Assembly (NCBI GenBank): GCA_044892525.1
Contig: CM097885.1
Location: 218,674,001 to 218,738,000 of the forward strand
From: Schmidtea polychroa
Lineage: Eukaryota
Reading direction: 5' to 3'
Length of the DNA stretch: 64,000 nucleotides
Shown: positions 1-64,000 of the stretch, in pieces
Layout of the letters: the number at the start of each line of letters is the position of its first letter
How positions within the stretch are numbered: the first letter of the stretch is position 1
The notes under the pieces: generated by a model
Databases searched by the model: none
Told to the model about the DNA's origin: nothing
What the model saw: the letters and a program-made list of their open reading frames with translations, nothing else
Made by a program: the position numbers and the translations under genes

Positions 1-700
1 AATTAACATACAACAAATATCTAATTTAATAATAACATAACTATTTTGAAATTTAATTAATAAATAATGTTATTGCATTGCCTACTCATTATATTTCCTT
101 ATATATGGCTATAAGCATTCTATATTGTGAATCATATTTGATTCTATATCATAATCATCATATCTCATATTTGCATCAATTATCATTTCGTTTCTGTTTT
201 TAGGACGAATACAGAAATTGCACCGGAGTCAAACCTCAATTTTATGGTTTCACCATAGAAAAAAGTGATTCACACTAACTAAACCTTTAAAAAAATCTCT
301 TAATTTTGTTGATCCAGAGGTCTTAATTTCAGGTAATAAATACTTGTTTAATTTTCAAATTTTCTAAATTGACATTTGTCCCTTCATGTCTCGGCACGTT
401 TGATCCATTCGTTTCTGAACCTTTTACATTGACTGAGAATGTGCGCCACAATGGAAATCTATTTTACGAGCATTACGAAAGGAGAAACTGACTAAATTAG
501 ACTAAGTAGATGTCTTCTCAAATACTTTACATAAAAACGCACACAAATTTTACACCCCACAAGAAATTCTTCTTATATGTTGTGTGACTAATGGCAAGTC
601 TCTTTACTCTCTTTTTCAGATAATATAATATATGTCACTAGCTTTCAAGTTTAACCCCACGTGATATTTTACATAATAACATTTTTAGTTTTTATTAATA

Positions 701-1447
701 CCCTAAGTTCTTGTCTATAAGCCGCGGCTTATCTAAAAAAAAATCAACCCGACATTCATAAAAACAGTATCGGCTTATACATAAGTACGGCTTATACACA
801 AAATATATTAAATGAAAAGGTTATGCATTTTTAAAAAAATATTTGCCCACTAATAATTTTCCTTTTAATTTAAATTCTCGATTAATCAAAGCCATCAAAT
901 TCTTCTCCTGATTCAGTATTGAAAAACTCAAGAATATCATTATAAGATGCTGGAATTTCTGATTCAATTTCGCTCTCGGATTCTTCTTCAAATTCTTCTT
1001 CGCTACAAGTGACCCTTATTGCCTCTTCATTTGAATATTCACAGATATTCGCAGCCTTAAATCCATTTTTAATGCAATCCACCGTTATTTCATCCCAGCA
1101 TTCGTCGATCCACCGACATACTTCTGAATATGAGGCCTTTTTAATTTGTCCCGACTTAGTAAACGAATGATATCCATTGACCATCCAGTTCTCCCATTTA
1201 TCACGTATTTTTGATTTAAAGGATTTATTAACACTTAGATCCAGGGGTTGTAATTTTGATGTCAGGCCCCCGGGGATTACGACCATTACGCACGTTGAGG
1301 TCCAATAAATATGCGCGAAATTACTTAAAAACTTTACGGCTTATCCATGAGTCCGGCTTATCTAAGATAAAAAAAAAATTTTTTAATATATGTGATTTAG
1401 AGAAACCGGTTTATGCACGAGTCCGGCTTATAGACAAGAACTTAGGG
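701..1447 (-). mobile_element. pogo-family (Tc1/mariner superfamily) internally deleted DNA transposon
   Basis: Perfect 24-bp TIRs CCCTAAGTTCTTGTCTATAAGCCG (701-724 / 1424-1447), TA on both flanks, repeated subterminal CGGCTTAT motifs. Only the 3' part of the transposase is retained. Confidence 0.9.
882..1286 (-). pseudogene. C-terminal fragment of pogo DDE_1 transposase
   Basis: VIPGGLTSKLQPLDLSVNKSFK...W..ECW..I....IKNGF is the pogo/Tigger catalytic-domain end; the N-terminus is absent. Confidence 0.88.
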
Positions 1448-1879
1448 TACTAAAATATCTAAGAAAATATTACTAATCTTACATAGGTTTCCAATCGCAC
1501 AACGTACTGATTAAATTTTATATGAAAAATTTCACTGTCTCTACTTTCTGGATGAATGAAATTAACGGCCTGTATCAACTCTCCAGTCTCAGAATTACTA
1601 CAGATTACCTAAATTAAATCACATGAAAAATTACTACAATATTTGAAAAATAGAAAAATTAACAGAATTTAATGAGTACAGGTGATACATTTTCTTGAAA
1701 ACATAATCTAACTAATTAATCTATATTATTTATTATGTATATCTGTCAATTTGGAAAAAATATTTTGGAAATAAGGATTAGCTACTTATTAAAAAAACGT
1801 AATTTATATGTATTCTATTACTAAAATCTTCGAATCTTTTCAAATTTCTTTTTCAAAAATCTTATACAAATTTCCAAAT

Positions 1880-2270
1880 AATAACAATTAAAGACAAAAT
1901 AAAGATACAAATTTTATTCTTAGTCATAAATTTGCTTATAATAAGCTCTTCTTAATTCAGCTAGTGCATTATTTCTTTCTTTTTATATTCTTGACAAGAT
2001 CTACATCTAAAAGGGCAAGTTAACTTTAAAGTATTTATACAAACCATACAATTCTCTAGGCATTTCAACCAACTACCGGACACCAACAACTATGTATTTA
2101 CAACCAAGTGCTAATAACTAGCTACCAATTAATAAATATTTAAAACCAATTACTAAATACTTACAAGCAGATACCAAGTACTTACAACAAGGTATCAACT
2201 ACCAAAAAGCTAGTTATTTACAAACAAATAACAACAACTAGGTACCAACTACCAAGTACCTGCCTATATT
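1880..2270 (+). repeat. dispersed repeat with degenerate ~14-bp minisatellite (ACAACTAGGTACCA-like); inverted diverged copy at 8045-8390
   Basis: About 230 bp of unique sequence (aattaaagacaaaataaagatacaa...tctacatctaaaagg...aaaccatacaat.ctctag.catttcaacc) recurs as reverse complement at 8170-8390, each followed by the minisatellite. Confidence 0.75.
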
Positions 2271-2560
2271 CATACACTACGCGACCCTTTCTATTCACTA
2301 AGCATCAGAATCTATACATTAAATCCTTTAAACAATAACACATTAACCAAATAAAAATGCCATTTCTTCAATGTATTTTATCAAATGTATTGTAAATAAA
2401 TAAATTTTTTACTTGTGTTAAAATTCAAAAATATTTTTAACTAAATTAAAATAATTAAAATATTTCAACATTACAACGAAAAACAAAAAATTTTAATATA
2501 GAATTCTAATTTTTATTCACAAAAGATCTGCTTAATTTTCTTCTTTGGATTGATTACTAA

Positions 2561-2963
2561 CAGTGCTCGAAGTGAGGCGGGATAGCCGGGATATTATCCC
2601 GGCATTGATTATGTAGGCGGAATTGCATCCCGGCACTTCATTTCATATAATCTATAGGTTTATCCCGGTACTTATTTCATTTTATAGGCACACAAATACT
2701 GCAATTAAGGTCACACATAGTACATCCATATATGTATGTATATATATATATATATTCTTTATTCTCTATTCTCTATTCAATTAAGAATTTCCCAAGCAGC
2801 ATTAATGGATAGGTAGGTATATTCTGAAACTTATGATTAAATGGGTGGACACCCCCCAAAGTTTTGCAACACCCCCAACTGAAAATTTCTGCATAAAAGC
2901 CTGGAATCCCGGGTGCCACAGCATGCCTATCCCGGCACATATTTTGTTCCACTTCGAGCACTG
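2561..2963. mobile_element. hAT-type MITE
   Basis: Perfect 14-bp TIR CAGTGCTCGAAGTG, perfect 8-bp TSD ATTACTAA, internal ATCCCGG repeats, no ORF. Confidence 0.92.
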
Positions 2964-3429
2964 ATTACTAACAACTATTTAACATTCAATTAACATAATA
3001 CCAAATTATTAATAACCAACCGACTAAGTTATTAATAAAATGATGTTAATCAAGGACAAATTATTTTAAAAATTTCTATTACAAGAAATAAATTGAATTT
3101 ATATTTATTATATTTTCAAGTGTTTGTGCAAATCTAAATTAAAATTAACCAGTCTTTGAATAAACTTTTGAAACTGGTTAATTAATTTGTCAAGACTTAA
3201 AATAAATTAATTTTTAGATTTAGAATACATTTGATAGTACTTTGAATAAATTTTCAAATTAAGACACGCAATAAATTATTTAAATAAAGTTGTTATTTTT
3301 GAAATAAAATTGGAGTATAAAATCGTCCTTACACATTTACCACTTAACTAAATAATGAATCATAATATTGAATTTGCAAGTCTTGAATCTGATACTTGAG
3401 ATCACCTTCTTGTATTGATTTCTTGCAAC

Positions 3430-3760
3430 CCAACAAGGTACCTACAACTAGTTACTAACAACCAGCTTCCTATTACCAAGTACTTACAACTAGGTACTAA
3501 CAGATAAGTACCAATAACTAGGTACTAAACACTAGATACCAACAACCAGGTAACAAAAAGGTACCAACAACTAGGTACTTACTAAATAAATCAACAACCA
3601 TGTACTAAAAACTAAGTATTTACAAGCTGATACCAACAACCGGTTACTAACCACTAAGTGTCATCAACCAAATACTTTCATACAAACACCAACAACTAAG
3701 TATTAACAACAAAGTACTAACAAACAAATACCAACAATAATAATCAACCAGTCACTAAAA
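3430..3760 (+). repeat. degenerate ~14-bp minisatellite array
   Basis: Repeated caactaggtactaa/caaccaggtaccaa-like units, same family as at 2060-2270. Confidence 0.7.
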
Positions 3761-4361
3761 TATCGAGGTTGCAAATTCTTTCCGATTTTTTTCGTTATAT
3801 CCAATATGATATTCTCATGGACGTGTCGGTCATATACAGATTATTAACATGATCAAAAACCATAACAGAATTTCGTTAATATCTGGTAACTGATATTAAA
3901 TACGTGTAATTTATCTACTGTTAAGAATTATGTTGTAAATTTTTGAATACACATTGATTGATCTTTAAAAGAAAATCTTCATTAAAGATTTTCCAATAAC
4001 TAAATAAAATAGAGGAAATTCATCACAACCTAATAAACCTCTTAAACGATATAATTTCACACACGAACTATTAATTAATCATTGCTAAATACTGACTATT
4101 TCTCCGATGGTATTTCCTTTAAAACACTGATATTTTACCCAATGAACTCTCAAGAACATTATAATAATCCATTTAAACATAGATATTCAACTAACTAAAT
4201 CCCCTTAAAAGATTCTCACCTTAACCGATTCCTCACCAAATGACTATAATTCTACTACTTTAAACATCAATATACAACCAACTACATCCTTTATTTCTCC
4301 AAACATTCCTGAAATTTCACCCATTTGATCGTATATCCCTTTTTAATATATCAATTCAGTC

Positions 4362-5719
4362 TAGGGTTGCCAACTTTTGATTCGACCAAAAGCGTATTCA
4401 AATTTCTTTTAACCATATAGTAACAAAAATGACAAATAATTGCAATAAATAAAAATTGAGATAAAATAACAAAACTCTTTTATTATAAAAAAAACAAACA
4501 AATATTTTTATAAATGTAGGTAAATAATCATACCAAAATACTGAAATAATTTTTAATTTTTAGTTTTAAATTTATATTTTTTCGTGGATTTAGCTGCCTC
4601 GATTAATTTTTTATTTAAATCTGTGTTTTTTTATAAAAGTAGCAAATTCACTGGACGTCATCCCAAAATTGAAATTGATTAATAATTCTGCTTTGACCGT
4701 ATCTGTTTGGAGTCTATTTCGCTCGTTTGTCCAAATATTTCCCATTACGCTAAATATACGTTCAACGTAACAATTGTTTGGTGGAACAGCAAATACATAT
4801 TTGCGGAGTTTAAGCAACATTGAAGAATCTTTGTTAATTTTAAAATATTGTATCCATTTTTCAACGCAAGTACCAGTTAATAATGGAATAGTTTCATTTA
4901 AAATTCGCACTTCAGAAAAAAGTTTATCGCCATCAAATTCTACTCCGAACAGAGTTGCTACTTTGGATACTTGTCCCAGTGATAGTTGTTCATCCAAGTT
5001 GAATGAACTACAAATATTAAGAAAGGAATCTGTGCTAAAATCGAACCATTTACTTAAATATGTTAGCATTCTATTGTAAATTTCTACTCCTTCTGTATTT
5101 AGTTTATTCCTTTCTGATGTGCTTAAGTGTCGTATATTTTGGTGAACTTTAAATCCAAAAAAATGCTTGTCTCTACGACAGATTAATTCCTTTCTTAAAT
5201 CATCGAAAATACGATAAACCTGAGGTGCTTGAATGTAGTTACTTTCTACTATTTTTATTACCTTTTGGAAAAGATTTATCAAATTATGTACAAAATAAAT
5301 GTACAATTCTGGCAAAGAAACTTCGTTGTTCAACCCATTTTCATTTTGTCCTAAAAATTTCCATATGCCCTTATTAACATTTTCTTTTCCTTTAACTTTT
5401 ACTTTATATTTTACTTTTTAATTTCTACATCTCAAAAATTAATTTTCAAAATACAGGAAATATCACATTGTAATTATGACAGTTTTTCTGGAAATTTCAA
5501 GTAAATAAAAATATGAATTTGAAAAACATTCTGCCGTTTCAATTTGGAAAGCAATTTTTTTTACACCATCGAACCAAAAATTGACGATATTTTTATCCCA
5601 GCAAGCTAAAAGCGCATTTTTTCGTATATCTATGAAAAGCGTGCGTATAACGTATACATGTTTGTTATTTGCACGAAAAGCGTAGGTTACGCTTCAAAAG
5701 CGTACAGTTGGCAACCCTA
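4362..5719 (-). mobile_element. internally deleted hAT transposon
   Basis: TIR TAGGGTTGCCAACT / AGTTGGCAACCCTA, perfect 8-bp TSD ATTCAGTC (4354-4361, 5720-5727). Confidence 0.92.
4611..5333 (-). pseudogene. hAT transposase C-terminal (dimerisation domain) fragment
   Basis: VPPNNCYVERIFSVMGNIWTNERNRLQTDTVKAELLINFN is the hAT dimerisation motif. No in-frame ATG at the called start (TTG). Confidence 0.85.
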
Positions 5720-6153
5720 ATTCAGTCGATTAAATCCTCTTAAAACACAGAAAATGTAAAAATTCTTCAAACATATGAAGTTTCTTTTACCCTAAATAAT
5801 TTAGTAGCTAAATCCATGTAATAAGAGCCCTATAAAAGATCAAAATATTTAAAATTTCATTAATCTGTAAACTGACAAAGAAGAAATTGGAAATATGGAA
5901 ATATTCTTAGGAAATATAAATTTTGAAAAAATCATTTTATCAAATTCAATATCATTACACGTGAATTTTTTCTTTTCCTTATTATTGGTATATTATTTTT
6001 GCACTAAAGTGACATTTCTTTTTTAAGAAAAAAAAATTATTATTTAAAAAAAATCAAAAATTTTCACTCTTTAAAATTGATTTGCAGCAGTTTTAAAAAA
6101 AATTAATTTAATTTTGCAACAAGTTAGTTTTAAACTTTATTTATTGTAATAAT

Positions 6154-7149
6154 TTACAAACAAATTTTTCTTGCTTTAACACTTGCGAACTTGTCAATGA
6201 CATCATCAAAGTTAATTTTGTTCACAGTGTTTTTCTCAATACTTAATAATGCCAAATTATTTAAACGTTCTTCACTCATTGTTGCTCGAAGATATGACAA
6301 AATTAATTTTAATTTGCTAAAGGAACGCTCGCATGTTGAAACAGAAATACCAATTGTCAAAAGAATTTGCAATGAAATTCTTAAATTTGGGAAAACATCT
6401 TCACCATAAGATATTAAAAATTTTAAAAGATCTATAGGTGATTTTGGAATTTCATCTTTTCGAGCATTAGGAAGCATTTTACAGTCAGTAACTTCATTGA
6501 ATAGTTCGTTTTCATCAATATCTGAATTGTAAAATTTTCCCAAATTTGAACATTTTTCTTTTAATTTAGCAGGATCATGGCAATTTAGAAAATTTTCAGT
6601 GTCAAGGAAATATCCAAAATTTTCGTTCAATGAATTAAGGCGAGTAAATCGAGTTTTTAATTCTTGAATTAATCTATCAACTGAGCATTTCAACACACGA
6701 TCTAACTCTTGTTCAGCAGTCAAACCAGAATCAGTCATTTTTTCACCTAATCTAATTTTTATACGTCGCACTCTTTTCTTTATTTCAACGCCCCATTCAA
6801 AACACTTTTTTTTACCTGCTTCAATTGATTGAATGCATAGATCTTCAAGAAATTGCTGCATATGTATGCTTAATCCTTGTAAATCATCGGAGGCATCTTT
6901 AAAATTAAAGCAGACGATAACTAATTCCTTTTGTAATATAATTTTAGTACTATTTAAATAAAATTTAAATTTTATGGTGAACTTTGCTTATATATTTCAA
7001 ATAATCAAAATTCGTTATTTTAATGTTGGTTAAATTTCAAAATCGAAAATCTTTAAATAAAGTTTAGGTTTCAAAAATCAATTTGGCGCCCCTAAAATCG
7101 TGTCGCCCGGGGAAAATGCCCCGCTTGCCCGGCCCTAGATATGCTACTG
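6154..7149 (-). mobile_element. hAT (Tip100-like) transposon fragment: 5' terminus plus transposase C-terminus
   Basis: GC-rich terminus reading CAGTAGCATATCTAGGGCCGGGCAAGCGGGGC from 7149. ORF 6154-6861 has FPNLRISLQILLTIGISVSTCERSFSKLKLI...ERLNNLALLSIE (ZMYM1-like hAT dimerisation). The second TIR was not found. Confidence 0.8.
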
Positions 7150-8044
7150 CCTATAATTTAATTACTGTTGTACAACTAATTAGTTGGAAAAATAAAAGTG
7201 AGGATATTTTAAACAATGATTTTTTAATTTGATTTTAATTTAATTAATTTAATAATATTTAATAATTTAATAATATTATTAAATTGATAAAAGTGGGAGT
7301 CAGTGGCACTACAGCTGTAAAACTATAACTATCAACTTGTCATTTGAAATAACTTTTATTAAAAATAAAATTAAAAAACAAATCTATTAAAATACAGCAA
7401 ATTATCAAGAAATTAAATTTATCTTAGAATCACCATTAAACCTATAAAATTTATTAAAATTTGATATATTCTTAAAATTCATAAAATTCACAAAATATGA
7501 TTGAAATTCACTTGAATAAAACCAGTTAACATCAATTCTAAAAAATTACCGATGAATTTAATTGCTTTAGACACCCAAATTTACCTAAATAATCATTCAA
7601 ATAAAATCATTAAAAATCATTAAAATCATTAAAACTGAAGATAACTCCTTGAAATTTATCATTAAATTCCTTTTAAATTAAATAAATGAAGATAAGAACT
7701 TTGATAACAAATATTATTCAAAAATGGTAAGAATTATCACTGTAGCGTTAAATGGAGGGAGAAAGGAGAAATGGAGATATAGGAAGAAACCTTTGATAAA
7801 ATTAACAATGAAAATATTATTAATAAGTGGTAAGAATCTTCATTGAGATAAGTGCTAGAATTATTCATTAATGGTACTACGGGAGGTATAATTACTAAAT
7901 GAAAATGAAAAATACACTGAGAAGTGTTATTGAAATGTTATTGAAGAGAAGAAGATATATAAAAGTGGAGATATTTTAAGTATTAATTGCATTTATTTTA
8001 AATTATTTTACTATAAATTATCAATTGAATAAAAAAAATATTTA

Positions 8045-8390
8045 GTACATTTGTTGGTACCCGCTAGTTGTTAGATGGTATCTGCTTGTAAATACTTAGT
8101 TGTTAGTACCTGTTGTTGCTATTTTTTAGTAAGTACTTGGTAGCTGGTTGTTAGTATCTAGTTGTTAGTAGCTGATATTTGGTTGAAATGTCTAGAGGAT
8201 TGTATGGTTTGTACATATCCTTCAAAGTTAACGTGTCCTTTTAGATGTAGAAGCTGTCAAGAATATAAGAAGAAAGATATAGTTCACATTTTACTAGTTG
8301 AATTAGGAAGAGCTTATTAAAAGCAAATTTTTTAAGAAGAATAAACTTTGTATCTTTATTTTGTCTTTAATTTTTATTATTTTTATGCGT
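8045..8390 (-). repeat. inverted diverged copy of the 1880-2270 repeat
   Basis: Reverse complement aligns by eye with 1880-2270. Confidence 0.75.
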
Positions 8391-9043
8391 TTGTTAGTAT
8401 ATTGTTGTAAGTACTTGATAATTGGTTGAATAAATAATAATAATTAATATTATTAATAAATAATAATAATTAATATTAATAACTAATATTATTATTATTT
8501 TTATTCACAAAAATTCATTTCATAAAACTTTACTTTAAAAATATCCTTTGAAAATTAATTCATAAAAATTTGTATTTAAAATTTCTTTACTTTTTAAAAT
8601 TCTCAGTGATTATCGGGTTTCAAAATATCTGATCATAAATTTTAAATTATTACTATAATTTACTTATTTACTATAATTTACTAAATTTTTAATTATTTCC
8701 TCAATATCTCAGTAGCCTTCAGTTTTTCAAAATAACTTACCAAAATGTTTAATTCTATTACTTATTTTAAAATTATTACGCTTATATACTTTAATTTACT
8801 TAATTTTCACTATTCATTTCTATGTTGTATAATTTAAAAACTATTACTTATTTAAAAATTTATTTGCACTAATTTACTTTAATTTACTTATTTTTTCAAT
8901 TATAGCCCTAATGTATAAATGATTCTTCAAAATATCTTACCAAAATTCATGTACAAAATTCTTAAAAGCTTAAAATACTTTGCTTTTTCAGCGAGAGTCG
9001 GATTTAGTGTACAGAAATTTATAGACCTTTAATTGCTTTAGCT

Positions 9044-11447
9044 CAGCGGTTCTCCCCTAGGGGACCGCGACGAACTAACGCATATTTATTTTTTTAAATC
9101 ATTTTTTTAAATCATTTAAAAAAAACATCAAAAAATAATTTAATCATTTCTGTTATTAAAAATCAATTCAACATTAGCCCCCTTACGGGGTAAAACTGCG
9201 TTTTGTGTCTCCAATATTTTGCGTGCATGTTGAGGTTGTATGCTAATTTGTGACGTCATTGTTTTAAATTGTAACGTTGTCACCTCGACTCGGTCCAACC
9301 TCGAGGGTTTATATAGCAGGCCTGTCTGCTTATTCTTTGCCTTTAATTGTATTTTCTCCGAGTGAACGACGCATCACATTTAGTATTTTATTTTCTTGTA
9401 AACAGTTTGTGGTATAATAAACATTAACTTTTGCTGTATAATTTTATAAATTTATAATTTTATTTTATTTTATCGATTTTTTTAGATTTAAGATGCCCAC
9501 CAAAAAGAAAATGATATATGACATTTCATATTTACAATATGGGTTTACTGTAATAAATTCGAAAGGTGAAGAGAAACCACAGTGTGTCTTGTGTTCTGAG
9601 GTGCTGGAACCCTCTTCTCTTAAACCCAGCAAGTTAAAGAGACACTTAGAAACGAAGCATCCCAGATCAATGACCAAAGATGTCGACTTCTTTAAGCGCC
9701 AAGCCGAACGACTGCACAACTCCAGGATTGATGACACAGGAATCTGGTCGCATAACATTAAGGCTGGTCTGAGGGCGTCCTATGAGGTTTCAAGGAAAAT
9801 AGCTGCGGCCCAAAACCCACACAATATCGGAGAAGAGTTGATATTATATATATTATTATTATATATATAATATCAAATATTCTGGGATGTTCGGAGCTCA
9901 GCAAGCTAAGTTACGTTTGCCTGTCAAACGACACTGTTCGGAGGCGAATAGCAGAAATGTCCGAAAACATTCTGTCGTAAGTGGTGTCAAAAATTCAAAA
10001 CTCAACGTTCTCCTTTGCAATCCAACTTGATGAAACGACGGATGTCGCCAACTTAGCAGAACTTTGCGTCTACGTATGATATACGTATGATAAACACCTG
10101 GATGATGAATTTTTGTTCTGTGAAACTCTCAATACCAGAACAACTGCAAAAGAAATCTTTGATAAAGTGGACAGATTCTTTGAAGCGCATGATATCAAAT
10201 GGGAAAATCTTATTGGCGTGTGTACTGACGGTGCTCCAGCAATGGTTGGTTGTCGTTCTGGGTTTCAAACTTTGGTTAAACAAAAATCCCCAAACATGAT
10301 TGGTACACACTGCACTATTCATCGACAAGCTTTAATGGTAAAAACCATGCCTGACGAGTTGAAAAATGTTCTCAATCATGTGATTACAGCAGTAAATTTC
10401 ATAAAATCAAATGCACTTAACTCTCGTTTGTTTTCCGAGTTATGCAAAGAAAGTGATTCCGAAATTGAAAAACTCTTGTTGCACTCACACGTGAGGTGGC
10501 TTTCCAAAGGGAAAGTTTTAAAGAGGGTTTTTATACTCCATAAAGAAATTCAGGAATTTTTGAAAGATACCAAACCAGACATGCACACAACATTCTCCGA
10601 TGTCCGTTTTCTTATTTCCTTGTCATTTTTGGTAGACATATTTGAATCCGTAAATTATATCAATCTGGCGCTGCAAGGAAAAGATATCACAGTGCTACAT
10701 TGTCATGAAAAATTGATGGCTTTCAAAATGAAGCTCGAACTATGGATTACAAAGTTAGAGAATAAGAATTTTGCTCCATTTCCGCAGCTGAATACATATA
10801 TTGATGAAAATGAGCTTGAAGTCGATGCCGATATTCTTGAAATAATGAAACAGCATGTATTCGTTCTTAGCAAAGAAATGTCTCACTATTTTCCTGATCT
10901 GCGAGAATTTGAAAAACGCCATCGGTTTATCACTAACCCATTTGAAGTATCCATTAGTGACCTGCCCTCGGACGACAATTTAGTTCAGGAACAATTTATT
11001 GATTTAATAAACGATGAGGGTGCAAAACATGTTTTCCGTGGAACTTGCTGTAGTGACTTTTGGATTGAAATGGCACTGTCCTATCCTGATGTTGCAAAGA
11101 TGGCTCTAAAAGTCCTCATTCCATTTGCAACCACCTATGAGTGTGAGTCGGCTTTTTCTACACTACTTACAATTAAAACAAAAGCAAGAAATAGATTATG
11201 CGCGACAAATGATATGCGAGTTGCACTGGCCAAGACAAAGCCAAACCTATAAGCTCTAGTTCTGGAAAAACGCCTGCATCCGTCGCATTAAAATTGTTAT
11301 TTAACTTTTACGATGTAATATTTTCTCAATATATATGTTTTATTTGCTATACCTTTTTTATTTTTTATTATCAGGGGTCCGCAAGCTATCTAACAATTTT
11401 TAAAGGGACCGCCTCGCAGAAAATTTCAAAGAATTTGAGAACCGCTG
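9044..11447 (+). mobile_element. full-length but inactivated hAT Buster/Charlie transposon
   Basis: 11-bp TIR CAGCGGTTCTC / GAGAACCGCTG; 8-bp TSD CTTTAGCT / CTTTAACT with the central TA typical of the Buster clade. Confidence 0.92.
9493..11291 (+). pseudogene. Buster-type (ZBED5/SCAND3-like) transposase pseudogene
   Basis: KPQCVLCSEVL..SSLKPSKLKRHLETKH, AIQLDETTD, GVCTDGA, VRWLSKG, PFATTYECESAFS, natural end HPSH*. Broken by a frameshift near 9850, internal stops and a frameshift near 11250. Confidence 0.9.
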
Positions 11448-12129
11448 CTTTAACTTTTTAACGAAACCTGGATTATATGTAAAAAAATCCTAGAACCTAA
11501 AAATTCTGACTTTTTAACGAGATCTAAATTTTGTGTAGAAAATATTTCTGGAACTAAATACACCCCTTGACTATAAATGCAAATTTGAAAAAAAAACCTT
11601 TAGTCCACGGCAGCAATGGGTTTTTAACGAGAGTCAGATTTTGTGTACAAAAAATCGCTATGGTCAAAGACACCCCCTCACTATAGTGTGAATTTGAAAA
11701 AATGCCACGTGACCTTAAGCAGCAATGAAGAATACCTGTAGAACGGAGGGGTTCAACGGATGGTCATGCTGCTAGGGGCTACTAACTGCCTACTTATATA
11801 GTCCTTCATACCCTTCATGATTTTTATTTATAATTTCTATTTTATCAACTTTATTTTCCCCCACCTTTAATTCTCTGATTGTCTTGATATCTTTTTTCTT
11901 GTCTTCTAGCTTTCAACCTCTGCATAATATTTTCTCCATTTTTTATATTATTATACTATTGCAATCTGTTAATTATCCTTCTTAATATAATTTTACTTAG
12001 GCCAAGTTTGATTTTCACTAAAAATTCTAAATTTCTACTCACATATTAAGGTTTAATCTCAAATATCTTATTTCATATAATTTACGCTTTGTAAATGAGA
12101 GTAAAAATATATTCACTTTTATTTAATAT

Positions 12130-12266
12130 AAATAATAATAATTATTCTAAGAACTTTTAATTCCAATTTCACCACTGATTTTTTTCCATTGAATTTATTA
12201 AAAAGAGCTTGAAGACTATAAATCATTAATATATCAAAATCATCGATATAATATTGATTTATAGTC
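12130..12266. repeat. copy of a palindromic (hairpin MITE-like) dispersed repeat; other copies about 25790-25895 and 48020-48165
   Basis: Shared motif aagaacttt...aatttcaccactgattt.tttccattg.atttattaaaaag...aatca.taaatatatc; both arms are visible at 48020-48165. Confidence 0.65.
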
Positions 12267-12423
12267 NNNNNNNNNNNNNNNNNNNNNNNNNNNNNNNNNN
12301 NNNNNNNNNNNNNNNNNNNNNNNNNNNNNNNNNNNNNNNNNNNNNNNNNNNNNNNNNNNNNNNNNNNNNNNNNNNNNNNNNNNNNNNNNNNNNNNNNNNN
12401 NNNNNNNNNNNNNNNNNNNNNNN
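12267..12423. other. assembly gap (157 N) that cuts a host FN3 exon
   Basis: Run of N. Confidence 1.
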
Positions 12424-12595
12424 GAAAATGTTTAATTTTTGCTCCATCTGATAATGTGGGATTACCCCAAGATACTCGAATTGAATTGGCAACCATTGGA
12501 GTCAAATTTGTCAACGGAGGTGAAATACAGCCGGGCCATATACATTTTACAGTATTCGAAGGTTTGCTATTGTATTTCTCTTCATAGCTGATAGC
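12424..12595 (-). CDS. host multi-FN3 gene exon (runs into gap)
   Basis: TTTAG acceptor, phase 0; AISYEEKYNSKPSNTVKCIWPGCISPPLTNLTPMVANSIRVSWGNP (FN3 A/B strands). Confidence 0.8.
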
Positions 12596-12641
12596 CTAAA
12601 TCATTTCAAATTTAATAAAATTTTATAACCATTTATTCTAC

Positions 12642-12822
12642 TTGACATAGGAATGAGTATTGATGGCATGGTTGCCCATCATAATATGTATAAATATGAT
12701 TGTTTGCTTCTACCTCTATACTCATTACTCCATTGACATAGATATGGAAACACTTCAACTTCACATTTCCCTTTGGAATAATAGAATTCCAGCATATAGT
12801 GGCGTATGAAAAATTTGTTGCT
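12642..12822 (-). CDS. host multi-FN3 gene exon
   Basis: AG/GT boundaries whose phases match both neighbours; ATNFSYATICWNSIIPKGNVKLKCFHIYVNG...QPCHQYSFLCQ; 46-bp intron to the next exon. Confidence 0.8.
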
Positions 12823-13216
12823 CTATATGATATTATAAATAATTAAATAAATAATTTCAACTTCTCAAATGTAAACATTAAAAATAACAAACATTAAAGT
12901 GATTATTTTTAATTGAATTCATAATGCATATTTGTAAAATTTTAATTTTAATTTCCCCATTCATCCAAAATAAAGATCTCTGTTGTCAACAGATAGTATC
13001 TCTAAAAAATAAATTAATCAAGACACTTAATTAAATGAGACAAAAATATTTGGTTAGAGAAGACGAACGGTCCTGTACTAGGACATTCAGAGAAGTCAGC
13101 AGTCTTCACCGAGTATATTTATGGTAATCTCTGTTTAAGATTTCTAACTTCATAGCTTATATGAACTTCGCAAAACTTTCATCTTGAATAAATGGTCTTA
13201 CAAAATACACAACAAT

Positions 13217-13750
13217 CAGGGACGGTTCTACCATATAGGCGAATTAGGCGGCCGCCTAGGGCGCAAAAATATTTTTCGAAATTATTTCTCGAATATATAA
13301 AAAAAATTATTTACTAACAAATTACATCTATCTAATATTCTTACATTATTAAACAGATAAGCTTAGAGGTTTAGTAAATACTAAATTTTACTGGCGAGAA
13401 AACGTTGTGAGAATCGGTAGCGCTAATTTTCCTCAGAGTATAAGGTATACTCTGTTTTCCTGCACGGCTGCACTGTGCAAGGCGAGTAAAACCGTAATTT
13501 TTATCTGGTGTTGCCGTATAACACAATCTGTGTTTGTGATTATTGTAATTTGTAAATCTGCATTATATTTTGAAATGGACAAATTTTTTATTTCACTCAA
13601 TAAAAAATTTATTATGAAATACCTACTCGTTGAATTAAGAAATTTAAATTATTAAAACATAATGTTTCAGTTGGCATTCTTTAAGGTAGGCGCTTCATAA
13701 AAATTTGCCTAGAGCGCTAGGCTTGGACAAAATTTCTTGAGCCGCCCCTG
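13217..13750. mobile_element. hAT (Tip100-like) MITE
   Basis: TIR CAGGGACGGTTC / CAGGGGCGGCTC (10/12), perfect 8-bp TSD ACAACAAT. Confidence 0.88.
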
Positions 13751-14219
13751 ACAACAATATTGTAATAATTGAAATATACAGTACTACCAATAATTAATGT
13801 ATCTACCTTGAAAAAATGACAAAAATGTAAAGAGTAAAATTGCATGTGAAATTTTTGATGAAAATTGTATTAAATCAAATCATTTTATTATTTTTATGGG
13901 TGCAAACCGACACACAACGGCTGAAATATATGAAATTAAACCAATTATAACGACCGTTTAGATTATATGATGGTTTACCTCAAACTTGACGCATTTTTAC
14001 TTGTTGACTATTTTCAACAATTTTGAGTCAAGTCAATAAATCATAATCGGTTTGAACATATATATTTTTTATGGATTTCCATTATATTTTGGTGGTCATC
14101 TCTCATGACTTTACATGAACCAATTGAATTTTTCAATACATAGAAATGTACAATTTCTTTGAGGGTGTGTTAAGAAGAAGATTAACTTGTGTAAATACAC
14201 ATTATGTTAAGAAATGAAG

Positions 14220-14960
14220 ACAGAGTTGCTATATTTTGATAATAATTTATATGGGTGAGCATTTAGTCAAAAATTACTTTATTGCGAATTAAAATGAATA
14301 TAGAATAAAACAGAATTAAATAAAATATGTTTTATTTCAAATCGGTGGATCTAGATATATTTACATTTGGTTACACAATAGAGGCAGATTTAGAAATTCC
14401 TGATTAGATATATTTAGTTAAATTACCAATAGAAACTGAAAAGATGCATGTATCAAAAGTAGAGAAATTGATGCTTACGCTATACACAAAAAATAATTAT
14501 GTTCTTCATTGGTGATTCCATCAAATACATCTTAATATTGGTGTGAATATCACAAAAATATTTAGGGCAATAAGAATTCGATAGTCTGCAATTTTCAATA
14601 AGTATGCTCTTATTAACACACAACTTTGTGTTTTGTCGATTATTACCCCTGATGAAATTTATTTTATATTATTAAATAATAGCTTGTATATGAAGACTGT
14701 CGAAAATGTAAAGAAGCGCATTAATTTAGTACTATTTAATACAGCTTTTAAATTAATAACTTATACATCGAAACCATGTTTTCTGAAAAAATATAAAATA
14801 GTTGGCGACTTAATTACATTGGAGTTAATTAATTACATTAATTACATTACAGTGCTTGATTTATCTAAACTGTGCATTTACCAACTGCAAAATACTGATT
14901 TTTAAAAATAAATGGATGAATTTAATTTCAAAATCAATATAATGCTGATGACACTGATAC
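14220..14960 (+). pseudogene. decayed protein-primed family-B DNA polymerase of Maverick/Polinton/adintovirus type
   Basis: Stop-riddled translation keeps DNNLYG*AFSQKL, GYTIEADLEIP, KVEKLMLTLYTKNNYVLH, LLNNSLYMKTVENVKKRINL, VLDLSKLCIYQ and a DTD-like motif in the expected order. Confidence 0.7.
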
Positions 14961-15449
14961 TAAATTAGAGAAATTATATAAATTTTTATTCTATGTAAAC
15001 GGGTGTACAAGATAAGTTGCTTATGTATGTTTTTAATTTTTTATATTTTCTTTTTTATTTAGTTTTTGTATTTGGAGATCATCAGAGAATTATAAAATTC
15101 AAGACTCTAGAATTTCCCAATCACTTTTGAAAAATATACATTTTTTTCTCTTTAAAAATGTAATGTTTCCGTAGTGGTGTACGCTCATCGGGAAACACTA
15201 TTGTAGATGGTAAGTATGTCTTATAAGGTTAAAATTGAATAATATTACATTTATTGCATTTTACATTAAGTAAAAAATAAAGTGTTTTTTGTGTTCAAAA
15301 TAAAACTATAAAAGCTTTCAAATTTCTCAAAATTCCACCTTAAAAATGTGAAGTGTTCCCAAGATGCCATGACCCCATGTTGGGGAACACTGTTCTAAAC
15401 GTTTATTCTATGAAATAAATTAACTAGAATAAAATATTTTTAGACATAC

Positions 15450-15783
15450 TTTAATTGTAAGTTCGGTGCTTCCAGGACTGTATTTGTTTCCAAATATAAT
15501 TGCTTGGATTTCTCAATTAGTTGGTTGCCGTTATCAAATGCCAGAACACGAAAAGCATATTTTAAACCGGGCATTAAATTTTCAACTTCGTAATTAAAAG
15601 TTTTTGAATTTGATATAGATATCTTCTGCTCCTCAAAACCTTGAATGCATTTCCATACAATCTGATATGAATATATATCCTCATTTAATGACTGGGGAAT
15701 GGTCCAAGATAATGCCACAGTGGTGTCAGTATTTTGCGTTGCGTTCAAACAAATGCAGTTCCCAGACAATTCCGATTCGGTTA
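15450..15783 (-). CDS. host multi-FN3 gene exon (complete FN3 repeat)
   Basis: TVALSWTIP...YQIVW...YEVENLMPGLKYAFRVLAF; TTTAG acceptor, GTATGT donor, phases consistent. Confidence 0.88.
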
Positions 15784-16163
15784 CTAAATTCAATTTGCGA
15801 TTCATAATGAAAAATCATTTAAAATTTTCAAAAATATTTGCATAATGAAAATAAATTTTAATAGTGAAAAATATATTCAAAGAATGTTCAAATGAATTAC
15901 AATTTTTTAATAGATCGTTCAAATAAGCATTATAAGTATTAAGGAAAATACTTTATTTTGAATTTTTAAGGTAAACCAAGAATTCACACAATAACCAATA
16001 ACACTTTGATTAAAATAAAAATGTTTCCTATTTTCCCGTGTGATTTGGGTACTTAATTGAACTATTTATATAAAAGTTTTGACATCTTCTTAAGTGTGCC
16101 ACTACTAGTACCATAGCAAACAGTTGACAAAAAATAAGGTAATAGAAAGTTCGATTATTGACT

Positions 16164-17160
16164 TGTTGGGTTTCTGGTTAATTTAAGTCGGTTACCTCTG
16201 ACTCCTCGTGTCCTTTAAATCAAAACAATAACGACCCAACGTATATTGAAATAACAAAATTCACAATCTTTTCTCACCACTTTACAATCAATAATCAAAG
16301 TTACGTTTGACCGATTCTCAGCACGGCGTTGATGCTTTGTAAATAGATAATATTCACCTTTTATTTCTTTAGATTCTCTTGACCCACATTTTCCTCTTTT
16401 TCTGTTTGATTTGATTCTTTTTCACCTTTTCGTATTCCTATTCTATATCTTCTTTTCCCTAATCTCCTTAATTAGTTTTTACTTATTCCTAACCCTAGAT
16501 GAGGCAAAATGCCGATTTGCTCTGATTTTCCCCTTCCATATATACTCTTCGAAATCGGGATGACAAATGGTTATTGCCGAGCCAATCTTTCACTTGACAT
16601 TTGCTTCCACGTATCTGCTTCGGCTGTCACCCATAATGGTCCAACGAACAAAGATAATTAATGGCCCGTCCGGCCTTTCTACACGCACTATCTTCTCTTT
16701 GCTCTTTTCCAATTAATCATTGTGTCAAGCTAATAGGCCCAAATCTTCCTTCTGTTTACCTTTCTTCTTGTTTACCCAGCTCGGGTTTCCCATTAGCTTG
16801 GGTTTTCTATTAGCCAATTAATTAATTAATTAACGTTTTCTGTTTTAACACATTTGAATGCTTTTCGACCTTTTCTAACCGTTTTCTGATAAATCCCTAA
16901 TCATCATCTTGTTGACCATTAGCTGATCTATACCTGTCCCGTTTTCCTAATTCGATTTCGATGATTTTACAATTTATCGATTTTTCACGGATTTCCGGAT
17001 TCTTGCCTTTCGCAATTGCTTTTGACATTTTCTAATACTGCTTCCATCACACTTTCCTTTACTATCAATTATGTGCATGATCACGCTTTTATTTGTCTTT
17101 TCTCTTCATTTATTAACCTAAATTTCATTTAAATTTATTTTAATTTTACAGACCTCAACA
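16164..17160 (-). mobile_element. solo LTR related to but diverged from the full-length provirus LTR
   Basis: TGTTG...CAACA termini, perfect 4-bp TSD GACT, shared motifs ctgactcct..tgt and gctcgggtttcccattag. Confidence 0.88.
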
Positions 17161-17179
17161 GACTATATTCTGTTATTTG

Positions 17180-18123
17180 ACATAGAGCTCACCTATACTC
17201 TAACCTGTTTATGTTTATGATAACGTTTAGCGGACAATTACGATATGGGAGACATAAAAGAATCAGTTAAAGAAACAATTTGACAATGCGAGGCATGTCA
17301 AAGAACGAATGTTGTGACAAAAAAGATGAAGGAAGAGACAATAAAGCTGACAGCAGAGGTGCCGTGGGAAAAAGTGTACATTGATATATGTGGCCCATTA
17401 CAGAAAACATTCAGAAAGAAAAGATATGTAGTCGCAATGATTGATCAATTTAGCAGATATATATCTCTGACTGCTGCCGCTAAACAGGATGAAGAAATGG
17501 TGAAGGAAACAATACTACAAAAATGGATTCTTAGATTTGGAGCACCAAAGGAAATTCACACAGAGTGTGGAAAAGTATTTGAATCTAAGACGATGAAAGA
17601 GTTTACAAAATCAATGGGAATTACACTATGCTTTTCAAGTCCATATCACAATAATACAAATGGTTTTATAGAACGTCAATTCAGGACAATAAGAGACTAT
17701 ATAAATGCATCATTAAAAGAAAAAAGTAGAACAGATTGGGCAGAAATCATACCAGAGATTAAATTTACCATGAATGCAACATTTCAGAAATCAATTGGAC
17801 GAAGCCCCACAGAAGTAATATTTGGAAGAAAAATAGCTCGAGAACAATTTCATAGTAAAGCGACGATTTCACAAAAAGAAGATACAAGAGAAACAACGCA
17901 GACAAGGAGATCATTCAATATTGGAGATGAGGTTCTGGTAAAAGTAGAATCAAGAACGAAAGACAAGGAAAGATACGAAGGGCCATACAGAATAATGCAG
18001 AAGATCCATGATCGCCGATATCTGCTACAAGACCAAAGTGGGAAAATGCTTCAAAGAAATGTTGAAAAGATGAAGAAATTTCTTAAAGAAGGGGGATGTG
18101 AAGTGCTTTCAGCAGAGGGTTAA
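17180..18123 (+). pseudogene. integrase remnant of a different, older Ty3/gypsy element, with PPT
   Basis: CEACQ zinc-finger half, VYIDICGP, IHTECG (second catalytic D replaced by E), NGFIERQFRT, RYEGPY (GPY/F); purine tract AAAGAAGGGGGA (18085-18096) followed by TG. Confidence 0.85.
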
Positions 18124-18595
18124 ATATTTCAATGATTTATCAAAATAATTTTAAATTGTAAATAATTGACTATTAACTTTTAATAACTTTTAAATAATTT
18201 TTAAATTGGATTTTTTAAGTTGAAATTTTTGAAAAATTAAAATAGCTTTTTAAAAAAGAAGTTTTATTAATGAAAAATTTTTAAATAAATATGTTTTAAA
18301 TATTGAAATATTTTGATAAATGGTTTTGAAAATATTTTATTCAACGCTGAAAATTTGTTTAAAATTATACAATATGTCATATAATAAATACTTGGAATTA
18401 TGTCGTTAACTTTTGAACCGGATTTAAAAATTAATTTAGAAGATGTGTTAGCAGCTTCTAATAATTATGAAATACACAAAAAAGACATGTCACATTTGTC
18501 ACTAACTTACTTTTGGAAGACACTAAAGTTTCATAAGAATTTTGATGATTTTATTATTTTAAGTGAATAAAGAAAAAAATATATTTAATTACAAT

Positions 18596-21500
18596 TAGGG
18601 TTGTTAATATCGGTTTTTCGAGCAATCCGATTATCGTTTGTATAAATCCGATTTTAAACCGATTATCGTTTGCACTTTGCATAACCAAAGCTACTTACAT
18701 TATTACTATTCACGCGCGTGTATAGTATAATTAGTTTTATTCAAAGTTTATACCACACACAAGGAGAATATGAACTGACTGTTTATGTAAAAAGTTAAAG
18801 CATATAAGTAAATTTGTTTTCAATTTCTTCGGTAATTTTCCCTGTATATACTAAAGTATAAATCAAAATAAAACTTTCCGGTGCTGCGGTGGCCTTATTT
18901 TAAAATTAAACATAAACATATCGAAACCATAGATATCAAAAACAAAGATTCCAAAGTGTAAACATTTAAAAGTAAGTACTAAATTCGATTTTATTTTTAA
19001 ATATCAGACAAGTCCTGGTTCATATTCAAAAAGACCAAAGATTCTGCATGATCTGGAAGGAGCCGGTTACGAAGCTTGGTTATCAGACGTCCAGTGGCCG
19101 AAAATAATCGTTCCGATTGCACTGAGGTTGCAGGAATGCATAAGAACTTCCGGGCAAGAATAGCTGTTTTGGGGAAAAGTTTCATATTATGTTTCCACCA
19201 CTCCAGGGCTGTTTCACTTGAGTTTGTCGACCATGATGATTTGACGTAATATTCAAAGTCGGATTCCTCTGGCGCCTGTTGTGCTGCACTATCACCAAGG
19301 AGAAACATAACTGCATCATGATTTGGTCGTGATCTTTTAGTTGGTGGGATCATGTTATCTTCATCCCGACTCGTCTTCGGCTGTTCGGGGCAATCTGGCA
19401 GCTGTCTGATGAGATGACGGACATTTTCATACGCCAGCTTTTTGAAATCGTCCGGAAATCCAGGAAGATGCTTATACATCGGATCGAGAATTGATGCAAC
19501 AACGCATTCGTTTTTTGCTGTTTCATTATTTTCTAATCCAAAACGACGTGAAATATTCTTAGCAAGATCTCTCTTAAATTCACCCATAATGTCAGAATCT
19601 TCTTCTTTAATGGTTAAATGATTTTTCACGAGTCCCCATAACATGGGAAAAACACAAGAGGCTGATGGCTGGCTTTCGGCTGACATGACGGACGTCACGA
19701 TCTGCAACGCTTTTAAAACAGGGAGCAATTCAGTCATCAGTTGCCAATAATCGTCCTTCATGCCCAACGTTTTGGCATCGTTCAATTTCACCACGTTTTT
19801 GTCGCTCAATACTGCAACTACTGGCCATCTCAGTTCTACTAGTCGTTCAAACATGTCATAGACGCTGTTCCAACGAGTCTTACAGTGCTGAATAAGTTTT
19901 AGTGGCGTTTTATCCTTGTCCATGGACAACTGTCTTTTCAGGAGCTCCCCCGTTGCCATTGGGCTATGTGAGAAATGTCCGACTAGTCGTGCTGCAGCTG
20001 ATATACATTTGGAAATTTGATGATATGTGACAACATGGGAGCCCATTGCATTATTGATGCAAAGTTGCAATTTATGCGCCGCACAGTGAACGTCAAACCA
20101 TCCATTGAGATTGCCTGCATGATTGATGTTGGATGCACCATCATGGACACATGCAACAATTTTTTCTTTTATTGACCATTCATCAGCTATACTACATAGA
20201 TGGTCAGCAATGACGGCTTGTATGTGGCGTTGAGTCATCAGAATTGTTCCAAGAACAGGCGTCATCATATTCCAGTCTGTATCAATGTAGCTTGCAGTAA
20301 AACTGAGATAAGCTTCATTGGTGACACTAGTCCAGATGTCGGTAGTGATCGCAATGTCCTTGACATGTTCATGGATATATTTCGACATTTTGACCACTAA
20401 ATTATTTTTCATTGCTGTTAGTCGTGCTGTCATCGTCTGACGACACGGAGGACGATATCCTGGCTCCACTATCGCCATCAATTCACGGAAGGATTTCGAT
20501 TCCACGAGCGAAATTGCCAACATATTTTCGGAAATCAATCTCGCAACCGCAGCCGTAATTTTTTCCTGTTTACTACTCGGACAATTTCTTTGTGTTGTAA
20601 TCAATGCAGTCAATCGTGTTTGAGTATTTGAAGATGTTGTTAATCCACCATGTTTGCTACGCAAATGTGCATGCAAACCAGTCGTAGTACCTCCACTCCT
20701 ACTTATTTTCTGTGTACAGAGCTTACATTGTGCCATCGTCGCCGAAATTTTATCAAAATTGTCCCAGACGTCAGACTTATTTATACGGAAACCCATAAAT
20801 TTAAACTGATTTTGTATTGATTTAGATAATATAAAAAATGTTTATTGAATATTACGTAATATTCAAACTAAACCGCAATTTTCAATTATATGGATTAATA
20901 ATAGCTACTACAAGAGCAACTAACTGAATGAATGGAAATTATATAACAGTTTATATGTTTATAGTAGATTTGAACCATGGATTGGAATTTCCAAAATCTT
21001 GTCATAAATTAAAATCCCGAAAATCAATTTACTTCGACCTGAGCAGCCTCTTAGACATTGTCAAAAGATCAACAAACTGAATAAATTTGAGAATGGTCGT
21101 CACCCAAACTTGAAGTTTGTCCTAGTGTCCAACTCTCTTCCATATTTCAATGGGTAAACAACCAAACATTATGATTCGAGGAATGGCACATGTCTTTCGA
21201 TCTCTTTACATCTGGCTTTCATGAAGATGATGCGGTATGCAATTCAGTTTATTCTGGTTTTAAGTTAAAACCAGAATAAACTTTTAACCGGTTCGCAGAT
21301 GCAAGATATCAGATTGCAAAATAGACCTTCACGGACTAAACACAAAATCGCCGACCTCGGCCACATCTAGTCCCTGTCAAGGGGGTTAATAGCTAAGCTT
21401 CTGTTATGGACTGCAGTAATCAAATCTTTGGTGGCCGATTTCGGCAACAAATATCAGGTTGCCAAACAAAACCGGCAAAATGCAAATACTAAAACACACA

Positions 21501-21935
21501 ACCACAACCTTGGCCTCAGCTGGTCCCGATTAAAAGATTTAATGGGCACAGTACCTGTCAGGGGCTGTATAAAACAAATCAGCGGTTGCCGATTACGGAC
21601 ATCAACTGACAAATAACTGGTCAGTCGGTGAGATATGTTGGAATACTAGAGCAACCTCTTGCCGTTGTTACAGGAATGGGATAATTGAAAAGATTGACTC
21701 ATGTACAAACACGTTGTAAGGAGTTTTGACGAGTTGAAAAAAACTGCCCCTTTCTGTCGGTAAAATTGAATGGATACAGTAGTAAACAATGAACAAAATT
21801 AAATTCCCGGCATTCAATTTATCTGTATAATATGTAAAAGACAAACAAAACCGATTATCGTTTTGTGAAATAAAGAAACCGATAATCGTTTTCAAAATCG
21901 AAAATCGGATTTCCGATTTTCGTTTAACAACCCTA
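18596..21935 (-). mobile_element. intact autonomous hAT (Ac/ZBED1-like) transposon
   Basis: Perfect 12-bp TIR TAGGGTTGTTAA, perfect 8-bp TSD ATTACAAT, CCGATT-type subterminal repeats at both ends, uninterrupted ORF. Confidence 0.95.
18997..20796 (-). CDS. hAT transposase, 599 aa (BED finger, DDE, dimerisation domain)
   Basis: VWDNF..AQCKLC...GLHAHLRSKH (BED), ITTDIWTS, VHDGASN, CAAHKLQL, TRWNS, IPATSVQSERLFS. Confidence 0.95.
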   Translation of the reverse strand: MGFRINKSDVWDNFDKISATMAQCKLCTQKISRSGGTTTGLHAHLRSKHGGLTTSSNTQTRLTALITTQRNCPSSKQEKITAAVARLISENMLAISLVESKSFRELMAIVEPGYRPPCRQTMTARLTAMKNNLVVKMSKYIHEHVKDIAITTDIWTSVTNEAYLSFTASYIDTDWNMMTPVLGTILMTQRHIQAVIADHLCSIADEWSIKEKIVACVHDGASNINHAGNLNGWFDVHCAAHKLQLCINNAMGSHVVTYHQISKCISAAARLVGHFSHSPMATGELLKRQLSMDKDKTPLKLIQHCKTRWNSVYDMFERLVELRWPVVAVLSDKNVVKLNDAKTLGMKDDYWQLMTELLPVLKALQIVTSVMSAESQPSASCVFPMLWGLVKNHLTIKEEDSDIMGEFKRDLAKNISRRFGLENNETAKNECVVASILDPMYKHLPGFPDDFKKLAYENVRHLIRQLPDCPEQPKTSRDEDNMIPPTKRSRPNHDAVMFLLGDSAAQQAPEESDFEYYVKSSWSTNSSETALEWWKHNMKLFPKTAILARKFLCIPATSVQSERLFSATGRLITKLRNRLLPDHAESLVFLNMNQDLSDI

Positions 21936-22418
21936 ATTACAATTATAAATAAAATACAATATCCAAAGTAAATCAAAGTCATAAATCTTTGGAATCTTCA
22001 TTAATTTTTAAGAGTATTAAAATATTCTAAATAGGTTTAAGAAATGCTGATAATTTAAAATCCTGAGCTTATTAAACATAAATTAAGCAATGAGAAATAG
22101 GGGTTATTATGTACAATAGTAAAGCAACTTTTTTAAAAAATAATTGCGACCAACTGAAGAAGACGGGGTTTTTATTTACAATGATATACAAGTCGAGTAA
22201 ATTCGTGGCAATTTTAAATTGTTAAAATTATTATATCTAATTAATTTAAATACAATTAAAAGTGGGGATATTATTGCTCATAATAGCTGAAATAAGAAAA
22301 TAACTGATTAACTGCCTAAATATAATATTTATTATAACTCATTTCTCACTAAGGACAAAGGCCTGTAATATGCAGTTTAAAATTTTCAAATGGTAAATTT
22401 TTAAAGTAAATTTTTTAA

Positions 22419-22639
22419 CCCATTAACGCCCAAAAGAAAACTACACATAAAAATTACTTTTAATCGTTAATTATTATGCCATATTAGGTAAATTAGAACA
22501 TTTATAACAAAAAATATGGAGAAAATCTATGGAGTGCCATCTATTGTTGAAATGAGTCTTCCAGGATAATCATTATAGAAAAACATGAAATCACACCTTT
22601 AACAAGTGTACCTACGTGAGTACAGTGGGAGGTAATGGG
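22419..22639. mobile_element. probable decayed piggyBac-type MITE
   Basis: TTAA|CCCATTAACGCCC ... GGGAGGTAATGGG|CTAA; TIR 10/13, TSD 3/4. Confidence 0.45.
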
Positions 22640-23487
22640 CTAAAATATAACAAAATTTAACTTTACTTAACTTTTATTTTATTATACACTAACAATTCAA
22701 ATAAAATTTAAACAAATATTTTCTGATAAATTATGGTAAAATATTGATATGTTTACGATTTGTTAGCTTTTCTGCTTCATTACATCTTATTTATTAAAGT
22801 ATATTTTTGAATGCTCATTTTTTTGATTAAAAATAATATAATTAAATTTCAGAACATTTTCAAAGGTAAAAAGTGATATGGTGAAATAATAGGTGAAAGA
22901 TGTAAAATCAAATCTAATTAAATTATAAATTTTTAAATAAATTTTAAATAAAATTTTATTAAAAGTTGTTGTTACAAAATTTTGATAGCCAGTATTTAAT
23001 TCAATATTAAAATTTATAAAAATGCCTCAGGAAAGATTTTGGAAATTTTTGTTTAAAAATTAGGAAAAATTTGAAAAACAGTTTTGTAATAAAAGTTATA
23101 TTTTAAATGTTTGTTTTAGTGTAATTTTTAAGGTAAAAATGATTGGAAACAGTGGAGAAAATGAATGCGATATAATCGCGGTTAACATGGCGACCCCACC
23201 AATGTACGTACGTAATATAAAAAAGGCTTCTTAATCAGAATTATTAGGACCAACAATCAACATGATGTATTAGATATTTTATATTTTCTTTAGTACTTTT
23301 ACTGTATTTCAATTTAAAAAGAAATACAATGTAAATTATATATCTGTCGGGAAATTTATTTCCATATACGGAAAATTTGTTCTCATAGAATTCTTTAAAT
23401 GTACTGCCGTAATTTGGAAATTTATTCATGTATCCAACAAACTTTTGAAAAAACAAATAAATATTTAATAAAAGGAATTATAATTAC

Positions 23488-23722
23488 CAGTTAGTACTCG
23501 CATATTGTTGAATTTGTCATATTCCATCTGACTTATTAATCTCCTCTTCGGTCCAGTAGACACATAAATGGGATTAGAAAATTCCGTGACTATTTGCTCG
23601 TTAGGAATTTGAAGTCTTACACAAAGTGATATTTTATAATGATTGTTATTCTTTAAAGTAATTTGAGCAATTCTTTCTGTATTTTCTAATTCTTTTGCGA
23701 TCGAAGAGTCATTAATGAATAT
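23488..23722 (-). CDS. host multi-FN3 gene exon
   Basis: TTAG acceptor phase 0, G|GTAATT donor phase 1; IFIND...NHYKISLCVRL...EFSNPIYVSTGP. Confidence 0.8.
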
Positions 23723-24173
23723 CTAATTCAAGAATTAGTCAAATTAATAATTAATATGCCAAAAAGATTTGAAAAGATGTATGACAAATTCATTACATTA
23801 AGTCTGAAGTCATAGGAAGCAGTGAACTAAAGTAAATTTATGTGTAAATGGGATGTTTACTCATTATCCATGTTACCTTTCTCTACTACTATGGCTTACA
23901 TTCAGCTGTAGATTAAGGTAATTGCTGCTTAGGGGTCTGGATAAGAAAAATGTTAAATTAGCTGTTTTCAACCTTTCTGGGTGTGACTCTTTGATAATAT
24001 TTGCCAAGTTGCTTTGACCTCAGCGATAAAATTAATCTTGTTGCTTCTCCACTGTACTTTTGCTGCAAACTATTATGTCTTTAACTTCTTAAATATCTGA
24101 TAATTTATTTTAGTTACAAATTTTATATAATTGAATCATAATAATTTATCTATCGAATGATTCATAGTCTTAT

Positions 24174-24606
24174 CATGGGAGTCCACAGGAATTTTTTCAA
24201 GGGGGGCCCAAAAATATTTTTTTACCAAGTAGACATTTTTTCTATGGGGAAGAGAGTTGAAAAATAATGCATGTGTATAATAAATATTTGGGGCATTATA
24301 CAAAATAGGACTTTTTTTAGTTTATTTACAAAATAGAACACTTTTTTTATAACCAGAACATCAGTTAATATTGAAAGTTTTTATACAAATAAGGTGATTT
24401 GAAATCATTGATTTCCAGATATAAATAATAACATTAGAATAACAGGAAGCCTTTTTAAATTAAATTTTTTATTAATTCTTTTTTGTCTTGGGTTTTTCTA
24501 ACATTGTTTGAGCGCATCTATTAAAATGTATTTAAATTAATCGAAAAATAGAATGGTTTGGGAAATTCAAGGGGGCAAGAGCCCCACCCCCTTGCGGACG
24601 CCCATG
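24174..24606. mobile_element. old hAT-type MITE
   Basis: TIR CATGGGAGTCC / CATGGGCGTCC with G-rich subtermini; TSD only 5/8. Confidence 0.55.
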
Positions 24607-25025
24607 AATGTTGTACGTCACTGCAGCGTAGTCAGAATAGTAGTAGATTAAATTAATATGATTATAAAAAACCACAAAAGCATAGCTTAATCACAGCAGA
24701 ATCTAGAAACTTGCAAATTAGAAATTGTAAAATGACTCAAAAAACACGTTTTTTATTTAAAAAATTAATTTTCAGATGGTTGGGGTTGCGACTCCACAGA
24801 TTGGGAACTACTGTGTTAGATAATAGCAAAAAATTTTAAGAATCACTTTTTCCGACTATTGATTGCATAATTATTATTAGATTATTAATTTAATAAAATA
24901 ACTTTTGATTATTTTAAAGAAAATTTAATAATCTAAATCAGACAAGTCCATCCAAAGTGTCCCATAGATCAAATTTTTCTGCAAACCGCACGTAATTAAA
25001 CTTTAAAAGAAAGAGCCTAAGAGTA

Positions 25026-25209
25026 CCGTATTTTAGCGAATATAGTGCGCTCCCCTGGATAGTGCGCACCTAAATTTCGCGCTCGATTCGGAAAAAAAGT
25101 TTGAAAAATACCGTATTTTAGCGAATTTTGACCTGTCTTATATAATGCGCATCGGTATTTTAGAAAAAAATACACAAAAAAAGTGCGCACTATAATCGCT
25201 AAAATACGG
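25026..25209. mobile_element. pogo-type MITE
   Basis: 25-bp TIR CCGTATTTTAGCGA(A/T)TATAGTGCGC with 1 mismatch, TA flanks. Confidence 0.88.
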
Positions 25210-26047
25210 TATATTAAAAAATAAAAAATCTGACGGGACCGATGTATGTTTAATTAATATTTCCAAATTCAGTAGGTGATATATACTAAAGAAATCCACT
25301 ATAATAATCCGAAAGTCACTTCAAATCTGAAATCATATCATTTTAGTAATAAAATTATAGTAACAAATTCCTCCAATCAAAGTATCCGATTCTTCGCATT
25401 TTTCTTTTTTCACTTGATTTGATGACAATTTCCAAGTTTAGTTAAATATAATTGAACAAGTGCATAATCAGATTAGTTGAATATATAAAATACGTTCTAG
25501 ATGATAATTTTCAATCAAAGTATCGAAAACATTTCTCAATTTCATCATTTCGCAACAATAATATTTTCATAAAATGAGGCCATACTTCTATTTTCAAAAT
25601 GAGGCAAATTAAATTCAAATTTTTAAAATTTTTCCTTAAATAGTTTAAATTATTCTACAATTTAAAACAGCATCGTCAAAATTTTACAAAAATGCAAATA
25701 TTTAACAATAATTAAAAATAATGTCAATTTTTGACATATTTACCCCGAAAAAAGTTTAATTTAAATTCCGCGATGGGCGTCAGCCATTATAGTATTATAA
25801 GAACTTTTTTCCAAATTTCACCACTGATTTCTTTTCCATTGTATTTATTAAAAAGCTTAAAGAGTATGAATCAGTAAATATATCGATGTTTTTGACCTGA
25901 AATAATAATATCCTAGATTAACTTTGTGATTAGTTTAACTGTACTTCGTACCATATACAACACTGTACCATATTTTTTATTGTTTATTGCACTATTTAAA
26001 GTAATAACAAAAATTTAACAATATCAAAATTATGAACAAAAATATAC

Positions 26048-26243
26048 TTGAAAAGATTTTATTTTCCAATCATTGCCGGCATTGACATCAGTCCATTCAA
26101 CGGTAAGGTTTTCATCATCCAGTTTCCTACAACTTAATAATGGTGATTTAGGTAACCCAGGAATGAATATTTGTATTTTTTGACTAATAAACCCGTGACT
26201 TGAATTTACAAATAACGAATCCACTTGCAACGTATAGTAAAAT
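26048..26243 (-). CDS. host multi-FN3 gene exon
   Basis: FYYTLQV...PGLPKSPLLSCRKLDDENLTVEWTDV; CAA|GTATAT donor is phase-matched to the next exon. Confidence 0.82.
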
Positions 26244-26289
26244 CTATTAATTAATTAATTCATTAAGCAAAATATATTAATAGTTTAAC

Positions 26290-26619
26290 CCAGATAATAA
26301 ATTTGTGAACTTAGTCATTCTCGCATTCCGATCCAGAACTTGTTTGATAATAGAATTCTCATGAAAACATGAAACGCCAAATTGTTTCAAAAAGTTTTCA
26401 TTTGTGAATTCATAAATATCCCAGTTCAGGTCAATATCATATTTATCCTTGTTATTTATTATATTAGAAGTGAGAGATTTTATTGCTCCTTGAACTGATT
26501 GATTAATAGTAACAAGCAATTCGTCAGAACAAGATTCGTCTAATCCAAGAGCTTTCGGTATATTTTCATCCAAGTTAGAAAATAAAGAAGTAATTTCTAT
26601 TTTTGGAATGTAATCAGGG
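26290..26619 (-). CDS. host multi-FN3 gene exon
   Basis: TTCTAG acceptor, open frame PDYIPKIEIT...LNWDIYEF...NLLSG; a 46-bp intron follows if GG|GTTAAA is the donor. Confidence 0.7.
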
Positions 26620-27592
26620 CTAGAAAATAAAATGAAGGTAAATTGGCTAGAATTTTATGATAAATATGATATCTTAAACTACAAAGTAAAATATAACAAA
26701 ATGGAATTGGTAATAGAATTTCCTGAACTGCATTTATAAATAGTGTTTTAAACTTTAATTTATTTTCATTCCTTTATCTTCATTTCCTGTATGAATATCA
26801 ATAAAATAAAACATTAATCTAAAGTCTTCGAAGATAAAAGAAACTGAAAAAAAACATGATGAAAATATAAAATAAATATTCTATTATTAATTTGAGAAAT
26901 CAAGAGATCAAAACTATTAAATAACAAGATACCTTTCAGCTATCAATACTGGAGTAAAAGGATGAAATTTGAAAATTTTATAAAAGAGATTTGGAAGCAA
27001 TTATGATATCATTTTTATGTTGTCCGCAGAAATGAGCTGTTTTGCAAATATTTAGAAATATAGGTTCTAATAGTTATGGAAAAGTGGCTCTATAATAAGT
27101 GTATACTACAAATTCTTTAGTGAAATATTATTATTAATTTAGGAGAGTAAAAATTTAATCAAGAAGCCTCGAGAAGTCTAAATTATAATTGTAAAAATTA
27201 TAGTGTATACCGACCCCAGCGATTGCAAAATATCAGTGGGTGAAAATTTCATATTGCCACCTTTGATTTTAAGAAATAATAAATTATTAAGATTTACTTG
27301 TCCATATAATAATACCAAATTATTTTATACTAAGAATAGTAAACATAAATTTTAAAAATAATGATTCATGCAAAATATGACGCCTTTGTGGCGGTCAAGC
27401 ATTGTATATGCCTACTACTAGCCATGGTGTATATCAATGATGGTACCAAGTGAGATTTCGAGTTAACGCGCAAAGCTGTTTTAAATCAGCACTAATCTAG
27501 CTTACGATATTCCTTAATTGGTTTTAGCCTAAAATACTATGTATTAAATTACATGTTCCAATAAGTAAAATAGATCTCCAAGTAATTATTTA

Positions 27593-28447
27593 TGTTGGGT
27601 TTTTAATGCAAGTCGGTACTACGGTCTGACTCCTTTGTGTTCTTTTCCAAATAAATAAATAAACAAATAACCCAACACAAAATCTTTATTGACACTGATG
27701 CAGTTACACTTTTACACTTGTATTAGTTTACTCACACTTGATACAATCAGGTTTTGTCTGCACTTTTCAATTGCCAACAAATCTCACACAGGGGTAGATC
27801 TTCCAACGGGAGATATCCCTTTCTGGTACGTTCGATTTTTTTTTTATATGGTTTACTTTCGACTAACTTTGATATTTCCTTTTTCACTCGCGTCAACCTC
27901 TGTTTTCTTTTCTTCGACCAACTGGCATTTTGTTTTCTTGTCAGTTGCTTTTATACTCGCTTGTTAATTGACTTTATTTTTGCCAATTATTTTTGGTTTT
28001 ATTTCCCCCGGGCTTCCTCTTGGAGGTCTAATTTAATTGAAGGGAATTTGCTCATTTCCTTTGACGGCGCTTTTTATCCGGCTAAATTAATTGCCTTCCC
28101 GAAATTGGATTTCTCAATTCGCTCGGGTTTTCCATTGTATCGGGTTTCCCATTAGCTCGGGTTCTCCATTAGCTCGGGTTTCCCATTAGCTCGGGTTTTC
28201 CATTAGTTAATTAATTTTTGTTTTTTTGTAATTTATTCCTTTTAGGGACCCCCCATTGATTTTATTTTATTATAGCTGAACTCGTCTCATTATTCAGCAT
28301 CCGCCCATACCAGTTTCCCCCAGAAAATATTCATTTTTAAAATTTTGATTTTTTAATTAATATTTTGTACTTTAAATTTTTATTTTGAATTTGGTGTTTT
28401 TGTCAATTTTCACCTCATTTTTGTGCCTCTCTTGTTGAACCCCAACA
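27593..28447 (-). repeat. 3' LTR (855 bp)
   Basis: TGTTGGG...CCCAACA; differs from the 5' LTR by 2 substitutions and 1 homopolymer indel that I could see. Confidence 0.97.
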
Positions 28448-28461
28448 TATTTCCCCCCTTT
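28448..28461 (-). other. polypurine tract
   Basis: AAAGGGGGGAAATA immediately before the 3' LTR. Confidence 0.92.
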
Positions 28462-30625
28462 AATTTAGATTCGACCTCGAATCTGTACATTTCTTATGGT
28501 TCAAACAACAACAACAATAGTACCAATACTAATAACAATAACAAAATAATAATAATGTTCTTATAGTTGAAATAACAACAGTGATAGCAACAGCACTTAC
28601 CATTACCATTACCATTATTAAATTATTATAATACCAATAAATTGAGATGAATTTTTAAATGTAAAGGGTGAATGTAAATAAAACATTGAAATAAAAAAAA
28701 TTTGCTTAGAAATTTTCAAAAATTTTACCTAATAGATTTTTGTTGGATTATTTACAAGACAAAAAAATATTAATGTAAAATTTGATAAATTTTCATAATT
28801 AACTATAAAAATATTTGCAATTATCTTAAAATAAATATTTCCCAACAATTAAAACTGTTGAAATAAATTTCATTTTTGTTGATTAAAACATTCTTGTATT
28901 TATTGAAATTAGAATTGATGAAATTTCTCTATTAGTCTAAAATTACTTAGTTGAAAGCTCATTGATATTAATCAGTTTAGTTAAATGCCCAGATGGGATG
29001 AGGCAAATTCATCTGCTGTGTCAGTGGCAGAATTTCAGTGGGCCAATATCGAATTACTCAATTAGATTGCAGTTGAGGGCAATTAAATTATTTACGAAAT
29101 TGGTTTGCGCTTTTGACGGGAGATTCAAAAAGAAAATGATAATTAAATCCACCCATCATCCGATTGAATTTTTTTTTCAAATCTACAATTTGGACAACTA
29201 ATTCAAGGGTAATTTAATTTTGTTTCGCAAAATAGATTTATTTTTTTTTCTTCTTTCAGTTCTTACACGAGATAAGGAGAAAGCCAATCAGAAGAAAGGA
29301 GGGAAGAAACGAATTTTTTTTACTTTATAAAGGCAATCACATTTCCATATCATTTTTCATTGTTTTGTTAATTTTGAAATTATTACCATAGAATATTATT
29401 ACCTGATTATACCGAAATTATAAACAGATTATTCTTAGTTAACATAGAAATATAGTTGGACAAAACTAATAATAAAGTTCGTAAATAATAATTTTATTTT
29501 ATTTTGTTTTTTTCATTTCCCTCTTAGATTATAGATATTTAAACAGAATTTTCGGCACTGGCTTTTACAAGTGTTTGGACAAATATAAAACAAAATAAAT
29601 GATCAACAATGCAAAAAGGAAATGAATATTTTACAGCTTTTGTTTTTTCACACAGACAATCCGAAAAATCACCCCCGAACCGACGGCGCACCGTCTCATC
29701 CACTCCGATCTGACACAGCCGATGTGGACAGCCAAGCCCCCACCCATCGTTGGCTTGACAAATATTAATTTTATTTTTTGAAGTTAATTTTATATTTATG
29801 CATTAAAGTAAGTAAATTTTCTTTTCAATTGAATTTAATAAAAATTTTTGTAAATTTTCTTTTTGATTGAATTAGTATATAAAAATCAATGCAATGTTTA
29901 TAATATTTTGAAACCAATTATAAATTCGTATAATAAACTGCTAATGAATTTCCAACACACATGTAAGTTGATGTGTAAATGATTGAGAGGTTTTCTTTTT
30001 ATTATAGGCGGTTTTATTAAGTGAAACATGGATAATAGTAACAACAACAACAATAATACTAACAATAATAATAATAACAAAACATAAACAATTCTGAAAA
30101 ATTAAAAATTAATTATTTCATTTTAAATAAAAGTTCATCAAAATATTTTCAATTTTCAAATCAAAATTTCTGAAATTTATTTTTTCCCTTAAACTTTTGT
30201 GTCTGTTACTGAAAATGAAATTTGATAATATTTCAACCGAAAATTAGTCGATAAAAACGTAGACATTTTATTTTTGACTAATTAAACATAACAAAACATC
30301 TCAATGCTTTATACTGGAAGATGGGAATGAAATTGTCTAATGAATTTTTAATAATAAATTGTTATGATTTGTGACAACCTGTTTATGTGGCTCTTTAAAA
30401 CTACTCATTTCCAATTGTTGTCCAGGGTAGCCAAACCCCGACAATTGGAAATGTGTTTGTTGTTATACACAATAATAAGTTTATTTATTTATTTAATCAT
30501 TTATTTACTCTCAATTATTTACTTATTTATTCTTATTTTTGGGGTCTAACTGATGCGCTGCCAATAAATACATGAGACAAAATCGAGTTCACAATTATTT
30601 ATTTTATAAATACAATATATAAAAA

Positions 30626-32095
30626 TTAATCCATCTTTATTTCTAATCGTTTCGTTTCATGCCGATATCGTATTATTGTCTCTTCGCGTTCATATACTAC
30701 ACCATTGACAGTGACAGTGTCTCCGACATCAATGTTCGAAGTTGTTTTTCTCTTTTTGGATTTTCTACATTCTGGCATTGGACCATATTCAAGTGTTGGA
30801 TGTATCCTTATCATCGAAATGCTTTCCATTAATGCGACACCTTCTTCCGCAATTTCTAAGAATGATTCATTGGCCCACTTCACTTGAATCAATGGATTTT
30901 CATTATCCATCGTCACATTCTCCTCGAATGTTAAATCAATTTCTTCAGATTCCATTACATCTTCAATTGGAATTTGCGTTAGTTTTTCCGGTATTGCAGT
31001 TGATGTTGATTCAATTTCCCGAAGCTTCTTATATTCGTCCCACGAATATCGCTTTGACGGTTGATTTTTGGGCATCGGTATGTCATCAATCCATTGACTT
31101 TCTACTTTCTGGTATACCTTGCGTATACTTTTCACGTCCTCGAGAGCCGAATGAATACTCATCTGAGTCTGTTCTCCACATATTTCTTTCACCACTGTTT
31201 GTAATTTGAACCATTCTCCCCTTATGGTTACTCCCATGTTCTGAAGTATTGGTGCTGCTGCTAGATCTCGAATGCCGTACAATTGTTCAATCCATATCCC
31301 CAAGTATTGTAATTCTGCATGTAAATCATGGCCGATCAATATCTTGCCCACTGTCAAGCGTTGAATTTCTTTTATTGCCACGTATTGATCACATTGGTTC
31401 CTGCTAGCCACTTCTGTAATTCCATGGATCCTTGAATTAAAATGTCGGATTTTTCCTCTTGGAGTGAGGTATACATCTTTTACTACTTTTCCATAATAAT
31501 TCATAATTGCTATTGCTAAAGGGATCATTTTCCCTTGGTCTGATGTGCCATATTCAGCATCAATGAATAATATTCTATTGCGGATTTCTTCTAGATCCAT
31601 TTCTTTTCGGAGAAACGACATTTTCTTTTTCAACATTTCCTTTGAAATTTTCAATAACATTGGGTCTTCTCCTTCAATTAGATGCATCTGTGGTACCTCA
31701 TCCGCTTCATTCTCAGTTCTGATTTCCACCACCAACGTTGTCTCCTCATTCGCTGCTCGTAGTGTTCTCCACATGAAGTCCTTCTGCAGCTTCCATGATG
31801 TGAATTTTCGGAGTTGCCACCATATTGTATTATCGTTCTTCAGCACTTCCACTGTACCTCTGATCACGTGTATGTGATATTCTTCCTTCTGAGACAACTC
31901 AATTTCATCTGTCAATTTCAATTCTGAATTTCTCCTTATTGTAAACATTCGTATCTTCATTCTTCTGTCATCTATCCGCAAATAATTTGGAATTTGTAAA
32001 TTTTCATTGATTTCGTATAATTGTTGGCTGGCATGATTTTTCTGCATCTTGAAGTAACTGTCGTAGGTGGATCTTGCCCATTGTACTTGTTCCAT
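30626..32095 (-). CDS. proviral accessory ORF (489 aa) with ISG20/REX4-like DEDDh 3'-5' exonuclease domain
   Basis: ILFIDAE (Exo I), IHGIT, KILIGHDLHAEL (Exo II), HSALED (Exo III) with ISG20-like spacing; intact ORF; TTTTAG acceptor with 5 nt between it and the ATG. Confidence 0.85.
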   Translation of the reverse strand: MEQVQWARSTYDSYFKMQKNHASQQLYEINENLQIPNYLRIDDRRMKIRMFTIRRNSELKLTDEIELSQKEEYHIHVIRGTVEVLKNDNTIWWQLRKFTSWKLQKDFMWRTLRAANEETTLVVEIRTENEADEVPQMHLIEGEDPMLLKISKEMLKKKMSFLRKEMDLEEIRNRILFIDAEYGTSDQGKMIPLAIAIMNYYGKVVKDVYLTPRGKIRHFNSRIHGITEVASRNQCDQYVAIKEIQRLTVGKILIGHDLHAELQYLGIWIEQLYGIRDLAAAPILQNMGVTIRGEWFKLQTVVKEICGEQTQMSIHSALEDVKSIRKVYQKVESQWIDDIPMPKNQPSKRYSWDEYKKLREIESTSTAIPEKLTQIPIEDVMESEEIDLTFEENVTMDNENPLIQVKWANESFLEIAEEGVALMESISMIRIHPTLEYGPMPECRKSKKRKTTSNIDVGDTVTVNGVVYEREETIIRYRHETKRLEIKMD

Positions 32096-32527
32096 TTTTG
32101 CTAAAATAGTTATAATTTAACGTTTGAATTTAATTTACTTTTAAAACTAGGGCTGAGATGAAGTATCCGAAGGATACTGTCCCAGCTACTAGCTGTATAA
32201 ATAATAATAATAATAATAATTACCGTTTAGTTAATTGTTGATATATTTTTTTTTTTTGAAAATTAATGGAGTTTAATGGATTTTACCCTCTTTTAATACC
32301 CTTATGAAAATTCCCTTAACCCCGTTTTTCTCTCCCCCTTAACACAGCGCTAACCAATCAAATTGGTTCTTTCCGTTGACATTGAAAAGTGCAGATTCAC
32401 AAGTAAAATAAAATGAAATATTGATCATATCCATAATGAAATAAATATTAATAATATCCATAAAATATTTATACTATATTACTACTACTACTTTATCAAT
32501 TTTTGCATGCAAAGTATTTATGTCTTA

Positions 32528-34602
32528 CTACACAAATGTTTCTTCATAAACGATCCAAGGTCTCGCAATCTCGGATCGATTCGTAGAAGATTTGGGTATT
32601 GTTCGAAATTCAATTAGCACAATGATAATGAGAATAATGAGAGAGATTGTTATAATGAGAGTAGTTATTAATAATGTTACACACACAATTTCACTGTCAG
32701 TTTTTAATGACGATATGGTTTTGTTATTAGTCATTGACTCATTGATGCTAGAAAAGATGATTACGTTGACAGAGCTAGGGGTTCGGTTGGACTGATTTGA
32801 TTTGTTTCGATTTCCATACTGCGAGTTAATAGATGGAATTTGCACAATTTTATTTTCCACTAATGTTAATTGCCATAAATTTGAAAATAGAGAACGTCTA
32901 TAGTATTTTATTTTAATGAACACAAATTTTGACGTCGATATTGGTGAACGTTGACGAAAAGTTAATATTTGAGATTTATTTTTTTCATTTAATATCGATT
33001 GAATTTTTCCATAATAATATAAAATAGCTTTTTGATTGGGCTCCGCTTGTCGGGTAACATTCACTAATTGATTGAAAATATGAAAAGTAACCCGATTTGT
33101 TTCATTAACTAATCGTATCATATGTTGACTAGAGTGTATTCTGATCCATTGACTATCAATTTCAGTTCCGTTTTCATATAAAGATTTTTCATAATAATGA
33201 ATCAGAATATTATAGTTATGATGTACTTTTAAATTTGCATACTTTATAAAGGGTTTTCTGCTATTCAATGTATCTATCGCATAATTTTGAAAAACTGCTT
33301 TTACTTGTTGGGATTCCTGGGGTTCCCAAAATATGTCAATTCCATTTACCAGTGGTTCAATTGATACTCGATTATGTAATCTCTTTGTCCAAATATTAAT
33401 ACGTATAAGATTTTGTATTTTTGTATTATTACTTTTCGAATCCAATTGCGTAATTAACCAAGGGTATTCATAATTCATTGTTAATTGTCTAGCCACATAA
33501 ATATTTTTGGTGCTGTTCAATTTTATTGGGGGTTCGAAATAGTTTATTAGATTATCTATCTCTATTTCTTCTGCTCCTCCAGCATAATAAACCCAAACTA
33601 TTTGAGTACATGTTGAATAAATATGAACTTTGTCTAATAATACAACTGTATTAGTTGCATATAACGGGAATACTCTCACTGCATTTACTGACATTATATT
33701 GATAATCATTACTGTTGTAATCAATAAAACTTTATTGATGTAACTCAATGGAGCAGGGTTTTTTGTAAACTTTTGTTTAATTACTGGGTTCCTTGCATCT
33801 TTATTTGGTTTTGATCTCAATGGATAACGTGATTCATCTTCTATTATCTTCTTGCATCTGTTTACATGAACGATGATTGTCCCAGCCTTTTTATTGTTTT
33901 GTGGACGCAATTTTAAGTTAGTCTCTGTCGTATCACACACTAGATATGGTCCTTTAAACGGTCGTTGCAATTTCGTTGACAAGCCTTTTGTTGGTTCTGG
34001 TTTGTTTATATACACGAGATCTCCAATTTTAATGTCATGCGCCCGTGCGCGTTTATCATAGCATTCTTTATACGCTTCTTGATGATGCCTTATGTTAAGT
34101 CCAGCTTGGATCCATACTGACTGTAGTCTTTCATGCATAGCTATTTTATAATCTGACACATCCATATATTGGGAAATAGGTGACTGAAATTCTAGATCGA
34201 CTGGCATATTGTTTCGCCGTAGATACATGAGATAAAAGGGTGTTTCTCCAGTGCTTTCATTTACTGCATTCCGGTATGCAAATAGGCATGGTTTAATGAA
34301 TAAATCCCAATCCTTTTGTTTCCTATTTACATAGGATGATATCATATTAATTAGTGTCCCATTAAATCTTTCAACTAGACCATCTGTTTGTGGATGATAT
34401 GGTGAGGTACTAAGTTTTAATATACCAAATAAATCTGTGATTGATTTAAATAATTCACTCTGAAAATTTGTTCCTTGATCTGTAAGTAATTTCTTTGGTG
34501 CTCCGTATCGAAAAATAATATTCTCCACAAATATTTTCGCAACTGTTTCTGCTTTCTGATTTGGCATTGCATAAGCTTCTGGCCATTTAGTAAGATAATC
34601 GC
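32528..34602 (-). CDS. polyprotein C-terminal part: integrase core and GPY/F, then signal peptide, glycosylated ectodomain and TM anchor
   Basis: DYLTKWPEAYA, LLTDQG, HPQTDGLVERFN, FKGPY, IVHVNRCK; then VLLITTVMIINIMSVNA and IVCVTLLITTLIITISLIILIIIVLI. Joined to the upstream ORF by restoring one T in the run at 34603-34607. Confidence 0.9.
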
Positions 34603-37600
34603 AAAAACGATAATGTATTTGTTGCCATTTGTTGTTTCTGGCAATGGACCAACGATGTCCATTGCTGTCATTTCCATTGGCGCCTTTGGCACTGGCATAG
34701 GCTTAAGCGGAACTTTTATTTTCCGTCCCGTATTTCGTCTTGTTAGGCATATCTCACACGTATGACACCATTGTCTGACATCTTGTTCCATCGTTTTCCA
34801 ATAATATTTCTGTTTCAATCTTGATAATGTTTTTCGCGCTGATAAATGCCCTCCTAATGCTCCATCGTGATACAACAACAGCAATGCTTTTCGATGTTTT
34901 GTCGGAACAATAATTAACAAATTTTCATTTTGTACACATTTTAACAAACCATCATGAATAATGTATTTATGGTTCTCTTCGGCAATATGTTTCCAGTCAC
35001 TCTCCTTTTTGATTGAGACAGCATGTTGACGTAACTGATTTAATTCCTCGTCATTTTCCTGATCATCTTGTAATTTTTCGATATTATTTACCGTTTTAAT
35101 TGCCAAGAATATTGTATTTTCGCAATTTTTCTCATCTTGATCAACATTATTTTCTACGGGTATTCTCGACATAGCATCCGCATTTGCATTTGATTTTCCT
35201 GTACGATACTTTATCTCGAAATCATATTCTTGTAACGCAATTGACCACCTAATTAATTTACTGGCCGAATCTCTGTGCTTCATTAGCCATTGTAACGGAT
35301 TGTGATCTGTAAAGACGACAAATTTTCTGCCCACTAGATATTGTCGAAAAGTAGTTATCCCATATACCAATGCTAACGTTTCCTTTTCGATTGTTGAATA
35401 ATTCTTTTCATGAGGTTTCAATGATCTGCTGGCATAAGCAATTACATGATCTTTTTCCCCTTCTACTTGCTGTCCTAATACCGCGCCTAATGCGAAATTA
35501 CTGGCATCTGTCATTAATATAAACGGTTTTTTAAAGTTCGGACATCTTAATATCGGCTGTTTTATTAAGCTTTCTTTGAGTTTATCAAACGCTTCTTGCT
35601 GAGCTGTTGTCCATTTAAATTTTGCTTGCTTTTTCAATAACATGTTCAAAGGTTGTGCTACGTGTGAGAAACTTTTAATAAACTTTCTGTAATAACTGGC
35701 TAATCCCAGAAATTGTCGAACCTGATCTACATCCTTGGGAATAGGATATTTCCCAATTTTTTCTACATTTTCTGGATTTGGTTGCAAACCTCGACGCGAA
35801 ATGATATGACCCACATAAACGACTTCAGATTTCCCCCATTCACATTTGGAGGGTTTTATTTTTAAGTTTGCTTCTAACAATCGCTTGAATACTGTTTCCA
35901 CATCCTGCAAATGTTCCTGAAAACTATTCGAAAATATTATAATATCGTCAATATACACTAATGCATGTGGTATATCGCGCAAAACAAAATTCATACCTCT
36001 CTGAAATGTAGCAGGTGCTCCTGTTAATCCGAATGGTAACACGTTAAACTCATATAGACCCTTCCCATCTGAAAATGCAGTTTTCCTTCTATCTTCCTCT
36101 TTGACTTTAAATTGATTGTATCCTTTATTAAGATCTATTACCGTAAAATATTGCACCTCCCCCATCTGATCGAACATTTCCTGTGGAACAGGAATAGGAT
36201 ATGTATCTTTTCTCGTTACTTGGTTCAATTTTCGATAGTCGACACAAAATCTTAAATCACCGTCCTTCTTTTTAACTACTACTATTGATGATGAGAATGG
36301 TGAGGAACTATCTCTTATTATATTGAATTCTTTCATTGCTTTGATTTGCCGATCACTTTCTTCCTGATGTATGTATGGTATTCTGTACGGCCGTAATTTT
36401 ATTGGGGTTTCGTTGAGTAATGGTATTTCATGCTCAATCACCTGAGTGAGTCCCAGATCATACTCATGTTTTGCAAATACATTTCTATATTTCTTTAATA
36501 ATGCACCGAATTCTTGTTTTTGCAAATCCGTCAAATCTTTGCTTGTGATCTGAGGTTCTTTATAAATTTTTATATTTCTCGGTAACTTCTGAGCTTCCTC
36601 TGATTTGATTTTTGTTAATTTTCCCAATTTGGTTTTGGGTTTTATCTCAACGGATCTTGCACTATAATTCGCTATTCTAACTGGTACTGACTTATTTTGG
36701 ACTTTCACTACTTCATCACACATAGGCACATCGTATTTTTCAACCAGCTTTTGATTTGGCTCAAATATGTACTCCTCATCTGAGACCCTCATAACATCTG
36801 CATAGTATATTACTTCGCTTTTTGGTGGTACTTCCAATGTTTGGTTTAGAAATACCTCTCCTACTTCAGGCACTACTTCACCCATTTGTCCTTTTATTAG
36901 TTTTCCAGTTCTCAGATCAAGAGAGATTCCATGTAGTTGCTCCATGACATCCATGCCAATTAGACATTTTACAGGACTTTTTCTCATCACTGATACCCAA
37001 TGAATTATTTCTTGCTCTCCAATTATCAGTTTAACTTCTAATTTTCCAACAATATTTAGTGCATTATGTGACATTGATTTAATAATGTGATTCGTTGGTT
37101 TTATTTTGGCTTTCTCCTGATACGTCAAGAAACTTTCCGCTACTATAGTATGACTTGAGCCTGAGTCTAATAAAGCTTCCACTTTTCTCTTGTTAAACTG
37201 TATGTTTATTCGAGGTTGTTTTCCTCCTACTACTGTTGTCATTAGTGCATAGCTGCATGGTAGACCAAGCATATTCTTTCTTTCAATTTCAGCACTCGTT
37301 GGTTCAATCTTCTCTAATTCGATTGTGATATTATCTACAGGTTTCATTTCTTTTAATTGTTCATTTGGATATATTGGTGCTGTTGGTCTAAATGTCGGGG
37401 TATACCATCTACTAAGAGTATCAATCCCGCTTAATTTTGGCATTGGTTCAAGCAAGAACCTGGACTCTGGCTCTACTTTACTCTTTATTACACTTTTTCG
37501 AAAGCATTTATACTCCGATTCCCCGTTGTTGTTATCATCATTATGATCGTCGTTTTTATCTTCCGACTGACACGTCGATTCCTCACTTTTTCGGCCATTT

Positions 37601-40600
37601 CTTAATTGTGCCCTTACTCTTGCCATTTCTTTAAATTGATGATCTGTAATAAAGAATCTAGCCAACAATGGAATACAACCAATAACTAATTTCCATGACC
37701 ATCCCGATATTGCGTATATTCGATGTACTGACAACATTTGCGACACTACCACCTTTGCCGTTATCATAATCACGTAAATTCCAATTAAACCTGCACATGC
37801 TTGTCCCAAAAACATGAACTTGCCCCAAATCTTTTCCATCGTTTTATATGTAGCTCGTTTGAAATGATCAGGTGTTAGCAAATTTTCGTAATTTACTGTT
37901 CCTTCTCCATTCGGTAATACTGTGTCAATCATTTCTGAAATTATCCGTTCCTTTTTGGATGGAAACAACAAATTCCTTTGAGCTTCTTCGATATCTTCGC
38001 TTGCATACAAGCCCATTTGTGCCATTTTGTTTAGTGATGTGAAATTTATCAGGTATTCTAAATTTGTTAATTCTAGTTTGTCTGGAGTCTTGACCCCACG
38101 ATAATCTGGTAAGGCTATCCATGAGTCTGTAGCTAATCGGTATAAAGGGGCTAATAATCGATTGCATTGCAAAAGTTTTGGTTTAGTTTGTTCATCAAGC
38201 AAGATTCTAGTTATCGGTTCCATAAATCGTACCTTTCCCCCAAAGCTTACTGGTAATTCATTCGTACATTTTTCGTATTTGGCAATTTTCACTGTGACTT
38301 CTTTGCATTTGTAACTGTATAATGCTTCTCCAAATATTCTCGCAAACACTCCATTTTCTGATATTAGCATAGGTGCTACTAAATTTGGATTCGTAATTGC
38401 CATCGCCATCCGATTTCGGAGAATCTCTTTATTCAACTTACAATCGTTCAGAATCATTTCTCTATATACATTTTCCATGATGTTTTGACTAAAATGAAAC
38501 AAATAATCAATTTTATTATTAAAATAATGAGTAAGTTTAATGTCATCTCTGTGAATTTTAATTTTTGCTTCTTCCACAACATTTCTAGACACGTAAACAC
38601 CTTTATAATTTGTTACATATACCATTCGACCACATTTATTTGTGATTTCCTTTTTTATAAATCGCATTCCATCTGCTGGTAACGTAGACATTATAACTGT
38701 TCCCATTTGCTTTGTCCATACTGGGGTTGATTTAATGGTATTATTTGGTCTATAATTCATAGTGAAATTATCTGGTTTATCTCTAAACTGTTCTCCTACT
38801 AGCTCTTTAAAGTTCATAGTTTTTAAGTGCGCTAAATTACACTTATTTGTTTCTACATTATAAACAAGAATCGATTCCCCTGTTTGACAATGTGTTTGTT
38901 TCATATTACAGAATGGATGAGTTTGTAATTTTCCCGTATCATCATCGAAAGCTCCTTCGAACTCTCTCAACTCCGTGAGATACTCTTCTAGCACCACTGT
39001 TTGCTGAATAATTTTACCGTTCATTTTATATGGTTCACCTTCACAGTCGCCATTTGCTTTCATTACTCCCTTTACAATTATTGTTTCTCGTATTCTATGG
39101 TTCAATTTTGCCTTTAAACGAATTTCTGGACTTATTTTTAATTCTCCTGTTTGAAATGCTGCTAGACAGTTTTCTGGAAGCACCTCGACTGGCCTAGGTA
39201 TCGCATGCATTTTTATGAGTGACGTATGGCTCCATTTACCACAATAGAATACAAATGTTGTATGTTTGGCAATACACTCTCTCACTTGAGTTCTTCGCAG
39301 ATCAGACTCTTGATACACATAATATTTTACGTCATTTTCTATTTTTAAACTGCTCGGATACGCACCTGGGCATTCCGACATATCTACTACCGAATAGACT
39401 TTTCCCATTTCAGTTTGGGAACAATCGTACGCAACTAAAGATGATGTCTGTGTAATTATTGCACAAAACGTAATCACCATAAACATCGCCCATGGAAATA
39501 TCATAGTTTTTCTTAGTTCTGGCTTAACTCTTTCATTTACTCGTCTTTGGGGTGGACTCATTTCTTGCTTCTCATTTTTCTTTTCTGTTAGAGATGAACA
39601 CAGTGTTTTCCAACCACCTTTTTCGTTTACCCAGCTCATTAAATATTCGTTTACTAGCCGGGCAGCGATGTCTATCAAATTTTCTAACTTGTCGGACCTT
39701 GCGAACGTATGCGTTCCAATTTCTAAAACAACATAAGTTAAAGCTATTATTATAACTTCCTTATTAATTTCATTTTTTGCCAAATTTTCAATTACTGATC
39801 TCTCGCAGAATGTATTCTCTTCGCCAAATTTCTGCATCACTTCAGGAAGCCTATTCTTCATCTCTTTAACTATTTCTTTCAGTTCATCCTCTACCTCTAT
39901 TTCTATGTCGAACATTGGATATACTGCTTTAACGAGATGTTTCAACATTTTCTTAGTTTCGTCGACGTCCTGTTCTAGCCTCACTAAATATTTCTTTATT
40001 TCATATAAAGTTCTAACTTTCTTATTTTTGATTTCACCATTTATTTCGCCTTCAGGTACAAGTGGCTCTCCTTGTACGTCTGGTTCCGTGGACTGATCTT
40101 TGTTATCAGGATCTTTTTGCTCATTATCACTAACGATTTCATCAATTTCTTTATTTCCCTTAACTTTTTCATCTTGTTCCTCTGTGTCAGGCTTGTTAGA
40201 CTCAATATTTACTTCTAAACTCACTCCTTTTACTACGACTATATGGTTCACTAAATATCCCACTCGTCCATCTCGGATCAAATATCCGTTTTCATCCAGC
40301 TCTTGTGGTACACACCCACAATCATATAGGTATTCATCATCGTCAAGTTCTTCACCTTTGTACATTACTATAATAATTCCATCTTTTCCCAGCGTTTCAG
40401 CCGCTCTCTTCCACAATTTTCGGACCTTTGCACACCAATGCTCGTCTACATATTCCGTTTTGCCATATCCCTCATAATCTAATGCTATCAAAAATGGCTT
40501 TAACTCTACTCTTGCCTTTCTGAGCTCCTTGCCCAACCTTTGCAATAAACTTCTTAATAACTTGGCATATCTGGTTTTCACATGTAAATATGGTCGTATT

Positions 40601-42717
40601 GCATTCACTATTTTTAGTTTATCGTTTTCCTCCATTTCTAATTTCTCAATAATCTGTAACTTCTCATTGATTTCATCTTCATCTCCAATATATAACGCAT
40701 CATTTAATTCCTCTAATATCTCCCTTGAATTCCTTTTGTCTATTATTTTACTACTCATTATTTCATCACTAGTAATTACATTTTCCATTTTTAATTCATT
40801 TGTACTTCCTGGAATAAATCCACAATCTACCAAAAATTCGTCATTTTCTAACAATCTCTCATTAAATCTCAACTCTATCATGCATCCTTCCTTTTTTTCT
40901 TTTAATTTATTCTTTAAATCATTTACACAATCATTTGCCTCACAACGACAACATAGTACACTTTTATCAATCTCGTTTACTACTTCCACCAAGATGGAAT
41001 CTAACCCTGTTTTCTCTCTCAAAGCTTTTCCAAATATTTTCATTAATTCTTTAATTTCTTCTTTATACCTTGGATTCATATTATAGTAGTTAACGCACAA
41101 GCTAATTACACTTTTTATCTTTCTCATACTCAAAGATATTTGACTTAATTCTCTCAACGATTTGATCACTTTAGCCGACTCTATTTCATTATTTCCGATT
41201 AGTTTTTCGATTCTGGTCATTATCATTGTTGCTTTTTCACTTTCTAAATCATCTTTTATAACTCTCCTTTTCGACTCTTTTTCATTCAATTCCTCTTGCG
41301 ACTCATACATCATGTGATTATTGTAGTCCTCTTCTGATTCAAACTTTGACATCAATCGATCCAAACGTCGACCCATTTCTCTCACTTCGCTTTCAATTCT
41401 TTCATTAAAATTATCTGGCTGAATAAAAGCTACATTATCCATCTGCGGTTTGTCACTCTGAAACCTAATCGATTTCTTTAATATGGGCCTTTGGAATTTA
41501 TCCACATTTCTTGGACATGATCTAGCCATGTGTCCATAACTTCTGCATGAATGACATTGAATTTGTCCTTGTAGATTTACTTTATCTCTCTGCGGTGATG
41601 GTGAAGTTGATGTTGATCTTGACCTGGCAAAACAATTTCGTGACACATGCCCTTTTCTTCCGCAATTAAAGCATTGTAAGTTATCATTAGTTCTCGGCTC
41701 ATTAATGTTCGCTTTAGTGAAACTTTTCGCACCATTTCCTTTTAACCAATCAGGCCACATTTGCCTTGGACTCCGTTGTACATTATTTTTGGACCAGCAT
41801 TGATTGCTGTCATGTCCCATTCTTTGGCAATTATCACACTGAATCGGAATTGGGCTTCTCTGTACTCTATTTTTAAACCAGCATTGGTTAACATGGTGTC
41901 CAATCCTTTGGCAATGACTACATTGGATGGGACCTTCCTTTCCATCTGTTTGAATATCTGTTGACTTGTTCGACTCAAATTTGGATCTAAATTTTGGTGA
42001 TGGACTACTTGTTTGTTGAAAACGATTGTTTCTAATTGGGGTTACTGATCTTTCGCTTGCGCCTGAGATGACTGCAAACGATTCTGATTTTGACTGTGTG
42101 CTTTTTAAATTTAGCTCAATTTTCATTGCCTTTTTGATCAATTCATCAAAGTCATTAAAATCAACATAGCATAGAGCCTTTTTAATTTCTTTCTTTACTC
42201 CTGACAAGAATTGATCCTGCAATAATTCTTTTACCTGCTTTGCCATCTCGGCCTGTTCTGGTTTCACTTCGAACGCTTTCTCTGCAAGAGTTGATAAATG
42301 ATAAGCAAACTCACTTACCGATTCCTCTGGCTTTTGTACGCGGTTATAGAATTTCTGTCGCATTATCCGTTTGATATCCCCTCCGATTAATTTCGTAGCT
42401 AAAGCGTCTTTCAACTTGGTCCAGTCATTTGCTACTATTCTTTTATCAATTTGTTGCCACGCTTCTCTGGCTGCTCCTTTTAGGTATAGCGGTAATCTTT
42501 GCACCATTATCGATTGGCTCCATCCATAGGCCGTCGCATACATATAGTAATCTGCCATGAAATCGACAAATTCCAGCGGATCTCCACCGTACTGATCCAC
42601 AGGTAGTTTTTGGCAACTCGCATAATCATTGCCTTCCCTGGCATTCCCCACAGAAACTGTGGACACCGGTGTTTCATCATTATTATTTGTATTATTAACT
42701 TGTCTTTGGGTACTCAT
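34603..42717 (-). CDS. Gag - accessory domains - Env-like glycoprotein - protease - RT - RNase H - integrase N-part polyprotein
   Basis: First ATG at 42717; LPLYLKGAAREAW and FYNRVQKPEESVSEF (gag), 4 x CX2CX4HX4C, AYDC glycoprotein, LLDSGSS (PR, D at 37165-37167), LRFCVDYRKLN and YIDD (RT), TDASNFALGAVL (RH), H..ALGGH..C..C (IN zinc finger). Confidence 0.95.
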
Positions 42718-43100
42718 TATATTCTCTACTAGTTTTTGGCTTCTCAATTTATAAAATGATCTGGTTAACACAGGTTTTACTCGTCTAAAATTTAAAGTAT
42801 TACAATTACAAAATTTACCTTTCGTTTTAATTTTGACTTTTCAACAATCACTCGTTACAAATTTTCCCACTTTGCTTCAATAATAAATTCACCACTTTAA
42901 TAATTCTCGAATAATGTTCACCACTTTCAAATAAACGTTTCACTTCAATATTTATTTATTTAATTATTATTATCTTTTTCCAAATTTTTTTTTTTTTTTT
43001 TTCGATACTTTACTAATCTCAACAAATTTTCACCGACCTTTTTATTCCTCGGTATCACTCAAATATTATCACAATTTCAACAAATCTTCACCGACTTTTG

Positions 43101-43118
43101 ATCACGTCGGGCTCACCA
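43101..43118 (-). other. primer-binding site for tRNA-Trp
   Basis: TGGTGAGCCCGACGTGAT, 4 nt inside the 5' LTR boundary; 17/18 to the avian sarcoma-leukosis virus tRNA-Trp PBS TGGTGACCCCGACGTGAT as recalled. Confidence 0.85.
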
Positions 43119-43214
43119 AATATGTTGGGTTTTTAATGCAAGTCGGTACTACGGTCTGACTCCTTTGTGTTCTTTTCCAAATAAATAAATAAACAAATAA
43201 CCCAACACAAAATC

Positions 43215-43220
43215 TTTATT
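43215..43220 (-). terminator. LTR polyadenylation signal (also 27685-27690)
   Basis: AATAAA about 95 nt before the LTR end; AATAAA at the equivalent position in the diverged LTR near 52515. Confidence 0.6.
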
Positions 43221-43476
43221 GACACTGATGCAGTTACACTTTTACACTTGTATTAGTTTACTCACACTTGATACAATCAGGTTTTGTCTGCACTTTTCAA
43301 TTGCCAACAAATCTCACGCAGGGGTAGATCTTCCAACGGGAGATATCCCTTTCTGGTACGTTCGATTTTTTTTTATATGGTTTACTTTCGACTAACTTTG
43401 ATATTTCCTTTTTCACTCGCGTCAACCTCTGTTTTCTTTTCTTCGACCAACTGGCATTTTGTTTTCTTGTCAGTTG

Positions 43477-43484
43477 CTTTTATA
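43477..43484 (-). promoter_or_regulatory. LTR TATA box
   Basis: TATAAAAG downstream of the U3 tandem repeats and upstream of the AATAAA. Confidence 0.65.
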
Positions 43485-44327
43485 CTCGCTTGTTAATTGA
43501 CTTTATTTTTGCCAATTATTTTTGGTTTTATTTCCCCCGGGCTTCCTCTTGGAGGTCTAATTTAATTGAAGGGAATTTGCTCATTTCCTTTGACGGCGCT
43601 TTTTATCCGGCTAAATTAATTGCCTTCCCGAAATTAGATTTCTCAATTCGCTCGGGTTTTCCATTGTATCGGGTTTCCCATTAGCTCGGGTTCTCCATTA
43701 GCTCGGGTTTCCCATTAGCTCGGGTTTTCCATTAGTTAATTAATTTTTGTTTTTTTGTAATTTATTCCTTTTAGGGACCCCCCATTGATTTTATTTTATT
43801 ATAGCTGAACTCGTCTCATTATTCAGCATCCGCCCATACCAGTTTCCCCCAGAAAATATTCATTTTTAAAATTTTGATTTTTTAATTAATATTTTGTACT
43901 TTAAATTTTTATTTTGAATTTGGTGTTTTTGTCAATTTTCACCTCATTTTTGTGCCTCTCTTGTTGAACCCCAACATTTATGACAATGTGTAAATTAATA
44001 GTGACAAAAGCAAAAGGCAATTTTTAGTCAATGATCCTTTGAAAAAATTAATTTTTAAATAATATATTATTTATTTTGAATATCATTATTTGATTTGATT
44101 TAATATATTTTATTTATTAATTTTATTAAGCAGAGGCGTTAAAAAGAATTTAAAAAACGAAAATCTATCAAATGACGTTCATTTTTCTAAAATATCTTAT
44201 ATAAATGACTTTGTTTTTTTTTAAAAAAGAATGTCAAAATTTAAAAAAATGTAAAATATTCAAATCTATTATTAATTTCATGTATAAATAAATTTAAATT
44301 ATTTTGTTTTTGTTTAAATACCCAAGA

Positions 44328-46239
44328 ATGATGAGCTCTGATCAAAATAAAAGAAAAATTAATGATGAAAATCGCAAGTTTAATGAAAAATGGAGGCTTG
44401 AATATTTTTTTAATATTTTGAAAGACAAAGCAATATGATTGATATGTTTAGAAAAGGTGTCAGTTTTAAAAGAATATAATATTAAACGACACTATGAGAC
44501 TAAACATTCCTCGAAATTCTCCAACTTAAAAGGACAAAATCGAAAAGATAAACCTAATGACCTTTATCAAACATACAACAACAGCAAAACATATTTAAGG
44601 TTAATACAGCGTCTTCGGAGATAATCGTTAAAGCTAGCTATCTTGTTAGTCAGATTTTGGCAAAAAATCTAAAGCCTTTTTCAGATGCAGAGATCGTAAA
44701 GGAATGTATGGAAGCTATAGATGAAACCGCCTTTGCAGATAAAATTAAAATCATTGAAAATATCAATTTATCAAGATTTACAGTTGCAAAACGAATTGAT
44801 GAGCTTTCAAAAACTATTCAAGAAACGTTAAAGATGCGGATTTCTAATCTTGAATGGATGTCATTTGCCCTGGATGAGAGTTGTGACATATGTGATACTG
44901 CCCAAATGGCCATTTTTGTAAGAGGTAGACTCTAATTTTAAAATTCATGAAGAATTTGTGGGTCTTGTTCCAATGAAAGGTACTACAACAGGAGAGAATT
45001 TATATAAAGAATTAAAAGTTGTCATAGTTGAGCTTGAAATACCATTCGAAAAATTCATAGGTGTAACAACTGACGGTGCACCTTCGATGTTTAGTATGAG
45101 AGTCATTCTGACTGGAAGAGAATTTAAGTGCAAAAATAATAAGAATGTCTAATGTTATTCAAATTGTAGTTAAAATGATAAATTTTGTCAAAGCAATTTG
45201 TAATCACAGACAATTTGTAGATTTTTAAAAAGATTTGGAAAGCGAATATGGTGATCTTATTTTTAATACAGTAGTTCGTTGGTTAAGTAGTGGTAATATG
45301 CTAAAACGCGTATATGATTTAAAAGGCGAAATAAAGCTTTTTTTAGATAAAAAAGAATATTATTTTCCAGAGTTTACTGACAAACTGGATGTGTGATTTT
45401 GCTTTTTGCATTGATATAACCAAATACTTAAATGATTTAAATATTATGCTTCAAGGAAAAGGAAAATTTATTAATGAGATGTTTGATGAAATTAAAGCTT
45501 TTGAAAAAAAGCTTAAAATATTTAAAAATAATTTAGAATGCAATAACATGTAACACTTTTCGACGTTAGAAAAAGAAAAACCACCTGATACAAAAAATAT
45601 GCAAGGAAAATTCAAAGTTAAATAGAAGAATTCAGTTCTCGATTTCAATGTTTGCGTGAGAATCAAATATATTTTTATCTGTTTGCTTCACCTTTTATTT
45701 TGAATATTGACCAGGTGCCAGAAAAATATCAAATTGAACTAATCGATTTGCAGTGCAACACTGAACTTAGAAATAATTTTCAGCATGCCAAATTAATAGA
45801 TTTTTATAAAAAATATTTTAGTACTGATAAGTTTCAGATACTTGCTATAAATGCAAAACAAATTATGAGTCTACTTGGAAGTATTTATATTTGTGAATAG
45901 CTATTTTCAAAAATGAAAATAATAAAAAACCAGCGTCGAAGCAACCTGTGTGATGAAAGATTAAAAAATTGTCTGCATGTGTCAGTTTCATCTATACAAG
46001 CCAACATAGAAAACTTGTAGCTGACAAACAGTTGCAAAAATCGCACTAAAAATAAAAATTTCCATTATTTTATATTAAGCATAAATGTATTCTTTTAAAT
46101 TTTAAAAGTTTTAATAATAAATAATTTATAAATGTAAATATTTTAAACAACACTTTAATATTAAAAAATTAAAACTGCGGCCCAAAAAAAAATTTATTTA
46201 TTTTTTTGGCCTATTTAATAAAAAGGTTGCTCATCACTG
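44328..46239 (+). pseudogene. decayed hAT Charlie/SPIN (GTF2IRD2/EPM2AIP1-like) transposon
   Basis: RKFNEKW, ICLEKVSVLKEYNIKRHYETKH, SFALDESCD, GVTTDGAPSM, VRWLSSG, GSIYICE across many stops; right TIR GGTTGCTCATCACTG; left TIR not found. Confidence 0.85.
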
Positions 46240-46247
46240 CTTTACAC

Positions 46248-46980
46248 TGACAATCAGTTCAACACTGCTTGGTGACTATACAATGCTTATTACAACACTC
46301 AATGAGGAATAGCACTTGTGTATAACACCGCATTGAAAGATCTCTAATTACTGATTGGTTTATCAACTGGGACTTTGAGCTGGTTGTTTTCTTTGACCTT
46401 TTTCACAACTTTATTCAAATACTCAAATAACTTCTTTTCGTTTAATTTTTCAACTAATTCTTTTCTTCAAATCTTTTCCAAAATTTATTCTTCACAATTA
46501 TTTTTCATAAATCGTTTTTTCAATAACGTTTCTGTCTAACATATCGTCTAAATTTTTGTTTCTATTTCGTCCCCAAATTTGTCTCAATTTGTGTCCACCA
46601 GCTTCCCTTTATATAGTTTGTTTTTTTTGTGGCACTAGAGACAGATTTTGTTTTCCATTTTCATTTTCCCCTGTATTCTCCGCTACCTCAACTTTATCTC
46701 TGACAGATGTCGAGATATTTTTCCCTTTTCCTTTTTTGTTAAGCCACCTTCTCCCAGGAATTCCGCTATCTTTGACAAGCTGCCAAGATACGGCTTTTCC
46801 CATATTTTGTTTTTCTGGAATTTTAAATTTCACCTTCGTTTGTACTTTTTAATTAGCAATGGTCTTTGTTTTAATTTATTGTTTGTTTTCTTTTATTTGA
46901 TTTATCTTTCTCATTTTTCATTTCTTTTTACTTCCGGTTTCTTCTCTGAGTTCCATAGATCGTCCCATTTCTCATGACGA
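46248..46980 (-). mobile_element. diverged LTR remnant (family B), homologous to 51860-52625 in the opposite orientation
   Basis: Blocks such as tgcttattac.acactc...gaatagcact.g.gtataacacc and tccgctatct.tgacaagctg are shared with the reverse complement of 51910-52500. Confidence 0.7.
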
Positions 46981-47229
46981 TCTTCCCCCAGGTAATTTAC
47001 TTATTTATTATTTATTATCAAAAATAATAATAATATTAATATTATTATCATTATTATTTGCCTTTTATCCATTGATTTAAATTTTATTGTTAAAATTCTA
47101 CAAATATCGAAAATAAATTTCTATCGTCATGATAATATTATATTACAATAATAATATTATATTTTTAACTTATCTATCAAATACCAAAATATTGTATTTC
47201 ATAATAAATTTAAAAAAATTATTAATTAC

Positions 47230-47843
47230 TTTATCAAAGAAGAAATCTTTACTGAATTTCTTCCAAATTTACATTTAGTTAATTTTACAGAAAGAACATT
47301 GGGTTTCAGTGTGGCATGGAGTTTATTATTCACATAAACCCGATACGCTTCTAATCGATGGCGGATGAAATCCATTGACTGGTTATCGCTGTCATGGACG
47401 ACAGTTGTGTACATCAAAGGTTGCTGCCAATTAATGTAAATTGTATTAGAAACAATCTTTGAACAAGTTAAAAATTGAGGAGGCGAAGGACTCGTTTTGG
47501 TTCTTGCAAACAATGGGACTTTGCACGGATAATGAGTTGTTCGACGATTATCATCATCATTATCAAAATTGTCACGAAATTTATCAATATTTAGAATTGT
47601 TTTTATGCTAACAACAGCTTCCACGTCTATTCTATACATGGTGGCTGGTAATAATCTATCCAAATCTGCTATATGACAGTATTTATCAACATTTATACAG
47701 ATTGATGATTGCTCTTCGGAGTTATCTTTGCCTGAATGAGTTATTTCAGAAATTCTGATAACTTGAGATAAAAGGCGATTTGTTCCATTTACTGATGGAA
47801 GACTCCATTCAATTTTAATTTTATCTAGAAAAGTTTCTTGTAC
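47230..47843 (-). CDS. host multi-FN3 gene exon (about 1.5 FN3 repeats)
   Basis: TTTCAG acceptor; KIKIEWSLP, LDRLLPATMYRIDVEA, SPSPPQFL..TIYINWQQP, YRVYVN. Donor position ambiguous; AA|GTAATT fits the phase. Confidence 0.85.
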
Positions 47844-49213
47844 CTGAAATATTGAAATATCGTCAGATAACATTAGAAATCTTTTAATAAATTTTGAAAT
47901 TTATGAATTAAATGTATTCAAAGTGCAAGTTGAAATTGAAGGCCATTTTAATACAGTTAATCACATTGTGTTATGTACCAGTTGTTAACTGATTAGATGA
48001 TAATTAATAATAATAATTAATAATTTATTAAAAAGCTTAACCTTGAATCAGTAAATATATCGATGTTTTTGATGTATTTACTGATTCATAGTCTCCAAGT
48101 TTTTTAATAAATACAATGGAAAAGAAATCAGTGGTGAAATTTGAAAAAAAGTTCTTATAATAATAATTAATAAACCAATAAAGTACAATCATTCTATCTT
48201 CATTGCAAATTTGACTTTATTTCATTATTTTTCGATATTATGTCAAAGTTTTTATTAACAAGCAAGTAAAATATATTATTTTAATGATTTTTATTACAAT
48301 TTATACTAAATAATTTAGGGTTACGAATGATAATCCATGTTGTTTTATGACTTCAGTTTATCCCTGACCCGGAACTTCAAAGGATTTTAATTTGTCACGA
48401 CACAAGCATGGGTATTTACCGAGGCAACTTTGCTGGTACTGTATTATCGTATTTTGGGATAAGTCGAAACATGAGCTCCGTTACCAAAATTACTAACTTC
48501 TAATTTGCCTTGTCGAGTTCTTTGGCTAACATAAGAAGAAATGACGGTTATTCTATCTCCTCTGGAAATTTTCTTTCATTGTCAAAGACGTATAACAATC
48601 GACTTATGGGCTGTGATTTTAGACCCTATTTAACACTAGTATGCTCCAGTGTCCATATAGGAACACTGATGCATAACTACCGTTCTACACGGTGCTCTGA
48701 TTATAAACTGATCAAACTTTTCCATCAAATGGGAAAAAACAGCCAGCTCACTCTTCTCCATTAAAATTAGATTTTGAGGCTCCTAAAATTCTGTTTCTTT
48801 GCTACTAACCAAATATTTGAACCACAAAACAAAACCATACAAAATTCCTATAACATAAAATGTTTATTAATGAAAATAATCACCAATTTTACAAGCAATT
48901 AAGTCTTCAAAAATATATTGTTTGACATAAGCCTAAGCAACTAATTCAACAAGATTTCACTTATTAATCAAAATAAAACTGGCATTTGATTTTTGTGAAC
49001 TTAGTTCATGTGGATTAATTTTGTATTTGTTTACATATAAAAAAGATACTATTTTTAGTAATTGCATCTTTCATTATACAGTGTGTACATCGTTTTTCCT
49101 CCTTGTCACCGAATTCCATTTAGTGATCTAATATTTTTGTTATAACAAGAACAATTTTTTCCCAAACAATTTTAATCTGTGTATACTACCTTACCTACTT
49201 CTTTGATTGTGTT

Positions 49214-49415
49214 CAGGGTTGCCAGATTTTGAAAACATCATGTCGGGAGTAACGAAAAAAAAATGAAGGATGAAGGATGGCTGACTAATAATGAACACTA
49301 CATTTATTATATATCATTTTACAAATCGGGAGTTTTTGGCATGTATATCGGGAGTCGGGAAATAGACTTTCATAACGGGAGACTCCCGACGAAATCGGGA
49401 GGTCTGGCAACCCTG
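49214..49415. mobile_element. hAT-type MITE
   Basis: Perfect 13-bp TIR CAGGGTTGCCAGA, perfect 8-bp TSD ATTGTGTT, internal CGGGAG repeats. Confidence 0.92.
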
Positions 49416-50199
49416 ATTGTGTTGTATTCTACTACTATATTGGTTTAAACAAATTTAATTTTAATTATTTCCACTATTATAATTATGACTTTTCCGTATG
49501 TAATTTCATGAAAACATTTTTTATTATATTCAAATTATCGTTTTCCGTGTGTTAACTCTAATCATAATTAATTCTTTTTTATCATAATTATTATTTCACT
49601 TTTCAATTTTTCTAAAACACCGGATTTTATTTTATAATCATGATTTTCAATAATTCTATTTATCGACCATGTAGAAATTGGAAATCATTTTGATGATATT
49701 GTATTTATTTTCAGATCAAAAATTTAATTCTTGATAATAACGCTTGAATACAAATCCAAAAATTTATGTTGCATAGAATTAAATTTTTGATCTTCATGCG
49801 AGTGAATGAGTATGTATTTTTAACAAGTTAAAACAAATCGGGATTTATTGAATCTAGGTCAAGAATAGCAGAAAGTTTTTAAGAGGATTATTGGCTTTAT
49901 AGTAATTTACTTTTTCCTTCAAAAATTTAATATTATTAGTTAATTTCATATTGAATATTTTATAGATAATTAATCTTGTTAGGAAAAGAAAATTAATTTT
50001 AAAAAAATTATCCCAATTGGAAAATTGTTGTTGATCTACAGGAGTGATACACAAACCACACCTGTCAGCGATTTCATTTTGACTCACCACACCTATTTTA
50101 AAAGAAGTATAAAAGAGATTAAAATTTAAAAGTATCTTCTTACGCTTTGGTTATTCGTTATTTCAATCTTATGGGATGGATTATTTGTTATCCCGTTAA

Positions 50200-50340
50200 T
50201 TTTCTACCTAGGTGGCCAATTCGTTTCACTTCCCAATTAGTAAGGTCTTAGTGCGCTCCGGGTTTTCCTCATTGCTCGAGTTTCCCGCTGTCGCGGGCTT
50301 CTCATTAACTCTGGCTTTCATTTAGCGATCAATTAAGTTA
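50200..50340 (-). repeat. small decayed fragment of the provirus-type LTR U3 repeat region
   Basis: cgctccgggttttcctcattgctcgagtttccc...cgggcttctcatta resembles 28120-28206. Confidence 0.55.
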
Positions 50341-50359
50341 TAACTTGTTAATAAAGGAA

Positions 50360-51450
50360 ATGAATATCGAGAATATCACCAAACTACTTACTGTTATCTT
50401 CAAGAACACCTATTTTACCTTTTTATAAACAAGTTAAAGGTCTGCCTATGGGTTCTAGCATATCAGGACTGCTAGCAATCATCTTTATGGATAACCTCGA
50501 ACGGCAGACACAAAGGACCATAAAACCTATCGGTTTTTATGCAAGATATGTAGATGATATCTTCATCACGACCCAAAGCAGAAAAGAAGCGGAGGAAATA
50601 TTTCATACATTCAATGCGGCTCACCGAGATATTAAGTTTGAAATCGAATATCCGGAAGGAGATGGATCCCTTAATTTATTGGATTTGAGAATTAAAATAG
50701 AAGCAAATACTCCAACATACGGGTTCTACAGAAAACCAGCTCGCAAAGAAATATTTATGCACCAAAGATCAGCGCTTCCATACTTACAGAAAGTACATGT
50801 CATAAGAAACGAGAAACGAAGAATAGCCAAACGATGCACTGAAAAAAACGAAAACTTTAAAGAACAATCAAATTTCAATAAAATCCTACACAGAAGCCTA
50901 CACCAAGGTGAGGACATTGAAAGAATGAGTTATACCGAAAAATATCTAGGGAATTGACACAAAAGAAGAAGAAATATTTCTATCTGAATATCTCATTCAT
51001 CAGTGACATACTCGACTTCAAGATCCTGAAAGAACTTAAACGTACCGGTCTTCCAATTCGGATAGCACATAAATCTTGGATATTGAGAAGGGCTCTGGCA
51101 GGCAACATAAATAGAGAAAACAATTGCACAATGAAAAACTGCCAGACACCGAAAGATATGTGCTTTAGAAAAAATATAGTCTATTGCATCACATGCAATG
51201 TATGCAATGAAATCTACATTGGAAGTACACTCAGGACTTTGCACTAAAGAGTTAAAGAACATCTAAATCCTGGTGGAACATCCTCGATAAACAGACATCT
51301 CCAACAATGTCAACCAATAGAGGAAAAAAAGATTTTTCAATCGAAATCATAGCTAATGGAAACATCAAAAAAGAAAAATGTCAGATTCAAAGAAGCAATT
51401 CTCATCATAAACAGACAGCAAAAAATCAACACTAAAGAAGAAATCAATGA
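50360..51450 (+). pseudogene. 5'-truncated Penelope-like retroelement (RT plus GIY-YIG endonuclease)
   Basis: YKQVKGLPMGSSISGLLA.IFM, YARYVDDIF, LNLLDLRI; NIVYCITCNVCNEIYIGST.RTL...VKEH; in-frame stops and frameshift. Confidence 0.88.
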
Positions 51451-51859
51451 AATCATGAATTTGATCTGTTGTCATTGACCTTGAGAATAACTGACAATAT
51501 ATAAAAAATATAATAAATTAAAAAGTAATAATTGAAATAATATAGAAAATTTTAGGAAATATACTTTCAAAAAATAGGATTTAAAAATCAGAATTGACAT
51601 ATTTATTGAAATATTTAAATAGCGTATATAAATAGTTATTGGAGGCTTTATTTTAAAATATTTTGAAATATTTTATTACGCTTCTAGAAGCTAATTATAG
51701 AAGCTTTATAAAAAAAATTTAAAAATCTTTAGTTTATGTCATTTTGGAATTTTAAATGATATTTATTTTATTTTACTTTTAATTTTAATTTTCAATAAGA
51801 TTTTTAAATTTTTAATATAAAAAATTTCATAAAAAGAAAGTATATATTATATTTATAAC

Positions 51860-52625
51860 CAATGAGAATTAAGAAAAAGGAAATAAAAGAAAGATAGAAA
51901 TGTGGAAAAGGAGTTTCAAATTCCAGAAAACAAAAACAGAAAATACATATCTCAACAGCTTGTCAGAGATAGCGGATTCGAATGAAAAAGGGAAATTAAA
52001 ATGATCTCGACAGCTGTCAAAGTTAGTGGGAAGCAAAAAAGGCAGAATGGGAAAAACAGAAAGATAAGCCCAAGTACCACAAATTGATGAGCTATATAAA
52101 AGAGAAACAGAGATAGAAGAGGGAGACTGAAAATTGTAACAGAAATTGAGAAGACGAAAATAATAACAAGAAATTGTGAGGAAATGAATTGTGGAAATTG
52201 TTGTCGGAGAAAATTGTCAGAGAAGAAGTTATTGAGATATTTGAAGAATCTTATCGAAGAAAATTAAAAGAGAAACTAAAGCTAATTATTGATCAGAAAG
52301 TGCTAAAGGAAAAGTTTAGCGAGTAGAATACAAGTCACAGCAAGAAAACAACCACCTCAAATTCCCGTTGTTAGAACCAATCGGTAGCTAGTGATCCTTC
52401 AAACCGGTGTTATACGCGAGTGCTATTCGTCACAGAGTGTCGTAATAAGCACTGTATAATCGTCGGTCAGATTGTTAAACCGGTTGAGTCATTGTGTAGT
52501 GACGATAAAAGTTCAATAAAGGTTTTAGTTGTTGATTGTTATCTGTGGGTGAGTTAAAAGCACGCTTGGAGTCAGAGTAAAAATTTGTAATATATTAATA
52601 TCACCAACTACCCAGTAACCCAACA
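51860..52625 (+). mobile_element. diverged solo LTR (family B); 5' boundary uncertain
   Basis: Ends in AACCCAACA; has TATATAAAAG, AATAAA and the GGAGTCAGA U5 motif shared with the provirus LTR. Confidence 0.7.
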
Positions 52626-52864
52626 TAAATATAAATAAAAATTTAATTTTAAAAACTTAACAATTTATTACTGATGTTATATTTATTATTATATTTATTA
52701 ACCCATTTAACAAAATTAATTAGTCAATTCAGACATTAATTTTCAGATGGAATAAGCTCAATATTTTTGTATTGACGAAATGCATATTTTTGAAAAAAAC
52801 ATTTGAAAGCTAATAAATTTAATAAATATAACTTTGTAACAAAATATAGTTAAAGAAATCTTAC

Positions 52865-53123
52865 ACATATATTTTTTGGTGGAAACGTACCCGCAGTGTA
52901 AGCCAGTATATTCACACTTACAACCCATAATTTATCTCCGATTATAGAGCCATCTTCATTCAATTCCAATTTACTAACTGACTCTTTCTTGAAATTATTG
53001 GGCAACGATAAAAAATATTCTTGTGTAACCGCAAATAATCTAAAATTGTATTCGACATTTTCCGTTAAATGATTGATAATCACATTTTTTGCATCTGGTG
53101 TTAGTTCAAATGTTTTGCATTGT
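52865..53123 (-). CDS. host multi-FN3 gene exon
   Basis: IINHLTENVEYNFRLFAV...TAGTFPPKNIC; TGT|GTAAGA donor. Confidence 0.85.
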
Positions 53124-54249
53124 CTAAAATAATAAATATTTAAAATAATACTTAAAGAAAAGGCTCTGAAATCTTTTAAAAAAACATGGATCAATGATTG
53201 AAACTAAATGAAGATAAATGAAATTATTAAGCGAAAAACAGATCATAGGTGAGTATAAAGATAAATAGTTTTGTCTTTTAATTCGCAATAATAAATGGTG
53301 TAAATAATATTTTAAATTAATTAATTAATTTGAAATTTTGAATTTAAACCTTTTAAAGTTTACCATTAATTTAAAATTATCTTATGTATATTTGATTTTA
53401 TTGTGACCACCTGTTTTCACTTTTCCTCCCGAAATATGTTGATTTTAATGTCAAAGATTCAATTAAATTTAGAAAATTAATTAATAAAACACTAACAAAA
53501 GTAACAAAATGGGAAATGTTTTGGGAAAAGATATTTTACGAAGGTTCGATTTCGTTAGATTTGTTTCACAGTTGAGATTGTCATCGTTATTACAGCCTTG
53601 AAATGCTTGATTTTGTATAGAGCAAACCGAATTCATTTTTTTGGTATCTTTTAACTTTAAATTCGTGGATGACTTTAGATTTTTATCCTTAGAAAACTTT
53701 TAAATTCAAATTTCTATCAAATTGATGTAACGAATTGTTAGTATCTTCCAATAACTTATCTTCTGTGACAAATGAACCATATCCCAATTTGTAAATGAAA
53801 TCTAAACGGCTTTTTATTACATCGGTCGAAACTATTCCTTCACTATCTCTTTGACATTTGAGTTAGAATCAAGAATTCTTTTTATTTATTTTCATTGAAA
53901 AATTACCAAATGATTCAGTTTTCAACGAATCCATTTCACATAATTAAAATAATTCATTAAGTTAAATCTTTCAAAAACTTTATTATTAAAATAAAACTAT
54001 TTTTTAAGATAATTTCACAAAAAACAAATAATATTCTTCAACATAATATATATGTAAAGAATAAGATCTATCATCCGCACAGTATATACTATAAATTAGG
54101 TCTTATTTTATATATTCACACAAATACAATGGCAAGTGAGTGCATTTTAAAAAATTATAAATGTTTCTTAAAGAAAATGATTCTTCAATAAAATAGAATA
54201 TTTAATATCACCTTCAAAGGAATATTTAAATCACGAATTCAAATCTTAC

Positions 54250-54466
54250 TTCAAAGATTTTTGAGAGCTTTCACTGTAATACATTACTAATAAAACGATT
54301 TCACTTCCGTATTCAATTGGACTATCCCATTGTAACGCAATAGAGGAACATGTTGCTGACACGACGCAAAGATTTTTCGGAGGTGTCGGAGGGGCGGAAG
54401 TTTTAAAATTCAATTTTATTGGATCGCTACTTAATGTAATTTTGTGATTAAAACATGATCTAGATT
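54250..54466 (-). CDS. host multi-FN3 gene exon (acceptor 54466 or 54459)
   Basis: KTSAPPTPPKNLCVVSATCSSIALQWDSP; AA|GTAAGA donor. Confidence 0.82.
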
Positions 54467-54511
54467 CTTATTAAAAAATTATTTAAATTGTAAAATATAA
54501 CGTAATGATAC

Positions 54512-54610
54512 TTTCTTCATATATTTCTTTAAAATTGTTAACACTTCGACCTTCTAGCACAGCTGTATAGTTAGTATTCGGAGTAAGGTCAGTTATATAA
54601 ACCATTGAAT
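54512..54610 (-). CDS. host multi-FN3 gene exon
   Basis: SMVYITDLTPNTNYTAVLEGRS; flanked by introns of about 45 and 46 bp. Confidence 0.78.
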
Positions 54611-54656
54611 CTACATTATTTGATCTAATTCTTATTTAAAAAAAATATATAATAAC

Positions 54657-54761
54657 CTTTTGTTGAAATACTGCGTACATCAAAGTTGTCAGGGTTTGCT
54701 GAATTCCACCACGTCACTTGAAAATGATCAGGCGGTATAAAATGATGTTTCTTTTCTGTTA
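54657..54761 (-). CDS. host multi-FN3 gene exon
   Basis: CTAACAG acceptor; VTEKKHHFIPPDHFQVTWWN; phase-1 ends match both neighbours. Confidence 0.72.
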
Positions 54762-55253
54762 CTGTTAGTAAAAACTAATTAATTAAAACATCAAGAAAAT
54801 TTCAAAGTAACATAAATCTTCCCGATAAAAAACACAGGTTAGAATTTCATTTATTTTAATTTAGATTTTGACTTTAGACAAATTGATTTTTAGCCTCACG
54901 GACAACAGAACGGATAAAAGTTTTGTATACTGACATTTAATAACAGAACATCAGATACACAACAAGAATTACGTATTCTGGCTTCTCTGTAGTACTTAGT
55001 GTAACCATTACATGTTTGACAAATTAGAGGGATTTTATGTTTTAATTAATTGGAAAATTGAAACTCTGATTTTAATATTTATTATTTTATAACTTTCGCA
55101 GCTTACGGAATATATGTTTCAAAACATTTGTGGTGGGAAGCTACACTTTATTTATTGTATCACTGTGTCCCATCTATCTAAATAAATTCTACAAGTTATT
55201 TTACTACACTACTGTAGGGAGTCCTTAAAGTTGTTTAATTAAAAAATTGTATA

Positions 55254-55831
55254 TAGGTAACCCTTGTATAATTAGGTTCCATAGAAGTGCTATGTTATTT
55301 AAATCGCGTTATGCGAAACTAAGGTGACGTATGAAGAATGAAGTAACGTTTCAAAATCATTTTTTTATTATGTACAAAGAAAAATTGTCAATTCATTTCA
55401 ATTCAAAGTTTTGCAATAACTCCTGGTTTTTCTTCGCGTTGCAACTGATCTAAAATTTAAATTTTTTCTACAATAAATTTTCTTTTCAAAGTTGGTTTCT
55501 TACTTTCCTTCACAATTTTGGTGTCCATCACTATAAAAATAATTTTCTGCATAATAAATTAAACTTCTGAGATTAACACAATTAGTATTTTCAATTCATT
55601 TTCCAAACAGAAAACGCGCACAAATACACTAAAGACTTAGACTACTAAGATTACATTTTTTAAATATATATTTAGAAAATATTTTGAGGTTGCAATATAT
55701 ACATAGCTGTAACTAAGAATAAATATCCATATTTTGCAATTGCATTGGTCTCAAACCAAATTTCTGCATGTGCATACACATTTTTTCTCAAAATCAAAAA
55801 ATTTTAGATCGCGTTATACGAGGGTTACCTG
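55254..55831. mobile_element. Tigger-like MITE
   Basis: TIR CAGGTAACCCTCGTATAA (16/18), TA flanks. Confidence 0.8.
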
Positions 55832-55913
55832 TACTTGATTTTACTTATAAAATTTATTCTATAAATTTTCACATTTTTATATTTTAAATTTAATCTTTAA
55901 TTCTTAATTCTAA

Positions 55914-56151
55914 CCCTCTGACAGCGTTTCTTTTAAAATTTGATTAAAAAATGTATTTTTATAAATAATGTTAGTACGTCGAAATCGGGATGCATAAAAT
56001 TATCAGCACAGAAAGACAGGTTGAACGGGGAAATCGCGGAATAGCAACGTGAGAAGACATAAATAAATGCGAGCACGTCCAAATCGCGGGATCCGTATAA
56101 TTAAACCAGTAGATGCTGTACGCGTAAATCACGGGATACCCGGTCAGAGGG
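55914..56151. mobile_element. probable piggyBac-type MITE
   Basis: 9-bp TIR CCCTCTGAC; flanks CTAA / TTAA. Confidence 0.6.
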
Positions 56152-57041
56152 TTAATTGCTTTCTAAAATTTAAATTTAACAACTTTAAATTTCATCTCAC
56201 ACAAGTAAAAAATATAAAGTATATAAAGAACTGTAAAAGATCCTTTAATAAACCAATTGAGATAATTTTCTTTACCGCTCAATTTTCTTCAGTTTCAAAT
56301 AAAATCGTTTGTTTAAGTTGTCTTTGTCAATGTCCCATTAAAGAAATTCATTATTTCCTGTTAACTTTCAATATATTCCAATATATTCCAGTATCTTCAT
56401 GTTTCATTGGTTTTCATATTGAATATTTTTTATTGACAATAACGCGGTAGAGGCCTAAAAGATAACGATATCCATTTTGGACTAATTTGTAACTCCAATA
56501 AGGCTTCAAGTTTCACAATTAGCTATTACAAAATACATTCATTATTTGTATTAGTGAATACATCAAAAATAAGTTAAACTAGAACGGACAGAAAGAAGGT
56601 GGTCGACAATATATTTGTCTACAAAAAGTACAAGAAATGCTATAAATAAAATATCTAAACCTCTTATGCCGAACATTCACCGTCAAAAGATAATATTAAA
56701 TATATATTGAAATGACAAACTAAAATAATCAACGATGAATTATCTAAACAACCAGTGCAATTGGATATTAAAATAGAAAAAAATAGCGTCTCACAATAGT
56801 TAGCAAAACATAAGTAATTTTTTAGCACTATAACGATGGATCGCATACAGTAATCCAAACGCTACCAAAAATGCAAGATTTAGGGTGATAAGTTCTTAGT
56901 TATTCTGTATATTCAACATAGCTCCATCCTATTACTATTTATTTTAGTGTCCAAAAATTAATAAAATGATACTAGATATGCCATGAAGTACAAATTGCAT
57001 AATTTAAATTTTATTTCTTATAATAATAGTCAAATTCTCAC

Positions 57042-57116
57042 CTTTATTCCAAGCCAAGACAGCACCAAAACCATTTACTGATTCCACTTCGAATTTAGTT
57101 GGAGAGCTTACTAATC
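57042..57116 (-). CDS. host multi-FN3 gene exon
   Basis: ACAG acceptor, G|GTGAGA donor; LVSSPTKFEVESVNGFGAVLAWNK. Confidence 0.8.
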
Positions 57117-57385
57117 CTGTGTAATGAATAACTATTTTCGAGCTTGGTGCATTGTTATTATCTAATATTTAAATATTACAGAACACGAAATAACTATTCT
57201 ATAAAATTAACTTTAGACACACATATAACAGATCGTGTGAAGAAAGATATAAGAATTTACAAAATAGAAGTTCAAAACTATTTTATAATAGCAATTAACA
57301 TCGTCCAGGTTTCTGATGGTAGCAATCAAAATAAAATATTCTCATCCTCTTTTAAATGAAAATGTCTATAATTTTCTTCCATATA

Positions 57386-58496
57386 TGTGTTGTGAATAAA
57401 ACATCCTTAGACTCGTACAGAAATGAAATTAATAAATCCATGAAAATTTAAACACAAAACAATGAATATTGTTTTACCTATTGATTTACCACGTGTTTTT
57501 AAAAAATGTACCAGCTAGTTAAATTTCGCAACGTTATCCTTATTTTGCTTTTGAAAAAGACAAAAGAAGGGATATTTTTTATCAGCTGCACGAAGCATGT
57601 GGAAATGAAGCACCATACAAGGACACTATTTATAATTGGATTAGTAAATTTTTCTCTACCAAAAAAATGTGTTTGTTAAAGAAAGAAATGAATGAAACCA
57701 GAAAATCAGCAAGTAGATATTAGAAGAATTGTATATTATTGTATAAAAAGGCAAATTACTCACTGAGAACTGTCAAATAGATGTTATGTAACTAGGACGA
57801 CTGTACAGAACATGCTGGATGGCATTAGAATATGAAAATTATCCAGTCGATTCGTCTCATGTTTTTTGATAGTAGAGAATACAAGCATGTCAAGAAAATC
57901 TGGCCTTCTTTCATGTAATTTGGGTAACATTCTTTGAAAATTATTATAATGTAGGACGAGACGCCATTGAGTCTTTATATTTCACACAGTGAGTGTTAGG
58001 TTTGTGAATAAATGTTTCCAGTGTTAAAGCCACCAAAAGTGATTAGTTGATGAATATATCACCTCAAAAGCTCAGGAATCAGGACCTTAATTTCTTGCAT
58101 GACAACTCAACAATTCACACAGTTATCGAACTGTGGATGCAATCACCAAAAGAGTTTCGTGCTGGTTCCATACCCATCGTATATACCTTGCTTGGCTCAC
58201 AAGGATTTTTCTTGTTTAATCAACTGAAGAAACACTTATGGGAACTGAGAATTGAGTTCAAAGAGAATGTCACGAGACTAGTGCAAGATTTTTTCAATGA
58301 AAAGGATGTCACGTTCTTCAAAAATCTTCTTTTCACTGGCACAGCGCTGGGCAAAGTGTCTGGAAGCAGATGGTGATTACATAGAAAGATAACTGTGTAC
58401 TTTTACCTATATAGTTCACTTGTATTAAATACAAAGTTTTATTGCAGTACCATTTATATTAATGTATGAGTCTAGGAACTATTTATCCACCACACG
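57386..58496 (+). mobile_element. decayed mariner (Mos1-like) element
   Basis: Degenerate ~35-bp TIRs (ta.gtgt.gtg.ataaa...ctagactc.taca), TA flanks; LHDN, FFLFNQLKKHL, VQDFFNEKDVTFF. Confidence 0.82.
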
Positions 58497-58796
58497 TATT
58501 TAACAATATATATATATATATATATATATTATTTGTTTTATTTTGTGGTCCAAAATAAAACTTTAATTACTCCAAATATTAATCACAGTATTTAATTTTC
58601 ATAAAATATTTTGTTTAAATAAAACGTTTTAATTTTGAATTCTTTATTTTGTACTTGTCAAGTTATTCATATTGTTTAGAATTTAATCAGCAATATTCAT
58701 CTTATTTAAATCATTCTTACGAGATAAGCACACGTGAGAGACGTAACAGTTTCATATTCAATTGCACATCTGCCTCGCTTTCTATTCATCTATTAA

Positions 58797-59770
58797 CCCT
58801 TTTCACTCGAACGGCACTTCTCGAGCGCATTCTATTCTGTACTTCAACTTGAACGGCGCTTGACAGGCGCCATCCCTAATTATGGTCCTATATAACTTCA
58901 ATTTTGCACGCTTTGATAATTTTCGTTTCCATTGTATGATTAATCATGTAAGATTGGATTAAGGGTATTTGTTTCCAAAACAAGTAATTTTGTTGTGTAA
59001 ATTCTCCATTAGAATTTATTTGCATTTATTTCTAGCAAAAGTGTAACAAAGGTTTTTGGTGCTCTGTAACATACATTTTTTGTGAATTATATCCTTTTTA
59101 AATACTTTCGTGGTATTAAAAGTGATTGTAAGTGTATTGTGAACTTTTTACTGCACTGTTTCAAATTTAGTCGCTTATAGAGTGATAAAAATGAAATCAA
59201 AGGATGAAATTCGTAGCATCGAAGATGAATTTGATTTGGCGATGTTTAGATCGATTGATAATATTCTGAATGAAAAAAAATAATGATCAAGACGACATCA
59301 GTGAAGAGAGTGATGTAATAATTAATACCTGAAAAAAATCAATTAGAATAATAAAAAGCGAAAGTGAAGAAAGTGAAGGTATTTTTGATCCAGATGTTAC
59401 AGAAAAGGAAGATAATTCTGAATCGAAGGATGTCACAGAATCTAAGGAAATGCCCCAATAAGTACAATTTAGAAGTGGTGAATAAAAATCTGTGCAAATG
59501 TCACGGAACGGTTGCATTTCTTCCAATTATTTATACTCACCACCGACTTGATGCAGTTGTGACTGAAACAAATAAATATGCAGATAATAAATTGAAATAC
59601 AAAGATTTATCGAAAATGATATGTGGATAATTGGAAAGAAGTAACCACGCAAGAATTCCGTGCATTCATAGCGGCCATCCCTAATATTGGAACCATGTCA
59701 CTTGCAAATATCGCACAATATTGGTCGATGGATGGAAATAGTCGAATTCCATTTTTTCCCAATATTTTCA
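58797..59770 (+). mobile_element. 5' half of a decayed piggyBac element (PGBD4-like transposase N-terminus)
   Basis: TTAA|CCCTTT start; acidic N-terminus, VVTETNKYA, WKEVTTQEFRAFI, AQYWSMD..RIPFFPNIF. Confidence 0.75.
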
Positions 59771-59948
59771 GATTTTAACAAATAAATATTGAAAGTGTAG
59801 TATTTGCTTTAAATTCTCACAAATATATTTAAATTTTAGTTATGATGAGAAAATAGATTTGCTCATTGAAGCAACTCTTTACTAAACAAAAACATTTGAA
59901 CCTTTATCAAAAACTCCTATTCAATAGAAAACAAAACATTTAACTATA

Positions 59949-60389
59949 CACCTAATTCTGTTTTTACGCGATAGATACGTTCCCCGAAAATACGCGTAAA
60001 AAATCGCGTAAAAAAAGATATGGTGTCCATATAAAAGTAGAGGATTGGTTCTTCATTTCCAAAATCAACTAAAATGATGTGATTAAAGTATACAAATTCA
60101 TGGTTTTTACGTGTTTTTTACACTTTTTATTTATTTAAATATATATTTATGAATAAAATAACGACAAACGAAAAAAATACTAATTTAACAAAAAAAAATC
60201 ATTATTTAACAAAAAAATCACAAAAAATTCATTTTAGTAAAACAAAAAGTGGCAAAATATATCATTAAACATATTTTTTAATCGCGTTAAATCAAATCAA
60301 ATCGCGTAAAAACAGAACGAAATAATTTTTTTGAATCGCGTTAAATCAAATTCACGTAAAAAAAGTTCGCGTAAAATCAGAATTAGGTG
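59949..60389. mobile_element. Tigger/pogo-like MITE
   Basis: 23-bp TIR CACCTAATTCTG(T/A)TTTTACGCGA with 1 mismatch, TA flanks, internal CGCGT(T)AAA repeats. Confidence 0.88.
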
Positions 60390-60683
60390 TAATCTGAAAG
60401 AAATGAGGATTATTATAAATGAAAATAAATCAAAAGTCATGCATACAAAAATATTTTAATGAAACTTTTACTTCCTCAAATACATGAAGACCTCATTAGA
60501 GGCAAGATGTCTGAGAATGTTGATGATTTGAAACTAGAAATTATTGAGCGCGTAATGAAATGTGGCAACACATCAATAATATATGAAAATATAGATCCAT
60601 GATGCTAGTTTTGAAATATAAATTACTTTAAATATTGTTTTCCTAGTCTATTAAAAAAGAAAGATGTCCTTTAATTGTGGTTT

Positions 60684-60920
60684 NNNNNNNNNNNNNNNNN
60701 NNNNNNNNNNNNNNNNNNNNNNNNNNNNNNNNNNNNNNNNNNNNNNNNNNNNNNNNNNNNNNNNNNNNNNNNNNNNNNNNNNNNNNNNNNNNNNNNNNNN
60801 NNNNNNNNNNNNNNNNNNNNNNNNNNNNNNNNNNNNNNNNNNNNNNNNNNNNNNNNNNNNNNNNNNNNNNNNNNNNNNNNNNNNNNNNNNNNNNNNNNNN
60901 NNNNNNNNNNNNNNNNNNNN
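60684..60920. other. assembly gap (237 N) that cuts a host FN3 exon
   Basis: Run of N. Confidence 1.
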
Positions 60921-61214
60921 TAATGTTATCAATTGCAATTCAACTCGGCTGCCCAGCATTATATCTTTTATCCACAAATTGTTGACACTGCTTGGAATAA
61001 TATTGCTTCCATAAACAAATCCATTTTTTAAAATTCTATATCCAATGACATGATAGTTGTCAGTTTCCTCGGGAGAATCCCAATTCAACAAAATTCCCTT
61101 GGAATTCATTGCTTCAATGCGCAAAAGAGCTGCATCGGGTGGTTTAAATCCAGAAATGATAATTGGAGAAGATAAATTGGAATGAGAATAACAATAAACG
61201 ACATTTTCTTCATT
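60921..61214 (-). CDS. host multi-FN3 gene exon (runs into gap)
   Basis: TTATAG acceptor; FKPPDAALLRIEAMNSKGILLNWDSP...VIGYRILKNG...IMLGSRVELQL. Confidence 0.85.
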
Positions 61215-61262
61215 CTATAATGATCGAATAAACTGTTTACCCCAGATTCTAAATTAACGTAC

Positions 61263-61410
61263 AAGTATGGAACCAGCAACTGAAACGACTTTTATTTCAT
61301 GGCTAATATCATATTCGAGATTTTGAAATACAAAATTATATTTTTCATTTTTGTGAAATGCAGCCGAATCAGCAGTAATATCAGTGTGCCAGACATCGTC
61401 CATGAAAATT
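61263..61410 (-). CDS. host multi-FN3 gene exon (most 5' exon found)
   Basis: IFMDDVW...YNFVFQNLEYDISHEIKVVSVAG; 48-bp intron to the next exon. Confidence 0.8.
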
Positions 61411-62869
61411 CTATAAACGTTGAATAAAATATTAGAAATAATGACAAAATTTAAATATTATAAGATTTAATAAATTTAATAAAAGATTTTCTTGAATTTC
61501 ATGAATTTCCTTGCAAAAAATTAGTATGTTTATAACTTTAAATTAGACCCGGCGCTAGGAAATTAGACAGTGTATGAAAATTTCATAATGCTACCTTTCC
61601 AAGAAATAGTAAATTATTAGTATTTATTTATCTACAAAGTAATAAAAAGTTCTTATACTAAGACCTTGATAGTGAACACAAATACATTGGATTCAGAACA
61701 CATATATTAATCATTTTTATATATTTTTGCAATTGAAACCTGTTTTACACTTTTCTACACTTTTCTCAATATTGATTCCATTTATAAATAATTTTTTTCG
61801 TTTTAATATCCTATGATTTTGATTTTATTCCATTTTTACTTATTATAGCTTTGTAATGGGCCCATCAATGACAGTGTCATATCTAATATTAAACAAAAAA
61901 ATTCTCAAAAGCCGTACTTCATTGAATATTTAAATTAGAGGTGGCTTTTAATTTTTAATATTGCTGACACATCTAAACCAGAGAAACATCACAATCTCCA
62001 AAACTTATAGGTATTAGAATTTTCGATAATATTTATGACTGTGGGCAGCGTCAGAATCCATGAAAGGAATAAAAAAGGAAAAATGAAATTTGACTAAAGC
62101 TCTATTAAAATGAAAAGTTTTCTGCTACAAGTTCTGATATTCAATTATAAGGTGATAAAAAATGATTAAAACTGAAATTTCATTGTTTAATTATTATTAG
62201 TTTCTGAAGAACTGATCTCCATAGTTTACAACAAATATAGCGTGATATTATTCTTCGAATGTATCTTTCTGGATTACTATACCACATTAGGTTATTTTTG
62301 GTAGGGTGAATTTCGTATAATAGAACTTGTACATTTTATGCCCTTCCAACTAATATTTTGATTTCAATAAACTCATCAGTAGGGTTATGATTTTGAAATA
62401 TTTTTTTTCAAAACATTATCATGTGCTTTCAGTAGATGGACATTTGTGTAAATCATTCATTTTTGAGGTTTTTAATTTAAAAATTATAAAAACGGTCGCG
62501 CACTCTTTTGTTTCTAATATGCAGACCAGGACATAAATGTAGCATTAATATTTATATTTTCTATTCTCTAATTTTTATTCATATACATTGTAATATACAT
62601 GTAAAAAATAATTAAGTATATTCATGAAATAGTCTTTAGTTTATTTATACTTTCAAATATAATTAATCATTTTCAAATACGTAATAGGGTATTACATGAT
62701 TTGTTAATATTTATCGTCGTTTGTTATATGTAATTTAGGATTTATAATGTTATCTAAGTTAGAAAAACAGGTTGCCGATGACGATTCAGATATATGGAAA
62801 CATAATTGAAAGAATAAAATCACAAGACGTTCAGAAATACCTTTACGATTAACAGAATTAACGGAACTT

Positions 62870-63610
62870 TGCAAAATGCTTGTAACGAGTAACATTATTG
62901 GAGGTTACTTGGGATTGTATCAATCCATTAGAGAAAGGAAGGTGAGGATAAGCAAAATTAAAGAAGAAATGATATGTCATTGGATGAAATTTAATTTTCC
63001 CGTTATATCAAAACAACGTGTTTCCGCTAAAATAAGTAATTCGATCGATTTTCGTCTTTATTATCGTAAGAAAAGAAATTAAAAATTGAGAAGGATTTGG
63101 TTGGTGTTTTTGACATTACAAAAGAAAAAGGGTATTGGTTGAGTTTAGAAGACAAACAGCTGCATTTAACAATGGTTGAAAAACCCTGGATTGAGAGATG
63201 ATTTTAAATTTTTGTTTGAGCTATATGAGACATACAAATAATACAAGAGTTCTGACAAATTTCCTATCATCACGTGACGATTCATATCATCAATCAATTC
63301 ATAATGCCAGATGGAACTCTCGAGCAACGTTTGCTATAATTACCGATCTTTGTCATTTCTTAGTCACAGTATGGGCAGCAGCATGGTTCTCCGATCATTT
63401 TAATAACAATGTTTATGACAAACTCCTTCTTGGTTTCTCTAAATTCCGATACTAGAAGGCAAATAAATGCTTCACAAAACATTGGTTATTGATGTTCCCC
63501 ATTCCAATGTTGTGGCTGAAAGAGCAGTGAAGATGATGGAAGATCTTTCGAGAAAATGGAAAAATGACAAATACCTAAACCTCGGATTTGTAAATAAAAA
63601 TTTAGACTTA
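62870..63610 (+). pseudogene. highly decayed, internally deleted hAT-like transposase relic
   Basis: WMKFNFPVISKQRVSAKI (N-terminal part) and HSNVVAERAVKMMED (C-terminal motif). Confidence 0.5.
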
Positions 63611-64000
63611 TAAACATTGTAATTAATTAATGTTTGAATTTTTGAATATAATTGAATTTGTGACTATATGTTTTAAGTGTGGTACACGACAATTTTGAAT
63701 ATTTATCACTAAAAAAAGTCATATATGCAATTTCTATAAAAATGTTCATCTTATGCTGCCACAGACTTCTCTTTTCAAAAAAATCAAAACCCTACTCATC
63801 AGCTTAAAAATAAAAACAAATTCGCCCATAATTAGACAAAGTTGTTTGAGACATTTATTGCACAATGATAAATAATGGAAACTATGGATCTATTGAACAG
63901 TCATACAAATTAAAAAGAATTTTCGAAAAACAGAAAGCCTTAAATGAATTAATAAAATATAATTATAAATTTAATGTAAATTCTATGTATATTCATCATT

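Follow-up and report, generated by a model that had tools for sequence, protein, structure and literature searches.

A planarian Burro-like LTR retroelement carries a conserved accessory gene for a predicted ISG20/REXO4-type exonuclease joined to a predicted double-stranded beta-helix domain

Among the accessory genes of LTR elements, exonuclease ORF3s have been listed as an established type (PMC6338049). The closest described examples are found in the bdelloid Juno and Vesta LTR retrotransposons and in Terminons, where a separate ORF behind pol of a gypsy-like element encodes a 3'-5' exonuclease in which the DEDD active site has changed to DEED (Rodriguez et al. 2017, PMC5408684), as is also the case at the locus described here. 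Accessory exonucleases of LTR elements have previously consisted of rotifer DEDDy ORFs without demonstrated selection or function. In planarians, Burro/GYPSM1 is described as encoding one polyprotein in the order Gag, ubiquitin-like (Ubl), Bcl-2-like, env and PR-RT-RH-IN (PMC6431247), an order also indicated by matches, in part weak, in the element studied here. Other cargo of Burro-type elements, namely Bcl-2-like and IAP proteins, is host-directed according to the available parts of two reports (PMC6431247, PMC13465017), and Burro elements are described as being silenced by nuclear SMEDWI-2 (PMC8532177).

The window, by which we mean the whole 64,000-nucleotide stretch of Schmidtea polychroa DNA that was analyzed, contains a 16.4-kb Burro-like gag-env-pol LTR retroelement that is young, high-copy and envelope-carrying and lies on the minus strand. 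LTR alignment defines a 5' LTR (43123..43976) and a 3' LTR with a polypurine tract just upstream (27593..28447), both with TG...CA termini; the pair is 99.65% identical over 858 aligned nucleotides and is flanked by a TTTA target duplication. The primer-binding site (43101..43118) matches host tRNA-Trp. Pfam-type matches across the polyprotein (34417..42717) identify zinc knuckles of gag, weakly matching ubiquitin-like and Bcl-2-like cargo, a mononegavirus-type fusion glycoprotein, protease, reverse transcriptase (RT), RNase H and the start of integrase. The envelope gene lies in frame between gag and protease: its PF24664 match (E 1.4e-86) spans 1355-1730, and protease occupies 1833-1929. By eye, a 137-residue part of env shares about 80% identity with Smed_errantivirus_1 (PMC13524379 supplement). 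The Bcl-2 (E 0.01) and ubiquitin (E 0.067) matches both fall short of the cut-off, and their order is as published for Burro. BIR, MATH and ankyrin domains were not found in the element, and its size is not above 25 kb. An integrase frameshift breaks the polyprotein in the window copy, so that the rest of integrase, an ectodomain and a C-terminal hydrophobic segment occupy a second frame (32528..34567); the two frames are one in sister copies. An identity with Troyka was rejected, because Troyka is described as having CG termini and 3-bp duplications (PMC12440569) whereas this element has TG...CA termini and a 4-bp duplication.

Several further features were noted in and around the element. 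The LTRs contain 17-bp tandem repeats (28094-28223 and 43623-43752). A second membrane protein without a Pfam match is fused behind integrase (32528-33800, minus strand), and a membrane-protein ORF also lies upstream of the nuclease in three unrelated contigs (L160, L161 and L169). The tRNA-Trp that primes the element is encoded in a tandem gene array with 284-bp spacing (G000:C4 from 55022433), and the tRNA-Trp pattern has 821 matches genome-wide, 100 of them listed. Elsewhere in the window, an intact 599-aa ORF encodes a hAT transposase with a BED finger (18997-20796, minus strand).

Between pol and the 3' LTR lies an intact ORF in a frame of its own (30626..32095, minus strand), with 489 codons from ATG to stop, as a sequence-only reading of this DNA had reported. 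It starts 433 nt after the integrase/membrane-protein frame has stopped and leaves 2.18 kb between its own end and the 3' LTR. About 180 nt past its stop, an inverted repeat with 12-nt arms (30402-30444) was spotted by eye. Sequence and structure matches divide the 489-aa product into a double-stranded beta-helix (DSBH) domain, a DEEDh exonuclease and an acidic tail. Within the ISG20/REXO4-like exonuclease domain (residues 174-339, 31079..31576), motif and alignment evidence places ExoI, D179-x-E181, at 31553..31561, ExoII, GHDLHAE, at 31313..31333, and ExoIII, H315-x4-D320 (HSALED), at 31136..31153, agreeing with the positions given earlier for ExoI and ExoIII. The third acid is Glu rather than Asp, also as first read, with E261 aligned to D94 of ISG20. 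The catalytic set of D179, E181, E261, H315 and D320 is complete, as in DnaQ-like DEDDh nucleases.

In a phmmer search of solved structures, ISG20L2 (E 9.5e-11) and ISG20 (E 1.2e-7) were the best matches, followed by SDN1 (E 0.016), and the nearest named cellular sequence matches were RNA exonuclease 4. Because a single-sequence model reached a pLDDT of only 29, we used instead a model of residues 1-352 built from an 11-row alignment (mean pLDDT 84), outside which the tail lies. ISG20 and ISG20L2 top the Foldseek list, and the model matches ISG20 (1wlj) with Z 18.0 and an rmsd of 2.4 Å over 159 residues. The next-best folds, Pan2 (Z 15.2) and plant SDN1 (Z 14.3), are cellular proteins with other accessory domains and 18% identity; nsp14 (Z 9.8-9.9) and RNase D (Z 9.9) are weaker. 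Arenavirus NP was absent from the 50 structure matches listed, and an ESM Atlas search gave no usable match. These sequence and model comparisons indicate that the accessory protein is an ISG20/REXO4-type DEDDh nuclease by its nearest relatives, the assignment first made from motifs. From its sequence, we predict with considerable confidence that the nuclease is active. The host also has a DEDDh gene of one long open frame (L041, G000:C3:127852955), which its motifs suggest is ERI-1-like.

In ISG20, D11, E13 and D154 bind one metal, and D94 reaches the second solely via water (PMC9157404), which makes Glu at the ExoII site plausible. In a 36-member alignment, whose rows were picked for intact catalytic sites and in which D179 and E181 are seen in 36/36, the ExoII acid is Glu in 21 members and Asp in 15, against Asp in 80 of 81 cellular relatives. 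Glu at ExoII is a trait of the family. The pocket that reads the sugar also differs. Met14 and Arg53 of ISG20 touch the 2'-OH and are the proposed source of its RNA preference (PMC9157404); by alignment, their equivalents here are Tyr182 and Asn220 (31436..31438), so that the 2'-OH contact would be lost. The Arg53 equivalent is present in 0/36 family members versus 79/81 cellular relatives, and that of Met14 in 1/36 versus 69/81. The pocket that recognizes the sugar has been remodelled in this family and, with both contacts lost, the substrate may be DNA (ssDNA) or modified RNA. Ends of piRNAs carry 2'-O-methylation, and such an end could be one modified substrate. Thus, of the original label 'DEDDh exoribonuclease', the DEDDh exonuclease fold stands, but 'ribonuclease' is insecure with the Arg53 and Met14 contacts gone, and 'exoribonuclease' overreaches the sequence. 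The analogy with arenavirus NP and dsRNA is also weakened, as the available part of the ISG20 study reports no dsRNA activity for that enzyme (PMC9157404).

The N-terminal domain of the protein (residues 1-129, 31709..32095) had been overlooked in the earlier reading of the ORF. In the model it matches ALKBH6 (7vjv) and OsALKBH1 (5xoi) with Z 9.8 and an rmsd of 3.3-3.5 over 126-128 aligned residues, tied with a cupin match at Z 9.5; scores of this size, Z ~9.5-9.8, are middling. Further structure searches also list cupins, and vaccinia C16 (8ag5) is a weak Foldseek match. The only residue of the domain conserved in at least 90% of the 36-row alignment is H76. Neither an HxD...H nor a cupin metal set was found, with the register taken from strand order in the model rather than from superposition, and conservation of H76 alone suggests that the full metal site is gone. 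No 2OG family appeared among 25 of 28 Pfam matches listed for the 36 members queried, and a profile of the domain did not match any of 5 host ALKBH frames. As modelled, residues 1-129 form a double-stranded beta-helix of the AlkB/cupin fold with an incomplete metal triad.

A genome search with the nuclease domain gave 1,190 candidates, of which the 150 best scorers, a biased set, were all 94-100% identical and 142 were stop-free. A less biased sample, which includes the window copy, consisted of the best 30 of 40 copies located through the end portion of the frame upstream. The ORF start was present in 30/30; the active site was covered in 29/30, with catalytic residues unaltered in 29/29. In the part examined, five copies were damaged: three by stops, one broken off at nt 421 and one by loss of the first ATG. 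Catalytic sites are intact in five subfamilies, the other four being 78%, 53%, 35% and 36% identical to that of the window, and in all five the ORF directly follows the polyprotein. A sixth, more distant element subfamily has a dead version at the same position. Two grounds had been named at the outset for abandoning the idea of an element-borne nuclease: an ORF absent or decaying neutrally in sister copies, or an inactive protein whose catalytic residues are not conserved. Neither was borne out by the sister copies and the selection analysis below.

Selection on the ORF was assessed by comparing the subfamily of the window with its nearest sister (A1 versus A2), between which synonymous sites are near saturation. 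The dN/dS values of the nuclease, N-terminal domain and tail were 0.088, 0.116 and 0.218, respectively, indicating purifying selection and not neutral decay. In a codon model, fixing omega at 1 cost 346 log-likelihood units relative to a free omega. Constraint on the nuclease domain equals that on gag, and the ORF comparisons gave no sign of positive selection. Identity to a more distant sister falls from 93% in RT-RNase H to 81% in env, 75% in gag, 69% in the nuclease and 47% in the N-terminal domain. A captured host gene fragment riding along without function would show decay after insertion, as the five damaged copies do, and the private changes of copies (33 non-synonymous, 23 synonymous, 3 stops) point the same way; dN/dS of about 0.1 over nearly saturated synonymous sites, together with the conserved architecture of a 66-member family, refutes this explanation, to which we give almost no credence. 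The ORF is a real accessory gene, conserved and under purifying selection.

One sister element is 98-100% identical across gag-pol and ~80% identical across the ORF, with pS of 0.004 in RT-RNase H versus 0.48-0.57 in the ORF. Comparison of window 28450-32400 with L115+L116 and L119+L120 shows a modular 3' region: another sister keeps the ORF next to an unrelated 3' non-coding region, and mosaic ORFs occur among copies. These comparisons indicate that the ORF is exchanged as a cassette by elements that are ~99% identical elsewhere, as may often be so for host-facing genes.

Upstream of the ORF, motif conservation identifies TTTGATTGG (32354..32362, minus strand), a reverse CCAAT box, as a predicted internal promoter element. 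It is followed by predicted TATA-like (32291-32298) and initiator-like (32257-32262) elements on the same strand. Sequence comparison further predicts that the 5' UTR contains a GT-AG intron of 123 nt (32101..32223), which ends 5 nt before the ATG. WTGATTGG, which occurs 1-4 times per element, precedes the ATG by 266, 262 and 271 nt in the three subfamilies that have this predicted intron, and by 133 and 117 nt in two that lack it; the offset between the two groups is about the length of the 123-nt GT-AG stretch, which is confined to the first three. Inside the predicted intron, folding and covariation reveal a conserved hairpin with a 1x3 internal loop (32147..32192, minus strand), with z of -4.6, -1.7 and -3.8 in the three subfamilies and 5/11 pairs changed on both sides among 6 sequences from 3 lineages. 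This hairpin is possibly a regulatory or protein-binding site; Rfam returned nothing for it. In contigs from four sequencing runs, the best of which may be DNA, no clean splice joint was seen at 32101/32223, and the one 130-nt joint detected runs across a masked repeat.

Comparison of tails highlighted two elements in the C-terminal region. A basic patch, RKSKKRK (residues 444-450, 30746..30766), has counterparts in the tails of 20/28 members versus 6.3 expected from shuffles, the sequences being related and so non-independent; we predict that it is a nuclear localisation signal. A conserved beta-hairpin-like motif near the C-terminus (residues 460-477, 30665..30718) occurs in 11/28 tails versus 0.7 expected, the motif having been derived from the same sequences.

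The position and predicted regulation of the gene bear on two explanations of its function. Acting as a replication helper, an active exonuclease could trim mismatched or surplus ends of cDNA, RNA or primer, either to proofread a 16-30 kb genome or to clear aborted cDNA before it is sensed. A DNA substrate would suit the loss of RNA-selective contacts, and vertical inheritance and a fixed place in large elements fit as well. The nidovirus proofreader nsp14 has a DEED active site, so that this chemistry, and at a distance the fold, are common to both. For the rotifer ORF3, 3'-end processing has in fact been proposed (PMC5408684). Yet the gene is a separate ORF outside the packaged polyprotein, with its own predicted promoter and nuclear signal, is exchanged between identical pol genes and exists as dead versions in young elements, leaving such a role possible but rather unlikely. 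Alternatively, the element might have borrowed an antiviral effector that acts on competing RNA viruses or rival elements, to the gain of host and element alike. ISG20 is described as a broad antiviral RNase (PMC9157404), the Burro1 IAP is said to benefit stem cells in a mutualism (as cited in PMC13465017), and a promoter of its own, as predicted, would allow expression while the LTR is silent. Loss of the RNA-selective contacts and a predicted nuclear location, away from most RNA-virus replication, make an antiviral role improbable.

By word-index search just 1-3 related proteins came to light, and an exhaustive profile search of 1.84 billion representatives was needed to recover the family (50 matches under 1e-30; best 150 matches listed). 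Most members come from contigs without gene context; 'retroelement-borne' holds for this genome and is suggested elsewhere. Of 13 metagenome loci of one branch, three cover enough upstream sequence to reveal a long ORF with a hydrophobic stretch at its end, and one of these three has a retroviral-type protease; RT was seen at none of the loci. Scans of viral contigs were blank. Among 15 members listed for the P0037 cluster, the longest contig is 15.6-17.0 kb in 12 and 1.9-2.3 kb in 3, as if these were a genome-length and a short unit.

In a FastTree phylogeny of 147 domains (156 rows minus 9 that were short or did not align), rooted on one distant row, 66 members form one clade (support 0.999), which is nested in the cellular clade with weak local support. 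A quick IQ-TREE analysis of 59 selected rows, run without an outgroup, instead puts the family on a separate long branch: a branch of 1.56 (SH-aLRT 100) parts 32 family rows from 27 cellular rows, among which the intron-bearing REXO4 of the host falls. The length of this branch argues that capture was old, and the tree against host REXO4 that had been proposed for dating it thus points to an ancient event. Recent capture from host REXO4 was rejected on the same grounds.

Not all members of the family have kept the active site. The larger part has the five catalytic residues fixed across 19-82% identity, in rows picked for intact sites, whereas an 18-member branch (SH-like support 0.956 in FastTree) is without them and keeps the fold motifs. 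In this genome, a divergent Burro-like element (L202, G000:C3:55635019) with LTRs 99.6% identical carries a catalytically dead ORF at the same position. Two further loci (L184 and L185, G000:C1:206877090 and 206979298) are copies of an intact 582-aa member whose active site is lost; in the one copy examined it is not directly behind a pol gene, and it is possibly domesticated or orphaned. The dead branch and the dead gene in a young element imply that catalysis is dispensable in some lineages. Maelstrom and Exuperantia are pseudo-nucleases, and on their model the two domains here could act as a decoy or adaptor that binds nucleic acid or protein, with catalysis secondary. Both observations, and an N-terminal domain that is metal-less yet constrained, speak for such a binding role, but without catalysis the fixation of five catalytic residues over so wide a range of identity is hard to explain, even in rows chosen for intact sites, and we regard this possibility as decidedly unlikely.

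The reading we tentatively favor, at somewhat less than even confidence, is trans-acting counter-defence, in which an active single-strand 3'-5' exonuclease degrades nucleic acids used to silence or detect the element. A gene that lies outside the packaged polyprotein, has a predicted promoter and nuclear signal, is exchangeable and belongs to elements with host-directed cargo suggests a host-facing trans factor, for which counter-defence is the best reading. SDN1 degrades small RNAs, and its place among the nearest folds was counted in favor, as was the silencing of Burro elements by nuclear SMEDWI-2. Under counter-defence, the ORF would be transcribed apart from the LTR and genomic RNA via the predicted internal promoter, and the protein would enter the nucleus through its basic tail. 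There it would hydrolyze its substrate in the 3'-5' direction by a two-metal mechanism in which Glu serves at ExoII; loss of the Arg53/Met14 contacts with the 2'-OH would relax sugar selectivity and admit 2'-O-methylated RNA ends or DNA, while the metal-less AlkB/cupin-fold domain would bind a substrate or partner and so aim the enzyme. The most likely targets would be PIWI guide RNAs. Several points count against this proposal: structured 3' ends are described as resistant to ISG20 (PMC9157404), indiscriminate destruction of piRNAs would be harmful where host stem cells need PIWI, positive selection is unseen, a young element still carries a dead version, PIWI-loaded guides are shielded and loss of Arg53 fits DNA equally. 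A more specific anti-piRNA version joins all the parts: a REXO4-derived exonuclease without 2'-OH readers trims 2'-O-methylated guides, a dead AlkB-fold domain that recognizes methylated nucleotides directs it, the gene has its own promoter and is swapped as a cassette, and the dead branch acts as a decoy. As a whole, this combination is unlikely.

Hundreds of young copies are present in what is probably a laboratory planarian, amenable to routine RNAi and small-RNA sequencing, which makes it testable whether transposons of animals produce enzymes against PIWI silencing. If this protein proves to be a nuclease indifferent to the 2'-OH, it would also be of biochemical interest.

In the literature searched we did not come across any retrotransposon carrying an exonuclease that is of the ISG20/REXO4 type or fused to an AlkB fold; the Burro1 paper (Lee et al. 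2026), Grohme et al. 2018 and Repbase were outside that scope and may annotate the ORF. 'DEDD' is absent from the text of PMC13524379, 'exonuclease' has 0 matches in its 7 supplementary files, and the available part of PMC13269885 does not name such a suppressor. With ISG20, ISG20L2 and REXO4 (1wlj, 7yw5), the protein has in common the fold, ExoI-III, the GH and RD motifs and the catalytic His; unlike them, it has Glu at ExoII, lacks the Met14/Arg53 contacts, has an extra N-terminal domain and lies beyond a long branch. That N-terminal domain is like AlkB and cupin DSBH proteins in fold, while their conserved metal set is absent. Coronavirus nsp14 ExoN and arenavirus NP are virus-borne DEDDh nucleases, but the nsp14 match is far weaker, the capture was independent, no conserved Cys/His cluster corresponds to the nsp14 zinc fingers, and ISG20-type enzymes are single-strand specific. 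The element itself is compact compared with Burro, for which the available part of the description does not name an exonuclease (PMC6431247). Relative to bdelloid ORF3, which is RNase D-like and DEDDy, the nuclease here is of the DEDDh ISG20/REXO4 type, with His315 rather than Tyr and a much closer match to ISG20 than to RNase D. The accessory ORF has an added DSBH domain, and env coexists with it instead of being replaced. For bdelloid ORF3, the available part of the report describes no departure from neutrality (PMC5408684), whereas purifying selection is clear here. This gene therefore goes beyond the known ORF3s in its independent and ancient capture, clear constraint, novel domain pairing and division into a live and a dead branch.

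Follow-up and report, generated by a model that had tools for sequence, protein, structure and literature searches.

The window, a stretch of 64,000 nt from Schmidtea polychroa contig CM097885.1, carried on its minus strand a complete LTR element (nt 27593–43976, 16,384 bp), whose single polyprotein is probably threaded through the membrane with Pol on the cytosolic side. It is proposed, with slightly less than even confidence, that Pol enters particles as a membrane-bound Env-Pol precursor; confidence is held at this level because delayed cleavage or early release by the protease would alter the packaged unit. As a somewhat more tentative generalization, this may represent a third packaging route in a widespread group of retroelements, in which Gag and Pol each have an anchor of their own in a shared membrane, with neither Gag-Pol fusion nor RNA bridging; Pol would be held with a type I membrane protein's tail on one side (Env, or, in locus L070, an FN3 protein) and a second signal on the other, Env incorporation would set the enzyme dose, and Env-less particles could not copy themselves.

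Organization and copies of the element

Paired LTRs, a flanking 4-bp target duplication (TTTA), a primer binding site matching a tRNA called Trp(CCA) by ARAGORN, a polypurine tract, the order PR-RT-RH-IN and the YxDD motif (Table 1) identified a Ty3/gypsy LTR retrotransposon (Metaviridae). Pfam matches gave the domain order Gag-Env-PR-RT-RH-IN, and env was located between gag and pol in the window element as well as in sister copies. The first frame of the window copy (ATG at nt 42717, 2766 aa, ending at 34417) encoded zinc knuckles, a weak Bcl-2 match, a fusion glycoprotein, protease, RT, RNase H and the integrase zinc finger; the second, ending at nt 32528, encoded the integrase core, signal 2, ectodomain 2 and TM2. 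The copy is thus broken by a frameshift within the integrase core near nt 34600, which was left unmended, intactness being judged from natural copies.

All 150 scored matches were near-identical copies (96–100% over 117 aa). By hand count, the stop-to-stop frame was exactly 3437 codons in 21 of them and at least 3413 codons in 28, and the ATG lay 41 codons into the 3437-codon frame, giving 3396 aa; the single ORF of about this length, which the preliminary description had obtained by repairing one base, therefore stands open naturally in sister copies. The intact frame ran in the order Gag, ubiquitin-like, Bcl-2-like, signal 1, gB-fold Env, TM, PR-RT-RH-IN, signal 2, FN3-like ectodomain and TM. 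Another copy, with the same 2807-codon frame as the window copy, was also broken, but at a different position. In 27 of 29 sister loci of the element, the N-terminal part of integrase, the integrase core and ectodomain 2 shared one open frame. In a sister family, about 61% identical, 3334-codon frames were recurrent. The copies of the element show its recent spread, and the element is young, multi-copy, compact and similar to the Burro elements of planarians.

Table 1 Features of the LTR element and its predicted products, in order along the minus strand
Feature	Position (nt)	Strand	Evidence or remark
5' LTR (TG...CA)	43123..43976	-	855 matches, 2 mismatches, 1 indel vs 3' LTR
Primer binding site, 18 nt	43101..43118	-	complementary to host tRNA-Trp(CCA)
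Gag: capsid-like part and four CCHC knuckles (aa 266, 294, 349, 388)	41515..42717	-	
Ubiquitin-like segment (weak)	40801..40968	-	Pfam ubiquitin E 0.0028, under cut-off
Bcl-2-like domain (weak)	39610..39882	-	Pfam E 0.0019, under cut-off
Signal 1, predicted internal signal/anchor	39439..39507	-	predicted cut after T-S-S, before LVAYDC
Env ectodomain, class III gB-like fusogen, predicted luminal	37828..39438	-	PF24664 E 1e-86
TM1, 21 uncharged residues between two lysines	37756..37818	-	hydropathy segment ORF1 1640-1658
GWS segment, predicted cytosolic membrane-hugging helix-Pro-helix	37648..37719	-	ORF1 1667-1685, weaker hydrophobicity
Env-tail to protease linker, coding, constrained	37228..37632	-	45% identity, pN/pS 0.45 to sister family (synonymous sites near-saturated between families)
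Aspartic protease (DSGS)	36931..37221	-	Pfam RVP E 5e-6
Reverse transcriptase (YIDD) and RNase H	35224..36276	-	Pfam
Integrase, frameshifted in window copy near 34600	33803..34908	-	Pfam
Signal 2 after integrase	33677..33733	-	hydropathy, second frame 324-342
Ectodomain 2, FN3-like (lead), 11 sequons	32678..33676	-	
TM2 and short tail with Tyr motif	32528..32668	-	hydropathy, second frame 679-697
Separate 489-aa ORF, ISG20-like DEDDh exonuclease domain	30626..32095	-	7yw5 match E 9e-11
Polypurine tract	28450..28461	-	
3' LTR	27593..28447	-	LTR pair comparison

Between Gag and Env, the Bcl-2-like domain matched PDB entries only at E of at least 0.3; relative P0004 gave a Bcl-2-like match at E 0.0015, and a hydrophobic stretch (ORF1 988–1006) falls within this domain. 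A second ubiquitin-like stretch was seen by eye near aa 780–805.

Predicted membrane topology of the polyprotein

Alternating signal and stop-transfer segments were recognizable from the sequence, and the four strongest usable hydrophobic segments, called with hydropathy scales, fell where the preliminary description had placed them. Thirteen fused sequences were compared, namely the window element, the sister family and relatives P0001–P0011 (P0012–P0014 being left out), which are mutually related and of which the long ones were picked by length. In all 13, a hydrophobic stretch (ORF1 1071–1089 for signal 1 of the window element) precedes the motif xx[AG][YF]DC and position -3 of the predicted cut site is small (T, V or S); at position -1, 12 of 13 have A, S or T, and the site has a polar c-region. 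Comparison was also made with stand-alone Envs of 600–800 aa starting with Met (97 of 143 new representatives). The Env Cys was aligned in 93 of these 97, at median residue 26, and fell within the first 40 residues in 89; the N-terminus was strongly hydrophobic in 73. A matching Cys near the N-terminus of stand-alone Envs places signal 1 at the ordinary position of a signal peptide, and signal 1 is predicted to be the ordinary Env signal peptide with Gag fused ahead.

The Env match to PF24664 is to a Monjiviricetes-type fusion glycoprotein. The AlphaFold model of Env (pLDDT 62) showed the fold of herpes gB, with a Foldseek E of 6e-13 for the ectodomain only and a VIA Z of 11.1 (rmsd 6.7, 365 residues aligned), and the start of the model aligned to gB residues 103–111. 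Sequons were depleted in Env (23 observed vs 42.9 expected), a point against the proposed threading.

TM1 is a run of 21 uncharged residues, bounded by basic ones, in 12 of the 13 fused sequences, and of 18 in the remaining one. The GWS segment that follows has a core of ten residues between K/R with an invariant GxxP in all 13; uncharged runs around it reach 10 residues in 11 sequences, and 11 and 15 in the other two, and it is less hydrophobic than TM1 in every case. Its pN/pS relative to the sister family was 0.12. In herpes gB, one TM is followed by membrane-binding cytoplasmic helices, as described in PMC12607583. Among the stand-alone Envs, 95 of the 97 entered the TM comparison; median hydropathy was 1.29 at the GWS homolog vs 1.87 at TM1, and the first 15 tail residues were net negative, the latter a point against the predicted topology. 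The AlphaFold model has pLDDT below 50 at GWS, which makes it uninformative for that segment, as are three short near-length hits that are truncated before GWS or frameshifted there. Pol is predicted to lie on the side of Env's single TM that faces the cytosol, as had been claimed.

The linker between the Env tail and the protease is stop-free, the other two frames holding 13 and 18 stops, and the chance of 130 stop-free codons at the linker composition is about 5e-5. By blast, a protease follows Env in the same frame in 10 of P0001–P0011, the 11 long relatives picked by length; in P0010, only a DTGA motif stands at the protease place. The same continuation was seen in 25 of 30 loci of the sister family and in 5 of 7 additional long hits. 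Two to four tandem protease-like domains follow Env in several relatives. A conserved stretch between PR and RT had no Pfam match; in Burro, a dUTPase-like domain occupies this place.

Behind the integrase, a unit of signal, ectodomain and TM is found again in P0001, P0006, P0007, P0011 and the sister family, with sequences that are mostly unalignable. Sequons in these units numbered 29 vs 17.3 expected, an excess that comes mostly from two of the six sequences, and were neutral on the Gag and Pol sides. For ectodomain 2, Pfam gave no match and the PDB profile search nothing credible, and the AlphaFold models of two sequences (pLDDT 42, best VIA Z 4.8) were unusable. L.P.T.Y-like motifs, presumably an FN3 signature, occur in the post-integrase ectodomain, and an Atlas search with ectodomain 2 returned FN3 membrane proteins, with named hits below 0.9 and a low recognition score; an FN3-like character is suggested as a lead. 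An FN3 exon at nt 47226–47900 was considered as kin of ectodomain 2 and rejected, sharing no similarity with it.

In the metagenome locus L070, a signal-FN3-like-TM unit, whose signal has 18 residues and whose TM, of 22 residues, precedes arginines, is inserted in frame between the Env-tail proteases and PR-RT; two crossings are added, so that RT would be left cytosolic. The position of signal 1, TM1, the short GWS core and the L070 unit all agree with the threading claimed in the preliminary description, and the threaded topology as predicted is considered probable. In locus L072, whose Env is only 27% identical, a single frame runs through Gag-Env-PR-RT-RH-IN-signal 2, and an extra uncharged stretch of 19 residues stands ahead of signal 1; simple parity does not account for this stretch, which indicates that hydropathy parity can mislead.

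Packaging of Pol and alternative readings

In the proposed mechanism, signal 1 would insert N-in/C-out and leave the Gag side cytosolic, Env would fold in the lumen and TM1 would return the chain; GWS would lie on the inner leaflet, Pol would fold in the cytosol, and signal 2 would send the FN3-like protein out again, such that four crossings of the ER membrane result. Cutting by signal peptidase would yield three pieces, all anchored in one and the same membrane at 1:1:1: Gag-UBL-Bcl2-signal 1, Env-Pol-signal 2 and the FN3 protein. Assembling there, Gag would enclose the Pol hanging from Env, and the element protease would free RT and IN at maturation. The Gag:Pol ratio of the particle would be set by the number of Env trimers fitting into it, surplus Env-Pol being left behind. 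In Tf1, surplus Pol is degraded. This mechanism departs from the preliminary description at three points. Gag would not be freed by signal peptidase but would retain signal 1 as a membrane anchor; the suspension of Pol from the Env tail is retained as regards the cytosolic side of TM1, but a second anchor, signal 2 at the C-terminus of Pol, had been missed; and an excess of Gag at synthesis is not required, since there are single-ORF gag-pol elements such as DGLT-A (PMC6101501) and the ratio can be fixed at incorporation.

Among the alternatives, the one that survives best, although rather unlikely, keeps the same topology and has signal 1 cut late, such that Gag, Env and Pol would assemble as one covalent chain that loops through the lumen, and Pol would be packaged in cis with Gag. 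Delayed C-prM cleavage in flaviviruses co-recruits capsid and envelope (PMC7601889), the Env leader of foamy viruses is cut late and stays in particles (PMC7828637), and two TMs flank some gB-type Envs (PMC13524379). The window element has Ser at -1 and Ala is absent there in 5 of 13 relatives, but the -3/-1 rule is satisfied in 12 of 13 with a polar c-region. Furthermore, the first Env Cys lies six residues from the cut, where a lasting tether would likely block refolding, an argument based on the gB disulfide pattern. These arguments from refolding and from the site favour a cut of signal 1 and are silent on its timing.

A shade less likely again is that the protease cuts Pol off the Env tail early and that Pol, free or anchored by signal 2, is packaged through contacts with genomic RNA or Gag, in the manner of foamy viruses, in which a Gag-RNA-Pol complex brings Pol into the particle and no Gag-Pol is needed (PMC7828637). 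Three proteases would be brought together by each Env trimer, and the tandem protease-like domains behind Env would be in keeping with early release. On the other hand, no packaging signal was identified in the element, and retropepsins are usually activated at assembly.

Production of Pol from a spliced gag-pol RNA skipping env, with Gag excess provided by Gag-only RNAs or by a frameshift to a stop, is decidedly improbable, although many LTR elements use splicing or frameshifts in their expression. The RNA data, eight alignments in all, were Logan contigs, which drop rare forms. Run X4, which covers the Gag-side linker and leader only, contained four sense poly(A)-like ends (poly-T ends at nt 40892, 40018, 39575 and 39335), two of them with AATAAA 20 and 28 nt upstream. 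Premature polyadenylation was rejected for these ends, every one of which follows a templated A-run and none of which makes a stop; absent contig cover beyond them is no proof of an RNA end. In-frame slippery sites with a counterpart in the sister family were located at aa 203–204, 1558 and 2032, and the heptamer near aa 203 would suit a frameshift; as frameshift-to-stop signals they were rejected, their sharing being explicable by conserved residues, and no window of synonymous conservation stood out when the number of windows was allowed for. Against splicing, the frame stays open and under constraint through the Env-PR junction in families that have diverged, and no acceptor-like motif common to both families was found from TM1 to RT (two in the window element, none in the sister family, with a crude pattern). 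The distance from gag to TM, measured by hand, was kept within 31 bp in 38 of 40 copies; one of the other two is deleted and not a splice product, since RT is lost and no GT end is present, and in the other the Gag side alone matches in the stretch fetched. No env-skipping splice was seen in the contigs, and no sense-strand GT..AG joint occurred among the 16 joints shown of 29 (15 of 28 and 1 of 1), a weak negative because contigs lose rare forms.

Very improbable is a crossing of the membrane by GWS, which would leave full-chain Pol luminal and in need of another route: at the GWS homolog, uncharged runs of at least 17 residues occur in 48 of 95 stand-alone Envs and KD19 is at least 1.6 in 11 of 95, but the fused lineage has the ten-residue core with a proline between K/R, with such a crossing signal 2, ectodomain 2 and TM2 would all be turned round, contrary to their charge bias and sequons, and stand-alone Env tails have no sequon excess (53 vs 55.9 expected).

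Relation to known elements

The layout with env in frame between gag and pol is already published, and the earlier view that it lacks precedent does not hold: it was described in 2019 for one polyprotein of the planarian Burro elements (PMC6431247), GAG-ENV-POL elements with gB-type Env have been catalogued in nematodes, bryozoans and flatworms (PMC13524379, Chary and Hayashi), packaging of Pol independent of a Gag-Pol is known from foamy viruses (PMC7828637), and Atlas virus has a single Gag-Pol-Env ORF (PMC9094657). Burro/GYPSM1 shares with the window element this one-polyprotein layout. Burro also has Ubi/SUMO-like and BCL2-like domains before Env; in the window element, candidate matches to both stand in the right order, under the Pfam cut-off. 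Burro is larger, with more than 30 kb and 4873 aa (PMC6431247) vs 16.4 kb and 3396 aa, and MATH, BIR and ankyrin, its cargo, had no Pfam match in the window element at E 0.05. From the length of 16,384 bp and the lack of such matches, the element is Burro-like, not Burro. Section 7 of PMC6431247 makes no mention of a membrane protein after IN or of topology; an IAP function of Burro1 is cited second-hand in PMC13465017.

Smed_errantivirus_1, a close relative among the GAG-ENV-POL gB-type errantiviruses of flatworms, resembles the window element in having a gB-type Env before pol and multiple copies (PMC13524379), and Env domain I is about 80% identical between the two over the first 156 residues (counted by eye), which suggests a planarian-type host. 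It differs in that no primer tRNA is given for it in the pertinent part of PMC13524379, where one frame, polyprotein processing, splicing, a second membrane protein and an exonuclease ORF are likewise not discussed.

Atlas virus and other nematode belpaoviruses likewise encode Gag-Pol-Env as one polyprotein, in which membrane glycoproteins follow IN in the same frame, comparable to signal 2-ectodomain 2-TM2, whereas their Env stands last and has a class II fold, Gag-Pol being therefore covalent (PMC9094657). Foamy viruses share packaging of Pol without Gag-Pol fusion and an anchored Env leader with cytosolic N-terminus, but their Pol is made from a spliced RNA, and it is RNA rather than a membrane anchor that carries it into the particle (PMC7828637). 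In Flaviviridae, the capsid is anchored by the signal of the next protein, and host signal peptidase acts together with the virus's own protease (PMC7601889). They are unrelated to the element, and the comparison is one of working only. The flavivirus polymerase is not packaged.

No statement of Env-Pol packaging was found in a limited literature search, and Sacco 2022, Lee 2026, Grohme 2018 and some supplements may treat it. Env-Pol packaging is a sharp prediction, testable in a laboratory animal with abundant copies. If true, it would tie replication to envelopment in the GAG-ENV-POL elements of flatworms, nematodes and bryozoans, a core formed without membrane assembly being devoid of reverse transcriptase; it would account for an Env kept intact and in frame in families that have diverged, and Pol packaging would gain a route beside Gag-Pol fusion and the foamy RNA bridge. 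Beyond the polyprotein frame, the separate exonuclease ORF possesses both acidic and His motifs.

Domain order around signal 1, Env and reverse transcriptase

In the polyprotein, a Bcl-2-like domain was followed by signal 1, located where Bcl-2 proteins carry their tail anchor; signal 1 may have a double role, as the signal of Env and as a Bcl-2-type tail anchor. A further protein unit was present between Env and RT in the related element of metagenome locus L070, where, judging from the sequence, the tail of an FN3-like protein would carry RT. Two to four tandem protease-like domains were located behind Env in L070 and in the long fused relatives P0001, P0003, P0005-P0007 and P0009, several of which possessed an additional protease-like domain after the integrase, and such repeated domains could permit dimerisation in cis. 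The C-terminal YEETFV of the TM2 tail corresponded to YYETRL in the sister family and ETTLV in P0001, ends that by eye were taken to be Tyr sorting and PDZ-type motifs. For the exonuclease ORF, no counterpart was found by tblastn in the sister-family stretches compared.

Features of the element, its flanks and locus L070
Feature	Position	Strand	Remark
YEETFV, end of TM2 tail	32560-32528	-	
Separate ORF with ISG20-like DEDDh exonuclease domain	32095-30626	-	within element
Bcl-2-like domain, then signal 1	39882-39439	-	~35 residues apart
Poly-T contig ends, run X4 (Logan contigs)	40892, 40018, 39575, 39335		Gag side
Slippery heptamers, Gag aa 203-204	42111-42102	-	in-frame
17-bp tandem repeat in LTR	28094-28223, 43623-43752		
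LTR-repeat-related stretch	16778-16823		adjoins integrase fragment 17284-18123
hAT transposase ORFs (4), FN3-containing ORF (1), RT fragment (1)	4611-5417, 6154-6987, 10080-11252, 18997-20841, 47226-47900, 50364-50957		flanks
Signal-FN3-like-TM unit	L070 aa 1585-1775 (frame starting at base 2)		in frame; Env-tail proteases before, PR-RT after

Gag-side sites and primer tRNA

The slippery heptamers, which have a counterpart in the sister family, are probably protein-driven; a -1 shift here would lead to a stop ahead of the zinc knuckles. Internal priming is the likely source of the poly-T ends. The source's own genome (loci L068 and L069) possessed about 820 near-identical tRNA-Trp(CCA) genes, those listed lying in a 284-bp tandem array, and 960 matches to the primer-site pattern.

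LTR repeat

The stretch related to the LTR repeat, which adjoins an integrase fragment, suggests an older relative.

Follow-up and report, generated by a model that had tools for sequence, protein, structure and literature searches.

A predicted FN3-type membrane glycoprotein encoded behind the integrase of a planarian gypsy element with a gB-like fusogen

The stretch of Schmidtea polychroa DNA analysed here (64,000 nucleotides, hereafter the window) carries a retroelement that encodes a class III fusogen between its Gag and Pol parts and whose integrase frame runs on for a further ~400 codons. What does this tail module encode, and does it serve entry beside the fusogen? The initial annotation had read it as a second type-I membrane glycoprotein, a receptor-binding or immunomodulatory partner of the fusogen in a two-protein entry system like those of paramyxo- or herpesviruses.

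The element is a young, high-copy LTR retroelement of 16.4 kb on the minus strand of the window. Its LTR pair differs by two mismatches and one indel over 857 aligned bases, and a 4-bp target duplication, TTTA, flanks it; the near-identical LTRs and the duplication point to a recent insertion. The following features were assigned to the element, in the order of transcription.

43123..43976, minus: 5' LTR with TG...CA ends (LTR-versus-LTR alignment, TTTA duplication)
about 43101-43118, minus: primer-binding-site-like stretch after the 5' LTR
34417..42840, minus: upstream part of the polyprotein, 2,807 codons, stopping after a frame change in the integrase core
37726..39510, minus: class III fusogen (env) with signal-like segment, ectodomain and membrane anchor (PF24664 E 1.5e-86, hydropathy)
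34600..34615 (about), minus: break in this copy, where the frame shifts within the integrase core (compared with copies whose frame is open)
33848..34606, minus: integrase core and GPY/F C-terminal domain (rve E 4e-7, MLVIN_C weak, dN/dS 0.06)
30626..32116, minus: separate ORF for an ISG20-like DEDDh exonuclease with a weak DUF7881_N part (ISG20L2 E 1e-10)
27593..28447, minus: 3' LTR, with a purine tract before it

The upstream polyprotein part comprises, in order, Gag with CCHC knuckles, a ubiquitin-like domain, a Bcl-2-like domain, the fusogen, protease, reverse transcriptase, RNase H and the integrase Zn domain; the Pfam matches of the ubiquitin-like (E 0.003) and Bcl-2-like (E 0.002) domains are both weak and lie under the curated cut-offs. 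The Bcl-2-like domain (39610-39882) directly precedes the env signal segment (39427-39510), which could act as its membrane anchor after cleavage; cellular Bcl-2 proteins have such an anchor. The TG...CA LTRs, the target duplication, the PR-RT-RH-IN order and the GPY/F integrase end place the element in the Ty3/gypsy group (Metaviridae), and the gB/chuvirus-like fusogen between Gag and Pol places it among the GAG-ENV-POL, HSV/gB-type errantiviruses of Platyhelminthes; the window copy itself, its integrase core broken, lacks the uninterrupted frame of an intact errantivirus copy. The in-frame fusion to integrase that had been proposed for the tail therefore stands for the C-terminal part of integrase, whereas the upstream polyprotein is split off in this copy by the frame change. 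The module does lie where an errantivirus env usually sits, as had been pointed out, but as part of the polyprotein and not as a separate reading frame.

The host genome was searched as an assembly of 781 Mb with four very large contigs, where a 301-base probe gave 318 first-look candidates, 40 of which were scored. Among the 104 best-scoring tail matches, which are 97-100% identical, 22 have an open frame of at least 3,400 codons through the tail and five have a stop inside it (counted by hand from the table); the ranking of this list by score favours intact copies. The element has host exons with FN3 domains on either side, at 15443-15814 and 47229-47900 on the minus strand (Pfam fn3 E 6e-12 and 3e-5); as they share its strand, the insertion may lie within an intron of a host gene of FN3 type. 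Local capture of the tail from these exons was considered and rejected, as they bear no likeness to it. Elsewhere in the window there are hAT transposase pieces, another integrase and an RT fragment (4611-6987, 10080-11252, 18997-20841, 17284-18123, 50364-50957), as well as a further copy, at 16778, of the 17-base repeat unit of the LTR.

All features listed for the module by the initial annotation (GPY/F, linker, signal-like segment, ectodomain, stalk, transmembrane segment and cytoplasmic tail) were found in a 724-codon frame (34702-32528, minus strand), whose integrase C-terminal domain has its GPY motif at 33952. The module itself is laid out as follows.

33731..33847, minus: basic linker of 39 residues, a likely release site from integrase (frame, dN/dS comparison)
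33680..33730, minus: predicted internal signal peptide with small residues at -3/-1 (hydropathy, conservation)
33386..33640, minus: FN3-like repeat 1 (host-profile score 20.9 versus a shuffled maximum of 13.1; model)
33122..33385, minus: FN3-like repeat 2, the best supported (probability 62%, E 8e-5, score 26.8 versus 14.3)
32843..33106, minus: FN3-like repeat 3, the most divergent (likeness to repeat 2: probability 81%, E 1e-5)
32690..32842, minus: Ser/Thr/Asn-rich stalk, poorly conserved
32612..32689, minus: membrane anchor of 26 residues (hydropathy mean 3.24)
32528..32611, minus: predicted cytoplasmic tail of 27 residues ending in E-T-F-V, then a stop
32542-32531, minus: E-T-F-V, a class I PDZ-binding-type motif (sequence)

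The signal segment has a 19-residue Kyte-Doolittle mean of 1.84 and ends in V-N-A; it and the membrane segment were called from hydropathy and conservation. About ten sequons in a Cys-poor ectodomain had been noted, and the count agrees: the 330 residues (33679-32690) contain one Cys and 11 N-x-S/T sequons, compared with 5.4 +/- 2.0 in shuffled sequences (p = 0.009). With a signal, sequons and a single C-terminal anchor, the module has the sequence features of a type-I membrane glycoprotein and is predicted to be one. The terminal E-T-F-V is an addition to the features noted earlier.

The fold of the ectodomain had been guessed to be FN3- or Ig-like, and both the AlphaFold model and profile tests support the FN3 half of that guess, with three mutually similar repeats of 85-90 residues each. 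When compared with a profile built from 28 FN3 domains of the host, repeats 2 and 1 exceeded all of their column shuffles (20 per repeat) and reached probabilities of 62% and 18%, respectively; repeat 3 alone did not match this profile. The AlphaFold model built on a 12-row alignment is all-beta (pLDDT 77.8, pTM 0.63) and contains seven-stranded beta-sandwich repeats of ~90 residues, as in FN3 domains; a model from the single sequence (pLDDT 30) was set aside. The best Foldseek matches are three-domain fibronectin fragments (E 8e-10) that span repeat 3, followed by receptor phosphatases, neogenin, Tie2 and cytokine receptors. Whole-model TM-scores are only 0.2-0.3, and 0.25-0.3 for the fibronectin fragments, because the domain angles differ; VIA Z values are 9-10 for the ectodomain model and 9.1-9.2 for repeat 2 against FN3 domains of CD45, DCC and fibronectin (rmsd 2.1-2.5 over 75-79 residues). 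In a library of viral structures, FN3 proteins were matched, including Anguillid herpesvirus ORF109 and a protein of lymphocystis virus, and the neighbours in the ESM Atlas are FN3 membrane proteins, a weak match with scores of 0.85-0.90 and recognition below the mark. By sequence, Pfam fn3 had no match in the tail, a genome-wide search with Pfam fn3 picked up genes of the host and none of these tails, and the best PDB sequence match had E 0.41. On the predicted model, the ectodomain fold is FN3-type; at only 7-13% identity to animal FN3 proteins, no donor gene can be named.

The search for homologues called for by the initial annotation gave three matches among 1.84 billion representatives, at 24-33% identity; one of them begins at an integrase end followed by a signal, and another is a full signal-to-tail piece. 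A word-indexed search with the tail found no homologue of near-length, and one with the tail profile matched only the protein P0125. An integrase scan of metagenome contigs gave five loci, whose frames of at least 200 codons are ordinary gypsy frames without such a tail, and the same scan of viral contigs gave none. Contigs of four sequencing runs (type presumed), compared with 28450-43600, had no spliced-message-like joint for the tail; this comparison is silent on expression.

Within the S. polychroa genome, the module is in the integrase frame in a subfamily (A2, tail 83% identical) and in five further families (B-F), in at least one copy read of each; for family F, the two copies read are one Pol-deleted and one frameshifted. 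Tails of the sister families B, C, D and E are 33-45% identical to that of the window family, with integrases at 78-82%, and the family F tail is 50% identical. In-frame conservation among related elements, on which the original reading depended, thus holds across six families in this genome at 33-50% identity. Searching the genome with PF24664 returned almost exclusively family E matches. ISG20-like exonuclease homologues follow the tail in families D (33%) and F (50%) and were not found in the 5.5-5.9 kb behind the tails of families B, C and E.

Selection on the three repeats is purifying, with dN/dS of 0.18 in the comparison with subfamily A2 and 0.28 in that with family D, as opposed to 0.06 for integrase; in the comparison with copy L093, the integrase value is meaningless because that copy is broken upstream. 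The comparisons with families B, C and E have reached saturation at synonymous sites, and yet the tail frame is still open. Among 30 copies of the window family, there are 20 synonymous changes (254 sites) and 19 replacement changes (946 sites), a ratio of 0.26. Positive selection, which the initial annotation had proposed to look for among copies, was not found in the domain averages: these lie at 0.14-0.31 and never exceed 1 bar the membrane segment, whose value of 1.1 on 26 codons is not meaningful. A hydrophobic segment equivalent to the signal is present in all eight alignment rows extending that far, and only three sequons recur (in five, seven and six of ten aligned rows), the rest being family-specific. 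Fusogen ectodomains are 70-76% identical between families whose tails share 33-45%. Judged by these alignments, the tail changes far more rapidly than the fusogen, but under constraint, and it is very probably a real, selected membrane protein. That the frame might instead be a passively carried fragment captured from the host, or open by chance, could be suspected from its lack of a Pfam family and of a near-length homologue in the word-indexed search; we consider this scarcely credible, as dN/dS of 0.18-0.28, a frame that stays open in six families despite saturated synonymous sites, and conservation of the signal, anchor and terminal motif all speak against it, and the dN/dS analysis largely refutes it.

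A search with env-pol listed at least 120 long proteins, and we read the ends of 25 of them, picked by env domain or rank. In a quick, midpoint-rooted RT-RNase H tree, the element and 16 of these relatives form a clade (SH-aLRT 98), and 16 of its 17 rows end in a signal, an ectodomain and an anchor, the exception being P0006. The ectodomain slot is filled variously by (i) one to three FN3-like repeats; (ii) an Ig domain; or (iii) a small Cys-rich domain, as in P0015 and P0017. The FN3-like repeats of the relatives have the pattern L-x-P-x-T-x-Y, which we take to be FN3-like, and the window family is only weakly similar (best E 0.003 at a search size of 1,000) to the repeats of distant relatives, which contain Cys. 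Of the two proteins in the sister pair of the clade, P0019 combines a signal with an Ig domain (Pfam Ig_3 E 4e-8) and lacks a strong anchor, and P0025 is tailless. P0006 and P0025 possess the fusogen and lack the module at their ends, though both may be incomplete. An extra aspartic-protease-like domain stands between integrase and signal in 9 of 18 env-clade relatives read (P0004, P0005, P0006, P0007, P0008, P0011, P0012, P0017 and P0048, with D-T/S-G motifs), and P0048 has three such domains as well as ankyrin repeats. One clade member, P0016 (NCBI HBK71150.1), is listed in the database under a genome bin of Flavobacteriaceae as a hypothetical protein, probably through eukaryotic contamination of that bin.

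The C-termini of these proteins share a further property. A class I motif, S/T-x-V/L/I, ends 13 of 22 anchored tails versus 2 of 101 other gypsy proteins retrieved in the same search (background 5%), and a terminal Val is found in 15/22 versus 6/101; the set of 22 omits the unanchored P0019, P0006 and P0025. Binomial values for the motif are overstated, as the rows are related, while the tails are otherwise unalignable. Family E ends in E-T-R-L and family F, found after this count, in E-T-W-V; the class I form is missing in 9 of the 22 tails, and family C has no such motif. A C-terminal motif of the class I PDZ-ligand type thus appears, from these counts, to be conserved beyond chance.

Some copies have lost Pol and kept the module. 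One 3,513-base deletion, with an 8-base microhomology and corresponding to window positions 37231 to 33718, is common to seven places; it takes out everything from protease through integrase, and the env linker runs on in frame into the signal. The loci recorded for this derivative are L028, L056, L057, L071, L072, L138-L142 and L185-L188. Two that were examined have near-identical LTR pairs and differing target duplications, which indicates insertion by helper enzymes; one has an unbroken frame of 2,263 codons that starts in Gag and reaches the terminal motif, and the other breaks inside the tail. In family F, an independent in-frame deletion removes RT to integrase (L181, G000:C52). This retention of the frame counts for little, because each case has a chance of 1/3 and the first search favoured open frames. 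In L068, a copy of the window family, the part from integrase end to signal is shortened by 171 bases, again in frame. Ahead of its 3' LTR, the window copy has ~2 kb of non-coding DNA (28448-30400) without a match in the Pol-less copies L186 and L188, where a different sequence of similar length takes its place.

Taking these features together, we propose, with a probability of about 0.5, that the tail is an accessory adhesion or attachment protein that acts beside the fusogen and favours cell-to-cell passage. The polyprotein would cross the ER membrane four times, leaving Gag in the cytosol, the fusogen in the lumen, Pol in the cytosol and the tail protein in the lumen. Host signal peptidase would release two type-I glycoproteins from it, and the element protease would free integrase from the signal-peptide stub; made from one ER-threaded polyprotein, both surface proteins would be produced one to one with Gag and Pol. 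Since the C-terminus of the fusogen is joined to Pol, it is the second protein that would supply a free C-terminus for PDZ scaffolds, which may hold it at cell contacts or on one membrane face. The FN3 stack, raised on its stalk, would bind the neighbouring cell or matrix and so promote passage from cell to cell, fusion itself being left to the fusogen.

Several other roles can be assigned to the same protein, and the FN3 fold cannot decide between adhesion and signalling, because FN3 stacks also form cytokine receptors and decoys. The tail may be a host-modulating surface protein of the producing cell that imitates an FN3 receptor, acts as a decoy for one or competes for PDZ scaffolds; it would then shield cells in which the element is expressed, as its other cargo would, and have no entry role. 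We hold this to be possible, if rather doubtful. The fold matches include ectodomains of cytokine receptors and receptor phosphatases, fish large DNA viruses encode FN3 membrane proteins (Anguillid herpesvirus ORF109, lymphocystis virus), the ectodomain is swappable, and the host-modulating cargo of the element (the Bcl-2-like and ubiquitin-like domains in the polyprotein and the ISG20-like exonuclease ORF) favours a modulating role. The tail, however, is not like any particular host receptor, matching neither Pfam FN3 nor the two FN3 exons of the window, and a stalk-raised stack produced one to one with the fusogen suits an envelope protein equally. Superinfection exclusion, in which the tail on cells with an active copy occupies or removes the receptor, would accord with the fast divergence of families in one genome and with the retention of the module in non-autonomous copies. 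Nothing speaks specifically for it, and the hundreds of same-family insertions indicated by the 318 first-look candidates weigh against it, so that we regard it as very unlikely.

The two-protein entry system suggested by the initial annotation survives in part: a predicted second type-I protein with FN3-like domains does lie downstream of a class III fusogen of Monjiviricetes type (PF24664), but it is not universally present and has no single fold. That it is an obligatory receptor-binding or triggering partner, as in herpes- or paramyxoviruses, would fit its origin in the same polyprotein as a gB-like fusogen, its presence in 16/17 clade members and its staying in frame with env in Pol-less derivatives; moreover, according to a recent survey of envelope-carrying gypsy elements (Chary and Hayashi, PMC13524379), gB-type errantivirus entry is unexplained because HSV gB needs helper glycoproteins, gD/gH/gL. 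Such a partner would be expected in every fusogen-bearing relative with one conserved fold, whereas unrelated folds occupy the slot, P0006 and P0025 do without the module despite their env, and the tails diverge far faster than the fusogens (33-45% versus 70-76% identity). Several class III fusogens, such as rhabdovirus G and baculovirus GP64, act alone, and we take the predicted fold of the tail to differ from those of gD, gH/gL and paramyxovirus HN/H/G. We therefore consider an obligatory role improbable; a swappable, sometimes absent and fast-evolving ectodomain fits an accessory protein better than an obligatory fusion trigger.

The accessory attachment protein that we prefer would have several consequences. 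The module is a concrete candidate for a helper of the gB-type fusogen, unannotated behind the integrase of the same elements. As an adhesion or attachment protein, it would make the element a retroelement with two surface proteins from one polyprotein, and its swappable host-like ectodomain could explain tissue preference; as a modulator, it would add a receptor mimic to the known cargo. The host is a tractable model animal, and planarians silence and re-activate elements of this kind in a tissue-specific manner (PMC8532177). More speculatively, and as a tentative proposal only, these elements might be enveloped retro-viruses whose surface carries two glycoproteins cut out of a single polyprotein. 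One would be a gB-like fusogen; the other, derived from a host and exchangeable, would be an FN3/Ig attachment protein that determines cell tropism. Its PDZ-type tail would steer budding to cell junctions, and the Pol-less derivatives, with Gag, fusogen and attachment protein retained, would spread as helper-dependent defective particles.

The class to which the element belongs is already published: it is a GAG-ENV-POL gypsy element and a close sister of Smed_errantivirus_1/2 and Burro. Like Smed_errantivirus_1 and Smed_errantivirus_2, as described in PMC13524379, it has a Ty3/gypsy Pol, a gB-like fusogen between Gag and Pol and many young copies. Compared by eye with the env sequences given there, the window copy agrees with Smed_errantivirus_1 in 63 of 70 residues and family E with Smed_errantivirus_2 in 68 of 69; the window family is a sister of Smed_errantivirus_1, not identical to it, and family E, near Smed_errantivirus_2 in env, carries the same tail. 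The terms 'fibronectin', 'accessory', 'exonuclease' and 'Bcl' are absent from the main text of PMC13524379, and its passages, Discussion and supplement rows that we consulted do not describe a membrane protein behind integrase.

The planarian Burro/GYPSM1 elements encode a single polyprotein of Gag, ubiquitin-like domain, Bcl-2-like domain, env and PR-RT-RH-IN, together with accessory ORFs (PMC6431247). The window element shares with them the order, with env in frame between the Bcl-2-like cargo and the protease, and differs in size, at 16.4 kb with 855-bp LTRs compared with over 30 kb in the same source. None of the BIR, MATH, ankyrin and dUTPase domains of Burro/GYPSM1 cargo was found by Pfam in the window copy. 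The text of section 7 of PMC6431247 mentions no second membrane protein. A description of the post-integrase membrane module was likewise not found in the running text of the other literature searched.

Among cellular proteins, the closest parallels are the animal single-pass FN3 proteins (fibronectin fragments, receptor phosphatases, DCC/neogenin and cytokine receptors), which the tail resembles in predicted fold, stalk, single anchor and PDZ-binding-type end. It differs from them in its 7-13% identity, the lack of a Pfam fn3 match, its place inside a polyprotein and the absence of a catalytic or long signalling tail. Herpesviruses, with gB and gD/gH/gL, and paramyxoviruses, with F and HN/H/G, likewise combine a fusogen with a second surface glycoprotein in one genome; unlike those partners, the tail has another predicted fold and is exchangeable between lineages. 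HTLV-1 Env and rabies G are viral envelope proteins with C-terminal PDZ-binding motifs, and the tail resembles them in its short cytoplasmic part with an end of the E-T/S-x-V/L type. In contrast to both, the PDZ-type motif is found here on the second protein, the C-terminus of the fusogen being joined to Pol.

Follow-up and report, generated by a model that had tools for sequence, protein, structure and literature searches.

An Env-like glycoprotein, whose ectodomain is predicted to have the class III (gB-like) fusion-protein fold, lies in frame between the Gag and protease of a planarian LTR element in the window (the whole 64,000-nucleotide stretch of DNA analysed here). The element is a young, multi-copy, endogenous-retrovirus-like member of the Ty3/gypsy type and constitutes a new family. 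Since env-before-pol order, in-frame position and gB class have all been published for relatives, it adds one more family to a known layout. On balance we think it probable, as argued below, that its polyprotein is threaded through the ER as a single chain and that Env is the fusion protein of an enveloped particle.

The element and its long frame

The host element occupies 16,384 bp (27593-43976). Its features, in the direction of the coding strand, are as follows.

27589-27592 and 43977-43980: 4-bp target-site duplication flanking the element
43123..43976, minus: 5' LTR, 854 bp, TG...CA, with 2 substitutions and 1 indel relative to the 3' LTR
43101..43118, minus: primer-binding site of 18 nt for host tRNA-Trp(CCA), to whose 3' end it is complementary
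41500..42717, minus: Gag, with capsid region and four CCHC zinc knuckles (aa 266, 294, 349, 388)
40213..41250, minus: tandem pair of modules, both with a helical part and a ubiquitin-like domain, from profile search
39589..39975, minus: divergent Bcl-2-like domain, ending in a BH2-like W-x4-GGW
39439..39504, minus: internal signal sequence, aa 1072-1093, with a predicted cut directly before LVAYDC
37819..39438, minus: Env ectodomain, 540 aa, predicted class III (gB-like) fold
37738..37818, minus: Env transmembrane (TM) helix, aa 1634-1660, hydropathy 2.19
37648..37737, minus: GWS-containing helix after the TM, hydropathy 1.42
37222..37647, minus: Env cytoplasmic tail and spacer to the protease, with PTAP (aa 1778) and YPNEQL (aa 1783)
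36931..37221, minus: aspartic protease (PR; Pfam RVP, E 5e-6)
35224..36276, minus: reverse transcriptase (RT; YIDD) and RNase H (RH) (RVT_1, E 6e-33; RT_RNaseH, E 2e-39)
33734..34908, minus: integrase (IN; H2C2, core, GPY motif), frameshifted in the window copy, frames overlapping at 34417-34702
32528..33733, minus: second predicted type I membrane protein (signal, 330-aa ectodomain with 11 sequons, TM, short tail)
30626..32095, minus: ORF2, 489 aa, with an ISG20-like DEDD exonuclease domain (aa 171-339)
28450..28461, minus: polypurine tract ahead of the 3' LTR
27593..28447, minus: 3' LTR, 855 bp

The LTR pair differs at three of 855 columns. The termini (TG...CA LTRs, tRNA primer site, polypurine tract, target-site duplication) are those of Ty3/gypsy elements, as are the PR-RT-RH-IN order, the gypsy-type domains and the GPY/F motif. 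The element does not belong to BEL/Pao, a group that the preliminary description had named as having also captured such glycoproteins: pol is of the Ty3/gypsy type, and a Pfam scan to E 1 returned gypsy-type families only, with no BEL/Pao-type Gag, protease or RNase H. Relatives of the element are likewise placed within Ty3/gypsy by Chary and Hayashi (eLife 2026; PMC13524379).

Several features of the LTRs and surroundings may be recorded here. A 17-bp repeat is present in four to five copies per LTR (28094-28223 and 43623-43752); a 46-bp look-alike of it (16778-16823) lies near an integrase fragment at 17284-18123 on the plus strand. Between ORF2 and the 3' LTR there are ~2.2 kb of AT-rich sequence (28448-30625) that hold no long ORF. 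The source genome carries tRNA-Trp genes in a long tandem array with a 284-bp period (C4, from 55022433 onward), and this is the tRNA that fits the element's primer site; tRNA-Trp pattern matches number 821 genome-wide, and a 14-base pattern for the primer site is matched 1,816 times in total. Outside the element the GC content of the window is ~30% or lower, and there are two hAT transposase ORFs, one with a BED finger (18997-20841, minus) and one on the plus strand (10080-11252).

The preliminary description, which gave no strand, had reported an Env-like glycoprotein in frame in gag-env-pro-pol order, and this is what the minus strand encodes: a stop-free ORF of 2766 aa (42717-34417) holds every motif quoted there. 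The frame runs from Gag through two ubiquitin-like modules, the Bcl-2-like domain, signal, ectodomain, TM and spacer to PR-RT-RH-IN, and Pfam matches fall along it in the order zinc knuckles, weak Bcl-2, Monjiviricetes_fusion, protease, reverse transcriptase, RNase H and integrase. The signal starts with MIFPWAMF at aa 1072 (39504), LVAYDC follows at aa 1094 (39438), the TM, FMFLGQACAGLIG, starts at aa 1634 (37818) and GWS at aa 1672 (37704), and the DSG motif of the protease is near aa 1851. The frameshift of the window copy lies within integrase, downstream of env. Placement of Env between Gag and protease is thus right as to order but not as to adjacency, ~670 aa of cargo separating the last zinc knuckle from the signal and a spacer of ~190 aa separating the TM from the protease active site.

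In what follows, the element in the window is family A, and B and C are sister families of the same layout in the same genome, with ectodomains 69% and 82% identical, respectively, to that of A. The Gag of family B gives a Retrotrans_gag Pfam match at E 4e-8. A profile of six cargo modules finds ISG15 (E 4.5e-5), followed by ubiquitin and NEDD8; a likeness of the helical part to TFIIS-N was considered and is unsupported by Pfam and PDB profile searches. The Bcl-2-like domain scores under the cut-off with Pfam Bcl-2 (E 0.01), reaches Bcl-xL/Bcl-2 at E 7e-5 with a seven-sequence profile, mostly via the BH2 end, and has BCL2L15/BID as Atlas leads (0.87-0.88). The same layout recurs in public polyproteins at 27-42% identity, and the same domain order in the unrelated public polyproteins P0003-P0005, P0008, P0009 and P0017. 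Two to four aspartic-protease-like repeats follow env or integrase in the distant relatives P0004, P0005, P0006 and P0008.

The Env-like glycoprotein

By hydropathy, Env has the type I layout of signal, ectodomain and C-terminal TM. The signal itself has a hydropathy of 1.99, with six K/R among the preceding 15 residues, and from the sequence we infer that it is cleaved ahead of LVAYDC. A hydrophobic core ahead of [AG][YF]DC, deep inside the polyprotein, is present in all 17 homologues examined (the three families and 14 of the closest matches). From LVAYDC to the TM there are 540 aa, 14 Cys and three sequons (N1317, N1325, N1558), in line with the ~535 aa, 14 Cys and three sequons reported previously; across 114 aligned sequences, none of the 14 Cys falls below 90% conservation. 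Judged by its E value of 1.4e-86 (cut-off 27 bits), the match of Env to Pfam PF24664 (Monjiviricetes_fusion) is not one of chance.

An AlphaFold2 model of the ectodomain, built from the 114 sequences, has a mean pLDDT of 91 and a pTM of 0.71, with a long helix at 302-349. In a Foldseek comparison with the PDB, each of the 35 listed matches is to herpesvirus gB (lowest E 2.6e-15, TM-score 0.38-0.44, ~11% identity), and a second structure aligner, VIA, gives Z 10.9 with 397 residues aligned at an rmsd of 6.4. Sequence search of the ectodomain against PDB chains yielded nothing below E 0.37, so that gB is reached by fold comparison only. Chu-like glycoproteins lead the matches from a viral structure library (E 1.6e-42, TM-scores reaching 0.67). 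As a prediction, a class III (gB-like) fold is thus well supported, by a confident model and two structure comparisons. The preliminary description had proposed just such a fusogen, akin to chuvirus-type glycoproteins, and had suggested comparison with these and with herpes gB; similarity to both was found, and the chuvirus kinship is borne out by PF24664 as well as by the structure library. Env is 17-20% identical to chu-like proteins and ~11% to gB. In an env tree (FastTree, midpoint-rooted, 108 of the 114 rows, the six that cover under 400 columns having been dropped) the polyprotein-type envs form one clade of nine rows with support 0.987.

Chuvirus-type glycoproteins and herpesvirus gB, as class III fusion proteins, have in common with the element's Env the predicted fold, the cysteine pattern, the signal before [AG]YDC, the TM followed by a G-W/F-S helix and a YPxL-type tail. 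They are stand-alone proteins with an N-terminal signal, whereas the signal of the element's Env is internal and its tail runs into Pol. Among the ten homologues carrying the anchor motif, TM hydropathy is uniformly high (1.95-2.64 in 10/10) and that of the GWS helix lower (0.37-1.43 in 10/10); AlphaFold2 models the GWS region as separate short helices. This helix is likely to be amphipathic and to lie along the cytosolic side of the membrane, not to cross it as a second TM. One strong TM followed by a weaker helix would keep Pol in the cytosol; with two or three hydrophobic segments near the C-terminus in 18 of 91 stand-alone-length homologues, the chain might instead cross the membrane again, and Pol would then be luminal. 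YPx(1-3)L-type motifs are known sorting or budding signals. Of 15 polyprotein spacers, 10 carry one (1.0 expected), as do 31 of 83 tails of stand-alone homologues (2.8 expected), so the spacer appears to be a retained Env cytoplasmic tail.

How Env might be made and used

The reading that we favour is an ER-threaded single chain. Synthesis would begin in the cytosol with Gag, the ubiquitin-like modules and the Bcl-2-like domain. The internal signal (aa 1072-1093) would then bring the ribosome to the ER, and the ectodomain would pass into the lumen for glycosylation and disulphide bonding. Signal peptidase would cut ahead of LVAYDC, parting Gag from Pol, and the signal stub would anchor the Gag-Bcl-2 part in the manner of a Bcl-2 tail anchor. 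The TM would stop transfer, leaving the tail, PR, RT, RH and IN in the cytosol, with Pol on the Env tail until its release by PR. Since that cut separates Gag from Pol, Pol would be packaged through the tethering of both to a common membrane, where Gag and Pol would meet, and this would stand in for the usual Gag-Pol fusion. Env-bearing particles would then bud, possibly via the PTAP/YPxL motifs, and would spread the element between cells, for example soma and stem or germ cells.

The signal stub might serve to anchor the Bcl-2-like domain, although the signal itself is independent of that domain. In eight of the 17 homologues the Bcl-2-like domain ends 47-81 residues ahead of the mature env start; in the other nine the signal is present without a GGW motif. 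Because GGW precedes the signal in only those eight, the notion that a Bcl-2 anchor became the signal is optional. Functional analogues exist for other parts of the scheme. The flavivirus C-prM-E-NS polyprotein likewise strings capsid, signal-delimited envelope and enzymes along an ER-threaded chain, although flaviviruses use class II fusogens, unlike the predicted class III Env of the planarian element. Foamy viruses, whose Env leader is a functional analogue only, package Pol without a Gag-Pol fusion. With a single frame, Gag, Env and Pol would be made in roughly equal numbers, which is wasteful by retroviral standards; further expression control may therefore exist.

The alternative that survives best retains Env as a real fusogen and derives most of it from a dedicated message, either spliced or initiated at Met-1072. 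The full-length frame would often skip the signal, and PR would cut the resulting cytosolic Gag-Env-Pol precursor for intracellular particles. Such a message would resolve the Gag/Env/Pol stoichiometry, Drosophila gypsy env does come from spliced RNA, and the signals of families A and C start with Met at -24. However, family B has Leu there, and four of the 17 homologues have no Met between -70 and -12 that could start a separate protein. The frame is, moreover, open across both junctions in many diverged families, and the open upstream junction counts against this alternative, because a separate message would not need it. We regard it as unlikely. Contigs of four public runs (guessed to be RNA; the contigs show presence only) contain no splice-type joint at the env start. 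Poly-T loose ends at 39575 and 40892 in one public run were also considered; the sense sequence is A-rich there, and they are put down to internal priming.

Less likely again is a gB fold that has been kept for something other than infection: a membrane scaffold for Pol and Gag, cell-to-cell transfer or a block to superinfection. The topology itself would give Env a role in packaging, and the transmission mode outside Drosophila is stated to be unknown (PMC13524379). Against this, conservation of the whole 540-aa ectodomain with all 14 Cys goes beyond the needs of a tether.

Copies of the element dispose of a third possibility. A query (aa 990-1806) spanning both env junctions was used to search the 781-Mb source genome. 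The 55 best of 3,492 candidates were scored, best first and thus with a bias to intact copies; all 55 match at 99-100% over the full length, 51 have no internal stop and 23 have an uninterrupted frame of at least 3,400 aa. Nineteen other copies are 99.4-99.9% identical over 3.3 kb. At least 20 public runs from seven studies contain the stretch or part of it, no RNA data set being listed among them, and a 3,988-base contig from one public run covers 37375-40200 gap-free. The ectodomain is under strong purifying selection: between A and C its dN is 0.108, as compared with 0.137 for PR and ~0.3 for the cargo (dS, at 2.66, is near saturation for the A-C ectodomains; for A and B it is saturated, and no dN/dS ratio is given). 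That an endogenous chuvirus-like fragment, or a chimera made in assembly, fell in frame inside a Gypsy element by chance has a negligible probability, for, although the closest structural relatives are chu-like virus glycoproteins and fragments of chuvirus glycoproteins are reported to be common in invertebrate genomes, it is refuted by both junctions in 55/55 scored copies (the best 55 of 3,492), by the shared layout of the diverged sister families, by the contig bridging the upstream junction and TM, and by the purifying selection. Copies and contig equally rule out the junctions as assembly artefacts, a doubt raised in the preliminary description.

Relatives and a second predicted membrane protein

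The inversion of the usual order, with env ahead of pol, is real, but it is not new. For Burro, Arkhipova and Yushenova (2019; PMC6431247) report a polyprotein that joins Gag, ubiquitin-like, BCL2, env and PR in a single frame and present it as the first of its kind, and Chary and Hayashi (PMC13524379) describe gB-type GAG-ENV-POL elements in Schmidtea, nematodes and bryozoans. Burro/GYPSM1 are giant gypsy-like planarian elements (Grohme et al. 2018, as cited in PMC6431247), and Burro RNA goes up on piwi knock-down (PMC8532177). Burro, like the window element, has Gag, ubiquitin-like, BCL2-like, env and PR in one ORF; Burro is >30 kb long with an ORF of ~4,900 aa, whereas the window element has 16.4 kb and ~3,400 aa. 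Burro carries MATH, BIR and ankyrin cargo, for which the window element has no Pfam matches, and its env is likened to gypsy Env, of F-type kin, in contrast to the predicted gB-like class III Env described here. By size, then, the window element is a compact relative of Burro and not Burro itself. The Anakin elements (Dezordi et al. 2020) are LTR retrotransposons with the same class of glycoprotein but belong to a different superfamily, BEL/Pao.

Closer still are Smed_errantivirus_1 and Smed_errantivirus_2 of Schmidtea mediterranea. According to PMC13524379 they have the same Ty3/gypsy pol, a gB-type env between gag and pol, and many young copies too (45 and 215 listed). No LTR or tRNA is listed for them there, whereas family A has its 855-bp LTR and tRNA-Trp site. 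In Env domain I-II, 198 of 251 residues (~79%, counted by eye) are identical between family A and Smed_errantivirus_1, and on that sequence measure A is a sister family of the latter. Family B (C1:110157500-110167400) differs from Smed_errantivirus_2 at five of 251 residues of the same region, also by eye. If the host genome is that of another species, this 98% match hints at a recent horizontal transfer. The main text of PMC13524379 does not contain 'bcl', 'polyprotein', 'splic' or 'exonuclease'.

Downstream of integrase lies the second predicted type I membrane protein, which in other copies shares a 3,437-aa frame with env. It matches at 97-100% in 103 of 103 scored genome copies, and the family A protein is 32% identical to that of B and 55% to that of C. 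Families A and B both have a signal-ectodomain-TM block after integrase, and a broken family C copy keeps signal and ectodomain. Three of four distant polyproteins that extend past integrase have a block of the same shape, their ectodomains being devoid of clear mutual homology. The protein has no Pfam match, and a set of 5,212 candidates contains no homologue 195-702 aa long; Atlas gives fibronectin-type-III leads only (0.85-0.89), and a model from three sequences has a pLDDT of 34.6. The tails of A and B end in E-T-x-hydrophobic, which we take to be of the PDZ-binding type, and that of B also has PPSY. The exonuclease domain of ORF2 matches ISG20L2 (E 9.5e-11) and ISG20 (E 1.2e-7); an ORF of at least 150 aa after the polyprotein is absent from the one family B copy examined and from one of two other family A copies. 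No published account of the post-integrase protein or the exonuclease was found, though Grohme et al. 2018, Sacco et al. 2022, Repbase or the figures of PMC13524379 may have one.

Herpes gB works with gD and gH/gL, and the post-integrase protein may be proposed in that role. Tentatively, and at odds that we put on the low side, the planarian elements would be infectious retroviruses with a two-protein entry machine, the gB-like fusogen and a post-integrase attachment or trigger partner. Equally tentatively, both proteins would be cut from one four-pass polyprotein, the partner being a fast-evolving, glycosylated type I protein. Were this true, the 98% match of family B might record a recent jump between species.

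The element is of value because it is young, is present in many copies and comes from a tractable group of animals, which allows the mechanism to be examined. It bears on how Pol is packaged after signal peptidase has separated it from Gag, and on whether a gB-type Env that lacks the herpes partners uses the post-integrase protein instead. Entry by gB-only elements is noted as unexplained in PMC13524379; a two-protein machine, if it exists, would answer that question of how they enter cells.

Follow-up and report, generated by a model that had tools for sequence, protein, structure and literature searches.

Planarian Burro elements are the closest described counterparts of the retroelement analysed here. 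As set out in section 7 of PMC6431247, they carry a BCL2-like motif preceded by a Ubi2/SUMO-like motif, with an in-frame mononegavirus-like env between BCL2 and the protease, and the link of the Burro BCL2 to apoptosis is called worthy of experiment (PMC6431247). With gag-Ubl-BCL2-env-pol described there for planarian Burro, the existence of the domain in such elements is already published and not a new finding, and the original prediction was wrong to hold that Bcl-2 is not known from LTR retroelements. A further paper (PMC13465017) cites a 2026 study in which the RING-BIR region (IAP) of Burro1 protects stem cells. No functional test of a retroelement Bcl-2 domain was found in the literature searched. 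New here are a compact family without IAP, MATH or ankyrin cargo, one likely capture of the domain by the elements, and a stepwise loss of its groove signature.

The compact element lies on the minus strand of a 64,000-nucleotide stretch of Schmidtea polychroa contig CM097885.1, referred to below as the window. It shares with Burro/GYPSM1, as described in PMC6431247, a Gag with CCHC knuckles, ubiquitin-like and BCL2-like parts, a mononegavirus-like env, protease, reverse transcriptase (RT), RNase H and integrase, all in one polyprotein. In contrast to Burro, it measures 16.4 kb rather than over 30 kb, and its frame comprises 3437 rather than about 4,800 residues. Moreover, a Pfam search of its three frames yields no MATH, BIR or ankyrin, and by the published description it further departs from Burro in having two ubiquitin-like (Ubl) cassettes and in having lost the BH1 arginine. 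For the dUTPase-like region between protease and RT, Pfam returned no match in the window element; the method used in PMC6431247 was HHpred. Because the size and cargo features of Burro are missing, we file the element as a compact Burro relative rather than as Burro proper, a separation drawn from the published description; Burro-2, -3, or -4 may themselves be of the compact type.

The whole Ty3/gypsy LTR element (27593..43976, minus strand) spans 16,384 bp, is flanked on both sides by a 4-bp target-site duplication, and is touched by no stretch of N. LTR comparison delimits a 5′ LTR at 43123..43976, adjoined by a primer-binding site at about 43103-43120, and a 3′ LTR at 27593..28447 with a purine tract ahead of it (about 28448-28462), all on the minus strand. 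We take the primer-binding site to be that of tRNA-Trp, judging from the 3′ end of this tRNA. Between the two LTRs there are 2 differences in 857 aligned bases and one 1-base gap; this near identity, together with the flanking target duplication, indicates a young insertion. Searching the genome with the domain returned 1554 candidates; the 150 scored copies are all 98–100% identical across the domain, four of them have a stop inside it, and about 20 retain the 3437-aa open frame (by-eye count). The window copy itself is interrupted inside integrase near 34.6-34.7 kb, the rest of its integrase and a second predicted glycoprotein being encoded in a frame at 32528-34702 (minus).

The insertion site is an intron of a host gene on the same strand. 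Exons of this gene (12119-12595, 15440-15814, 26277-26654, 47230-47840, 52862-54761, 57042-57162, and 60651-61214, minus strand) appear fibronectin-III-like by eye and are spliced in run X1 within a 9.7-kb contig; to the right of the element this splicing is seen in X1, and the left side holds similar exon-like frames. Besides the present element, the introns contain several hAT-like and other transposon remnants. Sequencing runs guessed as RNA cover the element, and since the family is multi-copy, their contigs cannot show its expression. Spliced host transcripts are present in run X1; loose poly-T ends in run X3 fall on A-rich places of the element sense strand and are not counted as expression.

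A single minus-strand frame of 2807 aa (34417-42840) encodes Gag through the start of integrase: zinc-knuckle Gag comes first, followed by two helical plus ubiquitin-like cassettes, the Bcl-2-like domain, a hydrophobic leader, the fusion glycoprotein, protease, RT, RNase H, and the integrase start. Gag, with four CCHC-type zinc knuckles recognized from the sequence and by PF00098, occupies 41500..42717 (minus, as are all element features below). Each of the two tandem cassettes (40231..41238) joins a helical region of no assigned family to a ubiquitin-like domain. The cassettes are 22% identical to each other (E 1e-6), and their profile matches ISG15/ubiquitin in the PDB (best E 2.9e-4) and Pfam ubiquitin (E 0.002); no family could be assigned to the helical half. 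The Bcl-2-like domain follows at 39586..39972, as delimited by Pfam, profiles, and fold comparison, with helix 1 at about 39922-39963. Next comes the predicted internal signal peptide of Env (39436..39510; hydropathy 1.99 over 19 residues), which is found at the same position in all lineages described below and has a putative cleavage site. It leads into a fusion glycoprotein of the Monjiviricetes type (37726..39435; PF24664, 291 bits), whose C-terminal membrane segment is placed by hydropathy at 37726-37821. Protease, RT, RNase H, and integrase lie at 33740..37221.

After integrase, a second predicted signal peptide, a sequon-rich ectodomain, and a membrane segment are encoded at 32531..33739. 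This ectodomain holds 11 N-glycosylation sequons in 331 aa compared to 0–0.9 per 100 aa in other regions, and hydropathy reaches 1.84 in the signal peptide and 3.24 in the membrane segment; Pfam gave no family match for the ectodomain. The same arrangement of signal peptide, ectodomain, and membrane segment is common to several lineages (L072, L052, P0003, P0006), and section 7 of PMC6431247 makes no mention of a second glycoprotein. Including it, the polyprotein is predicted to cross the membrane four times. The element further contains a separate 496-aa frame (30626..32116), which by eye looks like a DEDDh exonuclease from its motif; Pfam returned no exonuclease match. This accessory frame is conserved between families, with relatives in family B (L052:2328-4676) and at L057.

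The three segments quoted in the original prediction all fall in the one minus-strand frame (residues about 985-998, 1026-1038, and 1056-1082), directly upstream of the hydrophobic stretch (residues 1111-1135) and then the fusion glycoprotein. Built from eight host Bcl-2 loci of this genome and free of element rows, a profile gives the domain 37.0 bits; the reversed domain receives 2.6 bits, shuffles reach 10.9 bits at most (1992 of 2000 reported), and none of 37 other polyprotein windows exceeds 4.2 bits. Analogously, a profile of 10 element sequences with no host row, searched against the PDB, finds Bcl-2/Bcl-xL chains throughout the matches listed (best E 1.1e-4), and all ten of these sequences match PF00452 at E < 0.05 (best E 3.2e-7). 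In the suggested HMMER comparison with PF00452, the window domain matches over residues 987-1077 and profile positions 1-100 of 100, but its 21 bits stay below the gathering cut-off of 31.4; with the region isolated, E is 5e-4. The scores from host profile, element profile, and Pfam bear out the claim of a Bcl-2-like domain inside a retroelement polyprotein.

Single sequences recover less. With phmmer, the domain alone reaches Bcl-2 chains of the PDB at E 0.5 or worse, single-sequence searches outside this genome found a relative of the domain in none of 360 candidates, and among 1.84 billion representatives no Bcl-2 protein came up at E ≤ 0.001. Two matches in the latter search are repeat-rich proteins, unrelated by inspection. 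A helical linker that resembles BH2 by chance would also produce scores under the Pfam cut-off and the phmmer result among 1.84 billion representatives; this reading is refuted by the shuffle control and the element-only profile, independent lineages reaching up to E 3e-7 also speak against it, and we assign it a negligible probability. On these sequence comparisons, it is close to certain that the segment is a true Bcl-2 homologue.

Genome searches with PF00452 (909 candidates, 150 scored), with the fusion protein, and with BIR (309 candidates, 150 scored) uncovered four further lineages that carry the domain just upstream of the Env leader, namely A2, C, B, and a giant, giving five in total with the window family (A). 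Identity is 54–57% in A2, 33–38% in C, and 20–24% in B, and the spacing from the BH2 region to the signal peptide, 27 codons in the window element, ranges over 14–42 residues across lineages. The giant is Burro1-like (L097-L099, G000:C1:96629781 onward), with a frame of about 4,790 aa containing MATH and ankyrin, and downstream of it TRAF-zinc-MATH, BIR-RING, and three unassigned frames. Its homologous Bcl-2 domain sits at the same place, its RT-RNase H is 51–52% identical to that of the window element, and an RT tree groups the two against five partial outgroup rows with support of only 74/82. Two family-B elements (L051/L052, G000:C2:60.01-60.03 Mb) form a direct tandem about 12.5 kb apart.

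Purifying selection acts on the domain in most lineage pairs. Over 127 core codons, dN/dS is 0.18 for A-A2 (at a dS of 1.7, near saturation) and 0.12 and 0.17 for the B pairs; the A-C comparison is saturated. The upstream linker shows 0.22–0.37 and Env 0.04–0.06, and constraint on the domain core falls well short of that on Env throughout. For the C pair, the core value of 0.49 (about 27 changes) shows no stronger constraint than the 0.37 of the preceding linker.

The BH motifs follow the predicted pattern of a strong BH2 next to degenerate BH1 and BH3. BH2 (39604-39633) is intact in the window family, and W-x4-GGW is kept in the four other lineages, with Tyr replacing the first Trp in the giant; BH2 is thereby retained across lineages that are only 20–24% identical. 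In the BH1-equivalent (39721-39771), Trp, Gly, and Arg are changed to Lys, Glu, and Val, while the BH1 Gly and Arg are intact in host loci L021 and L028. These two columns read Asn/Arg in the giant, Asp/Lys in B, Asp/Val in C, and Glu/Val in A and A2, indicating that the groove signature is lost stepwise, lineage by lineage. BH3 motifs are built around a Gly-Asp core. At the predicted BH3 this core is absent, and the assignment stands in position only.

A structure model from element sequences alone is poor (pLDDT 46, weak fold search). The second model, from an alignment of 12 element, 2 Maverick, and 6 host rows, of which the host and Maverick rows bias toward the Bcl-2 fold, attains pLDDT 66.8 and pTM 0.60 and displays six helices and no separate helix 3. 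Compared with 48,161 chains, its best 17 of 50 rows are Bcl-2-family members or Bcl-2 chimeras (Z 6.1–7.8, rmsd 3.5–5.2 Å); no Z reaches 8, and unrelated rows occur from Z 6.1 down. In both Foldseek lists against the PDB, every match listed belongs to the Bcl-2 family, with no E reaching 0.001, and the weak matches to Bcl-2 folds of herpesviruses, poxviruses, and adintoviruses likewise include none at E 0.001. The best fold matches of a middling model lie in the Bcl-2 family, which backs the predicted fold, if weakly. By its sequence features, the domain is best described as a Bcl-2 homologue that is not a canonical pro-survival member.

In the domain tree, a branch with support of 97/93, or 91/92 with the giant, separates the element sequences from host and Maverick genes, and Bcl-2 was likely captured once by the elements. 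A splice donor directly follows BH2 in five of eight host loci and the element domains read through that site, which fits capture from mRNA, three host loci also being intronless there. The best host match of the element profile is the intron-bearing L032 (33–34 bits), followed by Maverick Bcl-2 genes (20–25 bits). L032 (G000:C1:268544203) is a host Bcl-2 paralogue with an altered BH1 that resembles the Maverick genes, and it is possibly a shared donor of retroelement and Maverick Bcl-2. Its naming as the donor was dropped, as the tree support of 68/88 is gone once the giant is added, and AU tests left L021 (p 0.117) and L033+L035 (p 0.106) acceptable as alternative sisters. A host Ubl-Bcl-2 gene pair, sought as a donor candidate in six 10-kb stretches of approximate placement, gave no match.

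Among the other host loci, L021-L027 (G000:C4:89.9-90.8 Mb) are a local cluster of seven near-identical Bcl-2 copies with BH1 intact and no intron directly after BH2. L033 and L035 are presumably Bak-like; their BH3 exon was looked for and not found. Further, multi-copy Maverick/Polinton-like elements (L060, L061, L062, L063, L070; e.g., G000:C1:50168106, C1:15405873) carry stand-alone Bcl-2 genes. They have an A32-type ATPase, an integrase, and weak polB matches, and their Bcl-2 adjoins a TBP gene; one family of these Bcl-2 genes has an intron before BH2 and one does not.

Outside this genome, four of 3006 candidates found via the Env region are public polyproteins with the same layout (P0003-P0006), and these contain three or four aspartic-protease-like repeats. 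None of the four gives a Pfam signal for Bcl-2, the element profile scoring at most 0.7 bits, and all four have a hydrophobic leader before Env. Their position in the tree, beside the giant at 81/86, hints that the public relatives lost the domain.

Based on this layout, we propose how the domain might act. The single long frame would be translated, and the internal signal peptide would take Env into the ER lumen. A signal peptidase cut after this peptide would leave Gag-Ubl-Ubl-Bcl2 with the peptide as C-terminal anchor, and the element protease may or may not release the Bcl-2 part from Gag. The Bcl-2 domain would then face the cytosol near the membrane, much like a tail-anchored Bcl-2 protein, and could dampen cell-death or stress signals while Env and particles are being made. 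The predicted double use of the Env signal peptide as membrane anchor of the Bcl-2 domain is plausible from this topology. Because relatives without the domain have the leader too, the anchor would be a by-product of Env biogenesis rather than Bcl-2-specific. As to the contact made, textbook BH3 capture is doubtful because the BH1 Gly and Arg are gone in the window family, and a remodelled or groove-independent contact would be more probable than the Arg-Asp BH3 salt bridge.

We give an even chance to membrane-anchored pro-survival action via such a remodelled surface. It draws support from the homology, the retention and mostly purifying selection, the short distance to the signal peptide, and a clade with Ubl and apoptosis cargo, in which the related giant also carries BIR-RING. 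Observations against it include that all four public relatives do without the domain, that the BH1 Arg is Val, that the core of the C pair is constrained no more than its linker, and that Env is everywhere under much stronger constraint. The narrower proposal that compact Burro-clade elements have a signal-peptide-anchored Bcl-2 as their only anti-death cargo, acting via a surface other than the BH1 groove, is tentative, and we hold it to be rather unlikely.

Other functions have to be weighed against this pro-survival reading. The domain could be a structural passenger, that is, a folded spacer or a membrane-proximal matrix-like domain that positions Gag at the membrane and takes no part in cell death. 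Its place is that expected of a matrix-like tether, its constraint is only moderately above that of the linkers, and its groove signature decays lineage by lineage. Relatives without the domain, however, keep the Gag-leader-Env layout intact and therefore need no spacer, BH2 persists across lineages of such low identity, and the clade gathers other apoptosis and ubiquitin cargo, which makes a mere passenger rather improbable. Action as a canonical viral-type Bcl-2, whose groove would sequester host Bak/Bax BH3 helices with another basic residue replacing the lost Arg, would have candidate targets in the presumably Bak-like host loci L033 and L035. The giant keeps Arg at the BH1 Arg column and family B has Lys there, and poxvirus homologues employ substitute arginines (PMC7719400). 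In the window family, A2, and C, however, the Gly column is acidic and the Arg column holds Val, and the model lacks a separate helix 3; we consider the canonical function unlikely.

A pro-death or pore-forming role of the Bax/Bok/Bid type, for example to release particles, is suggested by BOK, which ranks second by fold in a tie to within 1 Z, and by the language-model look-alikes BID and Bcl-2-like 15/14, which at 0.87–0.91 fall below the recognition threshold. The BH3 core is absent, though, helix 5 and the amphipathic helix 6 bear no special sign of pore formation, and cell killing would cost so abundant a family; such a role is very improbable.

Should the narrower proposal of an anchored Bcl-2 as only anti-death cargo hold true, a retroelement Bcl-2 would for the first time have a demonstrated function, and besides the Burro1 IAP these elements would have a second way of keeping host stem cells alive. 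In a young and abundant family that has the Bcl-2 domain and lacks an IAP, the two cargos come apart, which makes it a tractable test case. Moreover, the Arg/Lys/Val series at the BH1 salt-bridge column provides natural variants for a Bcl-2 fold without groove signature.

Beyond Burro, the element resembles the GAG-ENV-POL Ty3/gypsy elements with HSV/gB-type env described from nematodes, bryozoans, and flatworms (PMC13524379). Both place env between gag and pol, and by Pfam family their glycoprotein class is related to chuvirus/mononegavirus fusion proteins; the terms “Bcl” and “Burro” are absent from the main text of that paper. With the viral Bcl-2 proteins of large DNA viruses and of adintoviruses/Mavericks (PMC11209288, PMC7719400, PMC8502044), the latter known to carry Bcl2 as cargo (PMC8502044), the domain shares a captured fold and eroded BH motifs. 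The BH1 Arg, called pivotal in PMC7719400, is Val in the window domain, and SPPV14, TANV16L, and DPV022 bind BH3 without the usual motif (PMC7719400, PMC11209288). Viral Bcl-2 proteins are encoded by stand-alone genes and have their own tail, whereas the Bcl-2 of the window forms part of a polyprotein and would be anchored by a signal peptide. Such an anchor has a parallel in the rubella capsid, an apoptosis-blocking protein on which the glycoprotein signal peptide remains as anchor (PMC3040668). The retained rubella peptide directs to mitochondria, and protection does not require it (PMC3040668); the ER location in our proposal is for this reason a guess. The rubella capsid is not homologous to the present domain and no Bcl-2 fold is claimed for it, so that the likeness is a functional analogy: an upstream polyprotein product that holds on to the signal peptide of the downstream glycoprotein and counteracts cell death.
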